NCBI GenBank assembly: GCA_963668175.1
Contig: OY764159.1
Coordinates: 3,456,001 to 3,520,000 of the forward strand
Length of the DNA stretch: 64,000 bases
Direction: 5' to 3'
Source of the DNA: Syntrophales bacterium
GTDB lineage: Bacteria; Desulfobacterota; Syntrophia; Syntrophales; PHBD01
Part shown: positions 1 to 64,000 of the stretch, piece by piece
How positions within the stretch are numbered: position 1 is the stretch's first letter
How the letters are laid out: the number at the start of each line of letters is the position of its first letter
The notes under the pieces: model-generated
The model's input: the letters and a program-made list of their open reading frames with translations, nothing else
Databases searched by the model: none
Told to the model about the DNA's origin: nothing
Position numbers and translations under genes: made by a program

Positions 1-283
1 GATAATGCGCATACCCCTGCAGTTCGAGGGCCGTCTTCCCGCCGGCGTGTATAGGCAACTTCAACTGGGTCTGCAAAGTATATAAGGCTCCCAGCCAATC
101 GACTTTCTCTCCGTAGCGCTTATAAGCCCCACGACCGAAAGATTCCAGCCACTGGGCGAGCTTATATTTCACTAGGGTATCCGGCTTTAAACCTTGCGAA
201 ACCAGATAGGATGCTGCACTAGGAGTTCCGGGAACCCACTCGGTTATAAGACGGTTTATTTTTGTTCGATCTTTAGGACTCAT
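1..283 (-). CDS. abiEi: Type IV TA / AbiE antitoxin, AbiEi family, N-terminal part (runs off window start)
   Basis: Not in the ORF track. Manual translation gives MSPKDRTKINRLITEWVPGT...WLESFGRGAYKR...WLGALYTLQTQLKLPIHAGGKTALELQGYAHY, which resembles AbiEi_3-type proteins. Confidence 0.8.
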   Translation of the reverse strand, partial: MSPKDRTKINRLITEWVPGTPSAASYLVSQGLKPDTLVKYKLAQWLESFGRGAYKRYGEKVDWLGALYTLQTQLKLPIHAGGKTALELQGYAHY

Positions 284-290
284 AGTCATA

Positions 291-319
291 ATAATAGCAT
301 AATCTTTAACTCATGTCAA
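291..319 (-). promoter_or_regulatory. Sigma70-type promoter of abiEi (probably leaderless transcript)
   Basis: Minus strand TTGACA-17nt-TATTAT ending 7 nt before the ATG at 283; no RBS. Confidence 0.6.
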
Positions 320-1057
320 TTCAATAGTTATGTATTATTTTGTTTTTATGACTATTTGTCATATTGCTATCTTATTTCTTAACTTTTCCTTCCCCCACCT
401 GCTCCAGCACTTCCATCTCTTACATCTCCCGCTCCATCTCCATCTCCGTCTCCATCTCCAGCAGCTCCACCATCTTCATCACCACACCAACAACGACGAT
501 AATAATCATGGTGGCTGTCATCAATCACAAACAGAAGAGCTTCACGAGGAGGAGCAGAAGAACGAGGCGGTCTTCATAATAAAAAGTCAATTTTGAGGCT
601 GGTTAATTGACATAACTGCTTCGCCAGGTCAATTTGTGCTCCTGAAATTAATCGTTTCATTAATTGAATCAAAAGGAAGATTTGCAGTATTCGCGAATAG
701 CGAATGCAATAATTTCCATAAGTTTGAAATCCATGAAATTAGTGTAAGATATTATAAAATTTCAATGCAATGCAAAGTCGACTGATTATTCCATCTAACA
801 AAGCCATGTGAAAAGCGTTATCCTTAATCACACACTACATCATTCATTCATTCAGTCACCCACTCAATCAACCTTTCAATCATCCTTAAAGACAACCTCT
901 TGACCAGTCAACCGCATTCGCTTCTTTGAGAGGAATAATATTGGATGACCTACCCCACGAAAGCGGATCTAGCTGTTAAGTTAAGATTCGAGCATAATGA
1001 GCCAGAAACGGTTAACCGGGTTCTTTGCACGTTCCTTAATAGTTTGTGCTGTGTATT

Positions 1058-1687
1058 CTAAATCTGAGTAGTAATTCTTCGGCTTTCGAGGAATTTGACG
1101 AGAGTGCCCCTGTGGACGTCAAACATGCGGGCCATTGCGCTTTTTGAAATCTTCTTTGCCATCAGTTTTCGGATTTCATCCTCCCGGCCGTCCAGTCGGC
1201 TTTTTGATAAAGCACCTTTCGGCCTGCCCAATTTCTTACCTCCTTGTTTCACAGCAGCCAGGGCCGCCTTTGTCCTGGAACTAATCATATCCCGCTCCAA
1301 CTCGGCCAGTAGAGAGAACACCGTCACCATGACCTTTGAGGTCATGTCGTGGTTGCCCTGGACATCGAGGTTCTGTTTGATGGCCACGAGGCGGATCTTC
1401 CGTTCAACCAGGGCGTTGACCAGGCCGATCACCTCCGGAATGCTCCGGCCAATCCGGGACAGTTCCGAGACGATAAGCAGATCGCCCGGTGCGAGTTTGC
1501 CCATCAGCTCATCGATGCGCCGCTCCTTCGTCGTTTTGCGAGAGGAGATCTCGATCGAGATGAACTCGTCGACATTGATCCGGTGCCGGTTGGCGTAGTC
1601 CAGGATCTCCAGGCGCTGCTTGTTGACGTCCTGCTCATCCGTCGAAACGCGGATATAGGCAATGGTTCGGGGTTGGGAGGTCATCAT
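1058..1687 (-). CDS. Serine recombinase (resolvase/invertase family) with C-terminal HTH
   Basis: AYIRVSTDEQ catalytic Ser motif, LIVSELSRIGRS, AELERDMISSRTKAAL, KLGRPKG and a terminal HTH; start reassigned to MMTSQ at 1687. Confidence 0.92.
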   Translation of the reverse strand: MMTSQPRTIAYIRVSTDEQDVNKQRLEILDYANRHRINVDEFISIEISSRKTTKERRIDELMGKLAPGDLLIVSELSRIGRSIPEVIGLVNALVERKIRLVAIKQNLDVQGNHDMTSKVMVTVFSLLAELERDMISSRTKAALAAVKQGGKKLGRPKGALSKSRLDGREDEIRKLMAKKISKSAMARMFDVHRGTLVKFLESRRITTQI

Positions 1688-1869
1688 TTTTGATTCTTTC
1701 TCTTTTTGCGATGCCAAATCAATTTCGCAAACCGGGGATCTTGTTGAGCGGCCAGTGCGAAAACGTAGTTGAGTGTGTCGACCTCCTCCTGAGGGATAGT
1801 GGGATCGTGAAACCAATAGCCTCGAACTTTATCTAAATGTACGACCTTCTCGTCTTTCTTGTCGCTCAT
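1684..1869 (-). CDS. Small hypothetical protein (61 aa) coupled to the resolvase
   Basis: GGAGG RBS upstream of MSDKK; its stop overlaps the resolvase start (ATGA). Confidence 0.55.
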   Translation of the reverse strand: MSDKKDEKVVHLDKVRGYWFHDPTIPQEEVDTLNYVFALAAQQDPRFAKLIWHRKKRKNQK

Positions 1870-1888
1870 TGGTGGATCAACCTCCATT

Positions 1889-2067
1889 GTCATCTAAGGG
1901 GATGACAGAAACGGCCCCAGGCTGTCATCGAAAGGGATGACTAGCTAAATCCTGATACAGAAGCGTAAACCAATAAAATCAACACGGTTGAGGAAATCAG
2001 GATAGACGACTTGTCATCGAAGGGGATGACAGAATCGGCCCCTCAGGCTATCATCGAAGGGGATGAC
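1889..2067. repeat. Four copies of palindrome RTCATC-N6-GATGAC arranged as two ~55-bp direct repeats
   Basis: Copies at 1889-1906, 1924-1941, 2013-2030 and 2050-2067; the linkers AGAAACGGCCCCAGGCT and AGAATCGGCCCCTCAGGCT are also similar. Confidence 0.9.
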
Positions 2068-2316
2068 AACCCTGTTATCTCGTGAATCTATCATACCGTG
2101 CAATTTGCTCATCTGTCAACATAAATGCCTAAAAACTAATTATAGTGATGAATTTTTGATAACTTTATTACTTATATTCAGTGATATAATTTTTACTATG
2201 CTATACGTTCCTTTTATTGATACATGCCTTCATGAATATAATAGTTGACGGATATCGAAAAATATGTATGATTAGTGTCGCGTTACACGATACATTTTTG
2301 TCAAGGAGTTTGTAAC

Positions 2317-5300
2317 ATGACGATTCCGTCCGAACAATATGACCATCCAGGGACCTATGTCCGAAAGAATATCATTCCCTCAGGCATGTCTGTTAAAGAT
2401 GCCGCCATACGGCTCGGTGTCGGCCGGCCTGCGCTATCGAACTTTCTCAACGGGAAATCCTCCCTATCACCCGACATGGCGGTTAGGCTGGAAAAGGCGT
2501 TCGGTGCCGACCGGAAGAAGCTACTCGACATGCAGGCTGCCTATGAACAACAGGAGAGGCGCGGCAGTGAACAGGAGGTCGCCGTGCGCGCCTTCGTCCC
2601 CTGCTTTCTTACCATCAAAGCCAAGCATATCGAGGAGTGGGCCGGCAGCAATATTGAAGCGCGTACCCACCTTCCCGTCTTACTGCGGAGGCTGGTACAT
2701 TCTACCGGCCACGATCTTCGTCAGGTCGACTTCCCAGGTTATGACAACGCGCAACGGAAGGGGTCAGATGGTTTCGTCGAAGCGGGCGCCGCTACACCAT
2801 GGATTCCTAAGGGAAAATCCCGTTGGGAGTTTGGAGTGGACAAAAATCCAAGTGTTAAAGCTGATAAAGATTATATAGCGCGGCTCACATCTGTTAATGC
2901 CGATGAAAGAGCAAAAAGCGCATTCATCTTCGTAACACCTCGCAATTGGCCCGGTAAGACTATTTGGGAGAAAAAAAAGAACGCGACCAGGGACTGGAAG
3001 GTTGTCAGAGCACTTGACGCAAGCGATCTCGAGCAGTGGCTGGAACAGTCGGTGCCGGCACAGGTCTGGTTCGCTGAACAAATAGCTATGCCTATCAGTG
3101 GCTATGAGACGCTGGAGCAGGCATGGCGACGCTGGACCGATGTTAGCGATCCCAATATGACTCCGGAGATATTTGCGCCATCGATTGCCGCTTACCGGGG
3201 GATGTTTAAATCATGGCTTGAGAAAAAGAGCGAAAGATTCTTTGTTGTCGCTGCCGATTCAAGGGATGAGGCGCTAGCTTTTCTGGCGTGTTTGTTTAAT
3301 GATGACGAACTCCGTAAATTCAAAGACCTCACTGCGGTCTTTACATCTTCGGCAACTTTAAAGACGCTTATCGCATCATCTGTGCCTTTCATTCCGATTG
3401 TCCATTCTTTAGACGCTGAACGTGAATTGGTCGATGCCCATCGCCGGCTTCATTGTATAGTTTTTCGTCCTCGAAATGCAGTTGATACAGAGGCTGATAT
3501 AGCTCTCGACCTGCTCGGATACGAAGACTTTAAGAAGTCACTTACGGCAATGGGAATAAGGGAAGAAGAAGTCAGTATGCTTGCAAGGGAGTCGGCTCAT
3601 TCACCTACGATCCTGCGCCGCCGTCTTTCTATAAATCCGGCGATCAGAATTCCGGCTTGGGCTGGTGATGACGAAATGTCAAAGGCTCTTGTACCAATAG
3701 TACTGATCGGTGCTTGGCATACCGAGTCGAAAGCGGATCGCGAAATCGTTTCATCGCTGGGCGATCGAGAGTACGAAACTATCGAAGACGATATCGCGCG
3801 TCTGCTCCGTTACGACGATAGCCCGGTGTGGTCTACAGGAAGTTACCGTGGTGTTATCTCTAAAATCGATGCGATATTTGCGATTGCAAGGATGATCACG
3901 CGGCCAAACCTCGACCGATTCTTTATTGCCGCTGAATGCGTCCTTGCGGAGTCCGACCCGGCGCTTGAACTGCCGGGAAAGGACAGGTGGGCCGCGGCAT
4001 TGTATGGTAAGACACGAGACCACTCCGGTGCTTTGAGAAACAGTGTCTGCGAGACGCTTGTCATCCTTTCGGTTCACGGAAACATCTTATTCCAGGACCG
4101 TATTGGCATCGACGTCGAAAGCTGTGTGGCGGCTCTGATCCGCAAGCTCTTAACGCCGCTGACGCTCGAAAAATTACTCTCCCAAGATAGCGATCTGCCT
4201 CGTTACGCTGAAGCAGCCCCCGATGTATTTCTCCGGATCATCGAAGCAGATCTTCAGAACGACGATCCAATCGTTCTCGGCCTTCTTAGCCCTGTCGACA
4301 GAAACTCATTATGGGATTCGCCGTCACGGACGGGTCTTCTTTGGGCGCTAGAGTGTCTTGCATGGAAACCACAGAACCTCCTTCGCGTATCGCTGATCTT
4401 AGCTCAACTCTCGCGGCGGAAAATCGACGACAATTTGATGAATAAACCGGATGCAAGCCTTCAGGAAATCTTCAGTTCATGGCTGCCGCAGACCGCAGCT
4501 TCAGTAGAAGAAAGGATCAAGGCGTTGGAAACTCTCATCAGGCGTTATCCGGATGTCGGATGGGAGATTTGCACAGCACAGATCAAGCCAGGTCCCCAGA
4601 TGGGCCACTATAGCTACCGGCCCCGCTGGCGCGGTGACGCCACTGGTGCCGGGCACGGTGCCACGCGCAAAGATATATACACGTTTTGCAGAAAGGTTTT
4701 GGATTTACTGATCGATTGGAGTTCTCATGATGAAAATACCCTTGGCGATCTCGTCCAGTCTCTCCAAGGCATGCCCGAGAAAGACCAGTCTAGGGTCTGG
4801 GATCTTATCAGTAAATGGTCCCCGAAAGCTAGTGAAGAGGCGAAGGCTACGCTTAGAGAGCGGATCCGAAAATTCGCTTTTACGCGACGCGGCCGTCAAC
4901 GAAAGCTTGGGGAAGCAACCCGTGACCGTGCACATGAAGCGTATGATAGCCTTAAACCTAACGACCCAGTAATCCGACACGGTTGGCTTTTCGCGAATCA
5001 GTGGATACAGGAATCGCCCGACGAAATCGAAGAGGAGGGGTTCGACTTTCGGAAACGCGATGAGAGGATCAACAGGCTACGTCGCGAAGCGATCACAGAG
5101 ATATGGACCGAATACGGTTTTGAAGGTGTCCAGAAATTACTTGCCGGCAGCGGTGCCGCTGGTACTGTCGGCCAATACGCAGCATCATTATTTACTGATA
5201 TGAAATCACAGGTTGATTTCATTTACCGTTGTCTTTCCCTTGATGGGGCTATCCGAAGTAAGGCTGATTGGTGCCTCCAAGGATTCCTTTGGTCGATCGT

Positions 5301-6387
5301 GGACGACTCACGCATCGAATTGCTGCAAGCTGCGCTTAAAGGACTGTCTGCTGAGGATTGTAAGCGGCTATTTATATGTACGCCTTTCCAAGAATCCACC
5401 TGGCGCCTTCTGGGCGATTATGATGAAGAGATCCGCAACGGCTACTGGCAGGACGTGTCTCCTTTCTTAGGCAAATTCACGCCCGCCGAGCTTACTACAG
5501 TGATTGACCGTTTTCTGGAAGCGAGGCGACCGCGCGCAGCATTCTTTGCCGTCCATATGGATTTCAGGGATATTGAAACATCGCGCCTCAAGAGGCTGCT
5601 GCTCGACGTTGCGACTGTCAATGTTGAGCCAGCAGATCATTTCAAGTTAGACAGCTACCACATTTCCGAAGCATTGGACTCACTTCATGGACGTGTGGGT
5701 GTAACCCATGAAGAAATGGCTCAACTTGAGTTTCTGTATATCGATGCCCTACGCAGCAGCAAGCATGGAATCCCGAATCTCGAAAGACAGATCGCGCAAA
5801 CTCCGTCGTTATTTGTCCAGGCCTTGGCGTTCGCCTACAAACGGAGTGACAATAGAGAAGACCCACAGGAGTGGAGGATTGAGAATCCCGAACAAAGGAG
5901 GGCGATGGCTTCGGCTGCTTATCACCTCCTTGACCAGATGGAGAAGATTCCCGGTACGGATGAAAACGGAAGAATTAAAGGAACGGATCTCACTGCGTGG
6001 ATTGCTGAGGTTAGGCGTCTATGCCATGAGTTCGCCCGCGTTGAAATTGGTGATCAGTGTCTCGGGCAACTACTAGCTAAGGCCCCCATGGATGAAAATG
6101 GCATATGGCCGTGCGAGGCAGTTTGCGAGGCGATGGAGGGAATGGCATCCGCTGAAATCGGCAAGGGATTCCATATCGGTGTAAAGAATTCTCGCGGAGT
6201 TCACTCGCGGGGCGAGGGGGGAGAACAGGAGCGCGAGCTCGCCGCGAAATACCGGGCTTGGGCCGAGCGCCTGCACTTTAACTATCCCTTTGTTGGGGGA
6301 GTCCTTGAGGATATCGCCAAGTCCTATGACCGTGAAGCCATATGGCAGGATTCCGAAACCAAGATCGAGAAGAGGTTGAACTATTGA
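2317..6387 (+). CDS. Large (1356 aa) protein with N-terminal HigA-type HTH, putative nuclease-like domain and long helical C-terminus
   Basis: HPGTYVR...AAIRLGVGRPALSNFLNGKSSLSPDMAVRLEKAFG is HigA/XRE-like; SDG...WEFG resembles a PD-(D/E)xK core; AGGAG RBS before the ATG at 2317. Confidence 0.8.
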   Translation: MTIPSEQYDHPGTYVRKNIIPSGMSVKDAAIRLGVGRPALSNFLNGKSSLSPDMAVRLEKAFGADRKKLLDMQAAYEQQERRGSEQEVAVRAFVPCFLTIKAKHIEEWAGSNIEARTHLPVLLRRLVHSTGHDLRQVDFPGYDNAQRKGSDGFVEAGAATPWIPKGKSRWEFGVDKNPSVKADKDYIARLTSVNADERAKSAFIFVTPRNWPGKTIWEKKKNATRDWKVVRALDASDLEQWLEQSVPAQVWFAEQIAMPISGYETLEQAWRRWTDVSDPNMTPEIFAPSIAAYRGMFKSWLEKKSERFFVVAADSRDEALAFLACLFNDDELRKFKDLTAVFTSSATLKTLIASSVPFIPIVHSLDAERELVDAHRRLHCIVFRPRNAVDTEADIALDLLGYEDFKKSLTAMGIREEEVSMLARESAHSPTILRRRLSINPAIRIPAWAGDDEMSKALVPIVLIGAWHTESKADREIVSSLGDREYETIEDDIARLLRYDDSPVWSTGSYRGVISKIDAIFAIARMITRPNLDRFFIAAECVLAESDPALELPGKDRWAAALYGKTRDHSGALRNSVCETLVILSVHGNILFQDRIGIDVESCVAALIRKLLTPLTLEKLLSQDSDLPRYAEAAPDVFLRIIEADLQNDDPIVLGLLSPVDRNSLWDSPSRTGLLWALECLAWKPQNLLRVSLILAQLSRRKIDDNLMNKPDASLQEIFSSWLPQTAASVEERIKALETLIRRYPDVGWEICTAQIKPGPQMGHYSYRPRWRGDATGAGHGATRKDIYTFCRKVLDLLIDWSSHDENTLGDLVQSLQGMPEKDQSRVWDLISKWSPKASEEAKATLRERIRKFAFTRRGRQRKLGEATRDRAHEAYDSLKPNDPVIRHGWLFANQWIQESPDEIEEEGFDFRKRDERINRLRREAITEIWTEYGFEGVQKLLAGSGAAGTVGQYAASLFTDMKSQVDFIYRCLSLDGAIRSKADWCLQGFLWSIVDDSRIELLQAALKGLSAEDCKRLFICTPFQESTWRLLGDYDEEIRNGYWQDVSPFLGKFTPAELTTVIDRFLEARRPRAAFFAVHMDFRDIETSRLKRLLLDVATVNVEPADHFKLDSYHISEALDSLHGRVGVTHEEMAQLEFLYIDALRSSKHGIPNLERQIAQTPSLFVQALAFAYKRSDNREDPQEWRIENPEQRRAMASAAYHLLDQMEKIPGTDENGRIKGTDLTAWIAEVRRLCHEFARVEIGDQCLGQLLAKAPMDENGIWPCEAVCEAMEGMASAEIGKGFHIGVKNSRGVHSRGEGGEQERELAAKYRAWAERLHFNYPFVGGVLEDIAKSYDREAIWQDSETKIEKRLNY

Positions 6388-6420
6388 AAGGAACTAGGTG
6401 CATCTCAACAGCCAATAAAC

Positions 6421-7797
6421 CTATTTCCAGTTGAGCTCAGGCCAAACCTGCCGCAAAACCTTTTCACTTTCTTGATTTGAGCAAAACTCGCAGTCCTGAA
6501 GTCTTCCATGTTTTCGCCGCAGCAGTTTATGTGGCGGCCGCCACGGATCGAGAGCAAGATAATTTTCGTTCATATTTCTCTGATCAATATCAAACCGAAT
6601 TAGTTCAAGCGCCAGTAACGCGCCAGCTAAATTCGAGATGAACGCAAATGGAGCTAATGATTGCTTGCCAGCGGCCGTTATTAATTCTCCGACTCCACAT
6701 AAAGATTTAAACAAAGTGTCAAAAGAGGTTCCAAGAAGAGCATCTTCGATCAGATTAGGATGGATTGCTGCAAGCTTATGCGCGATTGTCTTATCAATAA
6801 ATCCTTTTTGTACATCATCTAAAGAAATTCCCAAAGCTTCCGCTAAATGGCGCTCACGCTGATTTTCCTGCGGAATATGGGCGTAAATACAGGATAAACA
6901 TGCATTTAAATTTGGCTGACGATGGGAATGTATAATAATCTCAGAAATGTCTGTTGTTGACGCATCCAGGACCTCTACTGGAAGTTCATTTTGTATTGAT
7001 CTACGAGCACGACGACTATCAACCGTCGTAATTACCCTTCTCACTCTCTGGTCAGGTCTCGTTTTCCTGAAGTCGATAAAATTTCCCACATAGGCTTTCA
7101 CTTCCAATTCTCGGAATTTGGCTCTTGATGCTAGAATTTCAGCTTTATAATTGTGGTCCACATCTTCTGGCGAGAAGAAAAAACATCTGTTCAGGTTTCC
7201 CGAGCTTACTCTTTTGGGATCAACGACGAAAAGTCGGCCTTTTAGGGGTAAATGCTGAGCCGCCCATATGAAGCCGTTTGCTACACCTCCCGCCCCAACA
7301 AGCACTGCGTCGTCGATGGTAATATATTTTGAGAGGTTTTCCATTGGAAGGCCAACATTTTCAAAAATAAATATGAAAGGGTCTGGACTATTCGCGAATC
7401 TATCACCTCCGATAGTACGGGCGAGAACATAACCTGCCGCGAAGCAGGATGAAATCTTGCGCGTCAGATCGGGTACTGTCGCAACTTCAATGGAGTTAAG
7501 AGACGTTGCCGTATGAACTCTCATCTCTTTTTCCGTGACGGTCATCATTAACTTCAAAGATGCGTCCGTCAAGGGTTTGCAGCCAATTGCAAGCTCAATG
7601 TCACATTCTTCTCCCTCCGATACTATTTGTATGGTCCGCCTTAATAATTCAGAAATATCCGTTTTAAATGCAGCCGCTGACTCTCCAGTGCCTGCGGATA
7701 CTGCAGCTCTGAAATCAAGTCGCCTAGCAGCTTCGTCCTCGGAAATACCGGCAAGGCTCATCAATGTCCTTATGTTCTCAGTTTGGGCATCCATCAC
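6421..7797 (-). CDS. bilD: E1-like ThiF-family ubiquitin-activating enzyme (BilD-like)
   Basis: VGAGGVA nucleotide loop, SGNLNR, TTVDS, Zn-ligand pairs CLSC and CEFC, candidate catalytic Cys in SLCG; N-terminal extension consistent with an inactive adenylation domain. Confidence 0.85.
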   Translation of the reverse strand: MMDAQTENIRTLMSLAGISEDEAARRLDFRAAVSAGTGESAAAFKTDISELLRRTIQIVSEGEECDIELAIGCKPLTDASLKLMMTVTEKEMRVHTATSLNSIEVATVPDLTRKISSCFAAGYVLARTIGGDRFANSPDPFIFIFENVGLPMENLSKYITIDDAVLVGAGGVANGFIWAAQHLPLKGRLFVVDPKRVSSGNLNRCFFFSPEDVDHNYKAEILASRAKFRELEVKAYVGNFIDFRKTRPDQRVRRVITTVDSRRARRSIQNELPVEVLDASTTDISEIIIHSHRQPNLNACLSCIYAHIPQENQRERHLAEALGISLDDVQKGFIDKTIAHKLAAIHPNLIEDALLGTSFDTLFKSLCGVGELITAAGKQSLAPFAFISNLAGALLALELIRFDIDQRNMNENYLALDPWRPPHKLLRRKHGRLQDCEFCSNQESEKVLRQVWPELNWK

Positions 7798-8255
7798 GGT
7801 TCAATTCTTACTACTGATAGAAAATTAACGGCCATCCACTTATCTTCCGCAGATAACTGAAACGTTGCGACTTTTTTTTCAAAATTTTTTTCGTCTATAC
7901 GGCTAGCAAAATAAGGTACAACAATTGAAATGGCCCCAGCATGCCGCAATATTGCCCATCTGTCGTCGGCAATAGAGTGGAAGGCTTTTCTGGGATGAGA
8001 ATGAACCTGCGCAACAATTCTCGTTCGCGTTTTCCGAAGATACCCCATGAGCTCACGCATTGAAGCCGGAGGAATCCTAAAATAATCAATGTCAACTTCC
8101 TGTTGAGGTTTATAAACTTCCAATACACGAAATACTTTGTTCTCCTCAATTCCCAGCCATAGCACAACTGTTTCGCAATAGACTTTCCCGCCTTCTCGCA
8201 GAATGCTTAATGTCTCGCTTACGACCTTCCGGTGACAAATCACGTCGTTTCTCAC
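7794..8255 (-). CDS. bilC: JAB/MPN metallopeptidase (deubiquitinase-like, BilC-like)
   Basis: E...QVHSHPRKAFHSIADD (HxH-x7-S-x2-D) motif; probable GTG start at 8255 overlapping the E2 stop, with GGAGGAG upstream. Confidence 0.87.
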   Translation of the reverse strand: MRNDVICHRKVVSETLSILREGGKVYCETVVLWLGIEENKVFRVLEVYKPQQEVDIDYFRIPPASMRELMGYLRKTRTRIVAQVHSHPRKAFHSIADDRWAILRHAGAISIVVPYFASRIDEKNFEKKVATFQLSAEDKWMAVNFLSVVRIEP

Positions 8256-8680
8256 GAATCTACAGATCTCCTCCATGCGCGACTGAGCTGATCCAATAAA
8301 CCGGGCAGATTCATGCCATCCTGTTTCCGATATGTTTCCCAAGGATCATTCAAATGGCCGGGATGGTTATGATACTCACGGATTCCCCGCATACAAATGA
8401 ATGGCCTTTGCACTAGGGGATGTAAATCCGGGTGAAATATATTACCAGGCAAACTTTGAGCGGGCTTGGCACCATCGGGTTCGAGTAATTCCGCCGAAGG
8501 AGGCTGCTCATCCCAATCATCACATGTAAATCGAACACGCAACGGTCGACTTCCCAGAAACGTAACGTCAATAATTGGGAACTCACATGTGTGAAGTTCC
8601 CAGTTGCGATTGGCTATTAACCTCGGGGAAATAAGAACGGCGTCGCGATCAAAGTTCGCCCTTGCTAATACTTCATGCAC
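8252..8680 (-). CDS. bilB: E2-like conjugating enzyme (BilB-like)
   Basis: DDWDEQPPS and PFICMRGIREYHNHPGH with candidate catalytic Cys; lies between the Ubl and JAB genes; probable GTG start at 8680. Confidence 0.78.
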   Translation of the reverse strand: MHEVLARANFDRDAVLISPRLIANRNWELHTCEFPIIDVTFLGSRPLRVRFTCDDWDEQPPSAELLEPDGAKPAQSLPGNIFHPDLHPLVQRPFICMRGIREYHNHPGHLNDPWETYRKQDGMNLPGLLDQLSRAWRRSVDS

Positions 8681-8966
8681 CGCCGCCACCTTCTTTTTTA
8701 TGCCACTCGATTTCAATTATTCCATGAAGATGATTGGCGTGAAAAGTCTTATGCGGGTCAATCGGCCGGTTTTCAACAAATGCTTCCCAGTCTGTTGTAT
8801 TGGTGAGGTGTAAATGCGCGGCTGCCGCCTCTAAAATCTTACCGACAACCTCCTCACTATACGATCGCTTATAATCGTCATCGTCTGGATATGTCCCACT
8901 AGGTGTAATTACGGCAACAGCAATTGGATGATTTTCTCCATGTTTATCATGATGATCGTGTTCCAT
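8673..8966 (-). CDS. bilA: Ubiquitin-like protein (97 aa, BilA-like)
   Basis: Beta-grasp-sized ORF ending KKEGGGGA; first gene of the Ubl-E2-JAB-E1 array; AAGGAGG RBS; His-rich N-terminus. Confidence 0.8.
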   Translation of the reverse strand: MEHDHHDKHGENHPIAVAVITPSGTYPDDDDYKRSYSEEVVGKILEAAAAHLHLTNTTDWEAFVENRPIDPHKTFHANHLHGIIEIEWHKKEGGGGA

Positions 8967-9096
8967 TCGGGACCTCCTTAATCCTTCATGGTTGTTATGG
9001 TCACCTGCGGCTTGCTATTCTGTTAAGCCACAGCTTCAATCTGTTTCTACTTGCCTTTGCCGGTGAGGGTTGGAAATTCGGACATCGAGGAAATTT

Positions 9097-10020
9097 CTAT
9101 GGAACAAATAAATGGCGTCGTACTAGCCCACGGTATATGCCTAAAGTAAGAGCATCAAAACCATTGAAAAAACTTTCCATATGAAAAAGGTGTCGCTCAC
9201 CGTCACGCCCGGTAAAAATAACATCATCTTCTCCAAGGGGGCCACCACGTGCCCTTGACGCGTATCGCTGTATAGCAGTAAATACTTGGTTCTCCGTGAC
9301 ATCGCCAAAGCGATCACGAAAAGCAGGAGACTCAATGAAGTGACGACACGGTCTCGATGGATCGAAGTCAACTGCCAGATTTCTTGGGTGACCAGAAATG
9401 ACCCCAAATATGGGTTGATCCTTATGTGCTTCTTCAACAAGTCGCCAAAGAGTCATTGTGATAGTATTTCCGAACGTTTTGGCGAGGGTACGTGCTGTTT
9501 TTAAAGTTAAGGGAAGGTCTTGAGCCTCTTGGACAAAACGATCTCTCAAAAACAAGAGTTGTCCTGATCCAAAATTCGCCTCGGCTTCTAACTTCTCATG
9601 ACACGAGTGTCGTAATGTCTCTCCATCATCGCCATAGAAATAAGGACCGTGATGTGGGGTGATGCTGTGAATGATTTCATGGCTTTCCGCGTGGCGCTTT
9701 TTGAGATCGTGGATGCTATCGTCGATTAGAATGCGTTTGCGATCAGGAAGCCAAAGCGCTCTTAGTCCTGCCTTTTGGATTACATCGATAATGAGTGTCG
9801 GCCGCAACGCGAGTTGCTTAGCCCCCACTTTGATCCTACTAACGTACTCTCGAAGAGGGGCAGTTTGTACTGTGCTGTAAAATTGCCGGTCGAGCTCCAG
9901 CAGCTCTCGAACATCGCGAAGATCAAGTGGAGGCTCTGGATTCCCAAGTCCCCGGAGAACCTTGTCCACTTGATCCTTGATATCTTGAGCCGCATAGGGA
10001 TCGACCGGCAGATTCTTCAT
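9097..10020 (-). CDS. ImmA/IrrE-family Zn metallopeptidase (CapP-like)
   Basis: KRHAESHEIIH (HExxH) followed by EAEANFGSGQLLF and an HTH-like segment. Confidence 0.82.
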   Translation of the reverse strand: MKNLPVDPYAAQDIKDQVDKVLRGLGNPEPPLDLRDVRELLELDRQFYSTVQTAPLREYVSRIKVGAKQLALRPTLIIDVIQKAGLRALWLPDRKRILIDDSIHDLKKRHAESHEIIHSITPHHGPYFYGDDGETLRHSCHEKLEAEANFGSGQLLFLRDRFVQEAQDLPLTLKTARTLAKTFGNTITMTLWRLVEEAHKDQPIFGVISGHPRNLAVDFDPSRPCRHFIESPAFRDRFGDVTENQVFTAIQRYASRARGGPLGEDDVIFTGRDGERHLFHMESFFNGFDALTLGIYRGLVRRHLFVP

Positions 10021-10559
10021 TGATCTGTATGCTCCCTCAGAAATCTCACAAACTGATTGAGAAGATTCTGCTCTTCCCGAGAGAGCTTGGAAATGTTTTG
10101 CGAACTCGCAGCAAAGCGTACGACTTCTTCTCGCACTTCTTCACTCACTTGCACAGCACCAGAAAGAACCACTAAAATCCTTGATGGCAACTTGAAATAC
10201 TGTTCTAACTGAAAAATCGTGCGCGGATTTGGGTCAAATGTTGGATCAAGCTCAATCTGTCGAAGTTCACCAACGTCAATTCGCGCTTCGGAGGCAAGTT
10301 GCTCAGGGGAGAGTCGCTCTCTACGTCGGAGCATCTGAATCAGCGTTCCAAGTCCCCGGTGCATGTCAGGTAGGTCATCGGTCTTTTCAACACTATCGAG
10401 TGCTCTCTTGACAACATCTCGACTTTCGTCTGCAAGAGAATCAAAGTCCTTGCTCGCGCCCTCAAGAGCCTCCCGGAGTTCCTGTTCAGATGCCTCGTGG
10501 ATAACATCTCTCAGTGCGCGATTTATCCTTACCTTTCTAATCCCTCCTGTTGATCTCAT
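10017..10559 (-). CDS. XRE-family HTH protein with N- and C-terminal helical extensions
   Basis: LGTLIQMLRRRERLSPEQLASEARIDVGELRQIE; stop overlaps the peptidase start (ATGA). Confidence 0.78.
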   Translation of the reverse strand: MRSTGGIRKVRINRALRDVIHEASEQELREALEGASKDFDSLADESRDVVKRALDSVEKTDDLPDMHRGLGTLIQMLRRRERLSPEQLASEARIDVGELRQIELDPTFDPNPRTIFQLEQYFKLPSRILVVLSGAVQVSEEVREEVVRFAASSQNISKLSREEQNLLNQFVRFLREHTDQ

Positions 10560-10576
10560 TAAATAACCTCCCTTTC

Positions 10577-11116
10577 TTATAAATGTCGCACGTAATGGCG
10601 TCTAATTCTTTTCATGATAGTCTCATACTGTACTTTTCCTATGCCGAGTTCTTGTTGGATCTCGGACGCCGAAAAGCCCTCGCTTTTTAAAACTAGGAGG
10701 TCGCGAGCCATTTGATCTTCTTTAAATAAGTCTAGTATATTGTTTAGTTCTTCGTATGCTGATTGTCTTTCCAGAGGGTCAAACAATGGGCCTGCTATGT
10801 CAACTTCACGATCTTCAATCGATTCTGTACTGTGAGAAATGCTTGATTCAATTATATGTCCGGAATCGCTTTCCATTACCCTGTCCAAGTGTTTGATGAT
10901 AGATACGCTTTTGTTCCATCTCCTCCGACCGTCAAGTGTCTTCGTTATCGCTTCGTGTAGTAAATCATTGGGTTCGATAACCGAACCTTTCACGCGAGTG
11001 CGGCAAAAACTGCGTGCGATAAGGTTTAATTTAACATAATCCATCGGTCCGAGGGTCTCCATGGCCACTCGGGCTTCTTCACGTGTAGCGTACTGTTTAG
11101 CAATGTCAATTATCAT
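10577..11116 (-). CDS. ECF/sigma-70-like RNA polymerase sigma factor
   Basis: Region-2-like EPNDLLHEAITKTLDGRRRW and region-4 HTH EGFSASEIQQELGIGKVQYETIMKRIRR; GGAGGT RBS before the ATG at 11116. Confidence 0.72.
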   Translation of the reverse strand: MIIDIAKQYATREEARVAMETLGPMDYVKLNLIARSFCRTRVKGSVIEPNDLLHEAITKTLDGRRRWNKSVSIIKHLDRVMESDSGHIIESSISHSTESIEDREVDIAGPLFDPLERQSAYEELNNILDLFKEDQMARDLLVLKSEGFSASEIQQELGIGKVQYETIMKRIRRHYVRHL

Positions 11117-11481
11117 TTTCGCACACCTCCTACTACCTATTGCCCACAGCAAGGCGCATCACGGACATCGCAAGAGAATTTCTTTGATTTTTTAAACTCT
11201 CTATAAAGGTCAGTCCGCAGTTTATACAAAAATGTTTAAATTTACGAATTTGCTGATATTTAGAAGAAAGGATTTTAACATAATCTAGTACTCAATAGGG
11301 AATAATTCCAGCCTGCGATGAATTTTGTTACCATATCGGTTACCATTTTTTCTGAAAACTAAGGATATTTCAAAAGATTGACAGGGAGGGGACTTTTGGT
11401 AACAACAATTTATAACGTAATATATTTAGATCGTTATCAATCCAAAGCGCATTAAAGAAACCTATGAATAATGATGAGTAT

Positions 11482-11525
11482 GGGACTCAAAATCCCCCCT
11501 TCCTTGGGTAAATGTCGGTTTCAGC
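11482..11525 (+). other. Degenerate tRNA-Leu(CAA) fragment (probable att remnant)
   Basis: GGGA-CTCAAAA-TCCC anticodon stem-loop, then a variable-arm-like segment and GTCGGTTTC; no 5' half. Tandem GTTACCAT repeats ~150 bp upstream resemble integrase arm sites. Confidence 0.55.
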
Positions 11526-11729
11526 TTATGAGAAAAACCAGGAATCCCGCTTCTTCCTAGCCTATAAATAGTACCTTACGCCACATTCTCATACTTATGA
11601 ATCATTATACTATACATCGAACATCTTGTCAAGGTAAGCAAACAATTACAGATAGTTAGTTGACTTCAGTAGACCTATAATGTAATGCCTTTTTTCATTG
11701 TTCTCAATTTATCAAAAGGAGAGGGTATA

Positions 11730-12377
11730 ATGACAAAAGGTTACAGAGTAGTGAACTGGAGAAATGATCAGCGGCAAATTGTAGCATCAGAACTGATTCC
11801 TCAAGGGACGATCATCATGAAAGAAGATCCACTAGTTTGGGTGAAGACCATAAATCAAAGATACGATAATCATCCGTGGGATCTAACTGATTTATTGCTC
11901 AGCGATCGTTCAAAGTTTAATATTCTGATGAGCTGGAAATTACTGAATACTACGTTCGTACCGTGGGATAATTATGATGAAAGAATTTGTAAAAGGCTTG
12001 CAAATAATTTCCGTCTCGATAATCAAACTATCAGACATTTATATGAATTAATCTGCATTAATAATCTAAGTTGCTTTAGCAAAAAATACGAAGATATTAT
12101 AGGTTATGGCATTTTTCATAACCTAAGTTTCATAAATCATGACTGTACTCCCAATTCTTCAATATCAGCTGGTAACCCGACAAGGGGGGAAATGATGCTC
12201 ACGAGTGTGAAAGAAATAGAACAGGGTGAAAGCATCACGTTCACTTATCTATCCGATTTTGAGACAAAATTAAATATAAATTACAGAAGGAAAAGCATCG
12301 AATCACAATTCGGATTCATTTGCGAATGTAACCGTTGTTCGGCCGAGACCTCTTCTGATCGCGCACATCATTTTTAA
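11730..12377 (+). CDS. SET-domain protein-lysine methyltransferase, SMYD-like architecture
   Basis: N-SET IVASELIPQGTIIMKEDP, helical insert, SFINHDCTPNS, IEQGESITFTY, post-SET FGFICECNRC; AAGGAG RBS. Confidence 0.88.
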   Translation: MTKGYRVVNWRNDQRQIVASELIPQGTIIMKEDPLVWVKTINQRYDNHPWDLTDLLLSDRSKFNILMSWKLLNTTFVPWDNYDERICKRLANNFRLDNQTIRHLYELICINNLSCFSKKYEDIIGYGIFHNLSFINHDCTPNSSISAGNPTRGEMMLTSVKEIEQGESITFTYLSDFETKLNINYRRKSIESQFGFICECNRCSAETSSDRAHHF

Positions 12378-12415
12378 TCAGTAGGTTGCCGGCTCAATTT
12401 CAACAGGGCTCACTA
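12372..12415 (+). other. Degenerate 3' half of tRNA-Lys(TTT) (probable att remnant)
   Basis: TTTTAATCAGTAGGTTGCCGGCTCAATTTCAACAGGGCTCACTA resembles the anticodon loop to CCA end of tRNA-Lys; it supplies the SET gene stop codon. Confidence 0.55.
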
Positions 12416-12514
12416 GATCAAGGGGCTGCGAATGTGACGCCTTCGGGCTTTTTGACAGAATCGTTGTGTTTTCTCATAATCATCTCGTTATCAATCAAAA
12501 TGATAATGAACATT

Positions 12515-12928
12515 ATCATCTAAGGAGATGACGAACATCATCGAAAGGGATGACAAAGTCTAAGAAAAAGCCTTCTGTCATCAAAAGGAATGACGAGCGG
12601 CAATTGAAAATTTATCTTCGCCGTCAGTGAATCCTACGTACAGCCGGATGATACTCTTTAACGTCCTTATCTTCGAGTTTGCGCAAGAAAATATCCGTTT
12701 CTGGTATGAAGAATAAGGTTAAAAAATGCGCTGCATATAAACCAGTTTAATCATCGAGGCGAAAAGAATTGGGGGGTTCGGTGCCGCATCATCTGATCGT
12801 TTCATATTCACACTCCTGCCACGCTACAGGGCAACTAAAAACCTCATGCCTCCGCTATGCTATGGTCTTCCGGACTTTTCTTTCAACCGTTATCAGAAGT
12901 GATAACGCTTGTCATCAATTGGGATGAC
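12515..12928. repeat. Second cluster of RTCATC-N6-GATGAC palindromes
   Basis: Copies at 12515-12532, 12537-12554, 12577-12594 (one mismatch) and 12911-12928, plus variant GTTATC-N6-GATAAC at 12889-12906. Confidence 0.88.
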
Positions 12929-13558
12929 ATTCCCGATGCATCGCTACCAAAACACCGTCCACAATTGGCCTTTATTGACCGGTCTCAGGTCGCGGCAAAG
13001 CGCGCCACGACTCGATCGCTTCGTATAAGGGCCACCCTACGACGATACCCGGCAGGCTGAAGCCCTGTCCCTCTGTACACTAACCCGATAGCCAAGACAC
13101 TACCTGGGGCGGCGGGATCTTTGCTGTTTCAGATGATTACAGATGAACAACAAAGACCTGGAATAAGGGGGCTGCACAGCAGCTCCTTTAGAGCCGCGCC
13201 CCCTGCCCCTTGAGGGGCAGAGTTGGCGCGGCGAGCAGTCGCCTCCGTCCTGCTAAAAGCATTAGCGGCTTACGCCGCTGTAGCCGGCACAAGGCCGGCC
13301 ATGATCTATTGTTAAGGGTGAAGGGATATTATTCATCGGAAGCCGTTAATCAGTCTGTGTGAAATAAAATATACACCCGTGGCCGGAGGCGCAGCCGAAG
13401 GCGAGGGGAACCCCCGGAGATCGGGGGTAGGGGGCTGTGAGGTTTTAATCTTTTATCTCTATATTTTTTAGTTAAAGGCAGGCGCGTCACCTGTAAATAT
13501 GTGTAAACAATGCATGGACGTCCAACTGGCTGATATCGTGAGTTTGTAGCTTTACTGC

Positions 13559-13630
13559 ATGTCCTTTTTCGGACTTCGCTATGTCCATTTTCGGAGCTCA
13601 TTATGTCCGTTTTCGGAGGTCACTGTGTCC
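13559..13630. repeat. Iterons (22-bp period) of a plasmid-type replication origin
   Basis: ATGTCCnTTTTCGGA at 13559, 13581 and 13603 and partial GTGTCC at 13625; AT-rich flanks; directly upstream of rep. Confidence 0.85.
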
Positions 13631-13675
13631 ATGATAAATTAATAATGGCATATAAATGCCAATGCAGAAAAACTA

Positions 13676-13703
13676 TTGACATAGTAAAAAAAAGTGATAG
13701 AAT
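13676..13703 (+). promoter_or_regulatory. Sigma70-type promoter of rep
   Basis: TTGACA-16nt-TAGAAT upstream of the rep start. Confidence 0.6.
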
Positions 13704-13725
13704 CAAGAAATAAAAGGTGATTATT

Positions 13726-14721
13726 ATGGTTGACTCTGAAATCATTAAAAAAGCAGGCCTGCCACAGGCGATAAATAAACACTCAGCTGCGATCCATATA
13801 TCTGGCAACGAGCTAACATTGCTGCAGAGAAAGGCCTTCAATATATTGCTGGCTAATGCCTATAATGAGTTGGAAACTAAGGAGAAGCATACTATTAGAA
13901 TTTGGGACATACTTAGTTGCACAGGATGGCACGATGCAGAAACGCTCAAGAAGGCTCTTGTTGCTCTCAGCACTACAGCCGTCCAATGGAACATCTTGCG
14001 TAAGGATGACGACCGGGAAAAGGGCACGAGTGAGTGGGGAGTGGCAACTTTGCTCGCCGAAGCAGTTATTACGGACGACACCGTTTTAACTTATGCATAC
14101 TCGCCGACCATGCGTAAAAAATTATTCAATCCAACCATATACGCACGAATCAATTTGGCGATGCAGAAAAAATTTGCCTCCAAATATTCTCTGGCTTTAT
14201 ACGAACTGGCGGTGGATTACTTCATTCGGGCTCGCGGGAAAGGCAGAACCGGATGGATCGTCCTGGATGATTTTAAAAGGATTCTTGGCTGCGAATACGA
14301 AAAGAAGTATAGAAGTTATGGCGAACTAAACAGGCATATCATTCAAAAAGCGATAAATGAGATAAATGACAAATCGGATCTTCAGGTCACATACGAAACG
14401 AAGCTGGCCCGTGGGAAAGGCCGGAAAGTCATTGCTGTGAAATTTGGAATTAGTCGGAATGAATACAAAACAGCTTATTTTGACAAGATGTACGGGCCGA
14501 AACACAAGGAACCAGATCTCGAAACCCAGCTGGCCAAGCGCCTCCGAGACGAATTCTTGCTTAGCGAGAACCAGGTGGTTTATGCGCTAGAGATGCATTC
14601 TGCCCGCATCATGGACATACTTGATGAGGTCAAAAAAAATAATGATGCCGGTTTGGTCGAAAACATCGGCAGTTACACGTGGGATAAGATCAAGAATAAT
14701 TACATTCCGCCCGCTCGATAA
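13726..14721 (+). CDS. repB: Plasmid replication initiator, Rep_3/RepB family
   Basis: ELTLLQRKAFNILL, SKYSLALYEL, YGELNRHIIQKAINEIN and GRKVIAVKF are typical winged-helix initiator motifs; adjacent iterons. Confidence 0.88.
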   Translation: MVDSEIIKKAGLPQAINKHSAAIHISGNELTLLQRKAFNILLANAYNELETKEKHTIRIWDILSCTGWHDAETLKKALVALSTTAVQWNILRKDDDREKGTSEWGVATLLAEAVITDDTVLTYAYSPTMRKKLFNPTIYARINLAMQKKFASKYSLALYELAVDYFIRARGKGRTGWIVLDDFKRILGCEYEKKYRSYGELNRHIIQKAINEINDKSDLQVTYETKLARGKGRKVIAVKFGISRNEYKTAYFDKMYGPKHKEPDLETQLAKRLRDEFLLSENQVVYALEMHSARIMDILDEVKKNNDAGLVENIGSYTWDKIKNNYIPPAR

Positions 14722-14799
14722 ATCAAAGATATCCTTGTTTCCTAGACAATAGACGTAAAAAAACCGTCAGCCGGGAATTCATACGCTATTGACATGTGG

Positions 14800-15210
14800 T
14801 CATTTCTCGTCGGCAAATCCAACATCATGTCGGCTCTTAAAATGGCGCACATTACTCTTAATCAGGTGTGTTTCACCACTTCTCCTTGGTTCGATGCATG
14901 CGAGGTCATAAAGAAATTCGCCATTATTTAAATTTTCCATCAGTCGTTTTATATCTTCGACTTTCCATGCAGTACAACGTGGTGATAACTTTACTGGTCT
15001 GGGGTACCTGCCAGACTTGACACCTGCCCACCAATTAGATCGAGAAATTGGGATGATAGGGGGAATTGGTGGGTCCGATTTCGGATCTCCTAGGATTTGC
15101 CATATGCGCAAATAGCCTGTTTGAGGTAAATAATTACTCCCATTATTCTCACTGATGTTACTGGATCCGATTTCCATTCCTGTACTCATTTTTCCGTCTA
15201 GCTGTTTCAT
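14800..15210 (-). CDS. AlpA-family excisionase / regulator (start uncertain)
   Basis: GYLRIWQILGDP...IPISRSNWWAGVKSGRYPRPVKLSPRCTAWKVEDI. Confidence 0.8.
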   Translation of the reverse strand: MKQLDGKMSTGMEIGSSNISENNGSNYLPQTGYLRIWQILGDPKSDPPIPPIIPISRSNWWAGVKSGRYPRPVKLSPRCTAWKVEDIKRLMENLNNGEFLYDLACIEPRRSGETHLIKSNVRHFKSRHDVGFADEK

Positions 15211-15472
15211 AATCTTCGGTCTCCCGTTAAAATTCCCGTTTGCGCATGAGCAATAGTCGTTTATCCACTTTTCTATTCCTGTTACCATAGTGAGCGACAC
15301 AACTGGACGATCAATTTTGAATAGTCTTAACTAATCTTGGGTACAGGCTTTGGGGCGTCGAGTCAGTTGATGGAATTAAGCACCCCTATTTCTTGCGGTA
15401 GAAATGCGGTAGTTGTAAAATCAGACAGTTACGATATGATTTATAAATTTTATCAATATTTTCAACACTAAA

Positions 15473-15500
15473 ACGCGGGTTCGACTCCCGCCGCCCCCAG
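15473..15500 (+). other. tmRNA (ssrA) 3'-end-like att site
   Basis: ACGCGGGTTCGACTCCCGCCGCCCCCA is a T-arm plus acceptor strand like tmRNA 3' ends; tandem TGCGGTAG repeats ~70 bp upstream; hairpin downstream. Confidence 0.7.
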
Positions 15501-15530
15501 AATGTTAATCGATAAAGTCCAACGAAGTGC

Positions 15531-15558
15531 AAAACCCGCTAAAAACAGCGGGTTTTTT
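15531..15558 (+). terminator. Rho-independent terminator after the att site
   Basis: AAAACCCGCT-AAAAAC-AGCGGGTTTTTT. Confidence 0.7.
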
Positions 15559-15581
15559 GTTGGGTTGCTCGATCTTTTCCG

Positions 15582-15610
15582 TTGACAATTGTATACGTCT
15601 GCGATATACA
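15582..15610 (+). promoter_or_regulatory. Promoter/operator of the brnTA module
   Basis: TTGACA-17nt-TATACA with overlapping inverted repeat TGTATA...TATACA. Confidence 0.55.
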
Positions 15611-15616
15611 TGATCC

Positions 15617-15931
15617 ATGGATACCGGGGACATCATATCTCGATGCACCGGCTTCGACTGGGATGACGGGAACCTGCTTAAAAATTGGGAGAAGCACGGT
15701 GTATCGGCATCGGAATGCGAGCAGGTATTTTTCAATTTACCGCTCGTCGCAAGTCCCGATGTCGGGCATTCCGGGCAAGAGGCACGGTATTATACGTTAG
15801 GAAAAAGCGACGCCGGCAAATACCTTTTTATCGTTTTCACGGTAAGGAACAACCTGATACGGGTCATCTCCGCGAGAGGCATGAGTCGCCGGGAGAAGGA
15901 GGCTTATAAACACCATGAAAAGAATACCTAA
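15617..15931 (+). CDS. brnT: BrnT-family ribonuclease toxin
   Basis: FDWDDGNLLKNWEKHGVS...FIVFTVRNNLIRVISAR. Confidence 0.88.
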   Translation: MDTGDIISRCTGFDWDDGNLLKNWEKHGVSASECEQVFFNLPLVASPDVGHSGQEARYYTLGKSDAGKYLFIVFTVRNNLIRVISARGMSRREKEAYKHHEKNT

Positions 15932-16178
15932 ATTCAAGACGGAAGAGGAAGAACGCGAATTTTGGGCCAATGCCGATTCGTCCGAATATATTGACTGGTC
16001 GAAGGCAAAAGGGGTTCTGCTTCCCAATCTCAAGCCTTCGGTGAGAACGATTTCCCTGCGCCTGCCCAAAATCATGCTGGAAGAGCTGAAGCTGATCGCC
16101 AACAAGAGAGACGTTCCCTATCAATCGCTCATCAAGATTTTCTTATCCGAGCGCATTGCGAAAGAGATAAAGGCCTGA
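15915..16178 (+). CDS. brnA: BrnA/CopG-type RHH antitoxin
   Basis: IPKFKTEEEEREFW...TISLRLP...DVPYQSLIK; overlaps brnT. Confidence 0.85.
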   Translation: MKRIPKFKTEEEEREFWANADSSEYIDWSKAKGVLLPNLKPSVRTISLRLPKIMLEELKLIANKRDVPYQSLIKIFLSERIAKEIKA

Positions 16179-16200
16179 TCCATTGCCCGGCCGGGCTGCC

Positions 16201-16231
16201 GGACGCGGGCTTGATCCCGCCGCCTCCACTA
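16201..16231 (+). other. Second, more degenerate tmRNA-3'-like att copy
   Basis: GGACGCGGGCTTGATCCCGCCGCCTCCACTA, similar to 15473-15500; followed by a hairpin and T-tract at 16278-16320. Confidence 0.6.
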
Positions 16232-16450
16232 TAATGCAAATAATATCTATTAGTTACAAGAAACTAAGTATTACCAACCCCTTGCCGGATTACTCTTTTA
16301 ACGGCAGGGGATTTTTTATTTTCCGGAATACTGGCAAAATCATTTGTCAAGCTTGTCTCATCTTATTGCATCAATGCTTTTTTCCTCGGGATATCCAAAG
16401 ATGCCCAATCGCCGGGGGCGCGCTCATATTTCCGGATCCGCTTTAAAATA

Positions 16451-16473
16451 AAGGCGGGGGTCGGCCCCGCCTT
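16451..16473 (-). terminator. Terminator hairpin downstream of abfD copy 1
   Basis: AAGGCGGGG-GTCGG-CCCCGCCTT with A/T-rich flanks. Confidence 0.55.
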
Positions 16474-16561
16474 CTTTTCCAAATCACGCCTTCTTTTCCA
16501 CATACCGTCTTGATTCCCGCGAATCCATTCCGCGGCGCTTTCTTATAATCGTTCGGGCGGC

Positions 16562-18013
16562 CTATTCCTTGATGCCCGCGATCTTCTTCGCCAGGGCCTT
16601 CTTGCGTTCCAGGTTGCCCTGGCGGGCGATCATGATCCGCTGCGCCTGCGGAGAACCCGCGCCGTGCATCGATTCCGTGCGATAGCCGACGGCTGCGGTC
16701 CCCAGGGTGATGTTCTCGATGAGGCGCAAGATCCGCATGCGGTGTTCCGCGGGAACCGAGGGAATGCCCTGCAGGTATCTCTTGACGTATTTTCCCGCCA
16801 CGGGGTGCTTCAGGTCTTTTTCGGAAGGCATGGTCACCATGAGGCCGCCGGCGATGTCCTCCGCGAGACGGGCGATCTCGTAAGGGTAGCGCGTCACGTT
16901 CTGCTTGCAGACGTTGGCGAGGAGGAGGTCGATGAGGTAGTTTCCCGAGGCCGTCTTGTACCCTTGCGCCGAACAGGCGATCCCGCAGGAATAAAGGGTT
17001 TCGTTCAGGTGCATCATCTCGATGAGCTTGTCCTTCACGTGGGACGCCTTGTTCGCGCCGTTGTAGTCGGCCGCCAGCGCCGCCGCGCCGATCAATACGT
17101 CGCCGACGCCCACCTTGCAGCCGCCGTAGCTCTGGCGGTGGTAGCCCGCGAACCGCTCCACCAGGGCGCCGCTGAATTCGTATTCGCCGCACATGAAGAC
17201 GTTCTCCCACGGCACGAAGAGATCGTCGAAGATCATCATGGCCTCGTGCCCGCCGAACTCCTTGTTGCCCATGTCGAACTCGCCGCCCTCCAGTTTGCGC
17301 GTATCGCAGGACTGGCGGCCGTAAATGTAGACGATGCCCTCGGCATCGGCCGGCGCGACGAACGAAAGGGCATAATCGGCGTCTTCCTTCGTCATGGTGA
17401 GGGTGGGCATGACGAGAATCCAGTGGGAGTTGACGGCGCCCGTCTGGTGGGCCTTGCATCCCCGCACGACGATGCCGTCCTTGCGCTTCTCCACGACGCG
17501 GCAGAACAGATCCGGGTCGGATTGCCTGGCGGGATTGAGCCCGCGGTCGCCCTTGACGTCCGTCATGGCGCCGTCCACGGTCCAGTCCTCCTCCTGCATC
17601 CTGAGGAGAAAGTTACGGAAGCGCGTATGGTATTCCGTGCCGAGTTTCCTGTCCATCTCGAAAGTCGTCGAGTCCACGGCGTTGATCGCGTCCATGCCCA
17701 CGCAGCGCTGGAAGCAGGCGGCAGTTTTCTGGCCCATGAGGCGCTGCATCTTGACCTTCCTGATCAGGTCGTCGGTGTTCTGGTGGAGATGGCAGAAGCG
17801 GTTGATTTTCTTCCCCGTGAGCGACGACGTCGCCGTCATCAGGTCCTCATGTTCCGGGTCCTGCGCCAGGGCGTAAGTCATCTTGACGGAATTCATGGAG
17901 GGCCGGATGATGGGATGATCCACGACGCTTGAGACCTCCTCCCCCATCAGGTATACTTTGAAATGCATCCGGCGCAGACTCTCTTCGTATTGCTCGGGTG
18001 TCTTGAGCGGCAT
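16562..18013 (-). CDS. abfD: 4-hydroxybutyryl-CoA dehydratase / vinylacetyl-CoA isomerase (copy 1)
   Basis: ACFQRCVGMD and YHRQSYGGCK Fe-S ligand motifs; ESMHGAGSPQAQR. Confidence 0.88.
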   Translation of the reverse strand: MPLKTPEQYEESLRRMHFKVYLMGEEVSSVVDHPIIRPSMNSVKMTYALAQDPEHEDLMTATSSLTGKKINRFCHLHQNTDDLIRKVKMQRLMGQKTAACFQRCVGMDAINAVDSTTFEMDRKLGTEYHTRFRNFLLRMQEEDWTVDGAMTDVKGDRGLNPARQSDPDLFCRVVEKRKDGIVVRGCKAHQTGAVNSHWILVMPTLTMTKEDADYALSFVAPADAEGIVYIYGRQSCDTRKLEGGEFDMGNKEFGGHEAMMIFDDLFVPWENVFMCGEYEFSGALVERFAGYHRQSYGGCKVGVGDVLIGAAALAADYNGANKASHVKDKLIEMMHLNETLYSCGIACSAQGYKTASGNYLIDLLLANVCKQNVTRYPYEIARLAEDIAGGLMVTMPSEKDLKHPVAGKYVKRYLQGIPSVPAEHRMRILRLIENITLGTAAVGYRTESMHGAGSPQAQRIMIARQGNLERKKALAKKIAGIKE

Positions 18014-18078
18014 ACATAACCTCCTCTGACTTGCTTGCTCTTTGGTTTATAGGGAGTTCTAAAGCTTACGTCAACGAA

Positions 18079-18957
18079 TCAAGAACTCTCCGCCTGCCTC
18101 TTGAGACGCTTCCAGTGCCGGTCCGTATATTCCTGTATCCACGCAATGTCTTCCTTCTTAAGGAAATCGAAACGGCCCTGGAGTTTCAGGTAATCTTCCA
18201 CGGGCACCCGGACCGGCTCCTCGTTCAGGATATAGCGTTCCCCGTCCTCCACTTCATAGAGGGGAAACAGACGGGCCTGAACGGCCAGCCGGGCGATGCG
18301 GATGGTAAGCTCGGAAGAAAAACGCCACCCGACCGGGCACGGAGAGACAATATGGACAAACTTGAATCCTCTCGTCTCCCTGGCCTTCCTGACCTTGCGG
18401 ACCAGGTCGTCCATATAGGCGATGGAGGCCGTGGCAATGTAAGGTACGCGGTGCGCGGCCATGATTTGCATCATGTCCTTCTTGGGCTGATTCTTCAAAC
18501 TGAGCGGAGGCGTTGTCGTCGTCCAGGCGCCCCACGGGGTCGCCGAAGAACGCTGAATACCCGTGTTCATATAGGCTTCGTTGTCGTAGCAGATATAAAT
18601 AATGTCCTCGTTCCTCTCGGCCGCTCCGGAAAGCGCTTGGATGCCTATGTCGAAGCCTCCCCCGTCCCCCGAAATGGCCAGGACCGTCGTTTCCGTATCC
18701 CCCTTCATATCCAGCGTCGCCCTTACGCCTGAGGCGGCCGCCCCGGTGGAGGCAAAGGCCGTATTGTAGGTCGGCAGCTTAAGGGGAGAGGCCGGCAGGA
18801 CCCCCGAGATGGTCCCGAAGCAACCGGCTGTCGTCACCACAATCGTTCGTTCTCCCAGGGCCTGAAAGACATTGCGCAGGACAACGGGCATGCCGCAGCC
18901 CGGGCAGCACCCGTGGCCGGAGTAAAGGTATTCCTTGCTGAATTCTTTGGCTTTCAT
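18079..18957 (-). CDS. 2-oxoacid:ferredoxin oxidoreductase beta subunit (TPP-binding)
   Basis: GHGCCPGCG and GDGG...DNEAYMNTGIQRS; start at MKAKEF. Confidence 0.9.
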   Translation of the reverse strand: MKAKEFSKEYLYSGHGCCPGCGMPVVLRNVFQALGERTIVVTTAGCFGTISGVLPASPLKLPTYNTAFASTGAAASGVRATLDMKGDTETTVLAISGDGGGFDIGIQALSGAAERNEDIIYICYDNEAYMNTGIQRSSATPWGAWTTTTPPLSLKNQPKKDMMQIMAAHRVPYIATASIAYMDDLVRKVRKARETRGFKFVHIVSPCPVGWRFSSELTIRIARLAVQARLFPLYEVEDGERYILNEEPVRVPVEDYLKLQGRFDFLKKEDIAWIQEYTDRHWKRLKRQAESS

Positions 18958-20108
18958 TCCTGCACCCCCATCCAGACGGGTCCGCCCTCGGGGCTCCTGC
19001 GATTCATCGTATGCCCGATCATGTCCCCGATCAATGCCGGGCTGACGTCCCGCCCGCCTATTCCGGCGATAAACTCGAACAGTTTCGGTTTCCTGCTCCT
19101 GTTGTAAAAGGCGGCCTTGAGCTCCTGCGCAACGATCCCTCCCGATCCCGACGAATTGTCCCTGTCGAGAACGGCAATCTTCTTCGCCCCGGACAGCGCC
19201 TCGACCAGCTCCGCCGACGGGAAGGGCCTGAACATGCGCAGACGGCAAAGGCCCACCTTATGCCCCTGCCTCCCGTAATCCTCGATGACTTCCCGGGCGG
19301 TCCCGGCGGCCGTTCCCATCATGACGAGGATGACGTCCGCGTCGCTGCAACCAACCTGTTCTATGATCCCGTATCCCCGTCCGAATTGAGCCTTGAATTC
19401 CCTGTCCGCCTGCACGGCCACATGCTTCGCTTCGTCCATGGCTTTCTGGGCGTTGTACCTCAGATAGACGAACGTGGACGGATCGGAAATCATGTTGAAG
19501 CAGTGCGGATCGTTCGTATCGAGCGTGTACCTGGCGCTGCCCGTGGGCAGGAAACGATCCACGGCCGTCTGATCCGGTACGTCGACGGGCTCGGACGTGT
19601 GCGTAAGGACGAACCCGTCCAGCAAGACCATAACGGGCAGGAGGACGGCCTCGGCGATCCGGTAAGCCTGGATGACCGTGTCCAGGGCCTCCTGGGCGCT
19701 CTCGCAGTATATCTGCATCCATCCCGTGTCCCTCTGGGAAAGGCTGTCGCCGTGGTCGCACCAGATGTTCCAGGGGGAGCCCAGCGCGCGGTTGGCATTG
19801 ACCATGACGACCGGCAGACGGGTCCCCGCAGCCCAATGCAGCATTTCGTGCATGTAGGCCAGCCCGTGGGAGGACGAGGCCGTAAAGACCCGCGCCCCGG
19901 CAACCGAAGCGGCGGCCACACAGGCCATGGCGGAATGTTCCGATTCGACGCGGACGAATTTCGCCCGGCACCGCCCGTCGGCGCACATTTCGGATAATTC
20001 TTCAATGATGGTCGTCTGCGGCGTAATCGGATAGGCCGCTATGACTTCGGGCCGTGCAAGCGCGACCCCATGGGAAACGGCGGCATTGCCGGTCATCATC
20101 TTCTTCAT
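18954..20108 (-). CDS. 2-oxoacid:ferredoxin oxidoreductase alpha subunit
   Basis: AAYPITPQT, ESEHSAM, RMFRPFP. Confidence 0.9.
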   Translation of the reverse strand: MKKMMTGNAAVSHGVALARPEVIAAYPITPQTTIIEELSEMCADGRCRAKFVRVESEHSAMACVAAASVAGARVFTASSSHGLAYMHEMLHWAAGTRLPVVMVNANRALGSPWNIWCDHGDSLSQRDTGWMQIYCESAQEALDTVIQAYRIAEAVLLPVMVLLDGFVLTHTSEPVDVPDQTAVDRFLPTGSARYTLDTNDPHCFNMISDPSTFVYLRYNAQKAMDEAKHVAVQADREFKAQFGRGYGIIEQVGCSDADVILVMMGTAAGTAREVIEDYGRQGHKVGLCRLRMFRPFPSAELVEALSGAKKIAVLDRDNSSGSGGIVAQELKAAFYNRSRKPKLFEFIAGIGGRDVSPALIGDMIGHTMNRRSPEGGPVWMGVQE

Positions 20109-21865
20109 TTTCCAACCTCCACAGAGATTGCGCCGCGAGGACACTCCTCCACGCACAGGCAACATCCCTTGCAGTAATCGTAGTTTATTTCATACCCCTG
20201 TTTATCCGGCCTTGCCGAGACGGCCAGGTCCGGACAGTAGATCAGGCAATTGTGGCAGAGGTTGCATACCCCGCAGTTGAAGCATCGCTTCGCCTCGCGG
20301 AGAGCATCTTCCCGGGAGAGGCCGAGATTGACTTCGGCAAAATCTTCGCAGCGGCCGGACAGCGGCAGCTTCCCTTTCGGCGTCCGTTTCTCGCGTTTGA
20401 AATAGGCCAGGTTCAGGTCGGACGGCGCAATCACGTCCTGCGCCTGCCCATCCCGACTTCTATAGCGCGACATGGACAGCGCGCCTTTATTCCCGACGCG
20501 CGCGGCATCCAGCGCATCGGCGGCGTCGTTTCCCGTCAGGTAGGCGTCGATCGCCATCGCCGCCCTCTTGCCGGAACCGATGGCGAAAGCGACCGTGCGC
20601 GGCTGGGCCGTCATGTCCCCGCCTCCAAAAACGCCTTTCAGGGCCGTGCTCCCCGTGCCGTCCACGGACAGGAACCGGGAATCCCTTTGCAGGCCGGCTG
20701 GCAGGAAGGACATGTCCGGAACCTCTCCGATCGCCGAAATGACCGTATCGATTTTGAGAGAAAAGTTCGATCCGTTCAAGGGCAGCGGCACCCTGCGGCC
20801 GTCCTTGCCGGGATCGCCCAGGATGTTCCCGATGCATTCGATGGCCGACACCTTCCCGCGTTCCGTCACAATCCTCACCGGGGAAGTCAAAAACAGCGTC
20901 GTGACGTTCTCATCCCCGGCGTCGGCCACTTCTTCCGCCCAGGCAGGCATCTCTTCTTTCGTGCGCCGATAGACGACCCATACCTTCGCCCCAAGGCGCA
21001 CGGCCGTACGGGCCGCATCCATGGCCGTATTCCCGCCGCCGATGACGGCCACGCGTTCGCCGATATCCGCCTTTTCTCCGGAATGAACCTTCTTCAGAAA
21101 TGCCAGGCCCGACATGACCCCCGCCGCCTCCTCGCCGGGGATATTCAAAGGCAGACTTTCCCAAGCGCCCGTGGCGGCGAAGACGGCGGCGTATTTTTTC
21201 AAGTCTTCCCATGCCAGATCGCGTCCCACCCGAACCTCCGTCATGACTTCCACGCCCAGCGAGACGATGCGTTCGATCTCCCGGTCCAGAACATCCCTGG
21301 GAAGGCGATAACCCGGGATACCGTACCGCAAAACGCCGCCGAGCTTCTTTTCCGCTTCGAACAGGGTGATCCCATACCCCATGCGGGCCAGATGATAGGC
21401 GCAGGAGAGTCCCGCAGGACCGGAGCCGATAACGGCGACCCTTTCATGCCTCTTTTGCACAGGCGCGTCGGGTTTTCTTCCCGACACGCACGCCGCATCG
21501 CCGATAAAGCGCTCCAGGGCATTGATCGATACCGGTTCATCCAATGCGTTCCGGCTGCACGCGGCCTCGCACGGATGAAAACAGACCCGGCCGCAGACGC
21601 CCGGCAGCGGATTTTCCTCCATAATCTTATCCCAGGCCCCCGGATAGTCTTCCTCTCCGGCAAGGACCATCACGGATTCCACGTCTTCACCGGCCGGACA
21701 TGCCTCGCTGCACGGCGCGATCTTGTTCTGATACTTCGGGGTCAGGAAGCGCCAGGTTCCGGTTTTGGACGCCAGCGTCCCCTCCGTCGAGACACACACA
21801 TAGGGCAGAGGCGGCTTCGGCGAAGCGACGGACGGTTTTGCCTTACGAACTTTCTTCTTTTCCAT
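20105..21865 (-). CDS. Delta-subunit / GltD-like FAD-NAD(P) oxidoreductase fusion with Fe-S clusters
   Basis: KTGTWR, CSEACPAG, CGRVCFHPCE, GSGPAG, GGGNTA; C-terminal CNLCHNCLIYCP and DYCKGCCLCVEECP. Confidence 0.85.
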   Translation of the reverse strand: MEKKKVRKAKPSVASPKPPLPYVCVSTEGTLASKTGTWRFLTPKYQNKIAPCSEACPAGEDVESVMVLAGEEDYPGAWDKIMEENPLPGVCGRVCFHPCEAACSRNALDEPVSINALERFIGDAACVSGRKPDAPVQKRHERVAVIGSGPAGLSCAYHLARMGYGITLFEAEKKLGGVLRYGIPGYRLPRDVLDREIERIVSLGVEVMTEVRVGRDLAWEDLKKYAAVFAATGAWESLPLNIPGEEAAGVMSGLAFLKKVHSGEKADIGERVAVIGGGNTAMDAARTAVRLGAKVWVVYRRTKEEMPAWAEEVADAGDENVTTLFLTSPVRIVTERGKVSAIECIGNILGDPGKDGRRVPLPLNGSNFSLKIDTVISAIGEVPDMSFLPAGLQRDSRFLSVDGTGSTALKGVFGGGDMTAQPRTVAFAIGSGKRAAMAIDAYLTGNDAADALDAARVGNKGALSMSRYRSRDGQAQDVIAPSDLNLAYFKREKRTPKGKLPLSGRCEDFAEVNLGLSREDALREAKRCFNCGVCNLCHNCLIYCPDLAVSARPDKQGYEINYDYCKGCCLCVEECPRGAISVEVGK

Positions 21866-21922
21866 TCTTGACTCCCGCTTTATGAGACATGATGACAAAT
21901 GCACCTGTCTGTTGAACAGCCC

Positions 21923-22471
21923 TCAGGCCGATGCCCGCTCGTATGCCGACCTTGCCGCGGTGACATTCTCTTCGGTTTTCGACGGAACCGATTCCCTGAT
22001 TCCCTCGACCACGGCCTCGATACCCACGAGACGGGTGATCCTGGAGAATGCGCCGAGAATGACGGTATTGACCACGGGCGCGGTTACGGGCCCCAGAGCG
22101 TGTTGCTGAGCGATATGGCCGGCATCCACGGTGGCCACCCTGAAAGCCCCGAGACTTGCAAAGCAGGACGACGATTTCGGCGTATTGATGATGATCCAGC
22201 CTTGCGCTTTCAGCCCCGCCGTCACATCCACGACATCGAGAACGGATTCGTCCAGGACGACGACAAGGTCCGGTTCATAGACCTGCGACCGGCGCGTGAT
22301 CGTTTTTTCGTCAAACCGGACAAAAGCGGCGACCGGCGCCCCGCGCCGTTCGGCCCCGAATGCCGGAAAAGACTGGGCGGATTTGCCTTCCTTAAAGAGG
22401 GCGGAGGCGAGAATTTTTGAAGCGATCACGGCTCCCTGCCCTCCCCTCCCGTGAAATCGGATTTCGACCAT
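21923..22471 (-). CDS. 2-oxoacid:ferredoxin oxidoreductase gamma subunit
   Basis: EIRFHGRGGQG and FGAERRGAPV. Confidence 0.9.
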   Translation of the reverse strand: MVEIRFHGRGGQGAVIASKILASALFKEGKSAQSFPAFGAERRGAPVAAFVRFDEKTITRRSQVYEPDLVVVLDESVLDVVDVTAGLKAQGWIIINTPKSSSCFASLGAFRVATVDAGHIAQQHALGPVTAPVVNTVILGAFSRITRLVGIEAVVEGIRESVPSKTEENVTAARSAYERASA

Positions 22472-22724
22472 GGTCATTCCCCTTCTTATCGTCCGACGAT
22501 AGATCCCTATGTCGATTTCAGCAGGGATGCATGCCTGCGCATTTCCGTCACCGACAGGCCGCCCTCTGCGAAGCCGCCTGATTCGACCGCAGACATCTCC
22601 CCTTTCGCCAGGGCAGACGATCCCCGCGATTTGTATCTTCGAACCGGACGATGACATTCAACAACCGGCCCCTCGACACTCCGGATATTTTTGAGGGGCC
22701 GGTTTGTTTACAAACAGGTCCCCG

Positions 22725-23606
22725 TCAATAAGGCGGTTCCCCCTGGATGGAGCCGACCAAATCCATGGCCTTCTTGACCTGATCCCGGGTTCCCCTGATA
22801 ACGATCCAGGATGCGCCCTCCGCGCCGCTGATACCGCCCGCACTGGACTGGAAGGCCGTTGCTCCCGTGAGGATGTTGACAGCCTCGAGTTCCGTCACGA
22901 TCTCGCCCGTGACGAGCCACATGGAGGGAATCGTGTAGCCGGGGAAGAACGCCTTCGATTTGCCGGCAGGGGCGGGAAGCGTCTCCATGGGCTCGCGCAT
23001 CTTCAGGGTCGTCTCCACCAAGTCCCCTGCAACCAGCTTCTCCAGGCCGACCGGAATGACGAGGTGAACCTTCCGTGCGATGACGTAGGGTATGGTGATC
23101 CCCGTCGTCCCGCCTGCCGGGTCGAGGATATTGATCGCCGCCGTCTTGTTTTTGTAATCCAGGGCATTCGCCCCCTTGATGACGACGTCTCCCGCTTTCA
23201 GTTTCTTCGCCGCGTCGGGCAGCGGGATATCGACGACTTTGCCTTTTTCCAGAATCAGGTGGTTGATCGGTTTAACCGCGGGCAGGTTCTTGGCCCCTCT
23301 CTCGGGTTCGATTCTTCCCGTCACGAATGCCGCGTGGTCGGCTTTCTTCCCGGTGAGCTCCTCCGCCACGTAGGCGTCGGTCGTCCCCTTGATGACGATG
23401 ACCATGCCGTTTGCCAGGGCATTCTTGACGATCGGCATCTGCGCCACCGCCTTGCCGATCAGCCTCTTGGATTCGGACACCGTCAGGATCGCTCCGCTTT
23501 GGACTACTTTAGCCGGCTCCGCCGCGGATAATATCCCCGCGAAAAGCCACGAACCGGCGATGACCGTCGCCGTAAAAACGACTGCCGCCCTCAAACCTCT
23601 TTTCAT
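22725..23606 (-). CDS. Exported hypothetical protein
   Basis: Signal-peptide-like N-terminus and RBS; VIKGANALD...GGTTG...IPVGLEK; function not recognised. Confidence 0.7.
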   Translation of the reverse strand: MKRGLRAAVVFTATVIAGSWLFAGILSAAEPAKVVQSGAILTVSESKRLIGKAVAQMPIVKNALANGMVIVIKGTTDAYVAEELTGKKADHAAFVTGRIEPERGAKNLPAVKPINHLILEKGKVVDIPLPDAAKKLKAGDVVIKGANALDYKNKTAAINILDPAGGTTGITIPYVIARKVHLVIPVGLEKLVAGDLVETTLKMREPMETLPAPAGKSKAFFPGYTIPSMWLVTGEIVTELEAVNILTGATAFQSSAGGISGAEGASWIVIRGTRDQVKKAMDLVGSIQGEPPY

Positions 23607-23712
23607 GATGTATTCCTCCTTTCACCGTGTTGATTCACTTTGTATCGTTATTCCGCACCAGTGTCGCCAAAGCCGCAGGAACCGCCTCGTCCGACCTGGA
23701 TGTACCGCACAT

Positions 23713-24477
23713 TCAGAGGCGTTCGCGCTCGGTACGGCGGCGCTGACGAGCCTCCTTGATATGGGCGTGGCCGCCCAGATAGTGTTCTTTGATCTCTTCG
23801 CTCTCCAGGAGATCGGCCGCCGTATCGGTCAGCATCATCCTGCCCGTTTCCAGAACAAAGCCGCGGTTGGCGATCAGGAGCGCCATCCGGGCGTTCTGTT
23901 CCACCAGCAGGATCGTCGTACCCGACTTGTTGATTTCCTGGATGACCTTGAACACCTCCTGCACCAGAACCGGCGCAAGACCGAGCGACGGTTCGTCCAA
24001 AAGCAGGATCTTCGCTCTGGACATCAGTCCCCGCCCGATGGCCAGCATCTGCTGCTGGCCGCCGGACAACTGCCAGCCGGGCCGATCCTTGAACTCCCCC
24101 AACTGGGGGAAAATACCGAAGACATGGTCGAGATCGTTGCGCATGTCCTTCTGCGATACGCGCCCCCGGGCCGTCGAACCCAGCATGAGGTTGTCCAGGA
24201 CGGTGAGTCCGGGGAAGATGTGCCGCCCCTCCGGAACGCAGGCGATCCCTGTCTTCGCGATCTCTTCCGCCTCCATTCCCGTGATATCCCGGCCCAGGAA
24301 TGCGATCTTGCCCTTCGACGGTTTCAGGATGCCCATGATCGTCATAATGGTCGTGCTTTTGCCGGCGCCGTTCGCTCCCAGCAGGGCCACGATCTCCCCT
24401 TGCTGAACGTCCAGCGAGATGCCCTTCAACGCCTGAATGGCCCCGTACCAGGTTTCGATTCCCTGAATCTTAAGCAT
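23713..24477 (-). CDS. livF: LIV-type ABC transporter ATPase (LivF-like)
   Basis: GANGAGKS, LSGGQQQMLAIGR, LLLDEPSLGLAP, LVEQNA. Confidence 0.9.
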   Translation of the reverse strand: MLKIQGIETWYGAIQALKGISLDVQQGEIVALLGANGAGKSTTIMTIMGILKPSKGKIAFLGRDITGMEAEEIAKTGIACVPEGRHIFPGLTVLDNLMLGSTARGRVSQKDMRNDLDHVFGIFPQLGEFKDRPGWQLSGGQQQMLAIGRGLMSRAKILLLDEPSLGLAPVLVQEVFKVIQEINKSGTTILLVEQNARMALLIANRGFVLETGRMMLTDTAADLLESEEIKEHYLGGHAHIKEARQRRRTERERL

Positions 24478-26305
24478 TCCCCACCTCCGTTCCCAGATAG
24501 GCGTCGATCACCTCGGCGTTCTTCTCGACTTCCTCGGCGGAACCTTCCGCAATTTTTCTGCCGAAGTTCAGAACTGTAATATGGTCGGAAACATTCATGA
24601 CCAGGCTCATGTCGTGTTCGACCAGCAAAATGGTGACGCCCTGCCTGCATATTTGGAACAGAAGCTCCACCAGCGCCTCGGTTTCAGCGGCATTCAAACC
24701 GGCCGCCGGCTCGTCCAGGAGGAGAAGCCTGGGGTCCGATGCCAGGGCGCGCGCCAGTTCCAGCAGACGCTGCTGGCCGTACGGCAGGCTGCTGGACTTG
24801 GTGAACTCTTTGCCCCTGAGGCCGACGAAGCTCAGCAACTTCAGCGCCTTTGCCCGCATCCGGGCCTCTTCGGCCCTCTGGGAGGGCGGTTGAAAAATAC
24901 TGGCCATGACGCCGGCCTTGGATTGACAATGCTGGCCGATGAGGAGATTATCCAGCACCGTGAGATCCCCAAAAAGGCGGATATTCTGGAACGTCCTCGC
25001 TATGCCCAGGGAGGTGATGACATGCGGCTTCAGTCCGCCGATGACTTTCCCCTCCAGGGTGATTTCTCCGGCTGTCGGGACATAGAGGCCGCTGAGCACA
25101 TTGAGGGTCGTCGTCTTTCCGGAGCCGTTGGGCCCGATGAGAGCCTGAATCTCGCCCCGCCGGACCTGCATGTCCACGCCGTCCACCGCCTTGAGCCCTC
25201 CGAAATGCTTTGCCAGCGCCCTGATCGTCAGCAGCACTTCGCCCGATCCCGAACATTCTTCGATTTTGAATGAATGGGATACCGCTTCGGCATTGCCTGA
25301 CGGAGGCGCTTCCGCCGCAGGCTGCCGTGCCGGCGACGAATCGGAATTCCACCAGGCGCTCAACCGCAGACTGATCGGCATGCTCTTCACCAGGCCGGCA
25401 ATGCCGCTGGGCATGAAGATCATGATGACCACGATGCCGGCGGCGTAGACCATCATGTAAGAGTCTTTCAGAAACCGCAGCGTCTCCGGCAACAGCGTCA
25501 GCAGCGTGGCGCCCACGATGGAACCGATGGGGGACCCGTTCCCGCCCAGAACGGTCATGACCAGTATGATCACGGATTGCTCGAAGGAAAAGGTATCCGG
25601 ACTGATATAGTGCGAGCCGCTGTGGGCGAACAGCCAGCCTCCGAACCCCCCGTAACCCGCCGATAGCGAGAAGGCCACGATCTTGTAATAGGTCGTATCC
25701 ACCCCGGCCGTCCCCGCGGCCATCTCGTTCTCCCGGATGGCCAGCAGGGCCCGGCCCACACGGGAGTTTTTGAGGCGGAGGGCTCCCCAGGTGAACAGGA
25801 TCAATGCCGCGGCCGCCAGATAGAAGAATTCTTCCGGGTCCTTCAGCTCAAGGGGGCCGAGCCACGGCGAGGGGATCTTGGTGATCCCGTCGGCGCCGTT
25901 GGTGAGCCAGATCTCATTGACCAGGATAAGCTGAAGAATGATCCCGAATCCGATCGTCGCCATGGCCAGGTAATGGCCGGACAGTTTGAGGGTGGGAATG
26001 CCGAGCAGGATCCCGAAGAAGGCCGCTACGAAGAAAGCGGCGAACATCCCCGCCCATACCGGCAGACCGAGCTTGGTGGTCAGGATGGCCGACGTGTAGG
26101 CCCCCACTCCCCAGAATGCCGCCTGGGCCAGCGACAACTGCCCGGTGTATCCCAGGACGATGTTCAATCCCAAACAGGCGATCGAAAAGCTGATGGACAG
26201 GTTGATCAGATTCAGCCAGTAGTTGCTCTCCAACACCCGGGGGAGAAGCAGGACGGCGCCGATCAAAACGACGGGAACGATCAGTCTCTTTATATTGGTA
26301 TTCAT
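24470..26305 (-). CDS. LIV-type ABC permease-ATPase fusion (LivM-LivG)
   Basis: GYTGQLSLAQAAF permease domain followed by GPNGSGKT, ARTFQNIRLF and LLLDEPAAG. Confidence 0.9.
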   Translation of the reverse strand: MNTNIKRLIVPVVLIGAVLLLPRVLESNYWLNLINLSISFSIACLGLNIVLGYTGQLSLAQAAFWGVGAYTSAILTTKLGLPVWAGMFAAFFVAAFFGILLGIPTLKLSGHYLAMATIGFGIILQLILVNEIWLTNGADGITKIPSPWLGPLELKDPEEFFYLAAAALILFTWGALRLKNSRVGRALLAIRENEMAAGTAGVDTTYYKIVAFSLSAGYGGFGGWLFAHSGSHYISPDTFSFEQSVIILVMTVLGGNGSPIGSIVGATLLTLLPETLRFLKDSYMMVYAAGIVVIMIFMPSGIAGLVKSMPISLRLSAWWNSDSSPARQPAAEAPPSGNAEAVSHSFKIEECSGSGEVLLTIRALAKHFGGLKAVDGVDMQVRRGEIQALIGPNGSGKTTTLNVLSGLYVPTAGEITLEGKVIGGLKPHVITSLGIARTFQNIRLFGDLTVLDNLLIGQHCQSKAGVMASIFQPPSQRAEEARMRAKALKLLSFVGLRGKEFTKSSSLPYGQQRLLELARALASDPRLLLLDEPAAGLNAAETEALVELLFQICRQGVTILLVEHDMSLVMNVSDHITVLNFGRKIAEGSAEEVEKNAEVIDAYLGTEVGNA

Positions 26306-26315
26306 AGGCGCCTCA

Positions 26316-27197
26316 CTATGCCTTCTCGGCGATCTTCTCGCCGAAAAACCCCTGCGGACGCAGAAGCAGAACGAGAATCAGAATCATGAAGGCAAAGGCG
26401 TCGCGATAGGCCGTGGAGATATAGTACGAGCCGAATACTTCGATCACGCCCAGAAATACGCCGCCTAGGATGGCTCCGGGAATGCTCCCGAATCCACCCA
26501 CAATGGCCGAGCAGAACGCCTTGAGCCCGATCATCGCCCCCATATCCTTGGTCACGAAAAAAATGGGCCCGACCAGGATTCCGGCCGCCGCTCCCAGGAT
26601 CGAACTGTAGGCGAAGGTAATGACGATCATCCTCGCCACCTTGATGCCCAGGAGCCTTGCCATGTCCTTGTCCTGCGCCGTCGCCAGCATCTTTTTACCC
26701 AGAAGGGTCCTTTCGAAGATGAAGTACTGGAAGCCGAGGAGAACCAGGGTGCAGATGACGATTACAATGTACTGGGGGTCCAGGAGCACACCGAGTATGT
26801 TCACCGCATCCGCGGAGGTCGGCCGCGGCATGGACAACGGTTCGGCGCCGAAAATGAGCTGCGCCCCGTTTTTCAGGAAGATACCGACGCCGATGGTGCT
26901 GATCACAACCGGCAGGAAACTGCGGTTACGCAACGGATAGTACGCGACCCGCTGGAAGACGATGCCGAAGGCAATCATGAAGGAGACCGTGATCACGCAC
27001 GCCAGAACGAAGGGAACCTCCAGGCCGGCCAGCAGCCATACGGCTATAAAAGCCGGAACCATCGCAAATTCCCCCTGTGCAAAATTGACAACATTGACCG
27101 CATTGAAAATCAGGACAAATCCGAGGGCAACCAGGGCATATATCGATCCCATGGCCAGGCCTGCGGCTATCATTTGCAGATTTGTGGACCAATCCAT
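26316..27197 (-). CDS. livH: LIV-type ABC permease (LivH-like)
   Basis: YALVALGFVLIF, NFAQGE, GGFGSIPGA, LLRPQG. Confidence 0.9.
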   Translation of the reverse strand: MDWSTNLQMIAAGLAMGSIYALVALGFVLIFNAVNVVNFAQGEFAMVPAFIAVWLLAGLEVPFVLACVITVSFMIAFGIVFQRVAYYPLRNRSFLPVVISTIGVGIFLKNGAQLIFGAEPLSMPRPTSADAVNILGVLLDPQYIVIVICTLVLLGFQYFIFERTLLGKKMLATAQDKDMARLLGIKVARMIVITFAYSSILGAAAGILVGPIFFVTKDMGAMIGLKAFCSAIVGGFGSIPGAILGGVFLGVIEVFGSYYISTAYRDAFAFMILILVLLLRPQGFFGEKIAEKA

Positions 27198-27287
27198 TAG
27201 AAACCTTCCTTCGAGGCATCCGGTGCCGGCATCCCCCCATACCGGAAGACCGAATGCCTCTTGTGTATATCCGGGAGACGGGAGGTG

Positions 27288-28430
27288 TTATTTCTTACCC
27301 ACGTTGACGATTTTCAGGAGTTTCGGTTTCCCCTTCTCGATCTGAACAATGCTCACTTCGCTCAGGCCGTCGCCGTTGGGGGTGAAGGAAAAGGTTCCCT
27401 GGACGCCCTTGTATCCCTGGGTGGCAAGAATGGCTTGACGGATCTTGCCCCGATCTTCGCCGGCTTTCTTCATGGCATTGGCCAGGATCTTCAGACCGTC
27501 GTAAGTCCACACGTTGAGCGTGTCGTACTCCTCGCCGTACTCCTTCTTGTAAGCCGCGGCATAACGCTTGTTTTCCGCGGTCTGTCCCGGAACAAAATCG
27601 ACTACGGCCCAGATTCCCTCGGCCGCCTCCTTGGCGAGGTTCAGGCTGTCTTTCGATGCCGCGCTGGGCGAGCCGAGAAACTTGAAGGGGGAACCGAGCT
27701 GGCGAACCTGCCGCTGGAGCAGAGCTGTGGCTTCCTGGTGACCGTAGAAGACCAGGATTTGCGCTCCGGCATTCTTCATGGCCAGGAGTTCGGCGGTAAA
27801 ATCCTTCGCCGCGGTCGCAGTCTTCTCTCTTCTTACGATCGTCAGGCCTGCTTCCTTGGCGCCTTTCTCTACAAGGTCGGCGCCGCCCGTGCCCATTGCA
27901 TCCGCATCGTGCAGGAGCCCTATTTTCGTAAACTTGGTGTCTTCCTTGATGTATTTAACCATGGCTCCGGCGGCGATCGAGTCGTCGGGCCGCACCCGGA
28001 ACAGCCAGGGGTTCCCCTGTTTCGTGATGTTGACGTTGGTGGCGCCGATGATCGTGGGAATGCCGTAGTTTTTGATGGCGTCCGCCGTGGCAAGAACCTG
28101 AGTGCTGTACAGGCAGCCGACCAGGGCCACTACTTTCTCCTGTTCCACGGCCTTCTGCAGTGCCGCCAGCGCTCCGGGGTTGGTGGACTGGTTGTCTATG
28201 ATCCTAAGATCGATCTTCTTTCCGTTTATTCCGCCGGCGGCATTGATCTCCTTGACGGCCAGCTTTATGGCCTTTACCTGGAGAGATCCCGCTGCGGCAT
28301 GGACACCTGTTATGGGGGGAGTAAACCCGATACGGATCGTTTGATCCGCCATCGCTATGCCGCTTCCGAATATCGCCACAATCATGACAGATAAGAAAAT
28401 AACCGATAACACACGCATCCTGTTTATCAT
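27288..28430 (-). CDS. LIV-type ABC substrate-binding protein
   Basis: Signal peptide, EINAAGGINGKKI, GVQGTFSF. Confidence 0.88.
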   Translation of the reverse strand: MINRMRVLSVIFLSVMIVAIFGSGIAMADQTIRIGFTPPITGVHAAAGSLQVKAIKLAVKEINAAGGINGKKIDLRIIDNQSTNPGALAALQKAVEQEKVVALVGCLYSTQVLATADAIKNYGIPTIIGATNVNITKQGNPWLFRVRPDDSIAAGAMVKYIKEDTKFTKIGLLHDADAMGTGGADLVEKGAKEAGLTIVRREKTATAAKDFTAELLAMKNAGAQILVFYGHQEATALLQRQVRQLGSPFKFLGSPSAASKDSLNLAKEAAEGIWAVVDFVPGQTAENKRYAAAYKKEYGEEYDTLNVWTYDGLKILANAMKKAGEDRGKIRQAILATQGYKGVQGTFSFTPNGDGLSEVSIVQIEKGKPKLLKIVNVGKK

Positions 28431-28598
28431 GTCTTCCTCCCTCTTTCTGTTCGATAAGGTTCGATAAAGACTCGTTCCGGGGCAAACCGATCCGACTATT
28501 CAGCCGTGTTGTCTTCAGGCAATTGGAACGGACGATCACCCCCTTTCAGTCGTTTCACCTTTATCCATGATCACTGCACCTCTCGGCGCTGTTTCACT

Positions 28599-29405
28599 TT
28601 ACGGCTCTTTAAATGAACCGGATATTCTCCGGGATGTTTCCGATACCAGCTTCGCAAAGAGGTCGCCCGTATTTGCGGTAACCCGGTTTTTCGGAGACGA
28701 GATACTGATAGCCGCCACGCACTCTCCCCTGGAGTTCAGTATGGGCGCGGCAACGCAGTAAACTCCCGCCAGGGCTTCCTCATTATCGACCGCCACCTTC
28801 CTGATCCTGACCTTCTCGATTTCCGCAATCAAATCGTCAACGGTCGCAATCGTATTTTGAGCGTATTTCTTCAGGGAGGTACTCAAGCCGTATATCTGCC
28901 GGATGTCTTCATTGCTGAAATAGGACAGCAATATCTTGCCCGTCGCGCAGCAGTAGCCTGGAAACCTCGCACCGGCCGTCGTCGATATGCGAAGCATCGC
29001 GTCCGATTCCAGCCGGTAGATGTAGCGGATGCCGTTATATTCCCACACGGCTGCGTTCACGGTTTCTCCGCACGTTTCGTAGAGCTCCGTCATAAAGGGA
29101 GCCATGGTTATGCGAAGGAATCTTTCCCTCCTGGAGTCCATGCCGATCTCCAGTGTCCGCACGCCAAGGCCGTACATTCTTGTCTTGATATTCTGCTGGA
29201 TGAATTTTCGAGCTACCAGGGTGCTCAGGACACGATGGACCGTACCTTTCATCATGCCGAGTTTCTGGCATATCTCCGTGATAGAGAGATCCCTGCCCTG
29301 GTCGATCAGAAGTTCCAGGATTAAAAGCGCTTTATCGAGAGAGGTGACGCGGTATTTGCTTTCGGAATGCGACGGAGTCTCGGAAGTTACGGGCGTGTGC
29401 TTCAT
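28599..29405 (-). CDS. IclR-family transcriptional regulator
   Basis: SLDKALLILE HTH, CGETVN, ATGKILLS, CVAAPI; GGAGG RBS before MKHTP. Confidence 0.88.
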   Translation of the reverse strand: MKHTPVTSETPSHSESKYRVTSLDKALLILELLIDQGRDLSITEICQKLGMMKGTVHRVLSTLVARKFIQQNIKTRMYGLGVRTLEIGMDSRRERFLRITMAPFMTELYETCGETVNAAVWEYNGIRYIYRLESDAMLRISTTAGARFPGYCCATGKILLSYFSNEDIRQIYGLSTSLKKYAQNTIATVDDLIAEIEKVRIRKVAVDNEEALAGVYCVAAPILNSRGECVAAISISSPKNRVTANTGDLFAKLVSETSRRISGSFKEP

Positions 29406-29790
29406 CAATAAAGCCTCCATGCGGTGAAAATTCTGTCTGACGGGAATAAAATTTTTATCACGCGGAAAAACAATGTCAAGGAAATGTTCCACATGTTTAA
29501 AATTAAGTTCTAATATACGGAACAGCAGGCCATCGACCGATGCAAAAGGCCCATTCGTATTTTCGCTCAACGGCCCTTGAATAGACGTCCGGAAGAACCT
29601 TGTTAACGATCGGCCGTTATCCATTGAGCCAATTCACCATTTGCCGCAGAATATCTTCACGGGAGATTGGGCGTATTATACTGACTTTATATATGATATA
29701 AACAACGCAGCAGACTGCGGCAGGCTCAGAGCCGGAATGCGAAGCGGATTTACAGGGCCGATATACAGCGACAGGAACCGAGGAGTCGTC

Positions 29791-31089
29791 ATGAAGAAAA
29801 TCCCCAGGCGCGAAGCAGCACATCATAAAAGCGACGGAGACTATCCCGAAGCCGAAAGCCGGCGATGGAAGCAGTTCCGGCAGATGCTGGAGCAGGACGA
29901 GGATGTGTACAAAAAAATATGGGAGAGCTCCCTCTCGGGACTCTATCTGTCGCAGGACGGTATCTTTCAGGCCGTAAGCCCCCTGATCACGTCGTTTACA
30001 GGTTATCGTGTGGAGGAGTTGATCGGAAAAAAAGCGGACAGCATTATTTACCCGGAAGACATAGAGGGCGTGAGAAAAAACGTCCGCGAAACCCTTTCCG
30101 GAAAAAGAATGTCTCCCTATGAATTCCGAATTGTTACGAAACAGGGAAAGATCTGTTGGGTTCTGGAAACGATCACCGCCACGCTGTTCAAAGGCAGGCC
30201 CGCCATCCTGGGCAACTTTATGGATATATCCGAGAGGAAAGCGGTCGAAAACCTGCTGAAGGAATCGGAAACCCTGTATCGCGCCATCTTCGAAACGACG
30301 GGCGCCGCAACCGTTATTATCGAAGACGACATGACCGTCACTTTGATCAACTCCGAATTTGAAAGGATGACGGGATACAGGAAAGAAGACTGGGAAGGGA
30401 AGAAGAAATGGCCCGAGTATATCGCCCCCAAAGACATTCCCAGAATGATCAAGTCGCACAAGTTGAGGAGGATCGACCCGAAGGCCCCGCCGAGAACATT
30501 CGAACACGATCTGGTCGACAGTCGGGGCAGAATCCGGCACATGGTGGTGGTGGTCGATCTGATTCCGGGAACAAAGCGTAGCGTTTCGTCTTTTTTCGAC
30601 GTCACTGCATGGAAAGAGGCGGAACGGGGATTGAAAAAGAGAGAACAGGAATTAAGGGCCCAGTCCCGCAATCTAAAGGAACTGAACACGGCCTTGAGGG
30701 TTCTCCTCAAGCAAAGGGAGAACGACCGCGCGGAATTCGAGGACGTTATCCTTTCGAATGTCAAGGAACTCGTCCTCCCTTATGTCGAAAAGATTCAAAA
30801 GAGTAATACGAATACGGAAACCGCCGCTTACATCGACATCGTTGCATCCAATTTGAAGGACATCATTTCTCCCTTCTCTCACAGAATTTCCGCGAAGCAT
30901 TCAAATCTCACTCAGAGGGAAATTCTGATCGCCAGCTTCATCAAGGAAGGCAAAACCAGCAAGGAAATCGCCGACATCCTTAATATATCCAAGAGTGCCA
31001 TCGATATCCACCGCTTCCGCCTGAGAAAAAAACTCGGGTTGAATAATAAGAAAGTCGACCTGAGGACCCATCTCATCAACTTTTCCTGA
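29791..31089 (+). CDS. PAS-PAS-LuxR HTH transcriptional regulator
   Basis: Two PAS-like domains; C-terminal LTQREILIA...GKTSKEIADILNIS...HRFRLRKKLG. Confidence 0.87.
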   Translation: MKKIPRREAAHHKSDGDYPEAESRRWKQFRQMLEQDEDVYKKIWESSLSGLYLSQDGIFQAVSPLITSFTGYRVEELIGKKADSIIYPEDIEGVRKNVRETLSGKRMSPYEFRIVTKQGKICWVLETITATLFKGRPAILGNFMDISERKAVENLLKESETLYRAIFETTGAATVIIEDDMTVTLINSEFERMTGYRKEDWEGKKKWPEYIAPKDIPRMIKSHKLRRIDPKAPPRTFEHDLVDSRGRIRHMVVVVDLIPGTKRSVSSFFDVTAWKEAERGLKKREQELRAQSRNLKELNTALRVLLKQRENDRAEFEDVILSNVKELVLPYVEKIQKSNTNTETAAYIDIVASNLKDIISPFSHRISAKHSNLTQREILIASFIKEGKTSKEIADILNISKSAIDIHRFRLRKKLGLNNKKVDLRTHLINFS

Positions 31090-31093
31090 CTGC

Positions 31094-31116
31094 TATATTA
31101 CCAATTTTGTAATATA
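31094..31116. promoter_or_regulatory. Inverted repeat, candidate operator upstream of the TRAP operon
   Basis: TATATTAC-N7-GTAATATA in an AT-rich intergenic patch. Confidence 0.35.
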
Positions 31117-31405
31117 TATTTAAAACATATTCAATATTGATCTCATGCCGGGACGGGCCTATGATGGTACCCGAAAATGCGAATTCAGACCGTTATGGCA
31201 TGAAGGGCCGGACCACATGGAGCGATCTGAACGTGCACGCCGGCAGTGATGTCCGGGCGGGCATGTTACATAAGGAAAGCGTTGTCAGGGGCTCTCTTAA
31301 TCAGCGTTACGGGAGAGCCGATAGGCGGCGGAAGATGGGGGCTCCCTTCCGGGGGTGCCGCCATACTGCCGAACCGATTTATTCATCAGAGAGGAGGAAA
31401 GGGAA

Positions 31406-32428
31406 TTGGAACGTAAGCGTAGAAAGGTAACCGTGTTCTTTTTGGCTTTGGCTTTTACCGTCGCGCTGGCCGGCGCAGGATTGCGCGATGCCGCCGCGGC
31501 CGTGACCATTCGGTTGGGTTTTATCGTCTCGCCGACCCATTCGTATGTCGTAGCAGCCAAATCCTTTAAACAGGAGGTCGAGTCCAAGACGAAGGACGCC
31601 GTCAAAGTGACTATTCACGGCGGCGGCGTCATGGGCGGCGAGCGTCAGATGATCGAAGCCGTCATTCGCGGAGATCTCGATATGGGCTGGAGTTCCGACA
31701 TAGGACTGGCCGCAATCTATCCGGAACTGGGATTCGTGAATCTGCCCTACTTGTTCAAGAACTACGCCGAGGCCGACGCAAAATACCGCCACGGCTGGAT
31801 CGGCCAGAAGATCATCAGTTTCATGGATGCCAAAGGCGTCAAGGTCCTGGGTATCGGTGAGAACGATTTCCGCGGCCTGACGAATTCAAAACGTCCCATC
31901 ACGAAGGGCGAAGATTTCAAGGGATTGAAACTCCGGGTTCCGGAAGTGCCCATGTACATCGATTTCTATAAGGCCCTGGGAGTCCTTCCCACGCCGATGG
32001 CCATCACGGAGTTATCCACGGCCTTGCAGCAGAAGACGGTCGACGGACAGGACAACGGCGCCATCATCACCTACGACCTGGGGCTGCAGCAGTTCCAGAA
32101 ATATGCCACCAAGGCGCAGCAGATCTATTCCGGCATGGAAATGTGCATGTCGAAAAAGACCTGGGACAAGCTGACGCCGGCCCAGCAGAAGATCGTTGCC
32201 GAGGCCGCCAAGAAGGCCGCCGACGAACAGGTGAAAGTCAATCGCGAGCACGTGGCCCAGAGGTATGCGGCCATGGCGAAAGCCGGCATGCAGGTCATCG
32301 ACCCGCCGCCTCAACTGGTCAGCGACCTGAAAGCGGTCGCCGTCAAGATTTGGAACGACCCCAAGTACGAGAAGCTGTACGGTAAAGAGGTTATGGATCG
32401 CATTAAGAAGGAAGCTGCGAAGAAATAG
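31406..32428 (+). CDS. dctP: TRAP transporter substrate-binding protein
   Basis: Signal peptide, KGLKLRVP, ALQQKTVDGQDN; probable TTG start after GAGGAGG. Confidence 0.88.
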   Translation: MERKRRKVTVFFLALAFTVALAGAGLRDAAAAVTIRLGFIVSPTHSYVVAAKSFKQEVESKTKDAVKVTIHGGGVMGGERQMIEAVIRGDLDMGWSSDIGLAAIYPELGFVNLPYLFKNYAEADAKYRHGWIGQKIISFMDAKGVKVLGIGENDFRGLTNSKRPITKGEDFKGLKLRVPEVPMYIDFYKALGVLPTPMAITELSTALQQKTVDGQDNGAIITYDLGLQQFQKYATKAQQIYSGMEMCMSKKTWDKLTPAQQKIVAEAAKKAADEQVKVNREHVAQRYAAMAKAGMQVIDPPPQLVSDLKAVAVKIWNDPKYEKLYGKEVMDRIKKEAAKK

Positions 32429-32527
32429 ATTTCCTGACTTCTCTCTTTGATCGCTGGGGAGGGGCGGGCGGAACCGGTTCCGCTACGCTCCCCCTCACGC
32501 GATAGAATGAAACGAGGTAAACGCTCA

Positions 32528-33082
32528 ATGAAACTGTTGGAAAAATTCGTCAATGCCCTGACGGGAGTGGAATACTGGGTGACCGTCCCGCTGTTCGTCG
32601 TGATGCTCATCGTGATGCTCCTGCAGGTGGTTTGCCGCTATATCCTGGAGATTCCGCTGGCATTCTCCGAGGAGCTGGCCCGTTACCTGTTCGTCGCCTG
32701 CACCTTTCTGGGCGCGGCCATTGCCACCGCCGAACGCGGCCATATCGAAATCAACTTCGTCGAACTGGCGATCGTCAGATTCCTTAAAAATCCCTCAGGA
32801 CGGATGAGGGCCGCCATCTTCATGAATATCTTTCGCGACCTCGGCACCGTTGTCTGTCTGTCCTTCGTCACTTATGAATCTTATCACCTGGTCACGGACC
32901 AGGTGAAAATGGGGCAGATTTCCACCGCCATGGAAATACCTCTCTGGATCGTGACGGCTTCCATGTTTCTTGGGCTTGCGCTCTGCATCCTGCACAGCCT
33001 GGCGTTGATCGTTCTCAACCTGGCCGGACGCGGCCCCATGGGATACGAGTTCGCGGAAGGAGAGCAATCGTCATGTATCTGA
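32528..33082 (+). CDS. dctQ: TRAP transporter small permease
   Basis: QVVCRY, SEELARY; four hydrophobic segments. Confidence 0.87.
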   Translation: MKLLEKFVNALTGVEYWVTVPLFVVMLIVMLLQVVCRYILEIPLAFSEELARYLFVACTFLGAAIATAERGHIEINFVELAIVRFLKNPSGRMRAAIFMNIFRDLGTVVCLSFVTYESYHLVTDQVKMGQISTAMEIPLWIVTASMFLGLALCILHSLALIVLNLAGRGPMGYEFAEGEQSSCI

Positions 33083-34377
33083 TCAGCATGTTCATCCTGT
33101 TTTTCGTCGTTCTGGCCGTCCTGCGCATTCCCATTCCCTTCAGCGCCGGGCTGGCCGGCATCCTCTGCATGTTTCTGGGCGACATCCCTCTGACCGTCAT
33201 CCCCGCCCGCATGTTCGGCAGCGTCGATTCCTTCGCCTTTCTGGCCATTCCCGCCTTTATCTATTCGGGCGATGTCATGGCCCTCGGCGGAATCACGGCG
33301 GCGATGATCACCTGGGTGCGGTCGCTCACGGGACGGCTGAAGGGCAGCGTCGCCGCCACGGCGGTGATCGCGTCGGCCCTGTTCGGGACGATATCCGGTT
33401 CCTCCGTCGCCACCGTCAGCGCCATCGGCGGCATGATGCTCCCCGAAATGGTCAAGGCCGGCTACGACAAGCGATACGCCACCGCCCTGGTCGCGGCCTC
33501 CGGCTTTCTGGGCATCCTCATACCGCCGAGCATTCCGGGTGTCGTCTACGCCCTGTCCGTCGGTCTCCCCGTCGGCGACGTCTGGCTCGCCACGGCCGTG
33601 CCGGGCGTCCTCCTGACCATTGTCTATGTGGTCTATAACCGTATATTCTTCGCCCACCACGAGATCCAGGATACGGGAGCATTCACCGCCCGCACCTACT
33701 TTCAGAAAGTCGCCAAGACTTCGGCCCGGGGCGTCGTCGCCCTTCTCATGCCCGTCATCATCTTCGTGGGCGTTTACGGCGGCATCATGACGCCGACGGA
33801 AGCCGGCGCCGTGGCCGTGGCCTACGGTCTCCTGGCGGGATGGGTCATCTATCCCCTTATATTCAAGGACAAGTCGGAAGCGGGTTTGATCGCCATTACG
33901 AAGAAGAGCGCCGTAACGAGCGCCGCCATCATGCTCCTGATCGCCTTTGCGGCCATTCCCAGCGCCATGTTCACCTACGGCGACTGCGCCACGGCCGTAA
34001 CGGACTGGCTTCTCGGCATCACGCAGTCCCCGGTTGTCTTTCTCCTCCTTGTCAACGGCGTGCTTCTGATCGTCGGGATGTTCATGGAAACCAACACGAG
34101 CATCCTGCTTCTTGCCCCCATTCTGGCGCCGGCGGCCACGGCTTTCGGCATCGATCCGATCCACTTTTCGGCCGTCATGCTCCTTAATCTCGAAATCGGC
34201 ATGATCACGCCTCCCTTTGCCTGCAACATCTTCGTAGCCTGCAGGCTCGGCGACCTCAGTATGGACAAGATCCTCGTTCCTATTCTGGGATTCATTGCCT
34301 GCTGTATTCCGGTCCTGTTCGCGACCACATACGTTCCCTCCATATCGCTCTGTATTGTCCGATGGATGGGACACTAG
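33073..34377 (+). CDS. dctM: TRAP transporter large permease
   Basis: SGSSVA, LIPPSIP, TPTEAG, GMITPP. Confidence 0.9.
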   Translation: MYLISMFILFFVVLAVLRIPIPFSAGLAGILCMFLGDIPLTVIPARMFGSVDSFAFLAIPAFIYSGDVMALGGITAAMITWVRSLTGRLKGSVAATAVIASALFGTISGSSVATVSAIGGMMLPEMVKAGYDKRYATALVAASGFLGILIPPSIPGVVYALSVGLPVGDVWLATAVPGVLLTIVYVVYNRIFFAHHEIQDTGAFTARTYFQKVAKTSARGVVALLMPVIIFVGVYGGIMTPTEAGAVAVAYGLLAGWVIYPLIFKDKSEAGLIAITKKSAVTSAAIMLLIAFAAIPSAMFTYGDCATAVTDWLLGITQSPVVFLLLVNGVLLIVGMFMETNTSILLLAPILAPAATAFGIDPIHFSAVMLLNLEIGMITPPFACNIFVACRLGDLSMDKILVPILGFIACCIPVLFATTYVPSISLCIVRWMGH

Positions 34378-34409
34378 ATATCTCATATATGAAAGGAAGA
34401 AGATTCAAC

Positions 34410-35780
34410 ATGGCAGTAGCTTCAGCGATAAGAACGAACCCTGCAAGTGCATACGGCAATAAGCTGGTTTCTCCCGAAGAGGCCGTGAAGGCCGTCAAAT
34501 CGGGCGATGTCGTTCACTATGGGGGTTTTAACGGAACGGTATACGATCTGGACGAGGCCCTGGCCAAAAGGATCCATGAACTTCATGACCTGAAAATCAT
34601 CAACAGCATCTGGCCCTATGCCCATCGCCCGGCAATCATGCAGGCCGATCCCAAGGGCGAACACGTCAAATGGCAGTCTACCCAATTCAGCCCGGTGGAA
34701 CGGCAGATGAACAGGGACGGTATCTGCTGGTACATTCCCGTGCAGTACCGGGAGCAGCTGAAATACTGGCGCCAGGATACGAAGATCGATGTGTCCATGT
34801 TCCAGGTCGCCCCCATGGATAAGAACGGGTTTTTCAATGTAGGCCCCCAGGTATCGGACGCCCCGGCCGTCATCGAACGCGCCAGGACCATCATCGTGGA
34901 AGTCAACGAAAAGATGCCGCGCGTCTGCGGGGCGTACGGCGACGCCCTGCACATATCAGACGTCGATTATGTCGTCCAGGGCGCGAACCGCCCCCTGCCC
35001 GAGCGCTTGGCCGGCGCACCCAATGCCGTCCAGCAGAAAATCGCGGAACTCATCGTACCCCTGATACATGACGGCAGCAGTCTGCAATTGGGTATCGGAG
35101 GACTTCCCAACAGCGTCGGCAACCTGATCGCCGCCTCCGATATCAAAGACCTGAGCGTCCATTCGGAAATGTTCGTGGATGCCTTCTTGAATCTCTACAA
35201 GGTTGGAAAAATTACGGGAAACAAGAATCTGGACCGCGGCAAAATGGTCTGGACCTTTTCCATGGGTTCCCAGGAACTCTATGACTTTATCGATCAAAAT
35301 CCCTTGCATCTTGTTTATCCTGTCGAGTATGTAAACGAAATATCGACGATAGCCAAACTCGACAATTTCGTTTCCATCAACAGCTGCCTGGAAGTGGACC
35401 TGTTCGGCCAGGTGAATTCGGAGTCGTCGGGTATGCAGCATATCGGCGGCAACGGCGGGCAACTCGATTTCGTTCTGGGCGCCTATCTGTCCAAGGGCGG
35501 CCAGAGCTTCCTCTGCACGCCTTCCACCCTCAGGACGAAAGATGGGCAGCTGAAAAGCCTGATACGGGGCCGTTTTGACGCCGGTGCGGTCGTCACGGTG
35601 CCGCGGCAGGCCACGCACTATATCGTCACCGAGTACGGCGTGGCCAATATGAAGGGGAAGTCGACGTGGCAGCGTGCTGAGGCCCTCATCAACGTCGCCC
35701 ATCCGGACTTCCGGGACGAGTTGGTCCGTGAAGCGGAAAAAATGGGCGTGTGGAAGATCAGCAGCCGCTGCAGTAAGTGA
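34410..35780 (+). CDS. Acetyl-CoA hydrolase/transferase-family CoA-transferase (Cat2/But-like)
   Basis: LQLGIGGLPN, HSEMFVD, GGQLDF, IVTEYGVANMKGKS, AHPDFR. Confidence 0.88.
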   Translation: MAVASAIRTNPASAYGNKLVSPEEAVKAVKSGDVVHYGGFNGTVYDLDEALAKRIHELHDLKIINSIWPYAHRPAIMQADPKGEHVKWQSTQFSPVERQMNRDGICWYIPVQYREQLKYWRQDTKIDVSMFQVAPMDKNGFFNVGPQVSDAPAVIERARTIIVEVNEKMPRVCGAYGDALHISDVDYVVQGANRPLPERLAGAPNAVQQKIAELIVPLIHDGSSLQLGIGGLPNSVGNLIAASDIKDLSVHSEMFVDAFLNLYKVGKITGNKNLDRGKMVWTFSMGSQELYDFIDQNPLHLVYPVEYVNEISTIAKLDNFVSINSCLEVDLFGQVNSESSGMQHIGGNGGQLDFVLGAYLSKGGQSFLCTPSTLRTKDGQLKSLIRGRFDAGAVVTVPRQATHYIVTEYGVANMKGKSTWQRAEALINVAHPDFRDELVREAEKMGVWKISSRCSK

Positions 35781-35875
35781 TGACAGATGCGGGAACGGCC
35801 GTCCTGACGGTTTCCCCGCCGCGTAGCGGGTCTGCCGGCATGCCGCAGCCTCCAGTTTTGCAGGAGCAGGAGATT

Positions 35876-37102
35876 ATGGAAAAAAAGAAGACGTCGAAGC
35901 AACTACTGGGCGAACTGCTCGCCAAACATTACGCGGATGCCCTGGAAGCAAAGAAGGCGGGAGAACTTGTGGCCTGGTCCACATCGATTGCGCCCCAGGA
36001 GCTTCTGGAGACGATGAATATCAAGGTTGTCTATCCCGAAAACCACGCAGCGGCCATCGGTGCGAGAAAAGACGCCCCGATGTTCCTTGAAGACGCGGAG
36101 AGTAACGGATACTCGCTCGATCTATGTTCGTATGCACGCGTCAATATCGGTTACTCGAACATCCGGGAAAGTCTGGCCGGCAATATCCCCCTGCCCGACC
36201 TTCTCTTCTGCTGCAGCAACATCTGTATGACCGTCATCAAATGGTACGAGAATCTGGCTCATGAACTCCATATCCCCATGATCCTCATCGATACGCCTTT
36301 TAACCACACTTACCAGATTTCGGACGAAAGCGTTCGATATATCCACGGACAGATGGAACACGCCATCAAACAGTTGGAGGCGATCACGGGAAAACGATTC
36401 GACCGGGACCGCTTCCAGGAGGTCATGAAAATCTCTTCCGAGACGGCGAAATGGTGGAAAAAGGCCACGTCGCTGGCCATGGCGAAGCCGTCGCCTTTCA
36501 ACGGCTTCGATATGTTCAACTACATGGCGATTATCGTCTGTATGCGGGGAACCAGGGAAGCGCTGGCGCTCTTCAAGCTGTGGGCGGAGGAGTTGCAGGA
36601 AAAGATAGACCGCGGCGAAGGGCCATGGAAAGATCAGGAAGAGAAATACCGCATCATGTGGGACGGAATCGCCTGTTGGCCCCACCTGTCCGATACGGCC
36701 CGGGTGTTGAAGAAGAACGGGATCAATATGGTTGCTTCGACCTACCCGGACTCATGGACGGTCGTTTACGACAGCGACGATCCGGACACGATGGCAAGGG
36801 CCTACAGCGCAAATTACGTCAACCGGAATCTCGATTACGGCACAGGCAACATCGTTCAACTGGTGAAAGATTTCTCCCTGGACGGCATCATCTACCATTC
36901 CAACCGGAGCTGCAAACTGATGGATTTTCGGCAGTACGAAGTGCAGCGCCGCGTACAGGAGAAGACGGGCATCCCCTCCGTTATTTTCGACGGAGACCAG
37001 ACGGACCCGCGGGCTTTTTCCCTGGCGCAGTACGAAACGAGGATTCAGGCCCTGGTCGAGATGATGGAGCAACGGAAAGAAGAAAGGGCCCGCAGAGTAT
37101 GA
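35876..37102 (+). CDS. 2-hydroxyacyl-CoA dehydratase alpha subunit (HgdA/HadB/FldB family)
   Basis: VYPENHAAAIGA, DLCSYAR, HSNRSCK, FDGDQTDPR. Confidence 0.88.
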   Translation: MEKKKTSKQLLGELLAKHYADALEAKKAGELVAWSTSIAPQELLETMNIKVVYPENHAAAIGARKDAPMFLEDAESNGYSLDLCSYARVNIGYSNIRESLAGNIPLPDLLFCCSNICMTVIKWYENLAHELHIPMILIDTPFNHTYQISDESVRYIHGQMEHAIKQLEAITGKRFDRDRFQEVMKISSETAKWWKKATSLAMAKPSPFNGFDMFNYMAIIVCMRGTREALALFKLWAEELQEKIDRGEGPWKDQEEKYRIMWDGIACWPHLSDTARVLKKNGINMVASTYPDSWTVVYDSDDPDTMARAYSANYVNRNLDYGTGNIVQLVKDFSLDGIIYHSNRSCKLMDFRQYEVQRRVQEKTGIPSVIFDGDQTDPRAFSLAQYETRIQALVEMMEQRKEERARRV

Positions 37103-38232
37103 ATCGCATCGAAGAGATCATCGAACTTTTGACGGATACGGCAAGCCATCCGGCGAAGGCGGTGAAAACCGCCATGAAGGAAACGGGAAAAAAGGCCGTC
37201 GGCTGTTTTCCCTATTACACGCCCGACGAGATCATCTACGCCGCGGGCTTTCTGCCCGTCGGCCTCTGGGGCGGCCAGACGGACGTAAAACTGGCCGACA
37301 AGTATTTGCAGAGTTTCTGCTGTTCCATCATGCGGATCAACGTCGAGCAGGGCATGAAAGGGCTGTACGATTTTCTGTCGGCCGTCGTGATTCCCATCTA
37401 CTGCGATACGTTGAAATGCATTTGCGACAACTGGACCGTGGCCGTACCGCAAACCCATTTGATTCCTATTTACTATCCGCAGCATCGCCGGATCGCAACG
37501 GGTATTGCCTATCTCGTGGACGAATACGGGAAGATCCAGAACGATCTCGAAAATATCGCCGCAAAGAAGGTGACGGAAGAGGACCTCAAGGCCGCCATCG
37601 CGCTTTACGACGATTACCGCCGGACCATGCGGCAATTTACGGTCCTCGTCGGCCGTTATCCGCTGACGCTGAATGCCAAGACGCGCCATGCCGTCATCAA
37701 GGCCGGCTATTTCATGGACAAGAAGACCTACACGCCTTTGGTCAGGGAACTCATGGCAGCGTTGGAGAAGACGCCTGCAGAGAAATTCAACGGGATCAAG
37801 GTGGTGGTCACCGGCATCATGGCCGAACCGGACATCCTGCTGGATGCCTTCGTACAGAACCGGATTGCCTTCGTCGCAGACGATCTTGCCCAGGAATCGA
37901 GGCAGTTCAGGACGGCAACGCGCAGCGAAGGGACCGCCATCGAAAGATTGGCCTATCGAATTGCCGATCAGTACGGTTGTTCGCTTCTATATGACGAAAA
38001 AAAGACGCGCGGGAAGATGCTGGTCGATATGGTTCAGGAAACCAAAGCCGACGGCGTGGTCGTGTCCATGATGAAATTCTGCAACCCCGAGGAGTTCGAT
38101 TACCCCATCTTCAAGAAGGAACTTGAAGAGGCGAATATTCCCGTACTGTACCTGGAAATCGAGCAGAAAATGGATGCAGCGGAACAGATCCGGACCCGGA
38201 TTCAGAGTTTCGCCGAAATGCTGAAACGATAA
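37099..38232 (+). CDS. 2-hydroxyacyl-CoA dehydratase beta subunit (HgdB/HadC/FldC family)
   Basis: PVGLWGG, CDTLK, DDLAQESRQFR, MKFCNPEEFDYP; start overlaps the alpha stop. Confidence 0.88.
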   Translation: MNRIEEIIELLTDTASHPAKAVKTAMKETGKKAVGCFPYYTPDEIIYAAGFLPVGLWGGQTDVKLADKYLQSFCCSIMRINVEQGMKGLYDFLSAVVIPIYCDTLKCICDNWTVAVPQTHLIPIYYPQHRRIATGIAYLVDEYGKIQNDLENIAAKKVTEEDLKAAIALYDDYRRTMRQFTVLVGRYPLTLNAKTRHAVIKAGYFMDKKTYTPLVRELMAALEKTPAEKFNGIKVVVTGIMAEPDILLDAFVQNRIAFVADDLAQESRQFRTATRSEGTAIERLAYRIADQYGCSLLYDEKKTRGKMLVDMVQETKADGVVVSMMKFCNPEEFDYPIFKKELEEANIPVLYLEIEQKMDAAEQIRTRIQSFAEMLKR

Positions 38233-38311
38233 GCAGCGGGTAAGCGCATCATCGGCCTGTGAAAAGCAATCCGGACTACCGTTGAAAACTATGTTTCTCT
38301 GAGGAGGAAAG

Positions 38312-39100
38312 GTGTTTTTAGGCATCGATATCGGGTCATCAACGTCGAAAGCGGTCGTAATGAATGCCCGGCGGGAAATCGCGGGCAGGGCCGTCATCAA
38401 TACGGGGACGGGAACGCAGGGTCCGGAAAAAGCCGTGGCGGCTGCACTCAAAGAATCGGGGCTCGTCCGCGAGGATATCAAGGCCTCCGTGGTTACGGGC
38501 TACGGAAGAATCACCTATCAGGATGCGGATAAGCAGATTACGGAGATCAGCTGCCATGCCAGGGGCATCGCCTTTCTGATGCCGGCGGCCAGGACCGTTA
38601 TCGATATCGGCGGTCAGGACGCCAAGGTGATCAAGCTGGACGAAGGCGGCAACGTGACGAATTTTGTCATGAATGAAAAATGCGCGGCGGGAACGGGGCG
38701 ATTCCTGGAGGTGATGGCGCGGATACTGGATTGCGGGATAGAGGATCTGGCTGCTCTCGCGGAGCGGGCCACAGCGGAGATCGTTATCAGCAACACCTGT
38801 ACCGTCTTCGCCGAATCGGAAGTCATATCCCAGCTGGCCGCCGGCGCCAAAAGGGAAGATGTGGCCAAGGGCGCCCACAGAGCGGTAGCCAAGAGGGTGG
38901 CCGGTTTGGGAAGCCGTATGGGCATGCGACCGGACGTCGTCATGACCGGAGGCGTGGCCCTGAACCGGGGAGTCGTCGCTGCTCTCGAACGGGAAATCGG
39001 CGAAAGGATCATCGTCGCCGAAAATCCGCAGTTGATCGGGGCCATCGGGGCCGCCCTATATGCAACGGTATATTCAAAGGAAATGGAAGAAAAAGCATGA
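38312..39100 (+). CDS. ATP-dependent dehydratase activator (HgdC/HadI/FldI family)
   Basis: GIDIGSSTSK, IDIGGQDAK, KCAAGTGRFLE, CTVFAESEVIS. Confidence 0.92.
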   Translation: MFLGIDIGSSTSKAVVMNARREIAGRAVINTGTGTQGPEKAVAAALKESGLVREDIKASVVTGYGRITYQDADKQITEISCHARGIAFLMPAARTVIDIGGQDAKVIKLDEGGNVTNFVMNEKCAAGTGRFLEVMARILDCGIEDLAALAERATAEIVISNTCTVFAESEVISQLAAGAKREDVAKGAHRAVAKRVAGLGSRMGMRPDVVMTGGVALNRGVVAALEREIGERIIVAENPQLIGAIGAALYATVYSKEMEEKA

Positions 39101-40137
39101 AAACGAGGATTACAGAGCTTTTCGGCGTAAAATATCCCATCCTTCTGTCGGGTATGAGTTGGATCAGCACACCCGCCATGGTCGCCGCCGTGTCGAACGC
39201 CGGCGGTCTCGGCATCCTCGCCACGGGGTATTTCAGCCCGGAAGAGACGAGGAAGGCCGTCCGGGAAACCAGAAGCCTGACGGACAAGCCTTTCGGGGCC
39301 AATGCCTCCCTGATTCTTCCCCATGCCCTGGAAAGTGCAAGGGTCCTTCTCGAGGAAAAAGTTCCCGTGATCAATTTTTCCCTCGGCAAGGGCGACTGGA
39401 TCGTCAGAGGCGCCCATGAATACGGCGGCAAGGTCGTCGCCACGGTGGTCAATCATACCCATGCCAAAAGAGCCCAGGATTACGGCTGCGACGGCGTCAT
39501 CGTAACGGGGCACGAGGCGGCGGCCCACGGCGGGGATGTGGCGACGTTCGTGCTCGTTCCCGGCATCACCGGCAAGATTTCCATCCCCGTCATCGTTGCG
39601 GGCGGCATTGCCGACGGCAGAGGCCTCGCGGCCGCCCTGGCCCTGGGCGCGGAAGGCGTCGCCATGGGCACCCGTTTCATGACGACTAGGGAAAGTCCCC
39701 TGCACGATCTATCCAAGAAACTGGCCCTCGAAAAGAGCATTTACGATACGGTCTATTCGGACCGCATCGACGGCATGGGAACGCGGGTCCTCGACACGCA
39801 GTCGGCCCGGCAGGCCATTGCCCGGGGGTTCAGCGTCTTTTCCGCATTCACCAGCGCTGTGAAAATAACGAGGGAGATGAAACTGTCGTTTTCAAAGGAG
39901 TTGTTCGGGGTTCTCTCCCAGGGCATCAAGAAATCCATTCAGCTCGCCCACCTGGCGGCAGGCGGCGAAGCCTACGAGCGTTCCATGTTCGGGGACTTCG
40001 ACAAGGGGATTCTTCTCGCGGGACAGGCCGTCGGCTTGATCGAAGACCTGCCGTCCGTCGACGACCTGATCAAAACGATGGTTGCGGAAGCGAAGGACAT
40101 TCAAACGAGGATGGGCAGACAACTGGCAGACGTGTAA
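39097..40137 (+). CDS. Nitronate monooxygenase / FabK-like flavoprotein
   Basis: AAVSNAGGLG, GHEAAAHGG, AGGIADGRG, MGTRF. Confidence 0.85.
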   Translation: MKTRITELFGVKYPILLSGMSWISTPAMVAAVSNAGGLGILATGYFSPEETRKAVRETRSLTDKPFGANASLILPHALESARVLLEEKVPVINFSLGKGDWIVRGAHEYGGKVVATVVNHTHAKRAQDYGCDGVIVTGHEAAAHGGDVATFVLVPGITGKISIPVIVAGGIADGRGLAAALALGAEGVAMGTRFMTTRESPLHDLSKKLALEKSIYDTVYSDRIDGMGTRVLDTQSARQAIARGFSVFSAFTSAVKITREMKLSFSKELFGVLSQGIKKSIQLAHLAAGGEAYERSMFGDFDKGILLAGQAVGLIEDLPSVDDLIKTMVAEAKDIQTRMGRQLADV

Positions 40138-40252
40138 TCACATCAGCGCGGGCGGATATCGACATAAAGGATGGGTCGCTCCAGTTACCAGGCCGGCAAT
40201 ATACATAGCGGCGGCTCATTCTATTTCATCAGCAAAGGAGTAGAACGAGACT

Positions 40253-41116
40253 ATGAAAATCAATACAATAGGAGTAATCGGGGCGGGGAACATGGGGCGT
40301 CAGATCGCCCTGCAGTGCGCCCTGTCGGGTTTCGAGGTTTACTGCACGGACACGATCGCCGTTGTTCTGCAAAGCGCCGAGGCCTTTTCGCGCAAGTGGC
40401 TCGCCGACCGCGTCGCCAAGGGCAAGATGGCCGAGGATGAGGCCAAAACGGTAAGCGCCCGCCTGCACTACACGGCCGAGCTGGCCGAGGCCGCCAAGGG
40501 CGCAGACCTCATCATCGAAGCCATCATCGAGATATTGGAAACGAAGCGGGCGCTCTTCAAAGAGCTGGACAAGCTCTGTCCGGCCCACACGATCCTTGCG
40601 ACCAACAGCTCGTACATCGTGAGTTCCAGGATCGCCGACGCCACGAAACGGCCCGACAAGGTCCTGAACATGCACTTCTTCAACCCGGCCCTCGTCATGA
40701 AGCTCGTCGAGGTCGTCCAGGGTCCCCACGTCTCCGACGAAACCGTCGAGACGGTCATCGAAGTCAGCAAGGCGTTGGGCAAGGTGCCCACCAGGGTGAA
40801 CAAGGAGATCTACGGCTTCATCTGCAACCGGATGTTCAGCGCCATCACGAAGGAGGCCTGCTACCTCCTGGATCTGGGCATCGCCTCCATCGAGGACATC
40901 GACAACGCCGCGAAGAACGGCCTGGGGCATCCGATGGGTCCCCTGCAGCTCCTCGACATGACGGGGATCGACCTCGAATACTACGTCTCCATGGAACGTT
41001 ACCAGGAGACGCGGAACCTCGCCGACAAGCCGAGTCCCGGCCTCGTGGAGCGTTACGCCCGGGGCGACTACGGCAGGAAGACGGGCAAGGGATTCTACGA
41101 TTACACGAAGAAGTGA
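40253..41116 (+). CDS. 3-hydroxyacyl-CoA dehydrogenase
   Basis: GAGNMG, ATNSS, MHFFNP, GHPMGPL, GRKTGKGFY. Confidence 0.92.
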   Translation: MKINTIGVIGAGNMGRQIALQCALSGFEVYCTDTIAVVLQSAEAFSRKWLADRVAKGKMAEDEAKTVSARLHYTAELAEAAKGADLIIEAIIEILETKRALFKELDKLCPAHTILATNSSYIVSSRIADATKRPDKVLNMHFFNPALVMKLVEVVQGPHVSDETVETVIEVSKALGKVPTRVNKEIYGFICNRMFSAITKEACYLLDLGIASIEDIDNAAKNGLGHPMGPLQLLDMTGIDLEYYVSMERYQETRNLADKPSPGLVERYARGDYGRKTGKGFYDYTKK

Positions 41117-41147
41117 GGCGGCGACGTTTTCCGGAAAGGATAGAGAC

Positions 41148-41912
41148 ATGAATTACGAAAACATTCAGTTCGCGGTGAGCGGGGCGACGGCCGTTTTAAT
41201 GCTGAACCGTCCGAAGGCGATGAACGCCCTGAACCGCGCGCTTGTGGACGAACTGGACCATGCCGTGGACCGGATCGCGAACGACCCGTCCATCGCGGCG
41301 GTTGTCCTCTCGGGCGAGAAGAACTTCGCGGCGGGGGCGGACATCACGTCGATGGTGGAGATGGACCCGGAAGCGGCGAAGGCGTTTGCCTTCACGCCGA
41401 CGTATCAGAAGATCGAAGAGCTGGCAAAGCCGACGATTGCCGCGATATCGGGCTTTGCCCTGGGAGGCGGCCTGGAGCTGGCCCTGGCGTGCGACATCCG
41501 GATCGCCGGTCCCGATGCGAAGCTTGCCTTCCCCGAGATCAATATAGGGATATTCCCCGGCGCCGGGGGGACGCAGCGTCTGCCCCGGCTGGTGGGACCC
41601 GCCCGGGCAAAGGAGCTGATCTTCCTGGGGACGACGCTCGACGCCCAGAAGGCGCTCGAATACGGTCTCGTGAACAGCATCGCGGACGATCCGCTGGACG
41701 CGGCCATGAAGATGGCGTTGAAGCTGGCGGGGAAGCCCGCCGTGGCCCTGGCGCGCGCGAAGGAATGCATCAACATCGCCTCGGAGTCGGGCCTTAAGGC
41801 GGGACTGAAAGCCGAGGCGGAGAAATGGGGCAGCCTCTTTACGACGGCGGACCAGAAGGAAGGCATGCGGGCCTTCCTGGAGAAGAGGAAACCGGTCTAC
41901 AAGGGTCAATGA
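41148..41912 (+). CDS. Enoyl-CoA hydratase (crotonase)
   Basis: FAAGADI, GGGLELALACD, PGAGGTQRLPRLVG. Confidence 0.92.
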   Translation: MNYENIQFAVSGATAVLMLNRPKAMNALNRALVDELDHAVDRIANDPSIAAVVLSGEKNFAAGADITSMVEMDPEAAKAFAFTPTYQKIEELAKPTIAAISGFALGGGLELALACDIRIAGPDAKLAFPEINIGIFPGAGGTQRLPRLVGPARAKELIFLGTTLDAQKALEYGLVNSIADDPLDAAMKMALKLAGKPAVALARAKECINIASESGLKAGLKAEAEKWGSLFTTADQKEGMRAFLEKRKPVYKGQ

Positions 41913-41928
41913 TTGGAAAGGAGCATCT

Positions 41929-43110
41929 ATGAGAGAAGTGGTCATTATCGGCGGTGCGAGAACCGCCATTGGAAACTATATGGGATCGCTGGCGGGGTTC
42001 AACTCCGTCGCGCTGGGCATCTTTGCGCTGAAAGGCGCCCTTGAGAAGACGGGGGTGGCCATGGGCGACCTGGAGTGCCTCGTTGCTGGTCACGTGAACC
42101 AGGCGGGTGCGCCGGGGAACTCGGCCAGACACATCGCCATGCGGGCGGGCCTGCCGATTACGTCATACGCCTACACGGTGCACCAGCAGTGCGCATCGTC
42201 CATGCGTGCGGCGGAGTGCCTGTCCCAGGACATCATGCTGGGGAAGTACGACGTGGGCGTCGTGGTGGGCATCGAGTCCATGAGCACGGCGCCGTATCTC
42301 CTGATGGGCGCCCGGAAGGGATACCGCCTCGGGGATGCGGAAAAGGTGCAGGACAGCCTCATGATCGGGGGCCTGGTCGACGATCTTCTGGGTTATCACA
42401 TGGGGATCACGGCGGAGAACATCGCGGCCGATTACGGGATCACGCGTGAAGAGCAGGACGAGTTTGCCCTCATGAGCAACATGCGGGCGTGCAAGGCCAT
42501 CCAGAAGGGCTGGTTCAAGGACGAGATCGTCCCGGTGGAGATCAAGACGAGGAAAGGGACGACGGTATTCGATACGGACGAGCATCCGCAGGCGAACACG
42601 TCGATGGAGGCGTTGGCGAAGCTGAAGCCCGCCTTCAAGAAGGACGGGACGGTGACGGCGGGGAACGCCTCCGGACTGAACGACGCGGGATCGGCCCTGA
42701 TCGTGATGTCGGCGGAAGCGGCGAAGGCGAAGGGCTTCAAGCCTGTCGCCAGGGTCGTCGCCTCCTCCCCCGGTTCGGTGGAGCCCCGGATCATGGGCAT
42801 GGGTGTGGTTCCCGCGGTGCGTAACGCCCTGAAGTTCGCGGGGCTTTCGCAGGACCAGATCGATTACTGGGAGCTGAACGAGGCGTTTGCGGCGCAGGTT
42901 TTGGGAGTGAACCGCGAGCTGAAGATCGGCCTGGACCGTGTGAATGCCGTGGGGTCCGGTATCGGCCTGGGGCATCCGGTGGGTGCGACGGGCGCGCGTC
43001 TCATCATCACCATGATCAACGAGATGAAGCGCCGGGGCGTGAGATACGGCTGCGCCTCCCTGTGCGCAAGCGGCGGACCCGCCCATGCGTTTATCGTCGA
43101 ATCCATCTAA
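41929..43110 (+). CDS. Thiolase (acetyl-CoA acyltransferase)
   Basis: QCASS, NEAFAAQ, GHPVGATG, SLCASGG. Confidence 0.92.
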   Translation: MREVVIIGGARTAIGNYMGSLAGFNSVALGIFALKGALEKTGVAMGDLECLVAGHVNQAGAPGNSARHIAMRAGLPITSYAYTVHQQCASSMRAAECLSQDIMLGKYDVGVVVGIESMSTAPYLLMGARKGYRLGDAEKVQDSLMIGGLVDDLLGYHMGITAENIAADYGITREEQDEFALMSNMRACKAIQKGWFKDEIVPVEIKTRKGTTVFDTDEHPQANTSMEALAKLKPAFKKDGTVTAGNASGLNDAGSALIVMSAEAAKAKGFKPVARVVASSPGSVEPRIMGMGVVPAVRNALKFAGLSQDQIDYWELNEAFAAQVLGVNRELKIGLDRVNAVGSGIGLGHPVGATGARLIITMINEMKRRGVRYGCASLCASGGPAHAFIVESI

Positions 43111-43130
43111 CCGAAACCAGGAGGCACGAT

Positions 43131-44582
43131 ATGGCACTCAAGACGCCTGAAGAGTACGAAGCAAGTCTGCGTAAAATGAACATGAAGATATACCTGATGG
43201 GCGAACGGGTGAAGGACCCGGTGGATCATCCCATCATCCGGCCTTCGATGAACTCCGTGAAGAAGACCTACGAGCTGGCCCTGGACCCGTCCTGCGAGGA
43301 CCTGATGACGGCGACGTCGTCGCTGACGGGGAAGAAGATCAACCGGTTCTGCCATCTGCACCAGAACACGGACGACCTGATCAGGAAGGTGAAGATGCAG
43401 CGTCTGCTGGGCCAGCAGACGGCGGCGTGCTTCCAGCGGTGCGTCGGCATGGACGCGATCAACGCCGTGGACTCGACAACCTTCGAAATGGACCAGAAGC
43501 TGGGTACGGAATACCACAAGCGCTTCCGGAACTTTCTCCTCAGGATGCAGGAGGAGGACTGGACGGTGGACGGCGCCATGACGGACGTGAAGGGCGACCG
43601 CGGTCTGGCTCCGCACCAGCAGGCGGACCCGGACCTCTTTGTCCGCGTCGTCGAGAAGAACGACAGGGGGATCGTGGTGCGCGGGGCGAAGGCGCACCAG
43701 ACGGGTGCGGTGAACTCGCACTGGGTTCTCGTGATGCCGACGATCGCCATGGGGAAGGACGATGCGGACTATGCGGTGGCGTTTGTCGCCCCGGCGGACG
43801 CGGAGGGCATCTTCTACATCTACGGGCGGCAGTCCTGCGATACGCGGAAGCTGGAAGGCGGGACGATCGACGTGGGCAACGCGACCTACGGGGGTCACGA
43901 GGCGCTGATCGTCTTCGAGGACGTGTTCGTTCCTTGGGAGAACGTGCTCATGTGCGGGGAGTGGCAGTACAGCGGGCTGCTGGTGGAGCGATTCGCCGGT
44001 TATCACCGTCAGAGCTACGGGGGCTGCAAGGTCGGCGTGGGCGATGTTTTGATCGGGGCGGCGGCTGTTGCTGCGGACTACAACGGAGCGGCGAAGGCGT
44101 CGCATGTGAAGGACAAGCTGATCGAGATGATGCACCTGAACGAGACGCTGTATTCTTGCGGGATCGCCTGTTCGTCGCAGGGGAGCAGGACGGCGTCGGG
44201 GACGTACCTGATCGACCTGTTGCTGGCGAACGTGTGCAAACAGAACGTGACGCGCTACCCGTACGAGATTGCGCGCCTGGCGCAGGACATTGCGGGTGGC
44301 CTCATGGTGACGATGGCATCCGAGCGCGACCTGAAGCACCCGGAGATCGGGAAGGTGCTGGAGAAGTACATGAAGGGCAACGCAAGCGTGCCGGTGGAGA
44401 ACCGCTGCCGGATGATGCGCCTGGTGGAGAACCTGACGCTGGGCACGGCGGCGGTGGGCTATCTGACGGAATCGATGCACGGGGCGGGTTCGCCTCAGGC
44501 GCAGCGGATCATGATCGCCCGCCAGGGCAACCTGGAACACAAGAAGAAGCTCGCCGAGAAGATCGCCGGGGTCAAGGAATAG
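43131..44582 (+). CDS. abfD: 4-hydroxybutyryl-CoA dehydratase (copy 2)
   Basis: Same motifs as copy 1 and clearly paralogous; AGGAGG RBS before MALKTP. Confidence 0.88.
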   Translation: MALKTPEEYEASLRKMNMKIYLMGERVKDPVDHPIIRPSMNSVKKTYELALDPSCEDLMTATSSLTGKKINRFCHLHQNTDDLIRKVKMQRLLGQQTAACFQRCVGMDAINAVDSTTFEMDQKLGTEYHKRFRNFLLRMQEEDWTVDGAMTDVKGDRGLAPHQQADPDLFVRVVEKNDRGIVVRGAKAHQTGAVNSHWVLVMPTIAMGKDDADYAVAFVAPADAEGIFYIYGRQSCDTRKLEGGTIDVGNATYGGHEALIVFEDVFVPWENVLMCGEWQYSGLLVERFAGYHRQSYGGCKVGVGDVLIGAAAVAADYNGAAKASHVKDKLIEMMHLNETLYSCGIACSSQGSRTASGTYLIDLLLANVCKQNVTRYPYEIARLAQDIAGGLMVTMASERDLKHPEIGKVLEKYMKGNASVPVENRCRMMRLVENLTLGTAAVGYLTESMHGAGSPQAQRIMIARQGNLEHKKKLAEKIAGVKE

Positions 44583-44706
44583 ATCAGACAGCGGGTTCCG
44601 ACGCCTCAATGGCCCTGCCTGCCTCCTTGCCGCGGCTGCTGAGCGTCTTGGAACGTTGGATTTTTTTTCTTGCCTGTCGAAGCACGACAGGTTCCTCCTA
44701 TCTACA

Positions 44707-44733
44707 AAGGGGCCGGCCCCAAGCCGGCCCCTT
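44707..44733 (+). terminator. GC-rich terminator hairpin after the acyl-CoA operon
   Basis: AAGGGGCCGGC-CCCAA-GCCGGCCCCTT. Confidence 0.6.
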
Positions 44734-45046
44734 CTCTTCTCTCAGCAGCACACGAACTCCGATGATTTCCCCAAGGTAATCGGCATAGGTTCTGGAGATA
44801 ACGTTATTCATTATACGATGAACCATTGATCGCCGTTTACATGTCTACGGCTAAGCTCATTTGCTTGTCGCTTGGCGGCGAGAAGAACTCGACCACCGGA
44901 AACAGCGTGGTCGAACAACCCTCCGTCACGCTGTTTACGGATAATATCCATCGTATCTTTTTGGACGTATTTTTACGGTATCTCAATATCCAACCACTAA
45001 TATTCGGTTTTTAATCAATGCTGTCAAATCCGTTCGATAGACGACG

Positions 45047-45835
45047 CTATTTCGCCAGGAGGCCTCCGTCCACGCCGAGGATCTGACCTGTGACATAGGC
45101 TGAAGCGTCGGAGGAGAGGAAGACGGCGACACCTTTCATGTCGTCCACTCCGGCCGATCTCTTAAGCGGTATCGCCCTGACCATCATTTTATGGACGTTC
45201 TCCATGCCCGGTTTCTCGACAAAGGCCATCATGTCGGTCCTGAAGAACCCGGGTGCAACGGCATTGACCCGTATTTTGTGAGGCGCCAGCTTGACCGCCA
45301 GATTCATCGTCAGAAGGTTGATGGCAGCCTTGGCTGAATTATAGGGCACGGAGGGATGCCATTCTTCCTCCGATCCCCGGAACCCCATAATTGAAGAAAC
45401 ATTGATTATGACACCCCCGCCCTGTTCTTTCATTGTCCTGGCGACCCGCTGGCTCAGCATCCAGACCCCGCGGACGTTGGTATTGAAAATTTTGTCCCAC
45501 TGTTCCAGGGGAAACTCCAAAGTCGGCGCCCCCCATGTCACACCGGCGTTATTGACCAGGATGTCGATGCGCCCCATCTTCGCGAGGGTATCGTCGACCA
45601 GGGCGGCAATCTTTTCTTCCTTCGACACGTCGCAGGCAATGGGAATCGCCCGGATGCCATAGGTCGCCGATAGCTCGGCCGCCGCTTCTTCCAGGTTATT
45701 CAGATTCCTCGATGCGAGGACCACGTCGGCCCCCGCCTCGGCCAATCCCGTGGCCATGTGTTTCCCTATGCCGCGGCCTCCCCCGGTCACCAGGGCCACC
45801 TTGCCTTTCAGATTGAACATCTCTTGCAGTTGCAT
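45047..45835 (-). CDS. Short-chain dehydrogenase/reductase
   Basis: TGGGRGIG, NNAG, YNSAK. Confidence 0.9.
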   Translation of the reverse strand: MQLQEMFNLKGKVALVTGGGRGIGKHMATGLAEAGADVVLASRNLNNLEEAAAELSATYGIRAIPIACDVSKEEKIAALVDDTLAKMGRIDILVNNAGVTWGAPTLEFPLEQWDKIFNTNVRGVWMLSQRVARTMKEQGGGVIINVSSIMGFRGSEEEWHPSVPYNSAKAAINLLTMNLAVKLAPHKIRVNAVAPGFFRTDMMAFVEKPGMENVHKMMVRAIPLKRSAGVDDMKGVAVFLSSDASAYVTGQILGVDGGLLAK

Positions 45836-45939
45836 TGCTATTCTCCTTTTTATATGATTCTCATCATGTCGTTTTATGCGGAAGCGTCATCTCAATGATG
45901 TCCTATATGCTCTTTAAGCAAAAGTCCTTCGACGGTTTT

Positions 45940-46236
45940 CTAATGGGCCGAAAATAGCTCTTCCATGATGGCGATTTCCGGTTTTCCCGCCAGGAATTCC
46001 GCGCCTTTTGCGTTAAACGCTTTGAAATGCGGAGTCCTTGAATGCGCATCCAACGCCATCCTGTCATGGTATCGTTCCATGAAAATAAACGCACCCGGCT
46101 CCTTGCGATTCTGGCTCACTGTGAAAAGCATCGTTCCCTCTTCCCGGGCCACGGCGGAAACAAACTCCCTTATTGCCGCGAAGGCCTCCACACGTTTCTC
46201 TTCTTTCACAATCAATTTGGCAATAACGGTCACCAT
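45940..46236 (-). CDS. ABM-family (putative quinol monooxygenase) protein
   Basis: EEG...FIFMERY...ALDAHSRTPHF. Confidence 0.8.
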   Translation of the reverse strand: MVTVIAKLIVKEEKRVEAFAAIREFVSAVAREEGTMLFTVSQNRKEPGAFIFMERYHDRMALDAHSRTPHFKAFNAKGAEFLAGKPEIAIMEELFSAH

Positions 46237-46428
46237 ATTTCTGTTCCTTCTCTCGGTTTCCCTTTCATAAGATCATTCCGGCTGATACTGCACATCCCTA
46301 TCCGCCGGCGTGAATGGGGCGACGGTCGTACCATGGTTGCAGCGAAGGAGTAGCGGACATGAGACATGTTTTGGAGGTCGCATCAATGGAGCACATGCCT
46401 CTCTGTCACACGGATACGCCGCCGCCCA

Positions 46429-48738
46429 TCACTTAGGAGGTAATACAGACTTGTCGTACACGGTAAAGTCGAACATGTTAAAAACGCCGATATATTTGGC
46501 ATAGGTCGCCCGCGCCGCGGTTATGTCCCTGGACACGCCTTCCGGCGTCTCTTCCGTCTTGGATACTTCGATCCGTGCTTCATTCAGATCGGCGTCGAAA
46601 TGGATCGCTTTCGGACCGTCCTTCTCGTTCGACCAATGGGGCCAGCGCACAACTCCTGACCCGCCGCGGGTATTCGGATTCCCGCTTTGGATAAAGGAGC
46701 AGAGGTACGTCATCATGGCTTTGCTCAGAGCTTCACGGCCCTTCTTGTTCGCTTCCGTGAAGGAGTAGCCGAAAATGTCGTTATCGTAAGCGAAGAAAAA
46801 CGGAAGGTCGAAGGCATGCGCCGCCCCGAAGATGAACTTGAAATGCTCAAGTTCCGGATCGCCTCCTCCCGCCCACTGGAAAAGATAGGCATAGACAGCA
46901 TTCTTCGGATCTTGTGCCTTTAGAGCCCTCGCAACAGCGTCGGTTCCATGGAGTTTCCATAGCCTGGACTTCAGATTTCCGATCGTGTAGTATAGGTTCT
47001 TGTCCGTCTCCGTCGGGAAGACCTGGTCCATTGTCAGTTTCCCGTCCAGAATCCTATAGACGTTCTCCCATCCGTATTTACCCGAAGGGGCGCGAAACGC
47101 CGCCCTTGCCGCGGGTCCCCAGAAGGGGAGGAAATTGAAGAACTCGGACTCCGTCGTGCCGATCATGAGCGGGACCTTGTTGTATTTTCCGGCTGCGATG
47201 GCTTCCGTCCAGGAGGCGTCGGGAAGCACCGTGCCGTCCCTGTGGGCCGGATACGAGGGCATGCTTCCCTGGCCGACACCGTCCCTCGCGGCCCGCAGAA
47301 TCGCTTCCGCCGGCTGGCCGAGGAGGTAGGCCCTGATATCGGCGTTGCTCATCGACACCCGATAGGCTTTCGCCGCCTCGGCGTCCGCCGCTTTTCCGTC
47401 TTTCACCAAAAGCCAGTCGATGATTTTATCGGCCGCCGCGTCTGTTTCTTTAAAGCTGCGCAACGGCATCATGGATTCTACCGCCGGACTGACGGCGACG
47501 ACTCCGGAGAACAACCCTTTCGCCTGAGGCGAAATCATGAGGTTCATGACGTTGTGCCCGCCGGCGGACTGTCCGCCTATGGTCACTTTGCGGGAATCGC
47601 CGCCGAAAGCGGCGATGTTCTTCCTGACCCACTTCAGGGCCTGGATGTGGTCCAGCGTACCGTAATTCCCGGACGCATTCGCGGCGTCTTGTCCTTCCCT
47701 GAAGGCGGGATGACTGAACCATCCCAGGGCCGCCAGCCGATATTGCACGACGACAACGACCATGTTGCCTTCCCTGGCCAGCGCGCCGCCGTAAGTCTCT
47801 GCCGCGTTCCCGCTTTTGTTCGAGCCGCCGTGTATCCAGAAAAATACCGGCAGGTTTTTCGCATCCGTCCTGGGACGATAGATCTCCAGGTTCAGGCAAT
47901 CGTCGCCGCCCTTGAATTTGTCTTCCGGCCACCAGAATCTGCCGGATACCTGCTGGGTGCACTCGCTGCAATGGGCGGTCGCCTCACGGACGCCGCTCCA
48001 TTTATCGTAGTTCCGGGGAGCCTGCCAGCGACGCGTCTTGGCATAAGGAATGCCGAACCACGCCCATATATCGTCGGACGCTGCAAAGCCCGAAACAGCG
48101 CCGGATGTTGTGGTTACGATCTTTCTCGGCCTCAGTGTCGCCAGCAGGTGGTTTTTCGCAGATTGGGGGGTTTGCAGAACCCTCGGAACCGCAGCTGCGG
48201 ATTTGAATACTTTCGCCGCATTGAGCTCGGCGACCAGGGCGGCGACATGATCGTCGGACACGAAGCGCGCTATACTTTGATCGAAACGGATCCTGTCGGC
48301 GTACTTCGAGACGATGTCCGTCGTGGCCTTATTGATCCGGATGCCGTTGTTCAGGTCTCCGTCTTCATCCAGCGACTGGAGAAGAACGCAGATATTCGCG
48401 ACCGTCGCGTTGTCCGCATTCCGGGCTCCAGGAACCAGTTGAATGGGCGTTAGGATATCGGCGCCTTTTGCGGAGCCGAGTTTGAGATCGCCGATATAAA
48501 ATGCGACATCCTCGCCGGAGCGATATTTGAATCCGCCGCGGGCGTCGGTCGTCCCCGAAAGGGACGGCGTTTTGTACGTCAGTCCGTCTACGGGGCTGTC
48601 CACGAAGATCCCTTTTCGCGGTCCCGGATCGCCTTTTTTTGTCGCGCTATGCACAGCCGCTGTCCATCCAATAATTAAGGAAACCGCCACCAAACAGCAT
48701 AACACGCTTCGATTCAAAGCCGCTTTCCATGTCCTCAT
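46429..48738 (-). CDS. Exported type-B carboxylesterase with extra N-terminal domain
   Basis: Signal peptide; GIPYA, DDCLNLEIY, WIHGG, GQSAGG, GAAHAFDLPF. Confidence 0.87.
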   Translation of the reverse strand: MRTWKAALNRSVLCCLVAVSLIIGWTAAVHSATKKGDPGPRKGIFVDSPVDGLTYKTPSLSGTTDARGGFKYRSGEDVAFYIGDLKLGSAKGADILTPIQLVPGARNADNATVANICVLLQSLDEDGDLNNGIRINKATTDIVSKYADRIRFDQSIARFVSDDHVAALVAELNAAKVFKSAAAVPRVLQTPQSAKNHLLATLRPRKIVTTTSGAVSGFAASDDIWAWFGIPYAKTRRWQAPRNYDKWSGVREATAHCSECTQQVSGRFWWPEDKFKGGDDCLNLEIYRPRTDAKNLPVFFWIHGGSNKSGNAAETYGGALAREGNMVVVVVQYRLAALGWFSHPAFREGQDAANASGNYGTLDHIQALKWVRKNIAAFGGDSRKVTIGGQSAGGHNVMNLMISPQAKGLFSGVVAVSPAVESMMPLRSFKETDAAADKIIDWLLVKDGKAADAEAAKAYRVSMSNADIRAYLLGQPAEAILRAARDGVGQGSMPSYPAHRDGTVLPDASWTEAIAAGKYNKVPLMIGTTESEFFNFLPFWGPAARAAFRAPSGKYGWENVYRILDGKLTMDQVFPTETDKNLYYTIGNLKSRLWKLHGTDAVARALKAQDPKNAVYAYLFQWAGGGDPELEHFKFIFGAAHAFDLPFFFAYDNDIFGYSFTEANKKGREALSKAMMTYLCSFIQSGNPNTRGGSGVVRWPHWSNEKDGPKAIHFDADLNEARIEVSKTEETPEGVSRDITAARATYAKYIGVFNMFDFTVYDKSVLPPK

Positions 48739-48763
48739 AGTTCCTCCCCGTTATCCTTAACCG

Positions 48764-49915
48764 TCAGACTTTAATCTTGCCTTCCTTCATCGTCGCGGTC
48801 GGTTTGAAAATATCGAGTTTGAATGCCCTGTGGATATCTTCGAGTTTGGACACCAGAACGGCATAACCGATCTTCTGTGCAGACAGGAACGGACCTTCGG
48901 CGGCCCCGCCGCCGTTGGTCATGGCCAGATCGATCACTTTGGGATCGTCGGCTACGCCTTCCTCCAGGACCTTGGTCGCTTCATTCACAAGCAGGGCGAC
49001 GATGTGTAGTATATCCCATTCCTTGGTCGCTTTCGAGAGGTCTATTGCAGGCCTTCCTTTCGACCAATCGTAAAAACCTTTGCCGGTCTTCTTGCCCAAC
49101 TGACCGTTCTTGACATAGGATGTCATGACCTCCGAAGGCGCATAATCGGGCGAAAGCACCTGGGCGAAATATTCGAGCCCGTGGACGGCGACGTCGATGC
49201 CGACATAGTCCGTCGTCTCGAAAGGAGGCATGGGGGAATACGGCTTCATGGCCGCATCGAATTCCTCCGGTGTCGGATGCCCCGCTTCCAGTATCTTGGA
49301 GACGAATACGGCGACGGTTTCCGTTACGCGGTTATAGATGAAGCCGGGCGAGTCCTTCTTGACGACAACCGGAACTTTGCCGATCTTCTTCGCCAGATCG
49401 CAACCGATTAGAATCGACTCTTCGGAACTCTCGGCGCCTTTGATGACCTCGACAAGCTTCATGATCACGGCCGGGTTAAAGAAGTGATACCCGATGACCT
49501 GTGCCGGCCTCCTGGTTGCGGAAGCGATATCGGTAACCCTGATATTGGACGTGTTGGTCGCCAGAATGGCATGCGGCGGCGTATACTGGTCCAGATCGGC
49601 AAACACGCGCTTCTTGAGTTCCGGATTCTCGGGAACGGCTTCAATGGCGAATTCGACGTCCTTCACCGCTTCGCGAAAGTTGCCGATGGGCACCAGGCGG
49701 GACAGGACATTGTCGTACGTCTCGGGCGTGATCTTGCCCTTCTCCCTGAATTTATCAAAACTGTTCACGATGCCGGCGACGCCCCTATCCAGGAATTTCC
49801 AGTTGACGTCGTAAAGCATCACCTTGTAGCCGCCAAGCAGGCAACATGCGGCAATCCCGTGTCCCATGTCGCCTGCACCGATGACGGCAATGGTTTTCAC
49901 ATCATTCAGATTCAT
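48764..49915 (-). CDS. 3-hydroxyacyl-CoA dehydrogenase (duplicated C-terminal domain)
   Basis: GAGDMGHGIA, ATNTS, HFFNP, GKKTGKGFY. Confidence 0.9.
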   Translation of the reverse strand: MNLNDVKTIAVIGAGDMGHGIAACCLLGGYKVMLYDVNWKFLDRGVAGIVNSFDKFREKGKITPETYDNVLSRLVPIGNFREAVKDVEFAIEAVPENPELKKRVFADLDQYTPPHAILATNTSNIRVTDIASATRRPAQVIGYHFFNPAVIMKLVEVIKGAESSEESILIGCDLAKKIGKVPVVVKKDSPGFIYNRVTETVAVFVSKILEAGHPTPEEFDAAMKPYSPMPPFETTDYVGIDVAVHGLEYFAQVLSPDYAPSEVMTSYVKNGQLGKKTGKGFYDWSKGRPAIDLSKATKEWDILHIVALLVNEATKVLEEGVADDPKVIDLAMTNGGGAAEGPFLSAQKIGYAVLVSKLEDIHRAFKLDIFKPTATMKEGKIKV

Positions 49916-49940
49916 GATTGATCCTCCCTCAAATGTCCCG

Positions 49941-51149
49941 CTATCGTTGCAGGTTCTCGATCACCGTCGCGACTCCCAGACCGCCGCCGCAGCACGTGCT
50001 GATGAAGCCGTATTTTCCTTTGCGCCGGATCAGCTCTTTCATCGCGAAAAGGCAAAGTCTGGCGCCCGATGCGCCGTTGGGATGACCGAAGGCGATGGCG
50101 CCGCCGTTGGGATTCCATTTTTCCATATCGATTTTCTCGCCGGTCTGCTTCTCAAGCTCCCGGATGACGGCCAGATTCTGTACGGCAAAGGCCTCATTGC
50201 ATTCCATGACGTCCATATCCGCGATCTTCAGGCCGGCTCGCTTCAAGGCCTGCGGGATGGCATACGCGGGACCGATCCCCATAATCTTAGGATCGACGCC
50301 GTAATCGCCGCCGCTGATCCATTTCGCCATTGGCTTGTATCCCAACTCCAACGCTTTTTCTTTCGACATCATCAGCACGAACGCGGCGCCGTCGTTACGA
50401 CCCGAGGAATTTCCCGCCGTCACGGTTCCGTCCTTTTTGAAGGCAGGCGGCAGGGTGGACAGGGCATCCATGTTTGTTTCCCGGGGATGCTCGTCGACCT
50501 TGAACTCGATGGGCGCGGCCTTCTTTCCCTGAGGAATCGCGACAGGTACGATCTCGTCCTTGAAGTAACCGGCGTCCATGGCCCTCTTGGCCAGCGTCTG
50601 GCTTCTCAGGGCGAATTTGTCCTGTTCGATACGGGGTATGTCGTACATCCTTTGCAGAGCCTCCGCAGTGAAGCCCATGTTGAGACTTTCGGGATCATTG
50701 TCCGGCGAAACGGATGGCATGAGCGGAATGGGAGGGATCAGACGAAAGGGCTCCGTCGCCATGGAAAATCTGGCAATACACTGGCTGTAGGATTCCATAC
50801 CGCCGGCAATGACGATATCGGCCTGGTTGGCGACGATCCGCCATGCGGCGTGATTGATGCTGTCGATCGCCGATCCGCACTGCATCTCTACATAGGAAGC
50901 GGCCGTGTCGATCGGAAGACCGGCGGCAAGCAGGGCCCAGCGGGCAGGATTCAAAGCCGCCGTGGCGCCCAGCGCCGAACCGGCGAATACGCTGTCGACA
51001 CGCGCCTTCTCCGTAATTTTCGTTTTTTCTATAAGACCTTTAAGGGCGCGGCCTCCCAGCTCTTCCATGGTGAGACTGCGCAGCGAGCGCCCCATGGTTC
51101 CGAAAGCCGTCCGCATACCGTCGATGAAAACCACTTCTCTGTTTGACAT
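49941..51149 (-). CDS. Thiolase
   Basis: MQCGS, NEAFA, GHPNGASG, CCGGG; start at MSNREV. Confidence 0.9.
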   Translation of the reverse strand: MSNREVVFIDGMRTAFGTMGRSLRSLTMEELGGRALKGLIEKTKITEKARVDSVFAGSALGATAALNPARWALLAAGLPIDTAASYVEMQCGSAIDSINHAAWRIVANQADIVIAGGMESYSQCIARFSMATEPFRLIPPIPLMPSVSPDNDPESLNMGFTAEALQRMYDIPRIEQDKFALRSQTLAKRAMDAGYFKDEIVPVAIPQGKKAAPIEFKVDEHPRETNMDALSTLPPAFKKDGTVTAGNSSGRNDGAAFVLMMSKEKALELGYKPMAKWISGGDYGVDPKIMGIGPAYAIPQALKRAGLKIADMDVMECNEAFAVQNLAVIRELEKQTGEKIDMEKWNPNGGAIAFGHPNGASGARLCLFAMKELIRRKGKYGFISTCCGGGLGVATVIENLQR

Positions 51150-51633
51150 AAAACCTCCGTGAAACATGAATTTGCCGAGGATATTGCATTGGACGTGCCA
51201 GGCGGGGCGCGGCATAAAGTGTCTTCATTACGGGGACATAAACGGCCCGTCAAAAACGGCGCAGGACGATTTCAACGATATATTGTGACTTTTCTTTATA
51301 TATCGTTTCACTCAAGAGAGATAACGGTCCAACCGGGTCATGAGAAGCCCCGGCTGGACCGTTATGGAGGAAGAAAAAGAGAAAGAATGATACAGCAGGC
51401 TAAATCCGGTGTATTGAAACGCTGCGGCATCCTGCCTTCAGAGAAATCGGATCACGGATTCGACATGCCTTACCAAGCCTTGGAAAACTGGAACATTTGT
51501 ACAGTCATCCTACGGCGGAGCGGACGCGCCTTCAGCGCTCCGCATGCATGCCGTCATTGTAAAGCGGCGACGATCGTCCTTCGATACGATCCCGGCCTTC
51601 TCTGACGCAGGAATGGATGCCTGCTTCATGATG

Positions 51634-53499
51634 TTACGGTTGCGTAGGCGTCACGTTCCACGGCCTGGAAAACTGAAATATCTGCGCAGCGCTCCTGTAG
51701 TTGCGGGGATACTTTTGCATGGCGGCCTTCATTTCCGCCGTCACCCCTTCGACCGTCATTTCTGCGTTGCTCATTCCGATCTTCGCCTTCTCGAAGTCTG
51801 CATCGAACACGATCATCTTGGGTGAGTCCGACCCGTTAGTCCATTTCCCCCAGCGCGGCAGGCGCGACTTTGGGGGATTCGGGTCGCCCGTCCGGGCAAA
51901 CTGTGCGATATAGGCCATAATGGCATCCTGAAGGTCCTTCCGACCCGCTTCATTTGCCTGAGTAAAACCCGAATAGGACCGGTTCCCCAGGCTATGTTTG
52001 GTTCCGAAAAAGAAGGATAGTTCCCAGGCATGGGCCGCGCCGAAAACGAAACTGAACGGATAGGATCCCGAACCGTCTTCCCCCCACCGGAACAGATACG
52101 CATACACCGCATTCTGGGCCAGGCTCAGCTCGTGCGCCACCGTGTCCACATATTTGGCCCTCCAGTTACGGCTGCCGAAGAAACCGGCGTCACGATAGAA
52201 ATCCCTGTCCATCGGCGACGGGAGTACATCCTCGATCGTCAGCGGCCCTCCGTCCGCCTTCAATTTGCCGCCGAGAACATCCGGCAGATCGGACCATGTG
52301 TAATCGCCCGAAGGGATGCCGGACTGCTTGACCATGCTTCCGTATCTGGGCATGAACAGCTTGCTCTCCGATTCCGTACCGCCCAGGATGATCGGAACCT
52401 TATTGTATTTTCCGGCCTTGATCGCCGGGATCCATCCCCCGACCGGCATGACCGCACCGTCGTTGACGGCCGGATAATCCCAGGTCACATCGTATTTGTA
52501 GAGCGCCAGGAAAAAATCTTGCGCATCGACTTTCCGCAGATAGGCCGTCAAGATACCATCCTTCTCCATGGTTATTCTGCGTTGTTCAGCGGCAACCTGA
52601 TCGAGACCTTCCTTGAGCCGGATAAGCTGTTCGACGATGAAATTCGCCTGCTTTTGCGCCACCTCGGCGGTCATGGTCTGCATCCCGCCGCTCTGGGACA
52701 TGGCCCTCTGAAAGAGCCCTTTGCCGAGCGGCGAGATCACGAGATTCATGACATTATGGGCGCCCGCCGATTCGCCTGTTATCAGTACGCGCCGGGGATC
52801 TCCGCCGAAAGCGGCGATGTTCTTCTGAATCCAATTAAGCGCGCAAACGGTGTCCAGGGTCCCGAAGTTGCCGGAATCGGTCAGCGGGTCTGCCCCTCTC
52901 GTCCGGAGTGCCGGCTGATAGAGCCACCCCATGGGCCCGAGTCTATACTGGATCGCCACGACAACCATGTTCGAGCGCTTCGCCAGGGTCTTGCCGTCAA
53001 AACTGAAATCCTCCATGGAGCCCTTGTAATTGGCGCCGCCGTGAATCCATACGTAAACCGGAAGCTTCTCCTTCGGAGATGACAGGCGCTGCGGTCTGTA
53101 GATGTTCAGGTAGAGGCAATCCTCGCATCCCTCCACTTTCCCCGTGCGAATCCCTTCCTCCGTCGTCGCCAGCTGCGTGCAAGCACTTGGCCGGGAGACG
53201 GCCGAGCGAACCCCGCGCCAGGGGGACGCTTCGCGCGGCGCCTTCCAGCGCAATTCGCCGACCGGCGGCGCAGCATAGGGAACGCCGCGCCAAATTATCG
53301 CGCCGTCGCTCACATAGCCTTTCATCCAGCCCTGCTGCGTCCGAACGGTTGCGGAAAAGTCCTTTGCGGCGAATACGCCGACGGGAGAGAGGCAAATGCT
53401 TACGCCCAGATAAAATGGAAGTACCAGGAAAAAGCCCGGTAACCGTCTCGATCTCTTTTTCGACGTCTTTTGTATGTCGCGCTTCATGGGCTGATTCAT
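51634..53499 (-). CDS. Exported type-B carboxylesterase
   Basis: GVPYAAPPVGELRWKAP, EDCLYLNIY, GESAGA, GAAHAWEL; hydrophobic N-terminal segment. Confidence 0.87.
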   Translation of the reverse strand: MNQPMKRDIQKTSKKRSRRLPGFFLVLPFYLGVSICLSPVGVFAAKDFSATVRTQQGWMKGYVSDGAIIWRGVPYAAPPVGELRWKAPREASPWRGVRSAVSRPSACTQLATTEEGIRTGKVEGCEDCLYLNIYRPQRLSSPKEKLPVYVWIHGGANYKGSMEDFSFDGKTLAKRSNMVVVAIQYRLGPMGWLYQPALRTRGADPLTDSGNFGTLDTVCALNWIQKNIAAFGGDPRRVLITGESAGAHNVMNLVISPLGKGLFQRAMSQSGGMQTMTAEVAQKQANFIVEQLIRLKEGLDQVAAEQRRITMEKDGILTAYLRKVDAQDFFLALYKYDVTWDYPAVNDGAVMPVGGWIPAIKAGKYNKVPIILGGTESESKLFMPRYGSMVKQSGIPSGDYTWSDLPDVLGGKLKADGGPLTIEDVLPSPMDRDFYRDAGFFGSRNWRAKYVDTVAHELSLAQNAVYAYLFRWGEDGSGSYPFSFVFGAAHAWELSFFFGTKHSLGNRSYSGFTQANEAGRKDLQDAIMAYIAQFARTGDPNPPKSRLPRWGKWTNGSDSPKMIVFDADFEKAKIGMSNAEMTVEGVTAEMKAAMQKYPRNYRSAAQIFQFSRPWNVTPTQP

Positions 53500-53820
53500 C
53501 TCCTCCCGTTGGCCTGCTAACGGCCGAATGAATTTTCGATAGACGACACCCCGGCGGTGATCCTGAAAGGCATCACCGGTGTACTCGAATTCTTCACGAT
53601 TACGGCATGGATCTCGTTTTACATCGGACTGCCCGTTGGAACGCGGCGCGAATACCGCATAGGCTGACAGAAGTAAAGGGCAAACGCCGGGCGAAACCCC
53701 GCGCTCTTTCGACGATCTCCATCGAAGGCATTCCATTCCACCCGTGAGCGCACCGCCGGCAGTAAGCGTCTTTTAAGATCGGCGACGGCGTGTGCTTTGC
53801 CCGCAAGCAGCGATCGCACG

Positions 53821-55497
53821 TCAGGGATTCAGCGTATAGGCGACGATAACGCTCTTGGTCCGAGCCAGAGAGCCGGGATTCGTGACCAGTGCGAGAACAA
53901 GCTCCGGTTTACCGTCGCCGTTGATATCCCTGATCTGCATATCGGCGATATAGCCCTTGATCTTTTTCGTCTTACCCCTCTCCAGCAATGCCTTCCCTGT
54001 CCAGATAAAATCGTGGACCTCGCTTGAGGAAAAAACCTTCAAGTTGGAAAAAACACGGGCGACGGTGGAGATATTCTTGGCGACAACGATGTGCTTCCTG
54101 TCATCCCCGCCAGCCTCCGCGCAACCGATCATCCTGATATTGACCGGCGTTGCCGGTGGCACGATCTCCGTCTTCGATAATACTTTTTGCAGGGAGTCGA
54201 AAGTGTTGCTGCTGCCGCCGAACTGGTCCTCGCTTGTCCAGAGCAATTCCTTCGGCGTCTGCAGGCCGATGAGCGACGTGACCAGTTTGTCCGTTTCTTC
54301 AAACACCCTTAAATAATCGAGCTCGTCCAACGCGATGATGCCGCTGGATGCCATCCCGGACAGCGATTGTATCAGGACATCGTAGACGGAAAGTCCGCGC
54401 GGTATTTTGACGGTTCCGCCTTCCTCAAATTTGCCGTTTCGCCAGACGATCTCAAAGATTGGCGTATTGAAGGCCTCCCTGTTTCCGATTGTCTGGCCGG
54501 TCAGGACCGATTTGCCTTGTATTTCCTGAACCCGGAGTAACCATGGCAATTTCGTGTCCGTTTTGACAAACGTACCGCCCTTATATTCCAGAACGAACGA
54601 CTCGGGAATGCCTCTATTAATGCCCGTAACAAAAATCTGCGGCACCCCTGTCCCCTTGATATCGGCGATATCGACGGCCAGATAACGGTCATACGATCTG
54701 CCCCCGGCCTTATGGAGCAGTTTGAATTCGCCGTTTTCTTCCCTGTAAATCCTCACATTCTGCTTGTCGATGGCCACGATCTTGTTTCGTCCGTCCCCGG
54801 TGACGTCGCCGACGGCCATGCCAATGAGCTCTACGGGGGTCTCCTCGCTTATGGAAAATCCCTTGCGCTCGGAAACGGGCGGAGGCATGACGATCCAGTC
54901 CGTCTCAATGGCCTCCAGGAAGCTCGCGCTCTTCGACTTCGGCGGCTGCGCCACGGCGCTTCCCTGGACGGCGGGCGCTGCCGCCTGACCGGGCAAGGCT
55001 CCGGCGGCGACTGCCCCGGCCGGTTCCTTGCCTTCCAGGATATACGAAGCTGCCGAGCCGGCCAACTTTGTGACCTGGGGAATGATGTCGTCCATGGTCT
55101 GGCTTTGCGTAAAAATGTAGATGGGCGGCTTGTCGACAGCCGTATCGAGGATACGGCCGTCGACGCTTACGCCGGGTCCAAGTTTGGTGATGGTCCCCCA
55201 GATGACGTAATCAACCTTGAGTTTCTTGCCCACCTGGGACGCACTCGATACGGTCAAATCCTTCATTGCCGTTTTTTCCAGGGCAGCCTCCACGTCGTGT
55301 CTGCTCAACACTTCGATCTTGCCGGCCGCGGCAATTCTGGAAATCAACATATCCGTAACACCCGCCTGGATATAACCCAGATTCTCGGAACTGTTCGCCG
55401 CAAACGGCAAGACGGCGACGCGTTTGACACCAGACGCCGCAAGGGCGGCCGACGTCATCAGGATTATACCGGCCAACACCAATAGGAACTTTTTCAT
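53821..55497 (-). CDS. Exported protein with TolB-N/CsgG-like domain and FG-GAP/VCBS repeats
   Basis: Signal peptide, RVAVLPF, GDVTGDGRNKI, DINGDGKPELV. Confidence 0.75.
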   Translation of the reverse strand: MKKFLLVLAGIILMTSAALAASGVKRVAVLPFAANSSENLGYIQAGVTDMLISRIAAAGKIEVLSRHDVEAALEKTAMKDLTVSSASQVGKKLKVDYVIWGTITKLGPGVSVDGRILDTAVDKPPIYIFTQSQTMDDIIPQVTKLAGSAASYILEGKEPAGAVAAGALPGQAAAPAVQGSAVAQPPKSKSASFLEAIETDWIVMPPPVSERKGFSISEETPVELIGMAVGDVTGDGRNKIVAIDKQNVRIYREENGEFKLLHKAGGRSYDRYLAVDIADIKGTGVPQIFVTGINRGIPESFVLEYKGGTFVKTDTKLPWLLRVQEIQGKSVLTGQTIGNREAFNTPIFEIVWRNGKFEEGGTVKIPRGLSVYDVLIQSLSGMASSGIIALDELDYLRVFEETDKLVTSLIGLQTPKELLWTSEDQFGGSSNTFDSLQKVLSKTEIVPPATPVNIRMIGCAEAGGDDRKHIVVAKNISTVARVFSNLKVFSSSEVHDFIWTGKALLERGKTKKIKGYIADMQIRDINGDGKPELVLALVTNPGSLARTKSVIVAYTLNP

Positions 55498-55565
55498 CTT
55501 TCTTCTCCTCGTGCATAATCACTGATCCCATGCACGGCTTCCGCCCGTACAGACACCCGGGACGT

Positions 55566-56948
55566 TCAGAATGTCAAGGTCAGCTTGTGCATGATCAGCC
55601 AGTCGTTGGATACCTGGGTATTGGCGTCCGTTCCCTTCCAGGCGTCGCCCGCCCACAGGTAGCCGAAACCGACCGTGTAGCTCAGGTTGTCATTGATCTT
55701 ATAATTTCCCGTAACATCCACTTCATCGCCGAGCTTGGTGCTGAGATAGCCGGTTGGTTTTCTGTCCATTTCGGCGTGGTTATACGTGACCTGGATACCA
55801 AGTTTCTCCATCGGATTCAAGCCGAAATAGGCCTGGCTCATCTGCAGGTTCGTGGCTCCGTTGTTCACATAGGTGTCCCCGAGGGGCTGCGCGCTGCCGC
55901 CCATTCCCAGCGGTCCCATATATTTATCGCGATCAGGATTGACCAGGATCAACGCCATGTGCAAGTCGCGTCCCGATGTCCCGATGGCTTCCTGCTTGTT
56001 CGTCGTGCCGGGATCTTCACCCATGACATACAGGAAAGCGCCGCCCAAATATGCGGGGCCGTAAGTATACCTGGCATGCGCATAGAGATTATAGCCCTGC
56101 AAATCCCTGTCCTGGACGAACGGTGACGGACTCTGGAATTCAATGCGCCCATCCAGGTAGATGCCCTTCGCTTCGACAAACAGCGGGCCAAACGTCGCCC
56201 TGGCGTAAGGTTCGATGTAATAATAGCGCGTGCGCGTTCCGTATGTCGCGAGCGATTTGTTCGTATCGTTTATATGGTAGGCGATTTCCGCGCCGCAATC
56301 CCACCTCGGTCTTGTGTAGATCATGGTATACTTCCAGCGGTTGTCGTCGACATCCGCCCCGGTACCGTATACGGGAGAACCGGCAGCGTACGTCAATTCT
56401 TTCTCATTGAATTTTACATAACCGATCTGGTGATACCAGTTGCCGAAGCCCAGGCCGTACAGGATCATGTTGCGCGGTATATCGTCGCTCCCAAAGGGCG
56501 CACCGAACGTCGTCCCGCCGGCTGCGGCATTCCCCGGTATCGCGCCGACCGTCAGCGTGCCGGGCCCCAACTTCGCCGTCATATAAAGGGTATCGAACTC
56601 GACGTTCTCCCGCTGAAGCTTGGTCGTCGAATAGGCGCGGTCCTGTTCGACGGTATCGCCCCATATCTTGTCGAGAATCCTTGCTCTCGAATTGACTTCG
56701 AGGCCGTCCGCCACTTTCAGCCGCCCATTCAGAAGCAGCATGCTGTCTTGAAATGTAACCGAATTGCTCTGGGTGGTCGAATTGTTCTTCAGGCTGTGGC
56801 GGTCCTCGGACCATCCCTCGTACTTATACTGACCGCTGACTTGTATATCCACTGCCATGGCCTTGGGACTGAAAGACAGGGCAAGTCCCGCGGCTAGCAG
56901 CAACAGCAGAAGATTTTTCGTGTAGCAGGCATCCAAAATTTTCTTCAT
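55566..56948 (-). CDS. Outer-membrane beta-barrel protein (porin-like)
   Basis: Signal peptide, aromatic-rich alternating strands, C-terminal KLTLTF. Confidence 0.78.
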   Translation of the reverse strand: MKKILDACYTKNLLLLLLAAGLALSFSPKAMAVDIQVSGQYKYEGWSEDRHSLKNNSTTQSNSVTFQDSMLLLNGRLKVADGLEVNSRARILDKIWGDTVEQDRAYSTTKLQRENVEFDTLYMTAKLGPGTLTVGAIPGNAAAGGTTFGAPFGSDDIPRNMILYGLGFGNWYHQIGYVKFNEKELTYAAGSPVYGTGADVDDNRWKYTMIYTRPRWDCGAEIAYHINDTNKSLATYGTRTRYYYIEPYARATFGPLFVEAKGIYLDGRIEFQSPSPFVQDRDLQGYNLYAHARYTYGPAYLGGAFLYVMGEDPGTTNKQEAIGTSGRDLHMALILVNPDRDKYMGPLGMGGSAQPLGDTYVNNGATNLQMSQAYFGLNPMEKLGIQVTYNHAEMDRKPTGYLSTKLGDEVDVTGNYKINDNLSYTVGFGYLWAGDAWKGTDANTQVSNDWLIMHKLTLTF

Positions 56949-57329
56949 GTCTCCTCCTGAATCCATTGAACTTTCGATCTTAAACGCGTTACCCGTTCAT
57001 ATACTTTGATGCATTCCAGCTTAAACCCGATATCAACATAAACCCGTTATGTGGGAACAACGATCCGCTCACCTCCTTTAACAGCCCATATTCAGCATAA
57101 CAAGTTCATCTCTTCAATAATGATTTTTCATACGCAATCAAACGGTTAAGAATATCTCAAAGGCCCCGTCAATACGGACGATAATATAAGAAGAACAACA
57201 GCCCGTTCATTTTATACGCTTGACTGTATCGCTTCCTCTCCCGCAGACGGACGGCAGATAGACCACGCCGGTCACGTAAGGTTCATTCCACGGGTTTTAC
57301 CTTCAGAAACTGGATGATATGGGTGCTAT

Positions 57330-57344
57330 GCAATCGCCATACCC
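57330..57344 (-). promoter_or_regulatory. Candidate sigma54 (-24/-12) promoter facing the porin gene
   Basis: Minus strand GGGTATGGCGATTGC (GG-N10-GC); a sigma54 activator gene is nearby. Confidence 0.35.
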
Positions 57345-57486
57345 AAGGAGAGGATCGGCAATCCCTTATCTTTTCAATGTGATACGGATTGCCTCTGAAA
57401 TAACGCGGGGCACGAATAACGATATATTGTTTTTAATCGTGAAATATCAAGAATACGCTTGATTTGAAGTGATGGAGAAAGGATCT

Positions 57487-58107
57487 TCAGCGTGCAGAGC
57501 GGGTGGGTTTTCGGAATGGCTTCTTCTTTCGCTCCGGAAGCAGGAATCCCTGGACGATTCTGTTGCTGCCGTCGCGCATCAGCTCGACGATCCGCTCGTC
57601 GCTGAATTGCTGCGTCTGCATCCAGTTCTTGAGCGATGCTACGCCGTGAACAAATATCCACAACAGAAAGTTGAGGTGGCGCAACTGCCTTGTCGTCAGG
57701 CCCTTCACGCGCGGGTCGCTCGCGAGTTCCTCGATGTGCTGGTCGAACGTAGCATCCCCGTATTTTGCCTGCCAGGCGCTGTGTCTCTCATCGTTGATGG
57801 CCTGAAACAAGTGCGACTCCTCGCGGGCGAACATGACGTAGCCGATGCCCCGGTCCTGGGTGCTGTCGCCCGTATAAGGTTTTGACTGGTATTCCTTGAG
57901 CAGGGCCATCGCCTTCTTCACAATCTCCTCTTCCAGATCGACCATCGATTTAAACTGGTGATAAATCGGCATGGTCGACAGATTGAGCTCTTTGGCGATG
58001 GATCTTGCGGAAAGCTTCGTCCAGCCGTGCCTGCGCACGACATTGAACGCCGCTTCGATGATTTCTTGCTGTGAGACTTTAAGGCTTGCAGGCATAGAAT
58101 GCGCCAT
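57487..58107 (-). CDS. TetR-family regulator
   Basis: IIEAAFNVVRRHGWTKLSARSIAKELNLSTMPIY. Confidence 0.87.
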   Translation of the reverse strand: MAHSMPASLKVSQQEIIEAAFNVVRRHGWTKLSARSIAKELNLSTMPIYHQFKSMVDLEEEIVKKAMALLKEYQSKPYTGDSTQDRGIGYVMFAREESHLFQAINDERHSAWQAKYGDATFDQHIEELASDPRVKGLTTRQLRHLNFLLWIFVHGVASLKNWMQTQQFSDERIVELMRDGSNRIVQGFLLPERKKKPFRKPTRSAR

Positions 58108-58270
58108 CCGGTATCAAAGATTCTTACCTGCTTTGTTTATATAATGCCGTATCTTTTGCCAAGCACTTTTTTACGGATGCCCTCCGAAAAAAACGAATGC
58201 CCCCGCAGCGACGGACACAAAACAAGGGACAGACGCTTCGTTCGGCCCGCCGATTCCCCGCTGCGGCCCT

Positions 58271-59317
58271 TCATGATGCGCCTTCCGCTCCGCATTGGTT
58301 GAAGCCGTTGACGATGCTCCGTCTCTGGATGCCCAGTTTCTTCATCCGGGCAAAAAGCGTGTTGGGATTGATCTCCAGAATCTCGGCGGCTCCCCCGACG
58401 CCGGTCACCCTTCCGCCTGTTCTTTTCAATACGCCGATGATATGCTTCTGCTCAAGTTCCCTCAGGCTCAAGGACGGCGATTCCGTCTCCAGCGGAACTT
58501 CGTCATGTCTGAGTTCGGGAACCGCAAAGCAGCTTCCCTGGCTCATGATAACGCCCCGCTCGACGACATTTTCCAGTTCCCTTACGTTTCCCGGCCAATC
58601 GTAAGCAAGCAGCTTGTTCATCTCTTTTTGCGGTATGTGCTTCAGGACCTTGCAAAACCTGGCGGAGTAGATTTCCAGAAAATGCTGGGCCAGAAGCGGA
58701 ATGTCCTCCTTCCGCTGCCGCAGCGGCGGCACGTAAATGGGGAAGACATTAAGACGGTAGAACAGGTCCTGACGAAACCGGCCGGACTCGACGTCCTTCC
58801 TCAAATCCCGGTTCGTCGCCACCACCAGGCGGAAATCGGAACGGAGGGTCATATAGCCGCCGACGCGCTCAAATTCCTTGTACTGCAGAACCCTGAGCAG
58901 TTTGACCTGCACTTCCGGCAGGACATCGCCGATTTCGTCCAGGAAGATGGTCCCGCGGTCGGCCATCTCGAATCTTCCGACCTTCCTCGAAACGGCACCC
59001 GTGAACGCCCCTTTTTCATGGCCGAAAAGTTCGCTCGTTATCAGACTTTCCGGCAGAGCGCTGCAGTTCACCTTGACAAAGGGGTTGCTGCGACGTTGGC
59101 TGCGCCCGTGAATGGCGCTCGCTACGATCTCCTTCCCCACCCCTGTTTCGCCCAGGATAAGAACCGTGACATCGGTTTTTGCGACCTGTTCCACCTGCCC
59201 GAGCACCTTGGCGATGCCGGGACTCTTTCCGATAAATTCCTCGTTGCAGCCGTTCTGTTCGTTCTTCTTCTCTTCGTAACGGAATTCCCTTGATTGCTTC
59301 TCTAACATGGACCGCAT
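58271..59317 (-). CDS. Sigma54-dependent activator (AAA+ and HTH) with no sensor domain
   Basis: GETGVGKE, GAFTGA, FLDEIGD, WPGNVRELEN, C-terminal HTH. Confidence 0.9.
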   Translation of the reverse strand: MRSMLEKQSREFRYEEKKNEQNGCNEEFIGKSPGIAKVLGQVEQVAKTDVTVLILGETGVGKEIVASAIHGRSQRRSNPFVKVNCSALPESLITSELFGHEKGAFTGAVSRKVGRFEMADRGTIFLDEIGDVLPEVQVKLLRVLQYKEFERVGGYMTLRSDFRLVVATNRDLRKDVESGRFRQDLFYRLNVFPIYVPPLRQRKEDIPLLAQHFLEIYSARFCKVLKHIPQKEMNKLLAYDWPGNVRELENVVERGVIMSQGSCFAVPELRHDEVPLETESPSLSLRELEQKHIIGVLKRTGGRVTGVGGAAEILEINPNTLFARMKKLGIQRRSIVNGFNQCGAEGAS

Positions 59318-59412
59318 TGGCCTCCTTTACTCATGAAAACACGACGGTGACCCGGCGGGAACATCCCCTCCCCGCCTGATTGCAGTTTTGTGATATTGAC
59401 CCGAAAACGCTC

Positions 59413-61107
59413 TCATCTTTTCTTCTTCAGCATGACCAGACCGCGGCCGGCCGTGGGCAGATAGATATCCCCTTCCGGACCGACGGTCATGGGACAGGGC
59501 ATTTCAAGACCCGGATGGTGGCCGATGACATTCGAGCGAACGGGAAGACCGACGGCAATGACTTTCAGCGCCAGATTCCCGGTATGGATGCGTACGAGCT
59601 TGCCTCCCGCATCGTCCATGGCGAGAAGATTTCCCCGCCCGTCGTTCGCCAATGCGCCGAATTTACCCAATCCGACGACGACGATCTCAGTTTTTCCGGT
59701 TTTCATATCCACTTTGCTGATCCGGGCGGCCTTGCCCTCCGACACGTACATCGTATCGCCGATGATGGCCAGGGCCAGCGGCCCTTCCAGTCCTTCTGCC
59801 AGGATCTTCTTCCCGCCGTCGTCAAGGCCGATGGACAGGATCTTTCCGGAACCGTATTCGGCCACATAGACCGTAGATCGGTCCCCGGACATGACCATGG
59901 CCACGGGCCGGTTCAGGGATTCGACAGCGCCGACAATAGTCCGGAACCCTCCCCGCACAGGGTCCCCTATCGCCAGTGTCCCGGCAAAGGGTTCGAGCCA
60001 CAGGATCTGGTCGCCCGGTCCGTCGGACAGGATGCCGGGAACGGGCATATTGTCGGTCACGGCATAAGGATTGATCGCGGATTTGACATATTTTCCGCCC
60101 TCCGCGCTGCGAATCATGATGTTGTCCGCCACCCAGAGCTTTCCGTTCTTCAACAGGACCCCGGTGATCGTGTTGATGCCCTCGGGAAAGAGCGTCCTGA
60201 ACTTTCCGCTGCCGTCCGTCGCGACCTCGTACACGGTCGCATCCCACCAGTTGGTCACGTACAGCCGGCCGTCAGGGGCGAACGCCAGATTGTCCAATCC
60301 CGGCGGTAATTGGGCGATCTTCTCCTTTTTCTCTCCGTCAAGGCTCAGCCGGTACAGCGCACCGGAAATTTCCTGCGTGTATGCCTTCTTGTCCGGGCCG
60401 ACCTTGAGGGCGACCGGCCTCTGAAATCCGCCGGCGATTTTCGTGAGCGCCCCCGATTCCGGATTCACGCGGTATATTTTCCCTGTCCCCATGTCCGGAA
60501 CAATCAAATCATTCGTGTCCGGATCGAAGTCGAACCCTTCGGGAACAACGAGCCTGGCCTTTTCGAGGAGCCGGGGTTCCCTGATCCCGGCGGGATCGAG
60601 TTCGAAAACGCGGTTCCCCTGGAAACACTCGCTCATGAAAAGGCGACCCGTACGCTTATTGTACTGAATGCCGTTGGGTGCCCGGAGTCCCCGGGCGATG
60701 ACCGACTTCATGCCTTGTCTGTCGATGCGATAAACCTCCCCCACGACCGGACTCATGCCCGTGGCATAGAGATTTCCCTTATCGTCGGCGGTGACGTCGT
60801 CCAGATAAAAGGCGCCCGCATATGAAGGAACGAACGGCGCGATTTTCAACGTCTTGAGGTCTATGCGCGATACCGAGCTGTCTCCCGTATGAACGACATA
60901 GAGCGCACCGTCCGGCCCCGCAATGGCCCCGTTGCAACCCGTCATGACCGTATCGCCGGCGATCCTGACGATGCTGTAAGCGGAATCGACCGCCTTCGGC
61001 TTCGAGTCATCGCCGGCCGCTATCGCATACGTTCCGAAAAGCATGAGCATTCCGGCAAGCAGTACGTGCATCATTCGTTTCATCGACAATACGGCTCTCT
61101 TTCTCAT
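59413..61107 (-). CDS. Exported beta-propeller protein (SMP-30/gluconolactonase/NHL-like, tandem)
   Basis: Signal peptide; repeated GPDG, PNGI, PEGF and DNLAFAPDGRLY blades. Confidence 0.75.
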   Translation of the reverse strand: MRKRAVLSMKRMMHVLLAGMLMLFGTYAIAAGDDSKPKAVDSAYSIVRIAGDTVMTGCNGAIAGPDGALYVVHTGDSSVSRIDLKTLKIAPFVPSYAGAFYLDDVTADDKGNLYATGMSPVVGEVYRIDRQGMKSVIARGLRAPNGIQYNKRTGRLFMSECFQGNRVFELDPAGIREPRLLEKARLVVPEGFDFDPDTNDLIVPDMGTGKIYRVNPESGALTKIAGGFQRPVALKVGPDKKAYTQEISGALYRLSLDGEKKEKIAQLPPGLDNLAFAPDGRLYVTNWWDATVYEVATDGSGKFRTLFPEGINTITGVLLKNGKLWVADNIMIRSAEGGKYVKSAINPYAVTDNMPVPGILSDGPGDQILWLEPFAGTLAIGDPVRGGFRTIVGAVESLNRPVAMVMSGDRSTVYVAEYGSGKILSIGLDDGGKKILAEGLEGPLALAIIGDTMYVSEGKAARISKVDMKTGKTEIVVVGLGKFGALANDGRGNLLAMDDAGGKLVRIHTGNLALKVIAVGLPVRSNVIGHHPGLEMPCPMTVGPEGDIYLPTAGRGLVMLKKKR

Positions 61108-61129
61108 TTATCGTGAACCTCCGACTAGT

Positions 61130-62038
61130 CTAAACGAACAACGGTCCCGCCAGGACGTAGAGTTCGCCGGCGCTCGGATAGGGCTTGGCGGTGTCCAGGC
61201 TCGCGATCTTCTCGAATTGATCGCGGATCTCCTCCGCACGGATGTCCCGCTTGGTATCGCCGATGCACACGCCCGGCCCGGAAACAAGGGCGGTCCTTGC
61301 GAACCAGCCTGCGCCCATGGTGAAGATCATGCCCGTCTCCTTATTCTCTTCGGAAGACAGGTAGGTCACGATAGGCACATTGTATATGGGTTTCAATTTC
61401 CGGGCGATTTCGTCGGGAACGAGCCCTTTGGTCATCCGGGAGTCGGCGTTTGGCGCCACCGTATTGATCATGATATTGAACTTGCCCAACTCAAGCTTGA
61501 GGACGTTCATGAAACCGACAAGCGCCATCTTGGCCGCACCATAATTCGACTGTCCGAAGTTTCCGTACAGACCGGACGTCGAAGCCGTGAAGATAATCCT
61601 GCCGTAACCGTTCGCCTTCATGACCTCGGCCGCGGGCTGCGTCACGCAGAAAGCGCCTTTGAGATGAACGGCGACGACCTGGTCCCAGTCCGCTTCCGTC
61701 ATTTTGAGGAAGGTCCGGTCTCTCAGGATACCGGCATTGTTGATCAGGATGTCCACCTTGCCGAAGCGATCGACGGCGGTTTTAACAATATTCCTGCCGC
61801 CCTCCACGGTGGAAACCGAATCGTAATTGGCAACCGCTTCGCCGCCAAGGGCCTTGATCTCATCCACCACGACGTCCGCGGCCCTGCTGCTGGAACCGGT
61901 CCCGTCCAGCGAACCGCCCAGATCGTTGACCACAACCATAGCTCCGCGATTCCCCAGATCGAGTGCATATTCCCTGCCGATACCGCCGCCGGCCCCGGTG
62001 ACGATGGCTACCCTTCCCTTGAAACTCAAATCCGACAT
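61130..62038 (-). CDS. SDR of the MFE-2 / (3R)-hydroxyacyl-CoA dehydrogenase type
   Basis: TGAGGGIG, VVNDLGGSLDG, NNAGILRD, GNFGQSNYGAAK. Confidence 0.88.
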   Translation of the reverse strand: MSDLSFKGRVAIVTGAGGGIGREYALDLGNRGAMVVVNDLGGSLDGTGSSSRAADVVVDEIKALGGEAVANYDSVSTVEGGRNIVKTAVDRFGKVDILINNAGILRDRTFLKMTEADWDQVVAVHLKGAFCVTQPAAEVMKANGYGRIIFTASTSGLYGNFGQSNYGAAKMALVGFMNVLKLELGKFNIMINTVAPNADSRMTKGLVPDEIARKLKPIYNVPIVTYLSSEENKETGMIFTMGAGWFARTALVSGPGVCIGDTKRDIRAEEIRDQFEKIASLDTAKPYPSAGELYVLAGPLFV

Positions 62039-62092
62039 CTTCCGTTCTCCTTTATCGATAATTTCCATTTCTGTGAATTGCATCCGCAATCG

Positions 62093-62913
62093 TTAAGCCT
62101 TCGCTTCGGCAGCCCGTTTCGCCAGGCTCGTGAAGGCGAGCTCATACATCAATCCCTTGCCGATCGACTCGGCGGGCGCAAACCGCCGGATGAAATCGAT
62201 TTCCCTTTCCGTCGGGGGTTCGGTCTCGGTCAAATCGGGCGCGACATTCAGGTCCCACGGCACTTTCTTTTTGATCTCCCCGACCGTCACACCCGGATGC
62301 ACCCTGGCCAGATAAATCTCCTTCGTGACAGGATCGAACTCGAAGACGCCTTTCGTGCTGATCAGTTTCACCGGTCCGGAACCCTTCGGGAAATGGCCCG
62401 TCTTGTCCCGGCTGTCTCCACCTTCCAGATATCCCGGCGATGTCCTGTAAGACAGCGATTCGACAAATTCGCCGCCCCGCATCGTGAGGATCGTCTTCTT
62501 CGCATACGAGAGGAAATCGGCAGCGCCGCCCGATCCCGGCAACCTGGTTATGGGTTTGTCGTAATCGCCGATCACCGTCGTGTTCACGTTGCCGTAGCGG
62601 TCGACCTGGGCGACCCCCAGGAAGCACACATCCACAAAACCGCGGTACGTCATGGTGAACGTCGAAAAGAGGTCCGTCGCATAGGAAAAACCCCGGCAGG
62701 CCGTACAATCCGCTATGTTGTTCAGGGGCACGAGCGGTTTGAAATCGATAATGCCCGATTCCATCATGAGGACGGCATTCGGCGCGAACAGGCCTTGGCC
62801 AGGGCGCCGGACACCATCGGCAGGCCCACGCCCAGGACGACGTTCTCGAAGTCGTGTATCTCCCTGGCAACAGAGATAATCAGAAGTTCGTTGAGCGTAT
62901 ACGGTTTAGCCAT
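62093..62913 (-). pseudogene. Family I CoA-transferase beta subunit (GctB-like), frameshifted near 62790
   Basis: MAKPYTLNELL...GVGLPMVSGALAKA from 62913 is in a different frame from FAPNAVLMMESG...GVAQVDRYGNVN...GSGGAAD; one missing base restores a single ORF. Confidence 0.78.
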
Positions 62914-63943
62914 AAAGGATTCCTCTCTCTTTCATGAACTGCTCAAGTTCTTCGATCGTTACTCCCATCATCCGCTCGCGGTTCTCCTCGTTCCAGACCG
63001 ATACGAAGGCCGAACCGTAATTGGCGGGGGCCGAGTAGAACGGACGCGCTTTGAGGGAATTGAGCATGTCCATGCCCGCACACTCGATATAATGCTTCAT
63101 GTAATCGCCGTGATCGCGGCACCCGTAGATCCATTCGTCCATCCACGCCTTCATCCCGGCTTCCGTCTGCAGGGCCTGGTAGAAGACCACCAGGGCAAGC
63201 CAGTCGCTGTTGTAATAGCCGATGACGTCCGAAGGATGGGCACCCCACGGCATTTCCACCACGGCGTCGACCCGGTACGCGGGGATGATCGTCAGGTGCG
63301 GGCTCGATTGTATGACGTCGTGTTCCACGATCTCCTCACAGGAGACGATAATGCGCTTGCTCGCAAGCGCAGCCGCCTGTACGCTCCCCATGGCGCCCCA
63401 GTACTGGGCGTTGCCGAATCTGTCGGCGCGCTGCACATGCACGACGCAAACGTCGGGGTTCAGGGCCGGAACGAGTACCTTATCCTTCCCGGTGAAGGGA
63501 CAGGTAATGATTTTAAATTTGTCCTCACCCATGAACCCCCTCTTCCTGAAGATATCGGTATGCACGATGCCTTCGAATACGGGCATGAAGCTGAACCCGT
63601 GCATGCCGGCGACCAGCCTCGCATTGTAGTGGTAATTCGTGTAATCCTCCAACTGGAGCCGCCCCTGCTTCCAGGCGCGCGTAACGGCGGACCCGCCTTC
63701 GGTGCCGCCGGCATTGAGTACGAACGTTGTGATCAAACGGTCCGCACAGCCTCCATCCACCAGTATTTCGTCGATGAGATGGCCCGATTGCGAACAGTGC
63801 GTAAGCCCTCTTTTTTTCTGTCTGACGATTTCGAAAACAAGGCCGCACGCCATGCTCACCGTATAATTCCCTATAATCAGCACGTCGCCGTCATGAACGA
63901 ACGACGCGACGGCCTCTTTTGCCGTCATGATTTTGTTGTTCAC
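62906..63943 (-). CDS. Family I CoA-transferase alpha subunit (GctA-like)
   Basis: VPALNPDVCVVHVQRADRFGN, IIVSCEEIV, VVEMPWGAHP. Confidence 0.88.
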   Translation of the reverse strand: MNNKIMTAKEAVASFVHDGDVLIIGNYTVSMACGLVFEIVRQKKRGLTHCSQSGHLIDEILVDGGCADRLITTFVLNAGGTEGGSAVTRAWKQGRLQLEDYTNYHYNARLVAGMHGFSFMPVFEGIVHTDIFRKRGFMGEDKFKIITCPFTGKDKVLVPALNPDVCVVHVQRADRFGNAQYWGAMGSVQAAALASKRIIVSCEEIVEHDVIQSSPHLTIIPAYRVDAVVEMPWGAHPSDVIGYYNSDWLALVVFYQALQTEAGMKAWMDEWIYGCRDHGDYMKHYIECAGMDMLNSLKARPFYSAPANYGSAFVSVWNEENRERMMGVTIEELEQFMKERGILYG

Positions 63944-64000
63944 GTCAGTTGCGTTTCTCCTTCTCGCATTATTTTTGAAGATGTGCGTCCCCGCAGCATC

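Follow-up and report, generated by a model that had tools for sequence, protein, structure and literature searches.

Among bacterial systems, Type II Bil comes closest to canonical eukaryotic ubiquitination. Its prototype is the BilABCD operon of Ensifer aridi TW10 (PDB 8tyz, 8tz0, 8tyx, and 8tyy). In a preprint on this operon (10.1101/2023.09.26.559546), the CEHH/6C operons are renamed Type II BilABCD. The same text reports, for E. aridi, the cleavage of the ubiquitin-like protein (Ubl) BilA by the JAB peptidase after Gly97 and before Ala98, Cys417 and Cys138, the former being the catalytic Cys of the E1 BilD, a zinc site of the Cys4 kind, and the conjugation to lysines in E. coli. It also proposes an extended loop of the E2 BilB as a target-recognition element. 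So far, this single operon is the only one of Type II that has been dissected, and the texts consulted gave no phage-protection result for Type II.

Here, we describe a locus from a Syntrophales bacterium (assembly GCA_963668175.1, contig OY764159.1, positions 3,456,001 to 3,520,000, a stretch of 64,000 nucleotides referred to as the window) that is very probably an intact Type II BilABCD (CEHH/6C) operon, with a biochemistry, regulation, and antiviral role that we infer.

The operon and its relatives

The open reading frame (ORF) listing placed four overlapping ORFs on the minus strand of 6421-8966 in the order Ubl, E2, JAB, and E1, with overlaps of 8, 4, and 4 nt (Table 1). All of them were found where a first-pass annotation of the window had located four overlapping minus-strand genes, and the motifs it had named were present as well, i.e., FICMRG in the E2, HxH...S..D in the JAB peptidase, and two CxxC pairs in the E1. 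The ATG of bilA is preceded by AAGGAGG at 6 nt. The longest ORF of the E2 gene starts at TTG 8716 and has 154 aa, while the GTG at 8680 gives the 142-aa protein of the first-pass annotation; relatives of the E2 are mostly 140-148 aa long, with MHE or VHE at the N-terminus. Similarly, the longest ORF of the JAB gene has 182 aa from TTG 8342, while the GTG at 8255 gives 153 aa and overlaps the E2 stop in a GTGA, and five of its relatives have 153-aa ORFs beginning at the E2 stop. At the other end of the operon, an imperfect inverted repeat lies between the convergent E1 gene and a gene for a 1370-aa protein. It is a possible terminator; the terminator scan made no call at this site.

Table 1. 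Features of the bil locus in window coordinates
Feature	Coordinates	Strand	Basis
bilA, ubiquitin-like protein, 97 aa, ATG start	8673..8966	-	ORF and ribosome-binding site
bilB, CEHH-type E2, 142 aa from GTG 8680	8252..8680	-	PF14455, BilB chain match
bilC, JAB/JAMM peptidase, 153 aa from GTG 8255	7794..8255	-	PF14464, PADLOC BilC, 8tyx_B
bilD, multidomain E1, 458 aa	6421..7797	-	PF14463, PF00899, BilD chain 8tyz_A
CapP-like ImmA/IrrE metallopeptidase, 307 aa, HEIIH	9097..10020	-	PADLOC capP, 1.5e-7
CapH-like HTH protein (XRE family), 180 aa; HTH spans about residues 70-125	10017..10559	-	PADLOC HTH_VI, 2.2e-7
Sigma-70/ECF-like protein, 191 aa, first in co-directional array	10577..11152	-	TIGR02937, 4.3e-5, below cut-off
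Promoter-like TTGACA-17-TATAAT, 12/12 consensus	11604..11632	-	Consensus match only
Inverted repeat across the E1 stop, imperfect, with 79% complementarity between its 14-nt arms	6404..6435	.	

A search with the Ubl profile alone retrieved 14 related loci, and all 14 had the order Ubl-E2-JAB-E1. As the four genes and their order were shared by every locus, the arrangement is not due to chance. Two of these loci, L004 of Afipia broomeae ATCC 49717 and L008 of Dyella sp. S184, belong to strains that have been catalogued as Type II BilABCD, both being entered with CapP and CapH in supplement file 3 of PMC10557695. The shared order and the two catalogued strains support the "type II-like Bil" reading of the first-pass annotation.

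The operon lies on a low-GC island with Rep_3, resolvase, and toxin-antitoxin genes. This context supports the operon being carried on a plasmid-like genomic island and agrees with the mobile element proposed earlier. Megablast of 1-16500 found no similarity to known plasmids. Six plasmid records carried relatives of the E1, and four of these plasmids are conjugative; phage records carried none. The 1370-aa neighbor and the SET, Rep_3, and resolvase genes recurred in 0 of the 14 loci and were therefore rejected as parts of the system. The remaining part of the window codes for anaerobic acyl-CoA metabolism.

The E2, JAB, and E1 proteins

For three of the four proteins, the best sequence matches among the PDB chains were their E. 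aridi counterparts, BilD, BilB, and BilC, which bears out the Bil assignment made in the first-pass annotation. Its subtype is borne out by PF14455 in the E2, PF14463 in the E1, and a single beta-grasp domain in the Ubl. PADLOC, which had been proposed as a check, was convincing for BilC only: its BilA and BilD models had no match at an E value of ≤0.01, and its BilB model matched at 0.006. The four-gene call could therefore not rest on PADLOC.

The E2 matched PF14455 (Metal_CEHH) at 3e-9, above the cut-off, and retains all of the CEHH residues, i.e., the putative catalytic Cys96 together with Glu102, His104, and His109 (142-aa numbering). The C, H, and H of this motif were invariant among 29 E2 sequences. 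The sole PDB chain matched by sequence was E. aridi BilB (8tyz_C, 6.6e-9). The AlphaFold2 (AF2) model of the E2 (pLDDT, 92.6) has a UBC-like fold, and its three best Foldseek matches were all BilB chains (E values of 4e-8 to 1.6e-7), so that the protein is predicted to have the E2 fold on which the first-pass annotation depended. Of the extended loop that precedes the catalytic Cys in E. aridi BilB, about 26 residues are missing from the E2.

The JAB peptidase carries E28, H85-x-H87, S94, and D98 (153-aa numbering), and the E, HxH, S, and D were invariant among 11 sequences. It matched Prok-JAB (PF14464) at 1e-5 and the PADLOC BilC model at 8e-12, and the best PDB chain by sequence was E. aridi BilC (8tyx_B, 1.9e-15).

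The E1 consists of an E1-N region (an inactive adenylation domain; PF14463, 1.6e-9), a ThiF adenylation domain (PF00899, 2.7e-10), both matches being above the cut-off, and an inserted region that holds Cys367. The two CxxC pairs, CLSC at 300 (Cys300/303) and CEFC at 436 (Cys436/439), would supply the four zinc-binding Cys of a Type II E1. Ten E1 sequences were invariant at G168, G170, D193, N201, N203, R204, and D260, as well as at C300, C303, C367, C436, and C439. The best PDB chain by sequence was E. aridi BilD (8tyz_A, 1.9e-13), in which the Cys of AICGG is aligned to the Cys of SLCGVG in our E1; we equated this BilD residue with the catalytic C417 by counting along the alignment.

The ubiquitin-like protein

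The Ubl consists of a disordered leader of His and acidic residues (about residues 1-13), one beta-grasp domain, and the C-terminus EGGGGA. In its AF2 model (pLDDT, 86.5), the 97 aa form a single beta-grasp domain, in keeping with the single Ubl domain of the first-pass annotation. A Foldseek search of the PDB with this model gave 110 matches at an E value of ≤0.001, including SUMO, ISG15, and GABARAP, and the BilA chain 8tyx_A ranked 21st among them. By sequence, the Ubl had no match in Pfam, PADLOC, NCBIfam, or the PDB. The crystallized BilA was unmatched at an E value of ≤10 by the Ubl sequence and by profiles of 33 and 59 rows, the best PDB match in these sequence and profile searches being SUMO2 (E value of 0.02). 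The link between the Ubl and BilA thus rests on the fold, the operon context, and the published catalogue.

We found 86 relatives of the Ubl, and the GGGG was invariant across the 33-row alignment. The residue after the Gly run was A in 79 of the 86 and S in 1, and 5 had a tail of 5-7 residues. An invariant Gly run followed by a variable tail fits a tail that is removed, and the earlier proposal that the JAB enzyme removes the terminal Ala is supported only by analogy with E. aridi BilA, which is cut before Ala98. The length of the leader ranges from 10 to 53 aa, its positions are not conserved, and it is modeled with low confidence; about 10% of leader residues are His, an enrichment. The His residues of the leader amount to a bias in composition and not to a conserved motif, and the earlier interpretation of the leader as a metal-binding or oligomerization module finds no support as a conserved feature.

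The E1 was also modeled in complex with the Ubl. The complex model scored 0.85 (best control, 0.00), a mark attained by 116 out of 157 solved complexes and by 2 out of 215 mismatched pairs. The contacts agreed between runs by at least 89%, with a partner pLDDT of at least 85 and an E1 pLDDT of 85-86. In the model, residues 89-97 of the Ubl contact residues 168, 170-173, 201, and 258-262 of the E1, so that the Ubl tail is predicted to sit in the adenylation site. As a similar complex has already been solved (8tyz and 8tz0), this pass shows likeness and is not independent proof of binding.

Upstream genes

Upstream of bilA are genes for CapP-like, CapH-like, and sigma-like proteins, and the HTH gene ends in a 4-nt overlap with the start of the CapP-like gene. 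The nearest Atlas clusters of the CapP-like protein were ImmA/IrrE (score, 0.98), and it matched Peptidase_M78 in Pfam at 0.014, below the threshold. The CapH-like protein matched HTH_19, HTH_3, and HTH_31 in Pfam, each below the cut-off, and was unmatched by the PADLOC capH model at an E value of ≤0.01; a 76% identical copy is present in L001. As sequences, the two regulators are divergent. The PDB sequence search gave no significant match for the CapP-like and sigma-like proteins. Upstream DNA was available for 13 loci, and in all 13 an upstream ORF was matched by the capH model, the capP model, or both. In 9 of these 13 loci the regulators are divergent from the operon, whereas here they are co-directional with it. 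The HTH and ImmA/IrrE pair is likely to consist of DNA-damage-responsive regulators.

The sigma-like protein also matched Sigma70_ECF in Pfam at 0.02. Among the 14 loci, its gene recurs in L001 only, as fragments, and it is uncertain whether it belongs to the bil system. The promoter-like site in Table 1 lies about 450 nt upstream of this gene. The 130-nt gap that precedes the Ubl gene gave no promoter-like site, and a search for operator-like palindromes before the same gene gave only a weak one of 13 nt, inside the Ubl coding start.

Proposed mechanism and rival explanations

By analogy with E. aridi, the JAB peptidase BilC would remove Ala97 of BilA and thereby expose Gly96, which the ThiF domain of BilD would then adenylate, with a thioester forming on Cys367 in the mobile insertion. 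The Ubl would move on to BilB, the CEHH-type E2, which would receive it on Cys96 and may join it to target lysines without a dedicated E3, and BilC may also be able to reverse the conjugates. The CapH/CapP-like pair probably represses the operon, with repression ending when the repressor is cleaved in response to DNA damage or single-stranded DNA. We infer that the window system performs conjugation and serves in phage defense; its role would most likely be defense against phages or other mobile elements.

A different role for the same machinery has some weight, although we consider it unlikely: conjugation may be real and serve the island or a general stress response instead of phage defense, for example, in plasmid competition or by tagging host proteins upon DNA damage. 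The setting on a low-GC island with Rep_3, resolvase, and toxin-antitoxin genes is consistent with this, as is the occurrence of E1 relatives on the plasmid records and on none from phages. Furthermore, the conjugation in E. coli that the Type II preprint (10.1101/2023.09.26.559546) reports is nonspecific and comes with no phage assay; the terms "plaque" and "anti-phage" occur 0 times in it, and the most that its Discussion offers is that the system could protect. The related Bub operons are, according to PMC13373217, without demonstrated protection and may be stress responses. However, Type I Bil protects by tagging the central tail fiber of the phage, according to 10.1101/2023.09.04.556158, CapH/CapP-type regulators are described as controllers of immune operons, and the Type II preprint (10.1101/2023.09.26.559546) places Type II operons near CRISPR and other immune systems. 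These observations favor defense.

The protein chemistry could also be read as that of a ThiF/MoeB-type sulfur-carrier or peptide-modifying system, in which a ThiS/MoaD-like beta-grasp protein would act with no protein conjugation. The ThiF domain of the E1, its weak matches to MccB and TIGR02356 (thiF), and the Gly run at the C-terminus of the Ubl would suit such a system, but the thiF score was 17.5 bits, with the cut-off at 275, and the best fold matches listed for the Ubl were SUMO, ISG15, GABARAP, and other ubiquitin-like modifiers, with ThiS and MoaD absent from them. The presence of a UBC-like E2 with an invariant Cys and of a JAB peptidase, together with the E1-N domain and the invariant Cys367 in the inserted region of the E1, makes this reading extremely improbable. 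That the operon is an inactive, decaying copy is very improbable too. Some relatives are indeed damaged: in L001, the closest related locus, about 2.9 kb separates the two parts of a split JAB gene, and the E1 match covers residues 1-231 only, and in L010 and L014 the E1 is spread over several frames. The ORFs of the window operon, on the other hand, are all intact and overlap-coupled, and none of the conserved catalytic or metal residues is missing.

Comparison with known systems

The locus resembles the E. aridi prototype in its order of Ubl-E2-DUB-E1, an E2 with all four CEHH residues, an E1 that has E1-N and ThiF, two Cys pairs, and a Cys aligned with the catalytic one, a JAB protein with an intact JAMM motif, putative CapH/CapP-type genes nearby, and a single beta-grasp Ubl that ends in Gly-Ala (97 aa here and 98 aa in E. 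aridi). The Type II criterion of a conserved Gly followed by no more than nine nonconserved residues corresponds here to GGGG followed by A, S, or 5-7 residues. Unlike those of E. aridi, the window proteins are compact (458 versus 535 aa for the E1 and 142 versus 204 aa for the E2, by chain lengths), the Ubl sequence has no detectable similarity to BilA and has the invariant GGGG in its tail, and the regulators are long-form (180 and 307 aa), co-directional, and preceded by a sigma-like gene.

The two catalogued loci belong to the same subfamily and share the gene order and the compact E2 and E1 of the window. Their identities to the window proteins were 63% (Ubl), 40% (E2), 44% (JAB), and 44% (E1) for L004 and 62%, 56%, 45%, and 47%, respectively, for L008. 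The Ubl identities of 62-63% put the window operon with catalogued Type II operons and not with Type I. They differ from the window in having a CapH of 107 aa on the opposite strand and, in L008, a 179-aa CapP that is also on the opposite strand; the capP model had no match among the L004 ORFs scanned. The sigma-like gene was not detected at either locus.

One tentative reading, which we think rather doubtful, is that the window represents a compact Type II Bil sub-lineage without the long E2 loop, with an invariant GGGG-Ala tail and with CapH/CapP-type genes beside 13 of 13 relatives, organized here as a seven-gene unit in which genes for an ECF-like sigma factor and the long-form CapH/CapP would be transcribed together with bilABCD from a single consensus promoter. 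If so, its regulation, with a sigma-driven feed-forward, would differ from that in E. aridi, and so would its choice of targets, which, the E2 loop being absent, may go through the variable charged, His-rich leader of the Ubl. For the intact Type II operon that we favor, its compactness, the retention of all catalytic residues, and the CapH/CapP-type genes found nearly always beside its relatives make it a reasonable second Type II model, in which the targets of Type II Bil, the need for the E2 loop in target choice, and the switch-on by DNA damage could be addressed.

Type I BilABCD of Collimonas sp. OK412 has the same four functions and gene order, and the PADLOC BilC match (8e-12) is a further likeness. 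However, the Ubl of Type I is made up of two beta-grasp domains, whereas that of the window has one, and the Type I E2 is without the Glu and the first His of CEHH, whereas the window E2 has the full motif. The Bub operons, Type I as well as Type II, share the Ubl, E2, and E1 chemistry and are often under CapH/CapP, CapW, or CapK/CapS, but they encode a fused Ubl-E2 with a JAB-E1, or an E2-E1, plus a DUF6527 protease, in contrast to the four separate genes of the window; the Pfam scans, which took in ORFs from 2 to 30540, gave no match to DUF6527. Type II CBASS consists of a CD-NTase, an E1-E2 fusion (Cap2), and a JAB protein (Cap3), whereas the E1 and E2 of the window are separate, and capP alone was matched by the CBASS models among the eight proteins scanned. 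Type II Bil is an already described family, and the locus is a new example of it, not a new kind of system, which leaves the current picture of Bil systems unchanged.

An intact Type II Bil operon

The window carries an intact Type II BilABCD operon that shares a plasmid-like island with a pair of CapH/CapP-like regulators. In a six-frame ORF listing of the window, 6421-8966 was filled by four minus-strand ORFs. Their coordinates, lengths, and motifs in the first-pass annotation proved correct, both by this listing and by comparison of the starts with relatives. The Ubl gene has AAGGAGG 6 nt upstream of its start. The relatives of E2 (n = 37) are mostly 140-148 aa long and the aligned ones start with MHE or VHE, so we took GTG 8680, which gives an 8-nt overlap with the Ubl stop, as the E2 start. 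Five relatives of JAB are 153-aa ORFs beginning on the E2 stop, and GTG 8255 in the window shows the same GTGA overlap with that stop.

Features of the window (window coordinates)
Feature	Coordinates	Strand	Remarks
AbiEi antitoxin fragment (AbiEi_3_N)	2-289		cut by window edge
Serine recombinase (resolvase)	1058-1816		
1370-aa protein	2275-6387	+	
E1 (bilD)		-	458 aa; starts on JAB stop with GTGA overlap
JAB (bilC)	start GTG 8255	-	153 aa; first possible start TTG 8342, 182 aa
E2 (bilB)	start GTG 8680	-	142 aa; first possible start TTG 8716, 154 aa
Ubl (bilA)	8673-8966	-	97 aa; ATG start; C-terminus EGGGGA
CapP-like	9097-10020	-	307 aa
CapH-like HTH	10017-10559	-	180 aa
Sigma-like gene	10577-11152	-	
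Promoter-like site	11632-11604		12/12
SET-domain protein	11685-12377	+	
Rep_3 initiator	13717-14721		
AlpA-like	14800-15300		weak match
BrnT	15617-15931		paired with CopG antitoxin
CopG antitoxin	15915-16178		
tRNA-Val(cac), ARAGORN call	24158-24240	-	83 nt

In Pfam, E2 matched PF14455 Metal_CEHH (3e-9), JAB matched PF14464 Prok-JAB (1e-5), and E1 matched PF14463 E1-N (1.6e-9) and PF00899 ThiF (2.7e-10), with no Pfam match for the Ubl. The NCBIfam matches of E1 were sub-threshold only, and ThiF-type. The PADLOC check proposed in the first-pass annotation matched BilC (8e-12) and, weakly, BilB (0.006), and left BilA and BilD unmatched. When PDB chains were searched by sequence, the best solved-structure match was Ensifer aridi BilD for E1 (8tyz_A, 1.9e-13) and BilC for JAB (8tyx_B, 1.9e-15), and BilB was the sole match for E2 (8tyz_C, 6.6e-9). 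The Ubl had no such match, and a 59-row profile built from the Ubl library hits described below also missed the PDB entry of BilA, with SUMO2 as the top match (E 0.02).

The E2 model (29-row alignment, pLDDT 92.6) had BilB chains as its top three PDB matches (E 4e-8 to 1.6e-7, TM 0.61-0.72), with eukaryotic E2s ranking weakly after them. The Ubl was modeled as a single beta-grasp (33-row alignment, pLDDT 86.5) with 110 PDB matches at E <= 0.001, among which SUMO, ISG15, and GABARAP were on top and the BilA chain 8tyx_A stood at rank 21. These models and matches agree with the beta-grasp and the E2 fold that had been expected of the Ubl and the 142-aa protein.

Conserved active sites and E1-Ubl docking

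The E2 stretch FICMRGIREYHNHPGH, which holds Cys96, Glu102, His104, and His109, aligned to the BilB segment FLCMAGVREYHDNPAH; the CEHH residues of BilB are C138, E144, H146, and H151 (10.1101/2023.09.26.559546). The Cys and both His were invariant in 29 E2 sequences, as were E28, H85, H87, S94, and D98 in 11 JAB sequences. Across 10 E1 sequences, the invariant residues were G168 and G170 of the Gly-rich loop, D193, N201, N203, R204, D260, the CxxC pairs C300/C303 and C436/C439, and Cys367. The last aligned to the Cys of AICGG in BilD, which a manual count along the alignment places at C417, the reported catalytic Cys (10.1101/2023.09.26.559546).

The E1-Ubl complex scored 0.85 against 0.00 for the best control, a level attained by 116/157 solved complexes and 2/215 mismatched pairs; the runs shared at least 89% of contacts, with a partner pLDDT of at least 85. 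Ubl residues 89-97 were predicted to contact E1 residues 168, 170-173, 201, and 258-262, and the model therefore places the Ubl tail in the E1 adenylation site. Because a comparable complex has already been solved (8tyz, 8tz0), we read this result as likeness, not as independent evidence of binding by the window copy.

The Ubl family

A word-indexed search gave 86 Ubl relatives of 92-136 aa. Past the Gly run, the tail was A in 79/86, S in 1, 5-7 residues in 5, and unparsed in 1; in a 33-row alignment, GGGG was invariant and the final Ala at least 90% conserved. The leader ahead of the AVAVIT strand is 10-53 aa long (median, 20) and shows no positional alignment among relatives. About 10% of leader residues are His, which is absent from 12/85 leaders and present three or more times in 29/85, and the first ten residues of the window leader were modeled at pLDDT 48.

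The Ubl profile retrieved 126 representatives at E <= 0.001 from 1.84 billion. Five of them (P0143, P0171, P0178, P0183, and P0187; 231-245 aa) carry the Ubl at the C-terminus, behind about 145-160 additional N-terminal residues, and are probably the N-terminal-domain variants of Gong et al., who found one beta-grasp domain in 105/134 Type II Bil Ubls and variable N-terminal extensions in some (10.1101/2024.11.21.623966). In P0162 (249 aa), residues 4-90 match the Ubl profile and residues 131-243 the CEHH E2 (38% identity, E 5e-17), which predicts a Ubl-E2 fusion. The fusion is either natural, similar to that in BubAB, or an artefact of gene calling where the two genes overlap.

A plasmid-like island

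Positions 1-16400 have a GC content of 46% and the rest of the window 57%, with a step at about 16.4 kb, past which the genes belong to anaerobic acyl-CoA and 2-oxoacid metabolism. Placing the operon on a mobile element, as in the first-pass annotation, is a fair reading given the low GC, the recombinase, Rep_3, and the toxin-antitoxin genes; the left end of the island lies beyond the window. No PLSDB plasmid was matched by megablast of 1-16500.

The 1370-aa gene, convergent with the E1 gene and 33 nt from it, encodes an N-terminal HigA-like HTH (TIGR02607, 4e-15), with no further family match save a weak PD-Lambda-4_A (0.0023). It was absent from 14/14 related loci and may be an independent island gene for defence or addiction. 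The SET-domain protein (PF00856, 2.4e-11; NHDCTPN motif) is encoded where the GC content of the island is lowest, about 36%; bacteria seldom have SET-domain methyltransferases. The tRNA-Val(cac) called by ARAGORN lies within an ABC-transporter ATPase-domain ORF (23713-24477) and is probably a false call.

Related loci and their regulators

A Ubl profile search of species-representative genomes yielded 14 loci, all with the order Ubl, E2, JAB, E1, in hosts including Dyella, Bradyrhizobium, Afipia, a Hyphomonadaceae MAG, two Eremiobacterota MAGs, and a deltaproteobacterial MAG. Three looked damaged. L001 (10625-14845, from the deltaproteobacterial MAG) is the closest related operon, its Ubl being 77% identical; its JAB gene is split by an insertion of about 2.9 kb with four ORFs, none of which matched a Pfam family, its E1 match covers residues 1-231 only, and an rve-type transposase lies upstream. 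In the MAG-derived L010 and L014 (about 11100-12520), E1 is broken into several frames, which may reflect either gene decay or faulty assembly. Six plasmid records (four conjugative) and none of the phage records searched contained E1 relatives; one copy, on a Rhizobium plasmid, bears the annotations multiubiquitin, putative metal-binding, Mov34/MPN/PAD-1, and ThiF.

Upstream DNA was present in 13/14 loci, with 249 bp only in L011. In a PADLOC scan of 42 of the 78 listed upstream ORFs, capH and/or capP models matched in all 13, and both in 8; in L002-L010 and L012-L014 the CapH/CapP-type genes lie at about 8000-10000. Among the ORFs submitted, L004, L005, and L006 gave a capH match only, which may be an effect of ORF selection, since a CapP of Afipia broomeae appears in the published table. 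The pair and the operon are divergent in nine loci and co-directional in L001, L012, L014, and the window, where both regulators are long. CapH/CapP genes accompany 25/162 (15%) Type II Bil operons overall (10.1101/2023.09.26.559546); this Ubl sub-lineage may be characterized by the association, or the published figure may be an underestimate. A sigma-70/ECF-like gene (TIGR02937, 4.3e-5, below cut-off) precedes the window regulators. Among the 14 loci it recurred only in L001, as fragments, so we do not regard its membership of the system as established.

Comparison with published systems

The CEHH/6C operons were renamed Type II BilABCD by Chambers et al., who reported 162, of which 135 have all four genes (10.1101/2023.09.26.559546). 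We infer the mechanism of the window operon from the E. aridi system, in which BilC cleaves BilA between Gly97 and Ala98 and conjugation to lysines was shown in E. coli (10.1101/2023.09.26.559546). Phage protection was reported for Type I Bil (10.1101/2023.09.04.556158), and this, with the regulator association, suggests an antiviral role; neither "plaque" nor "anti-phage" appears in the preprint version of the Type II study (10.1101/2023.09.26.559546). Compared with E. aridi, the window proteins are compact, with an E1 of 458 versus 535 aa and an E2 of 142 versus 204 aa. The window E2 is short of about 26 residues in the extended loop ahead of the catalytic Cys, with residues 94-100 of the search query aligned to BilB chain residues 98-130; this loop has been proposed as the target-recognition element (10.1101/2023.09.26.559546). 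Since the strains of L004 and L008, Afipia broomeae ATCC 49717 and Dyella sp. S184, stand in the published Type II table (supplement file 3, PMC10557695), this Ubl sub-lineage is already catalogued, and the window operon adds a member to the Type II Bil already described.
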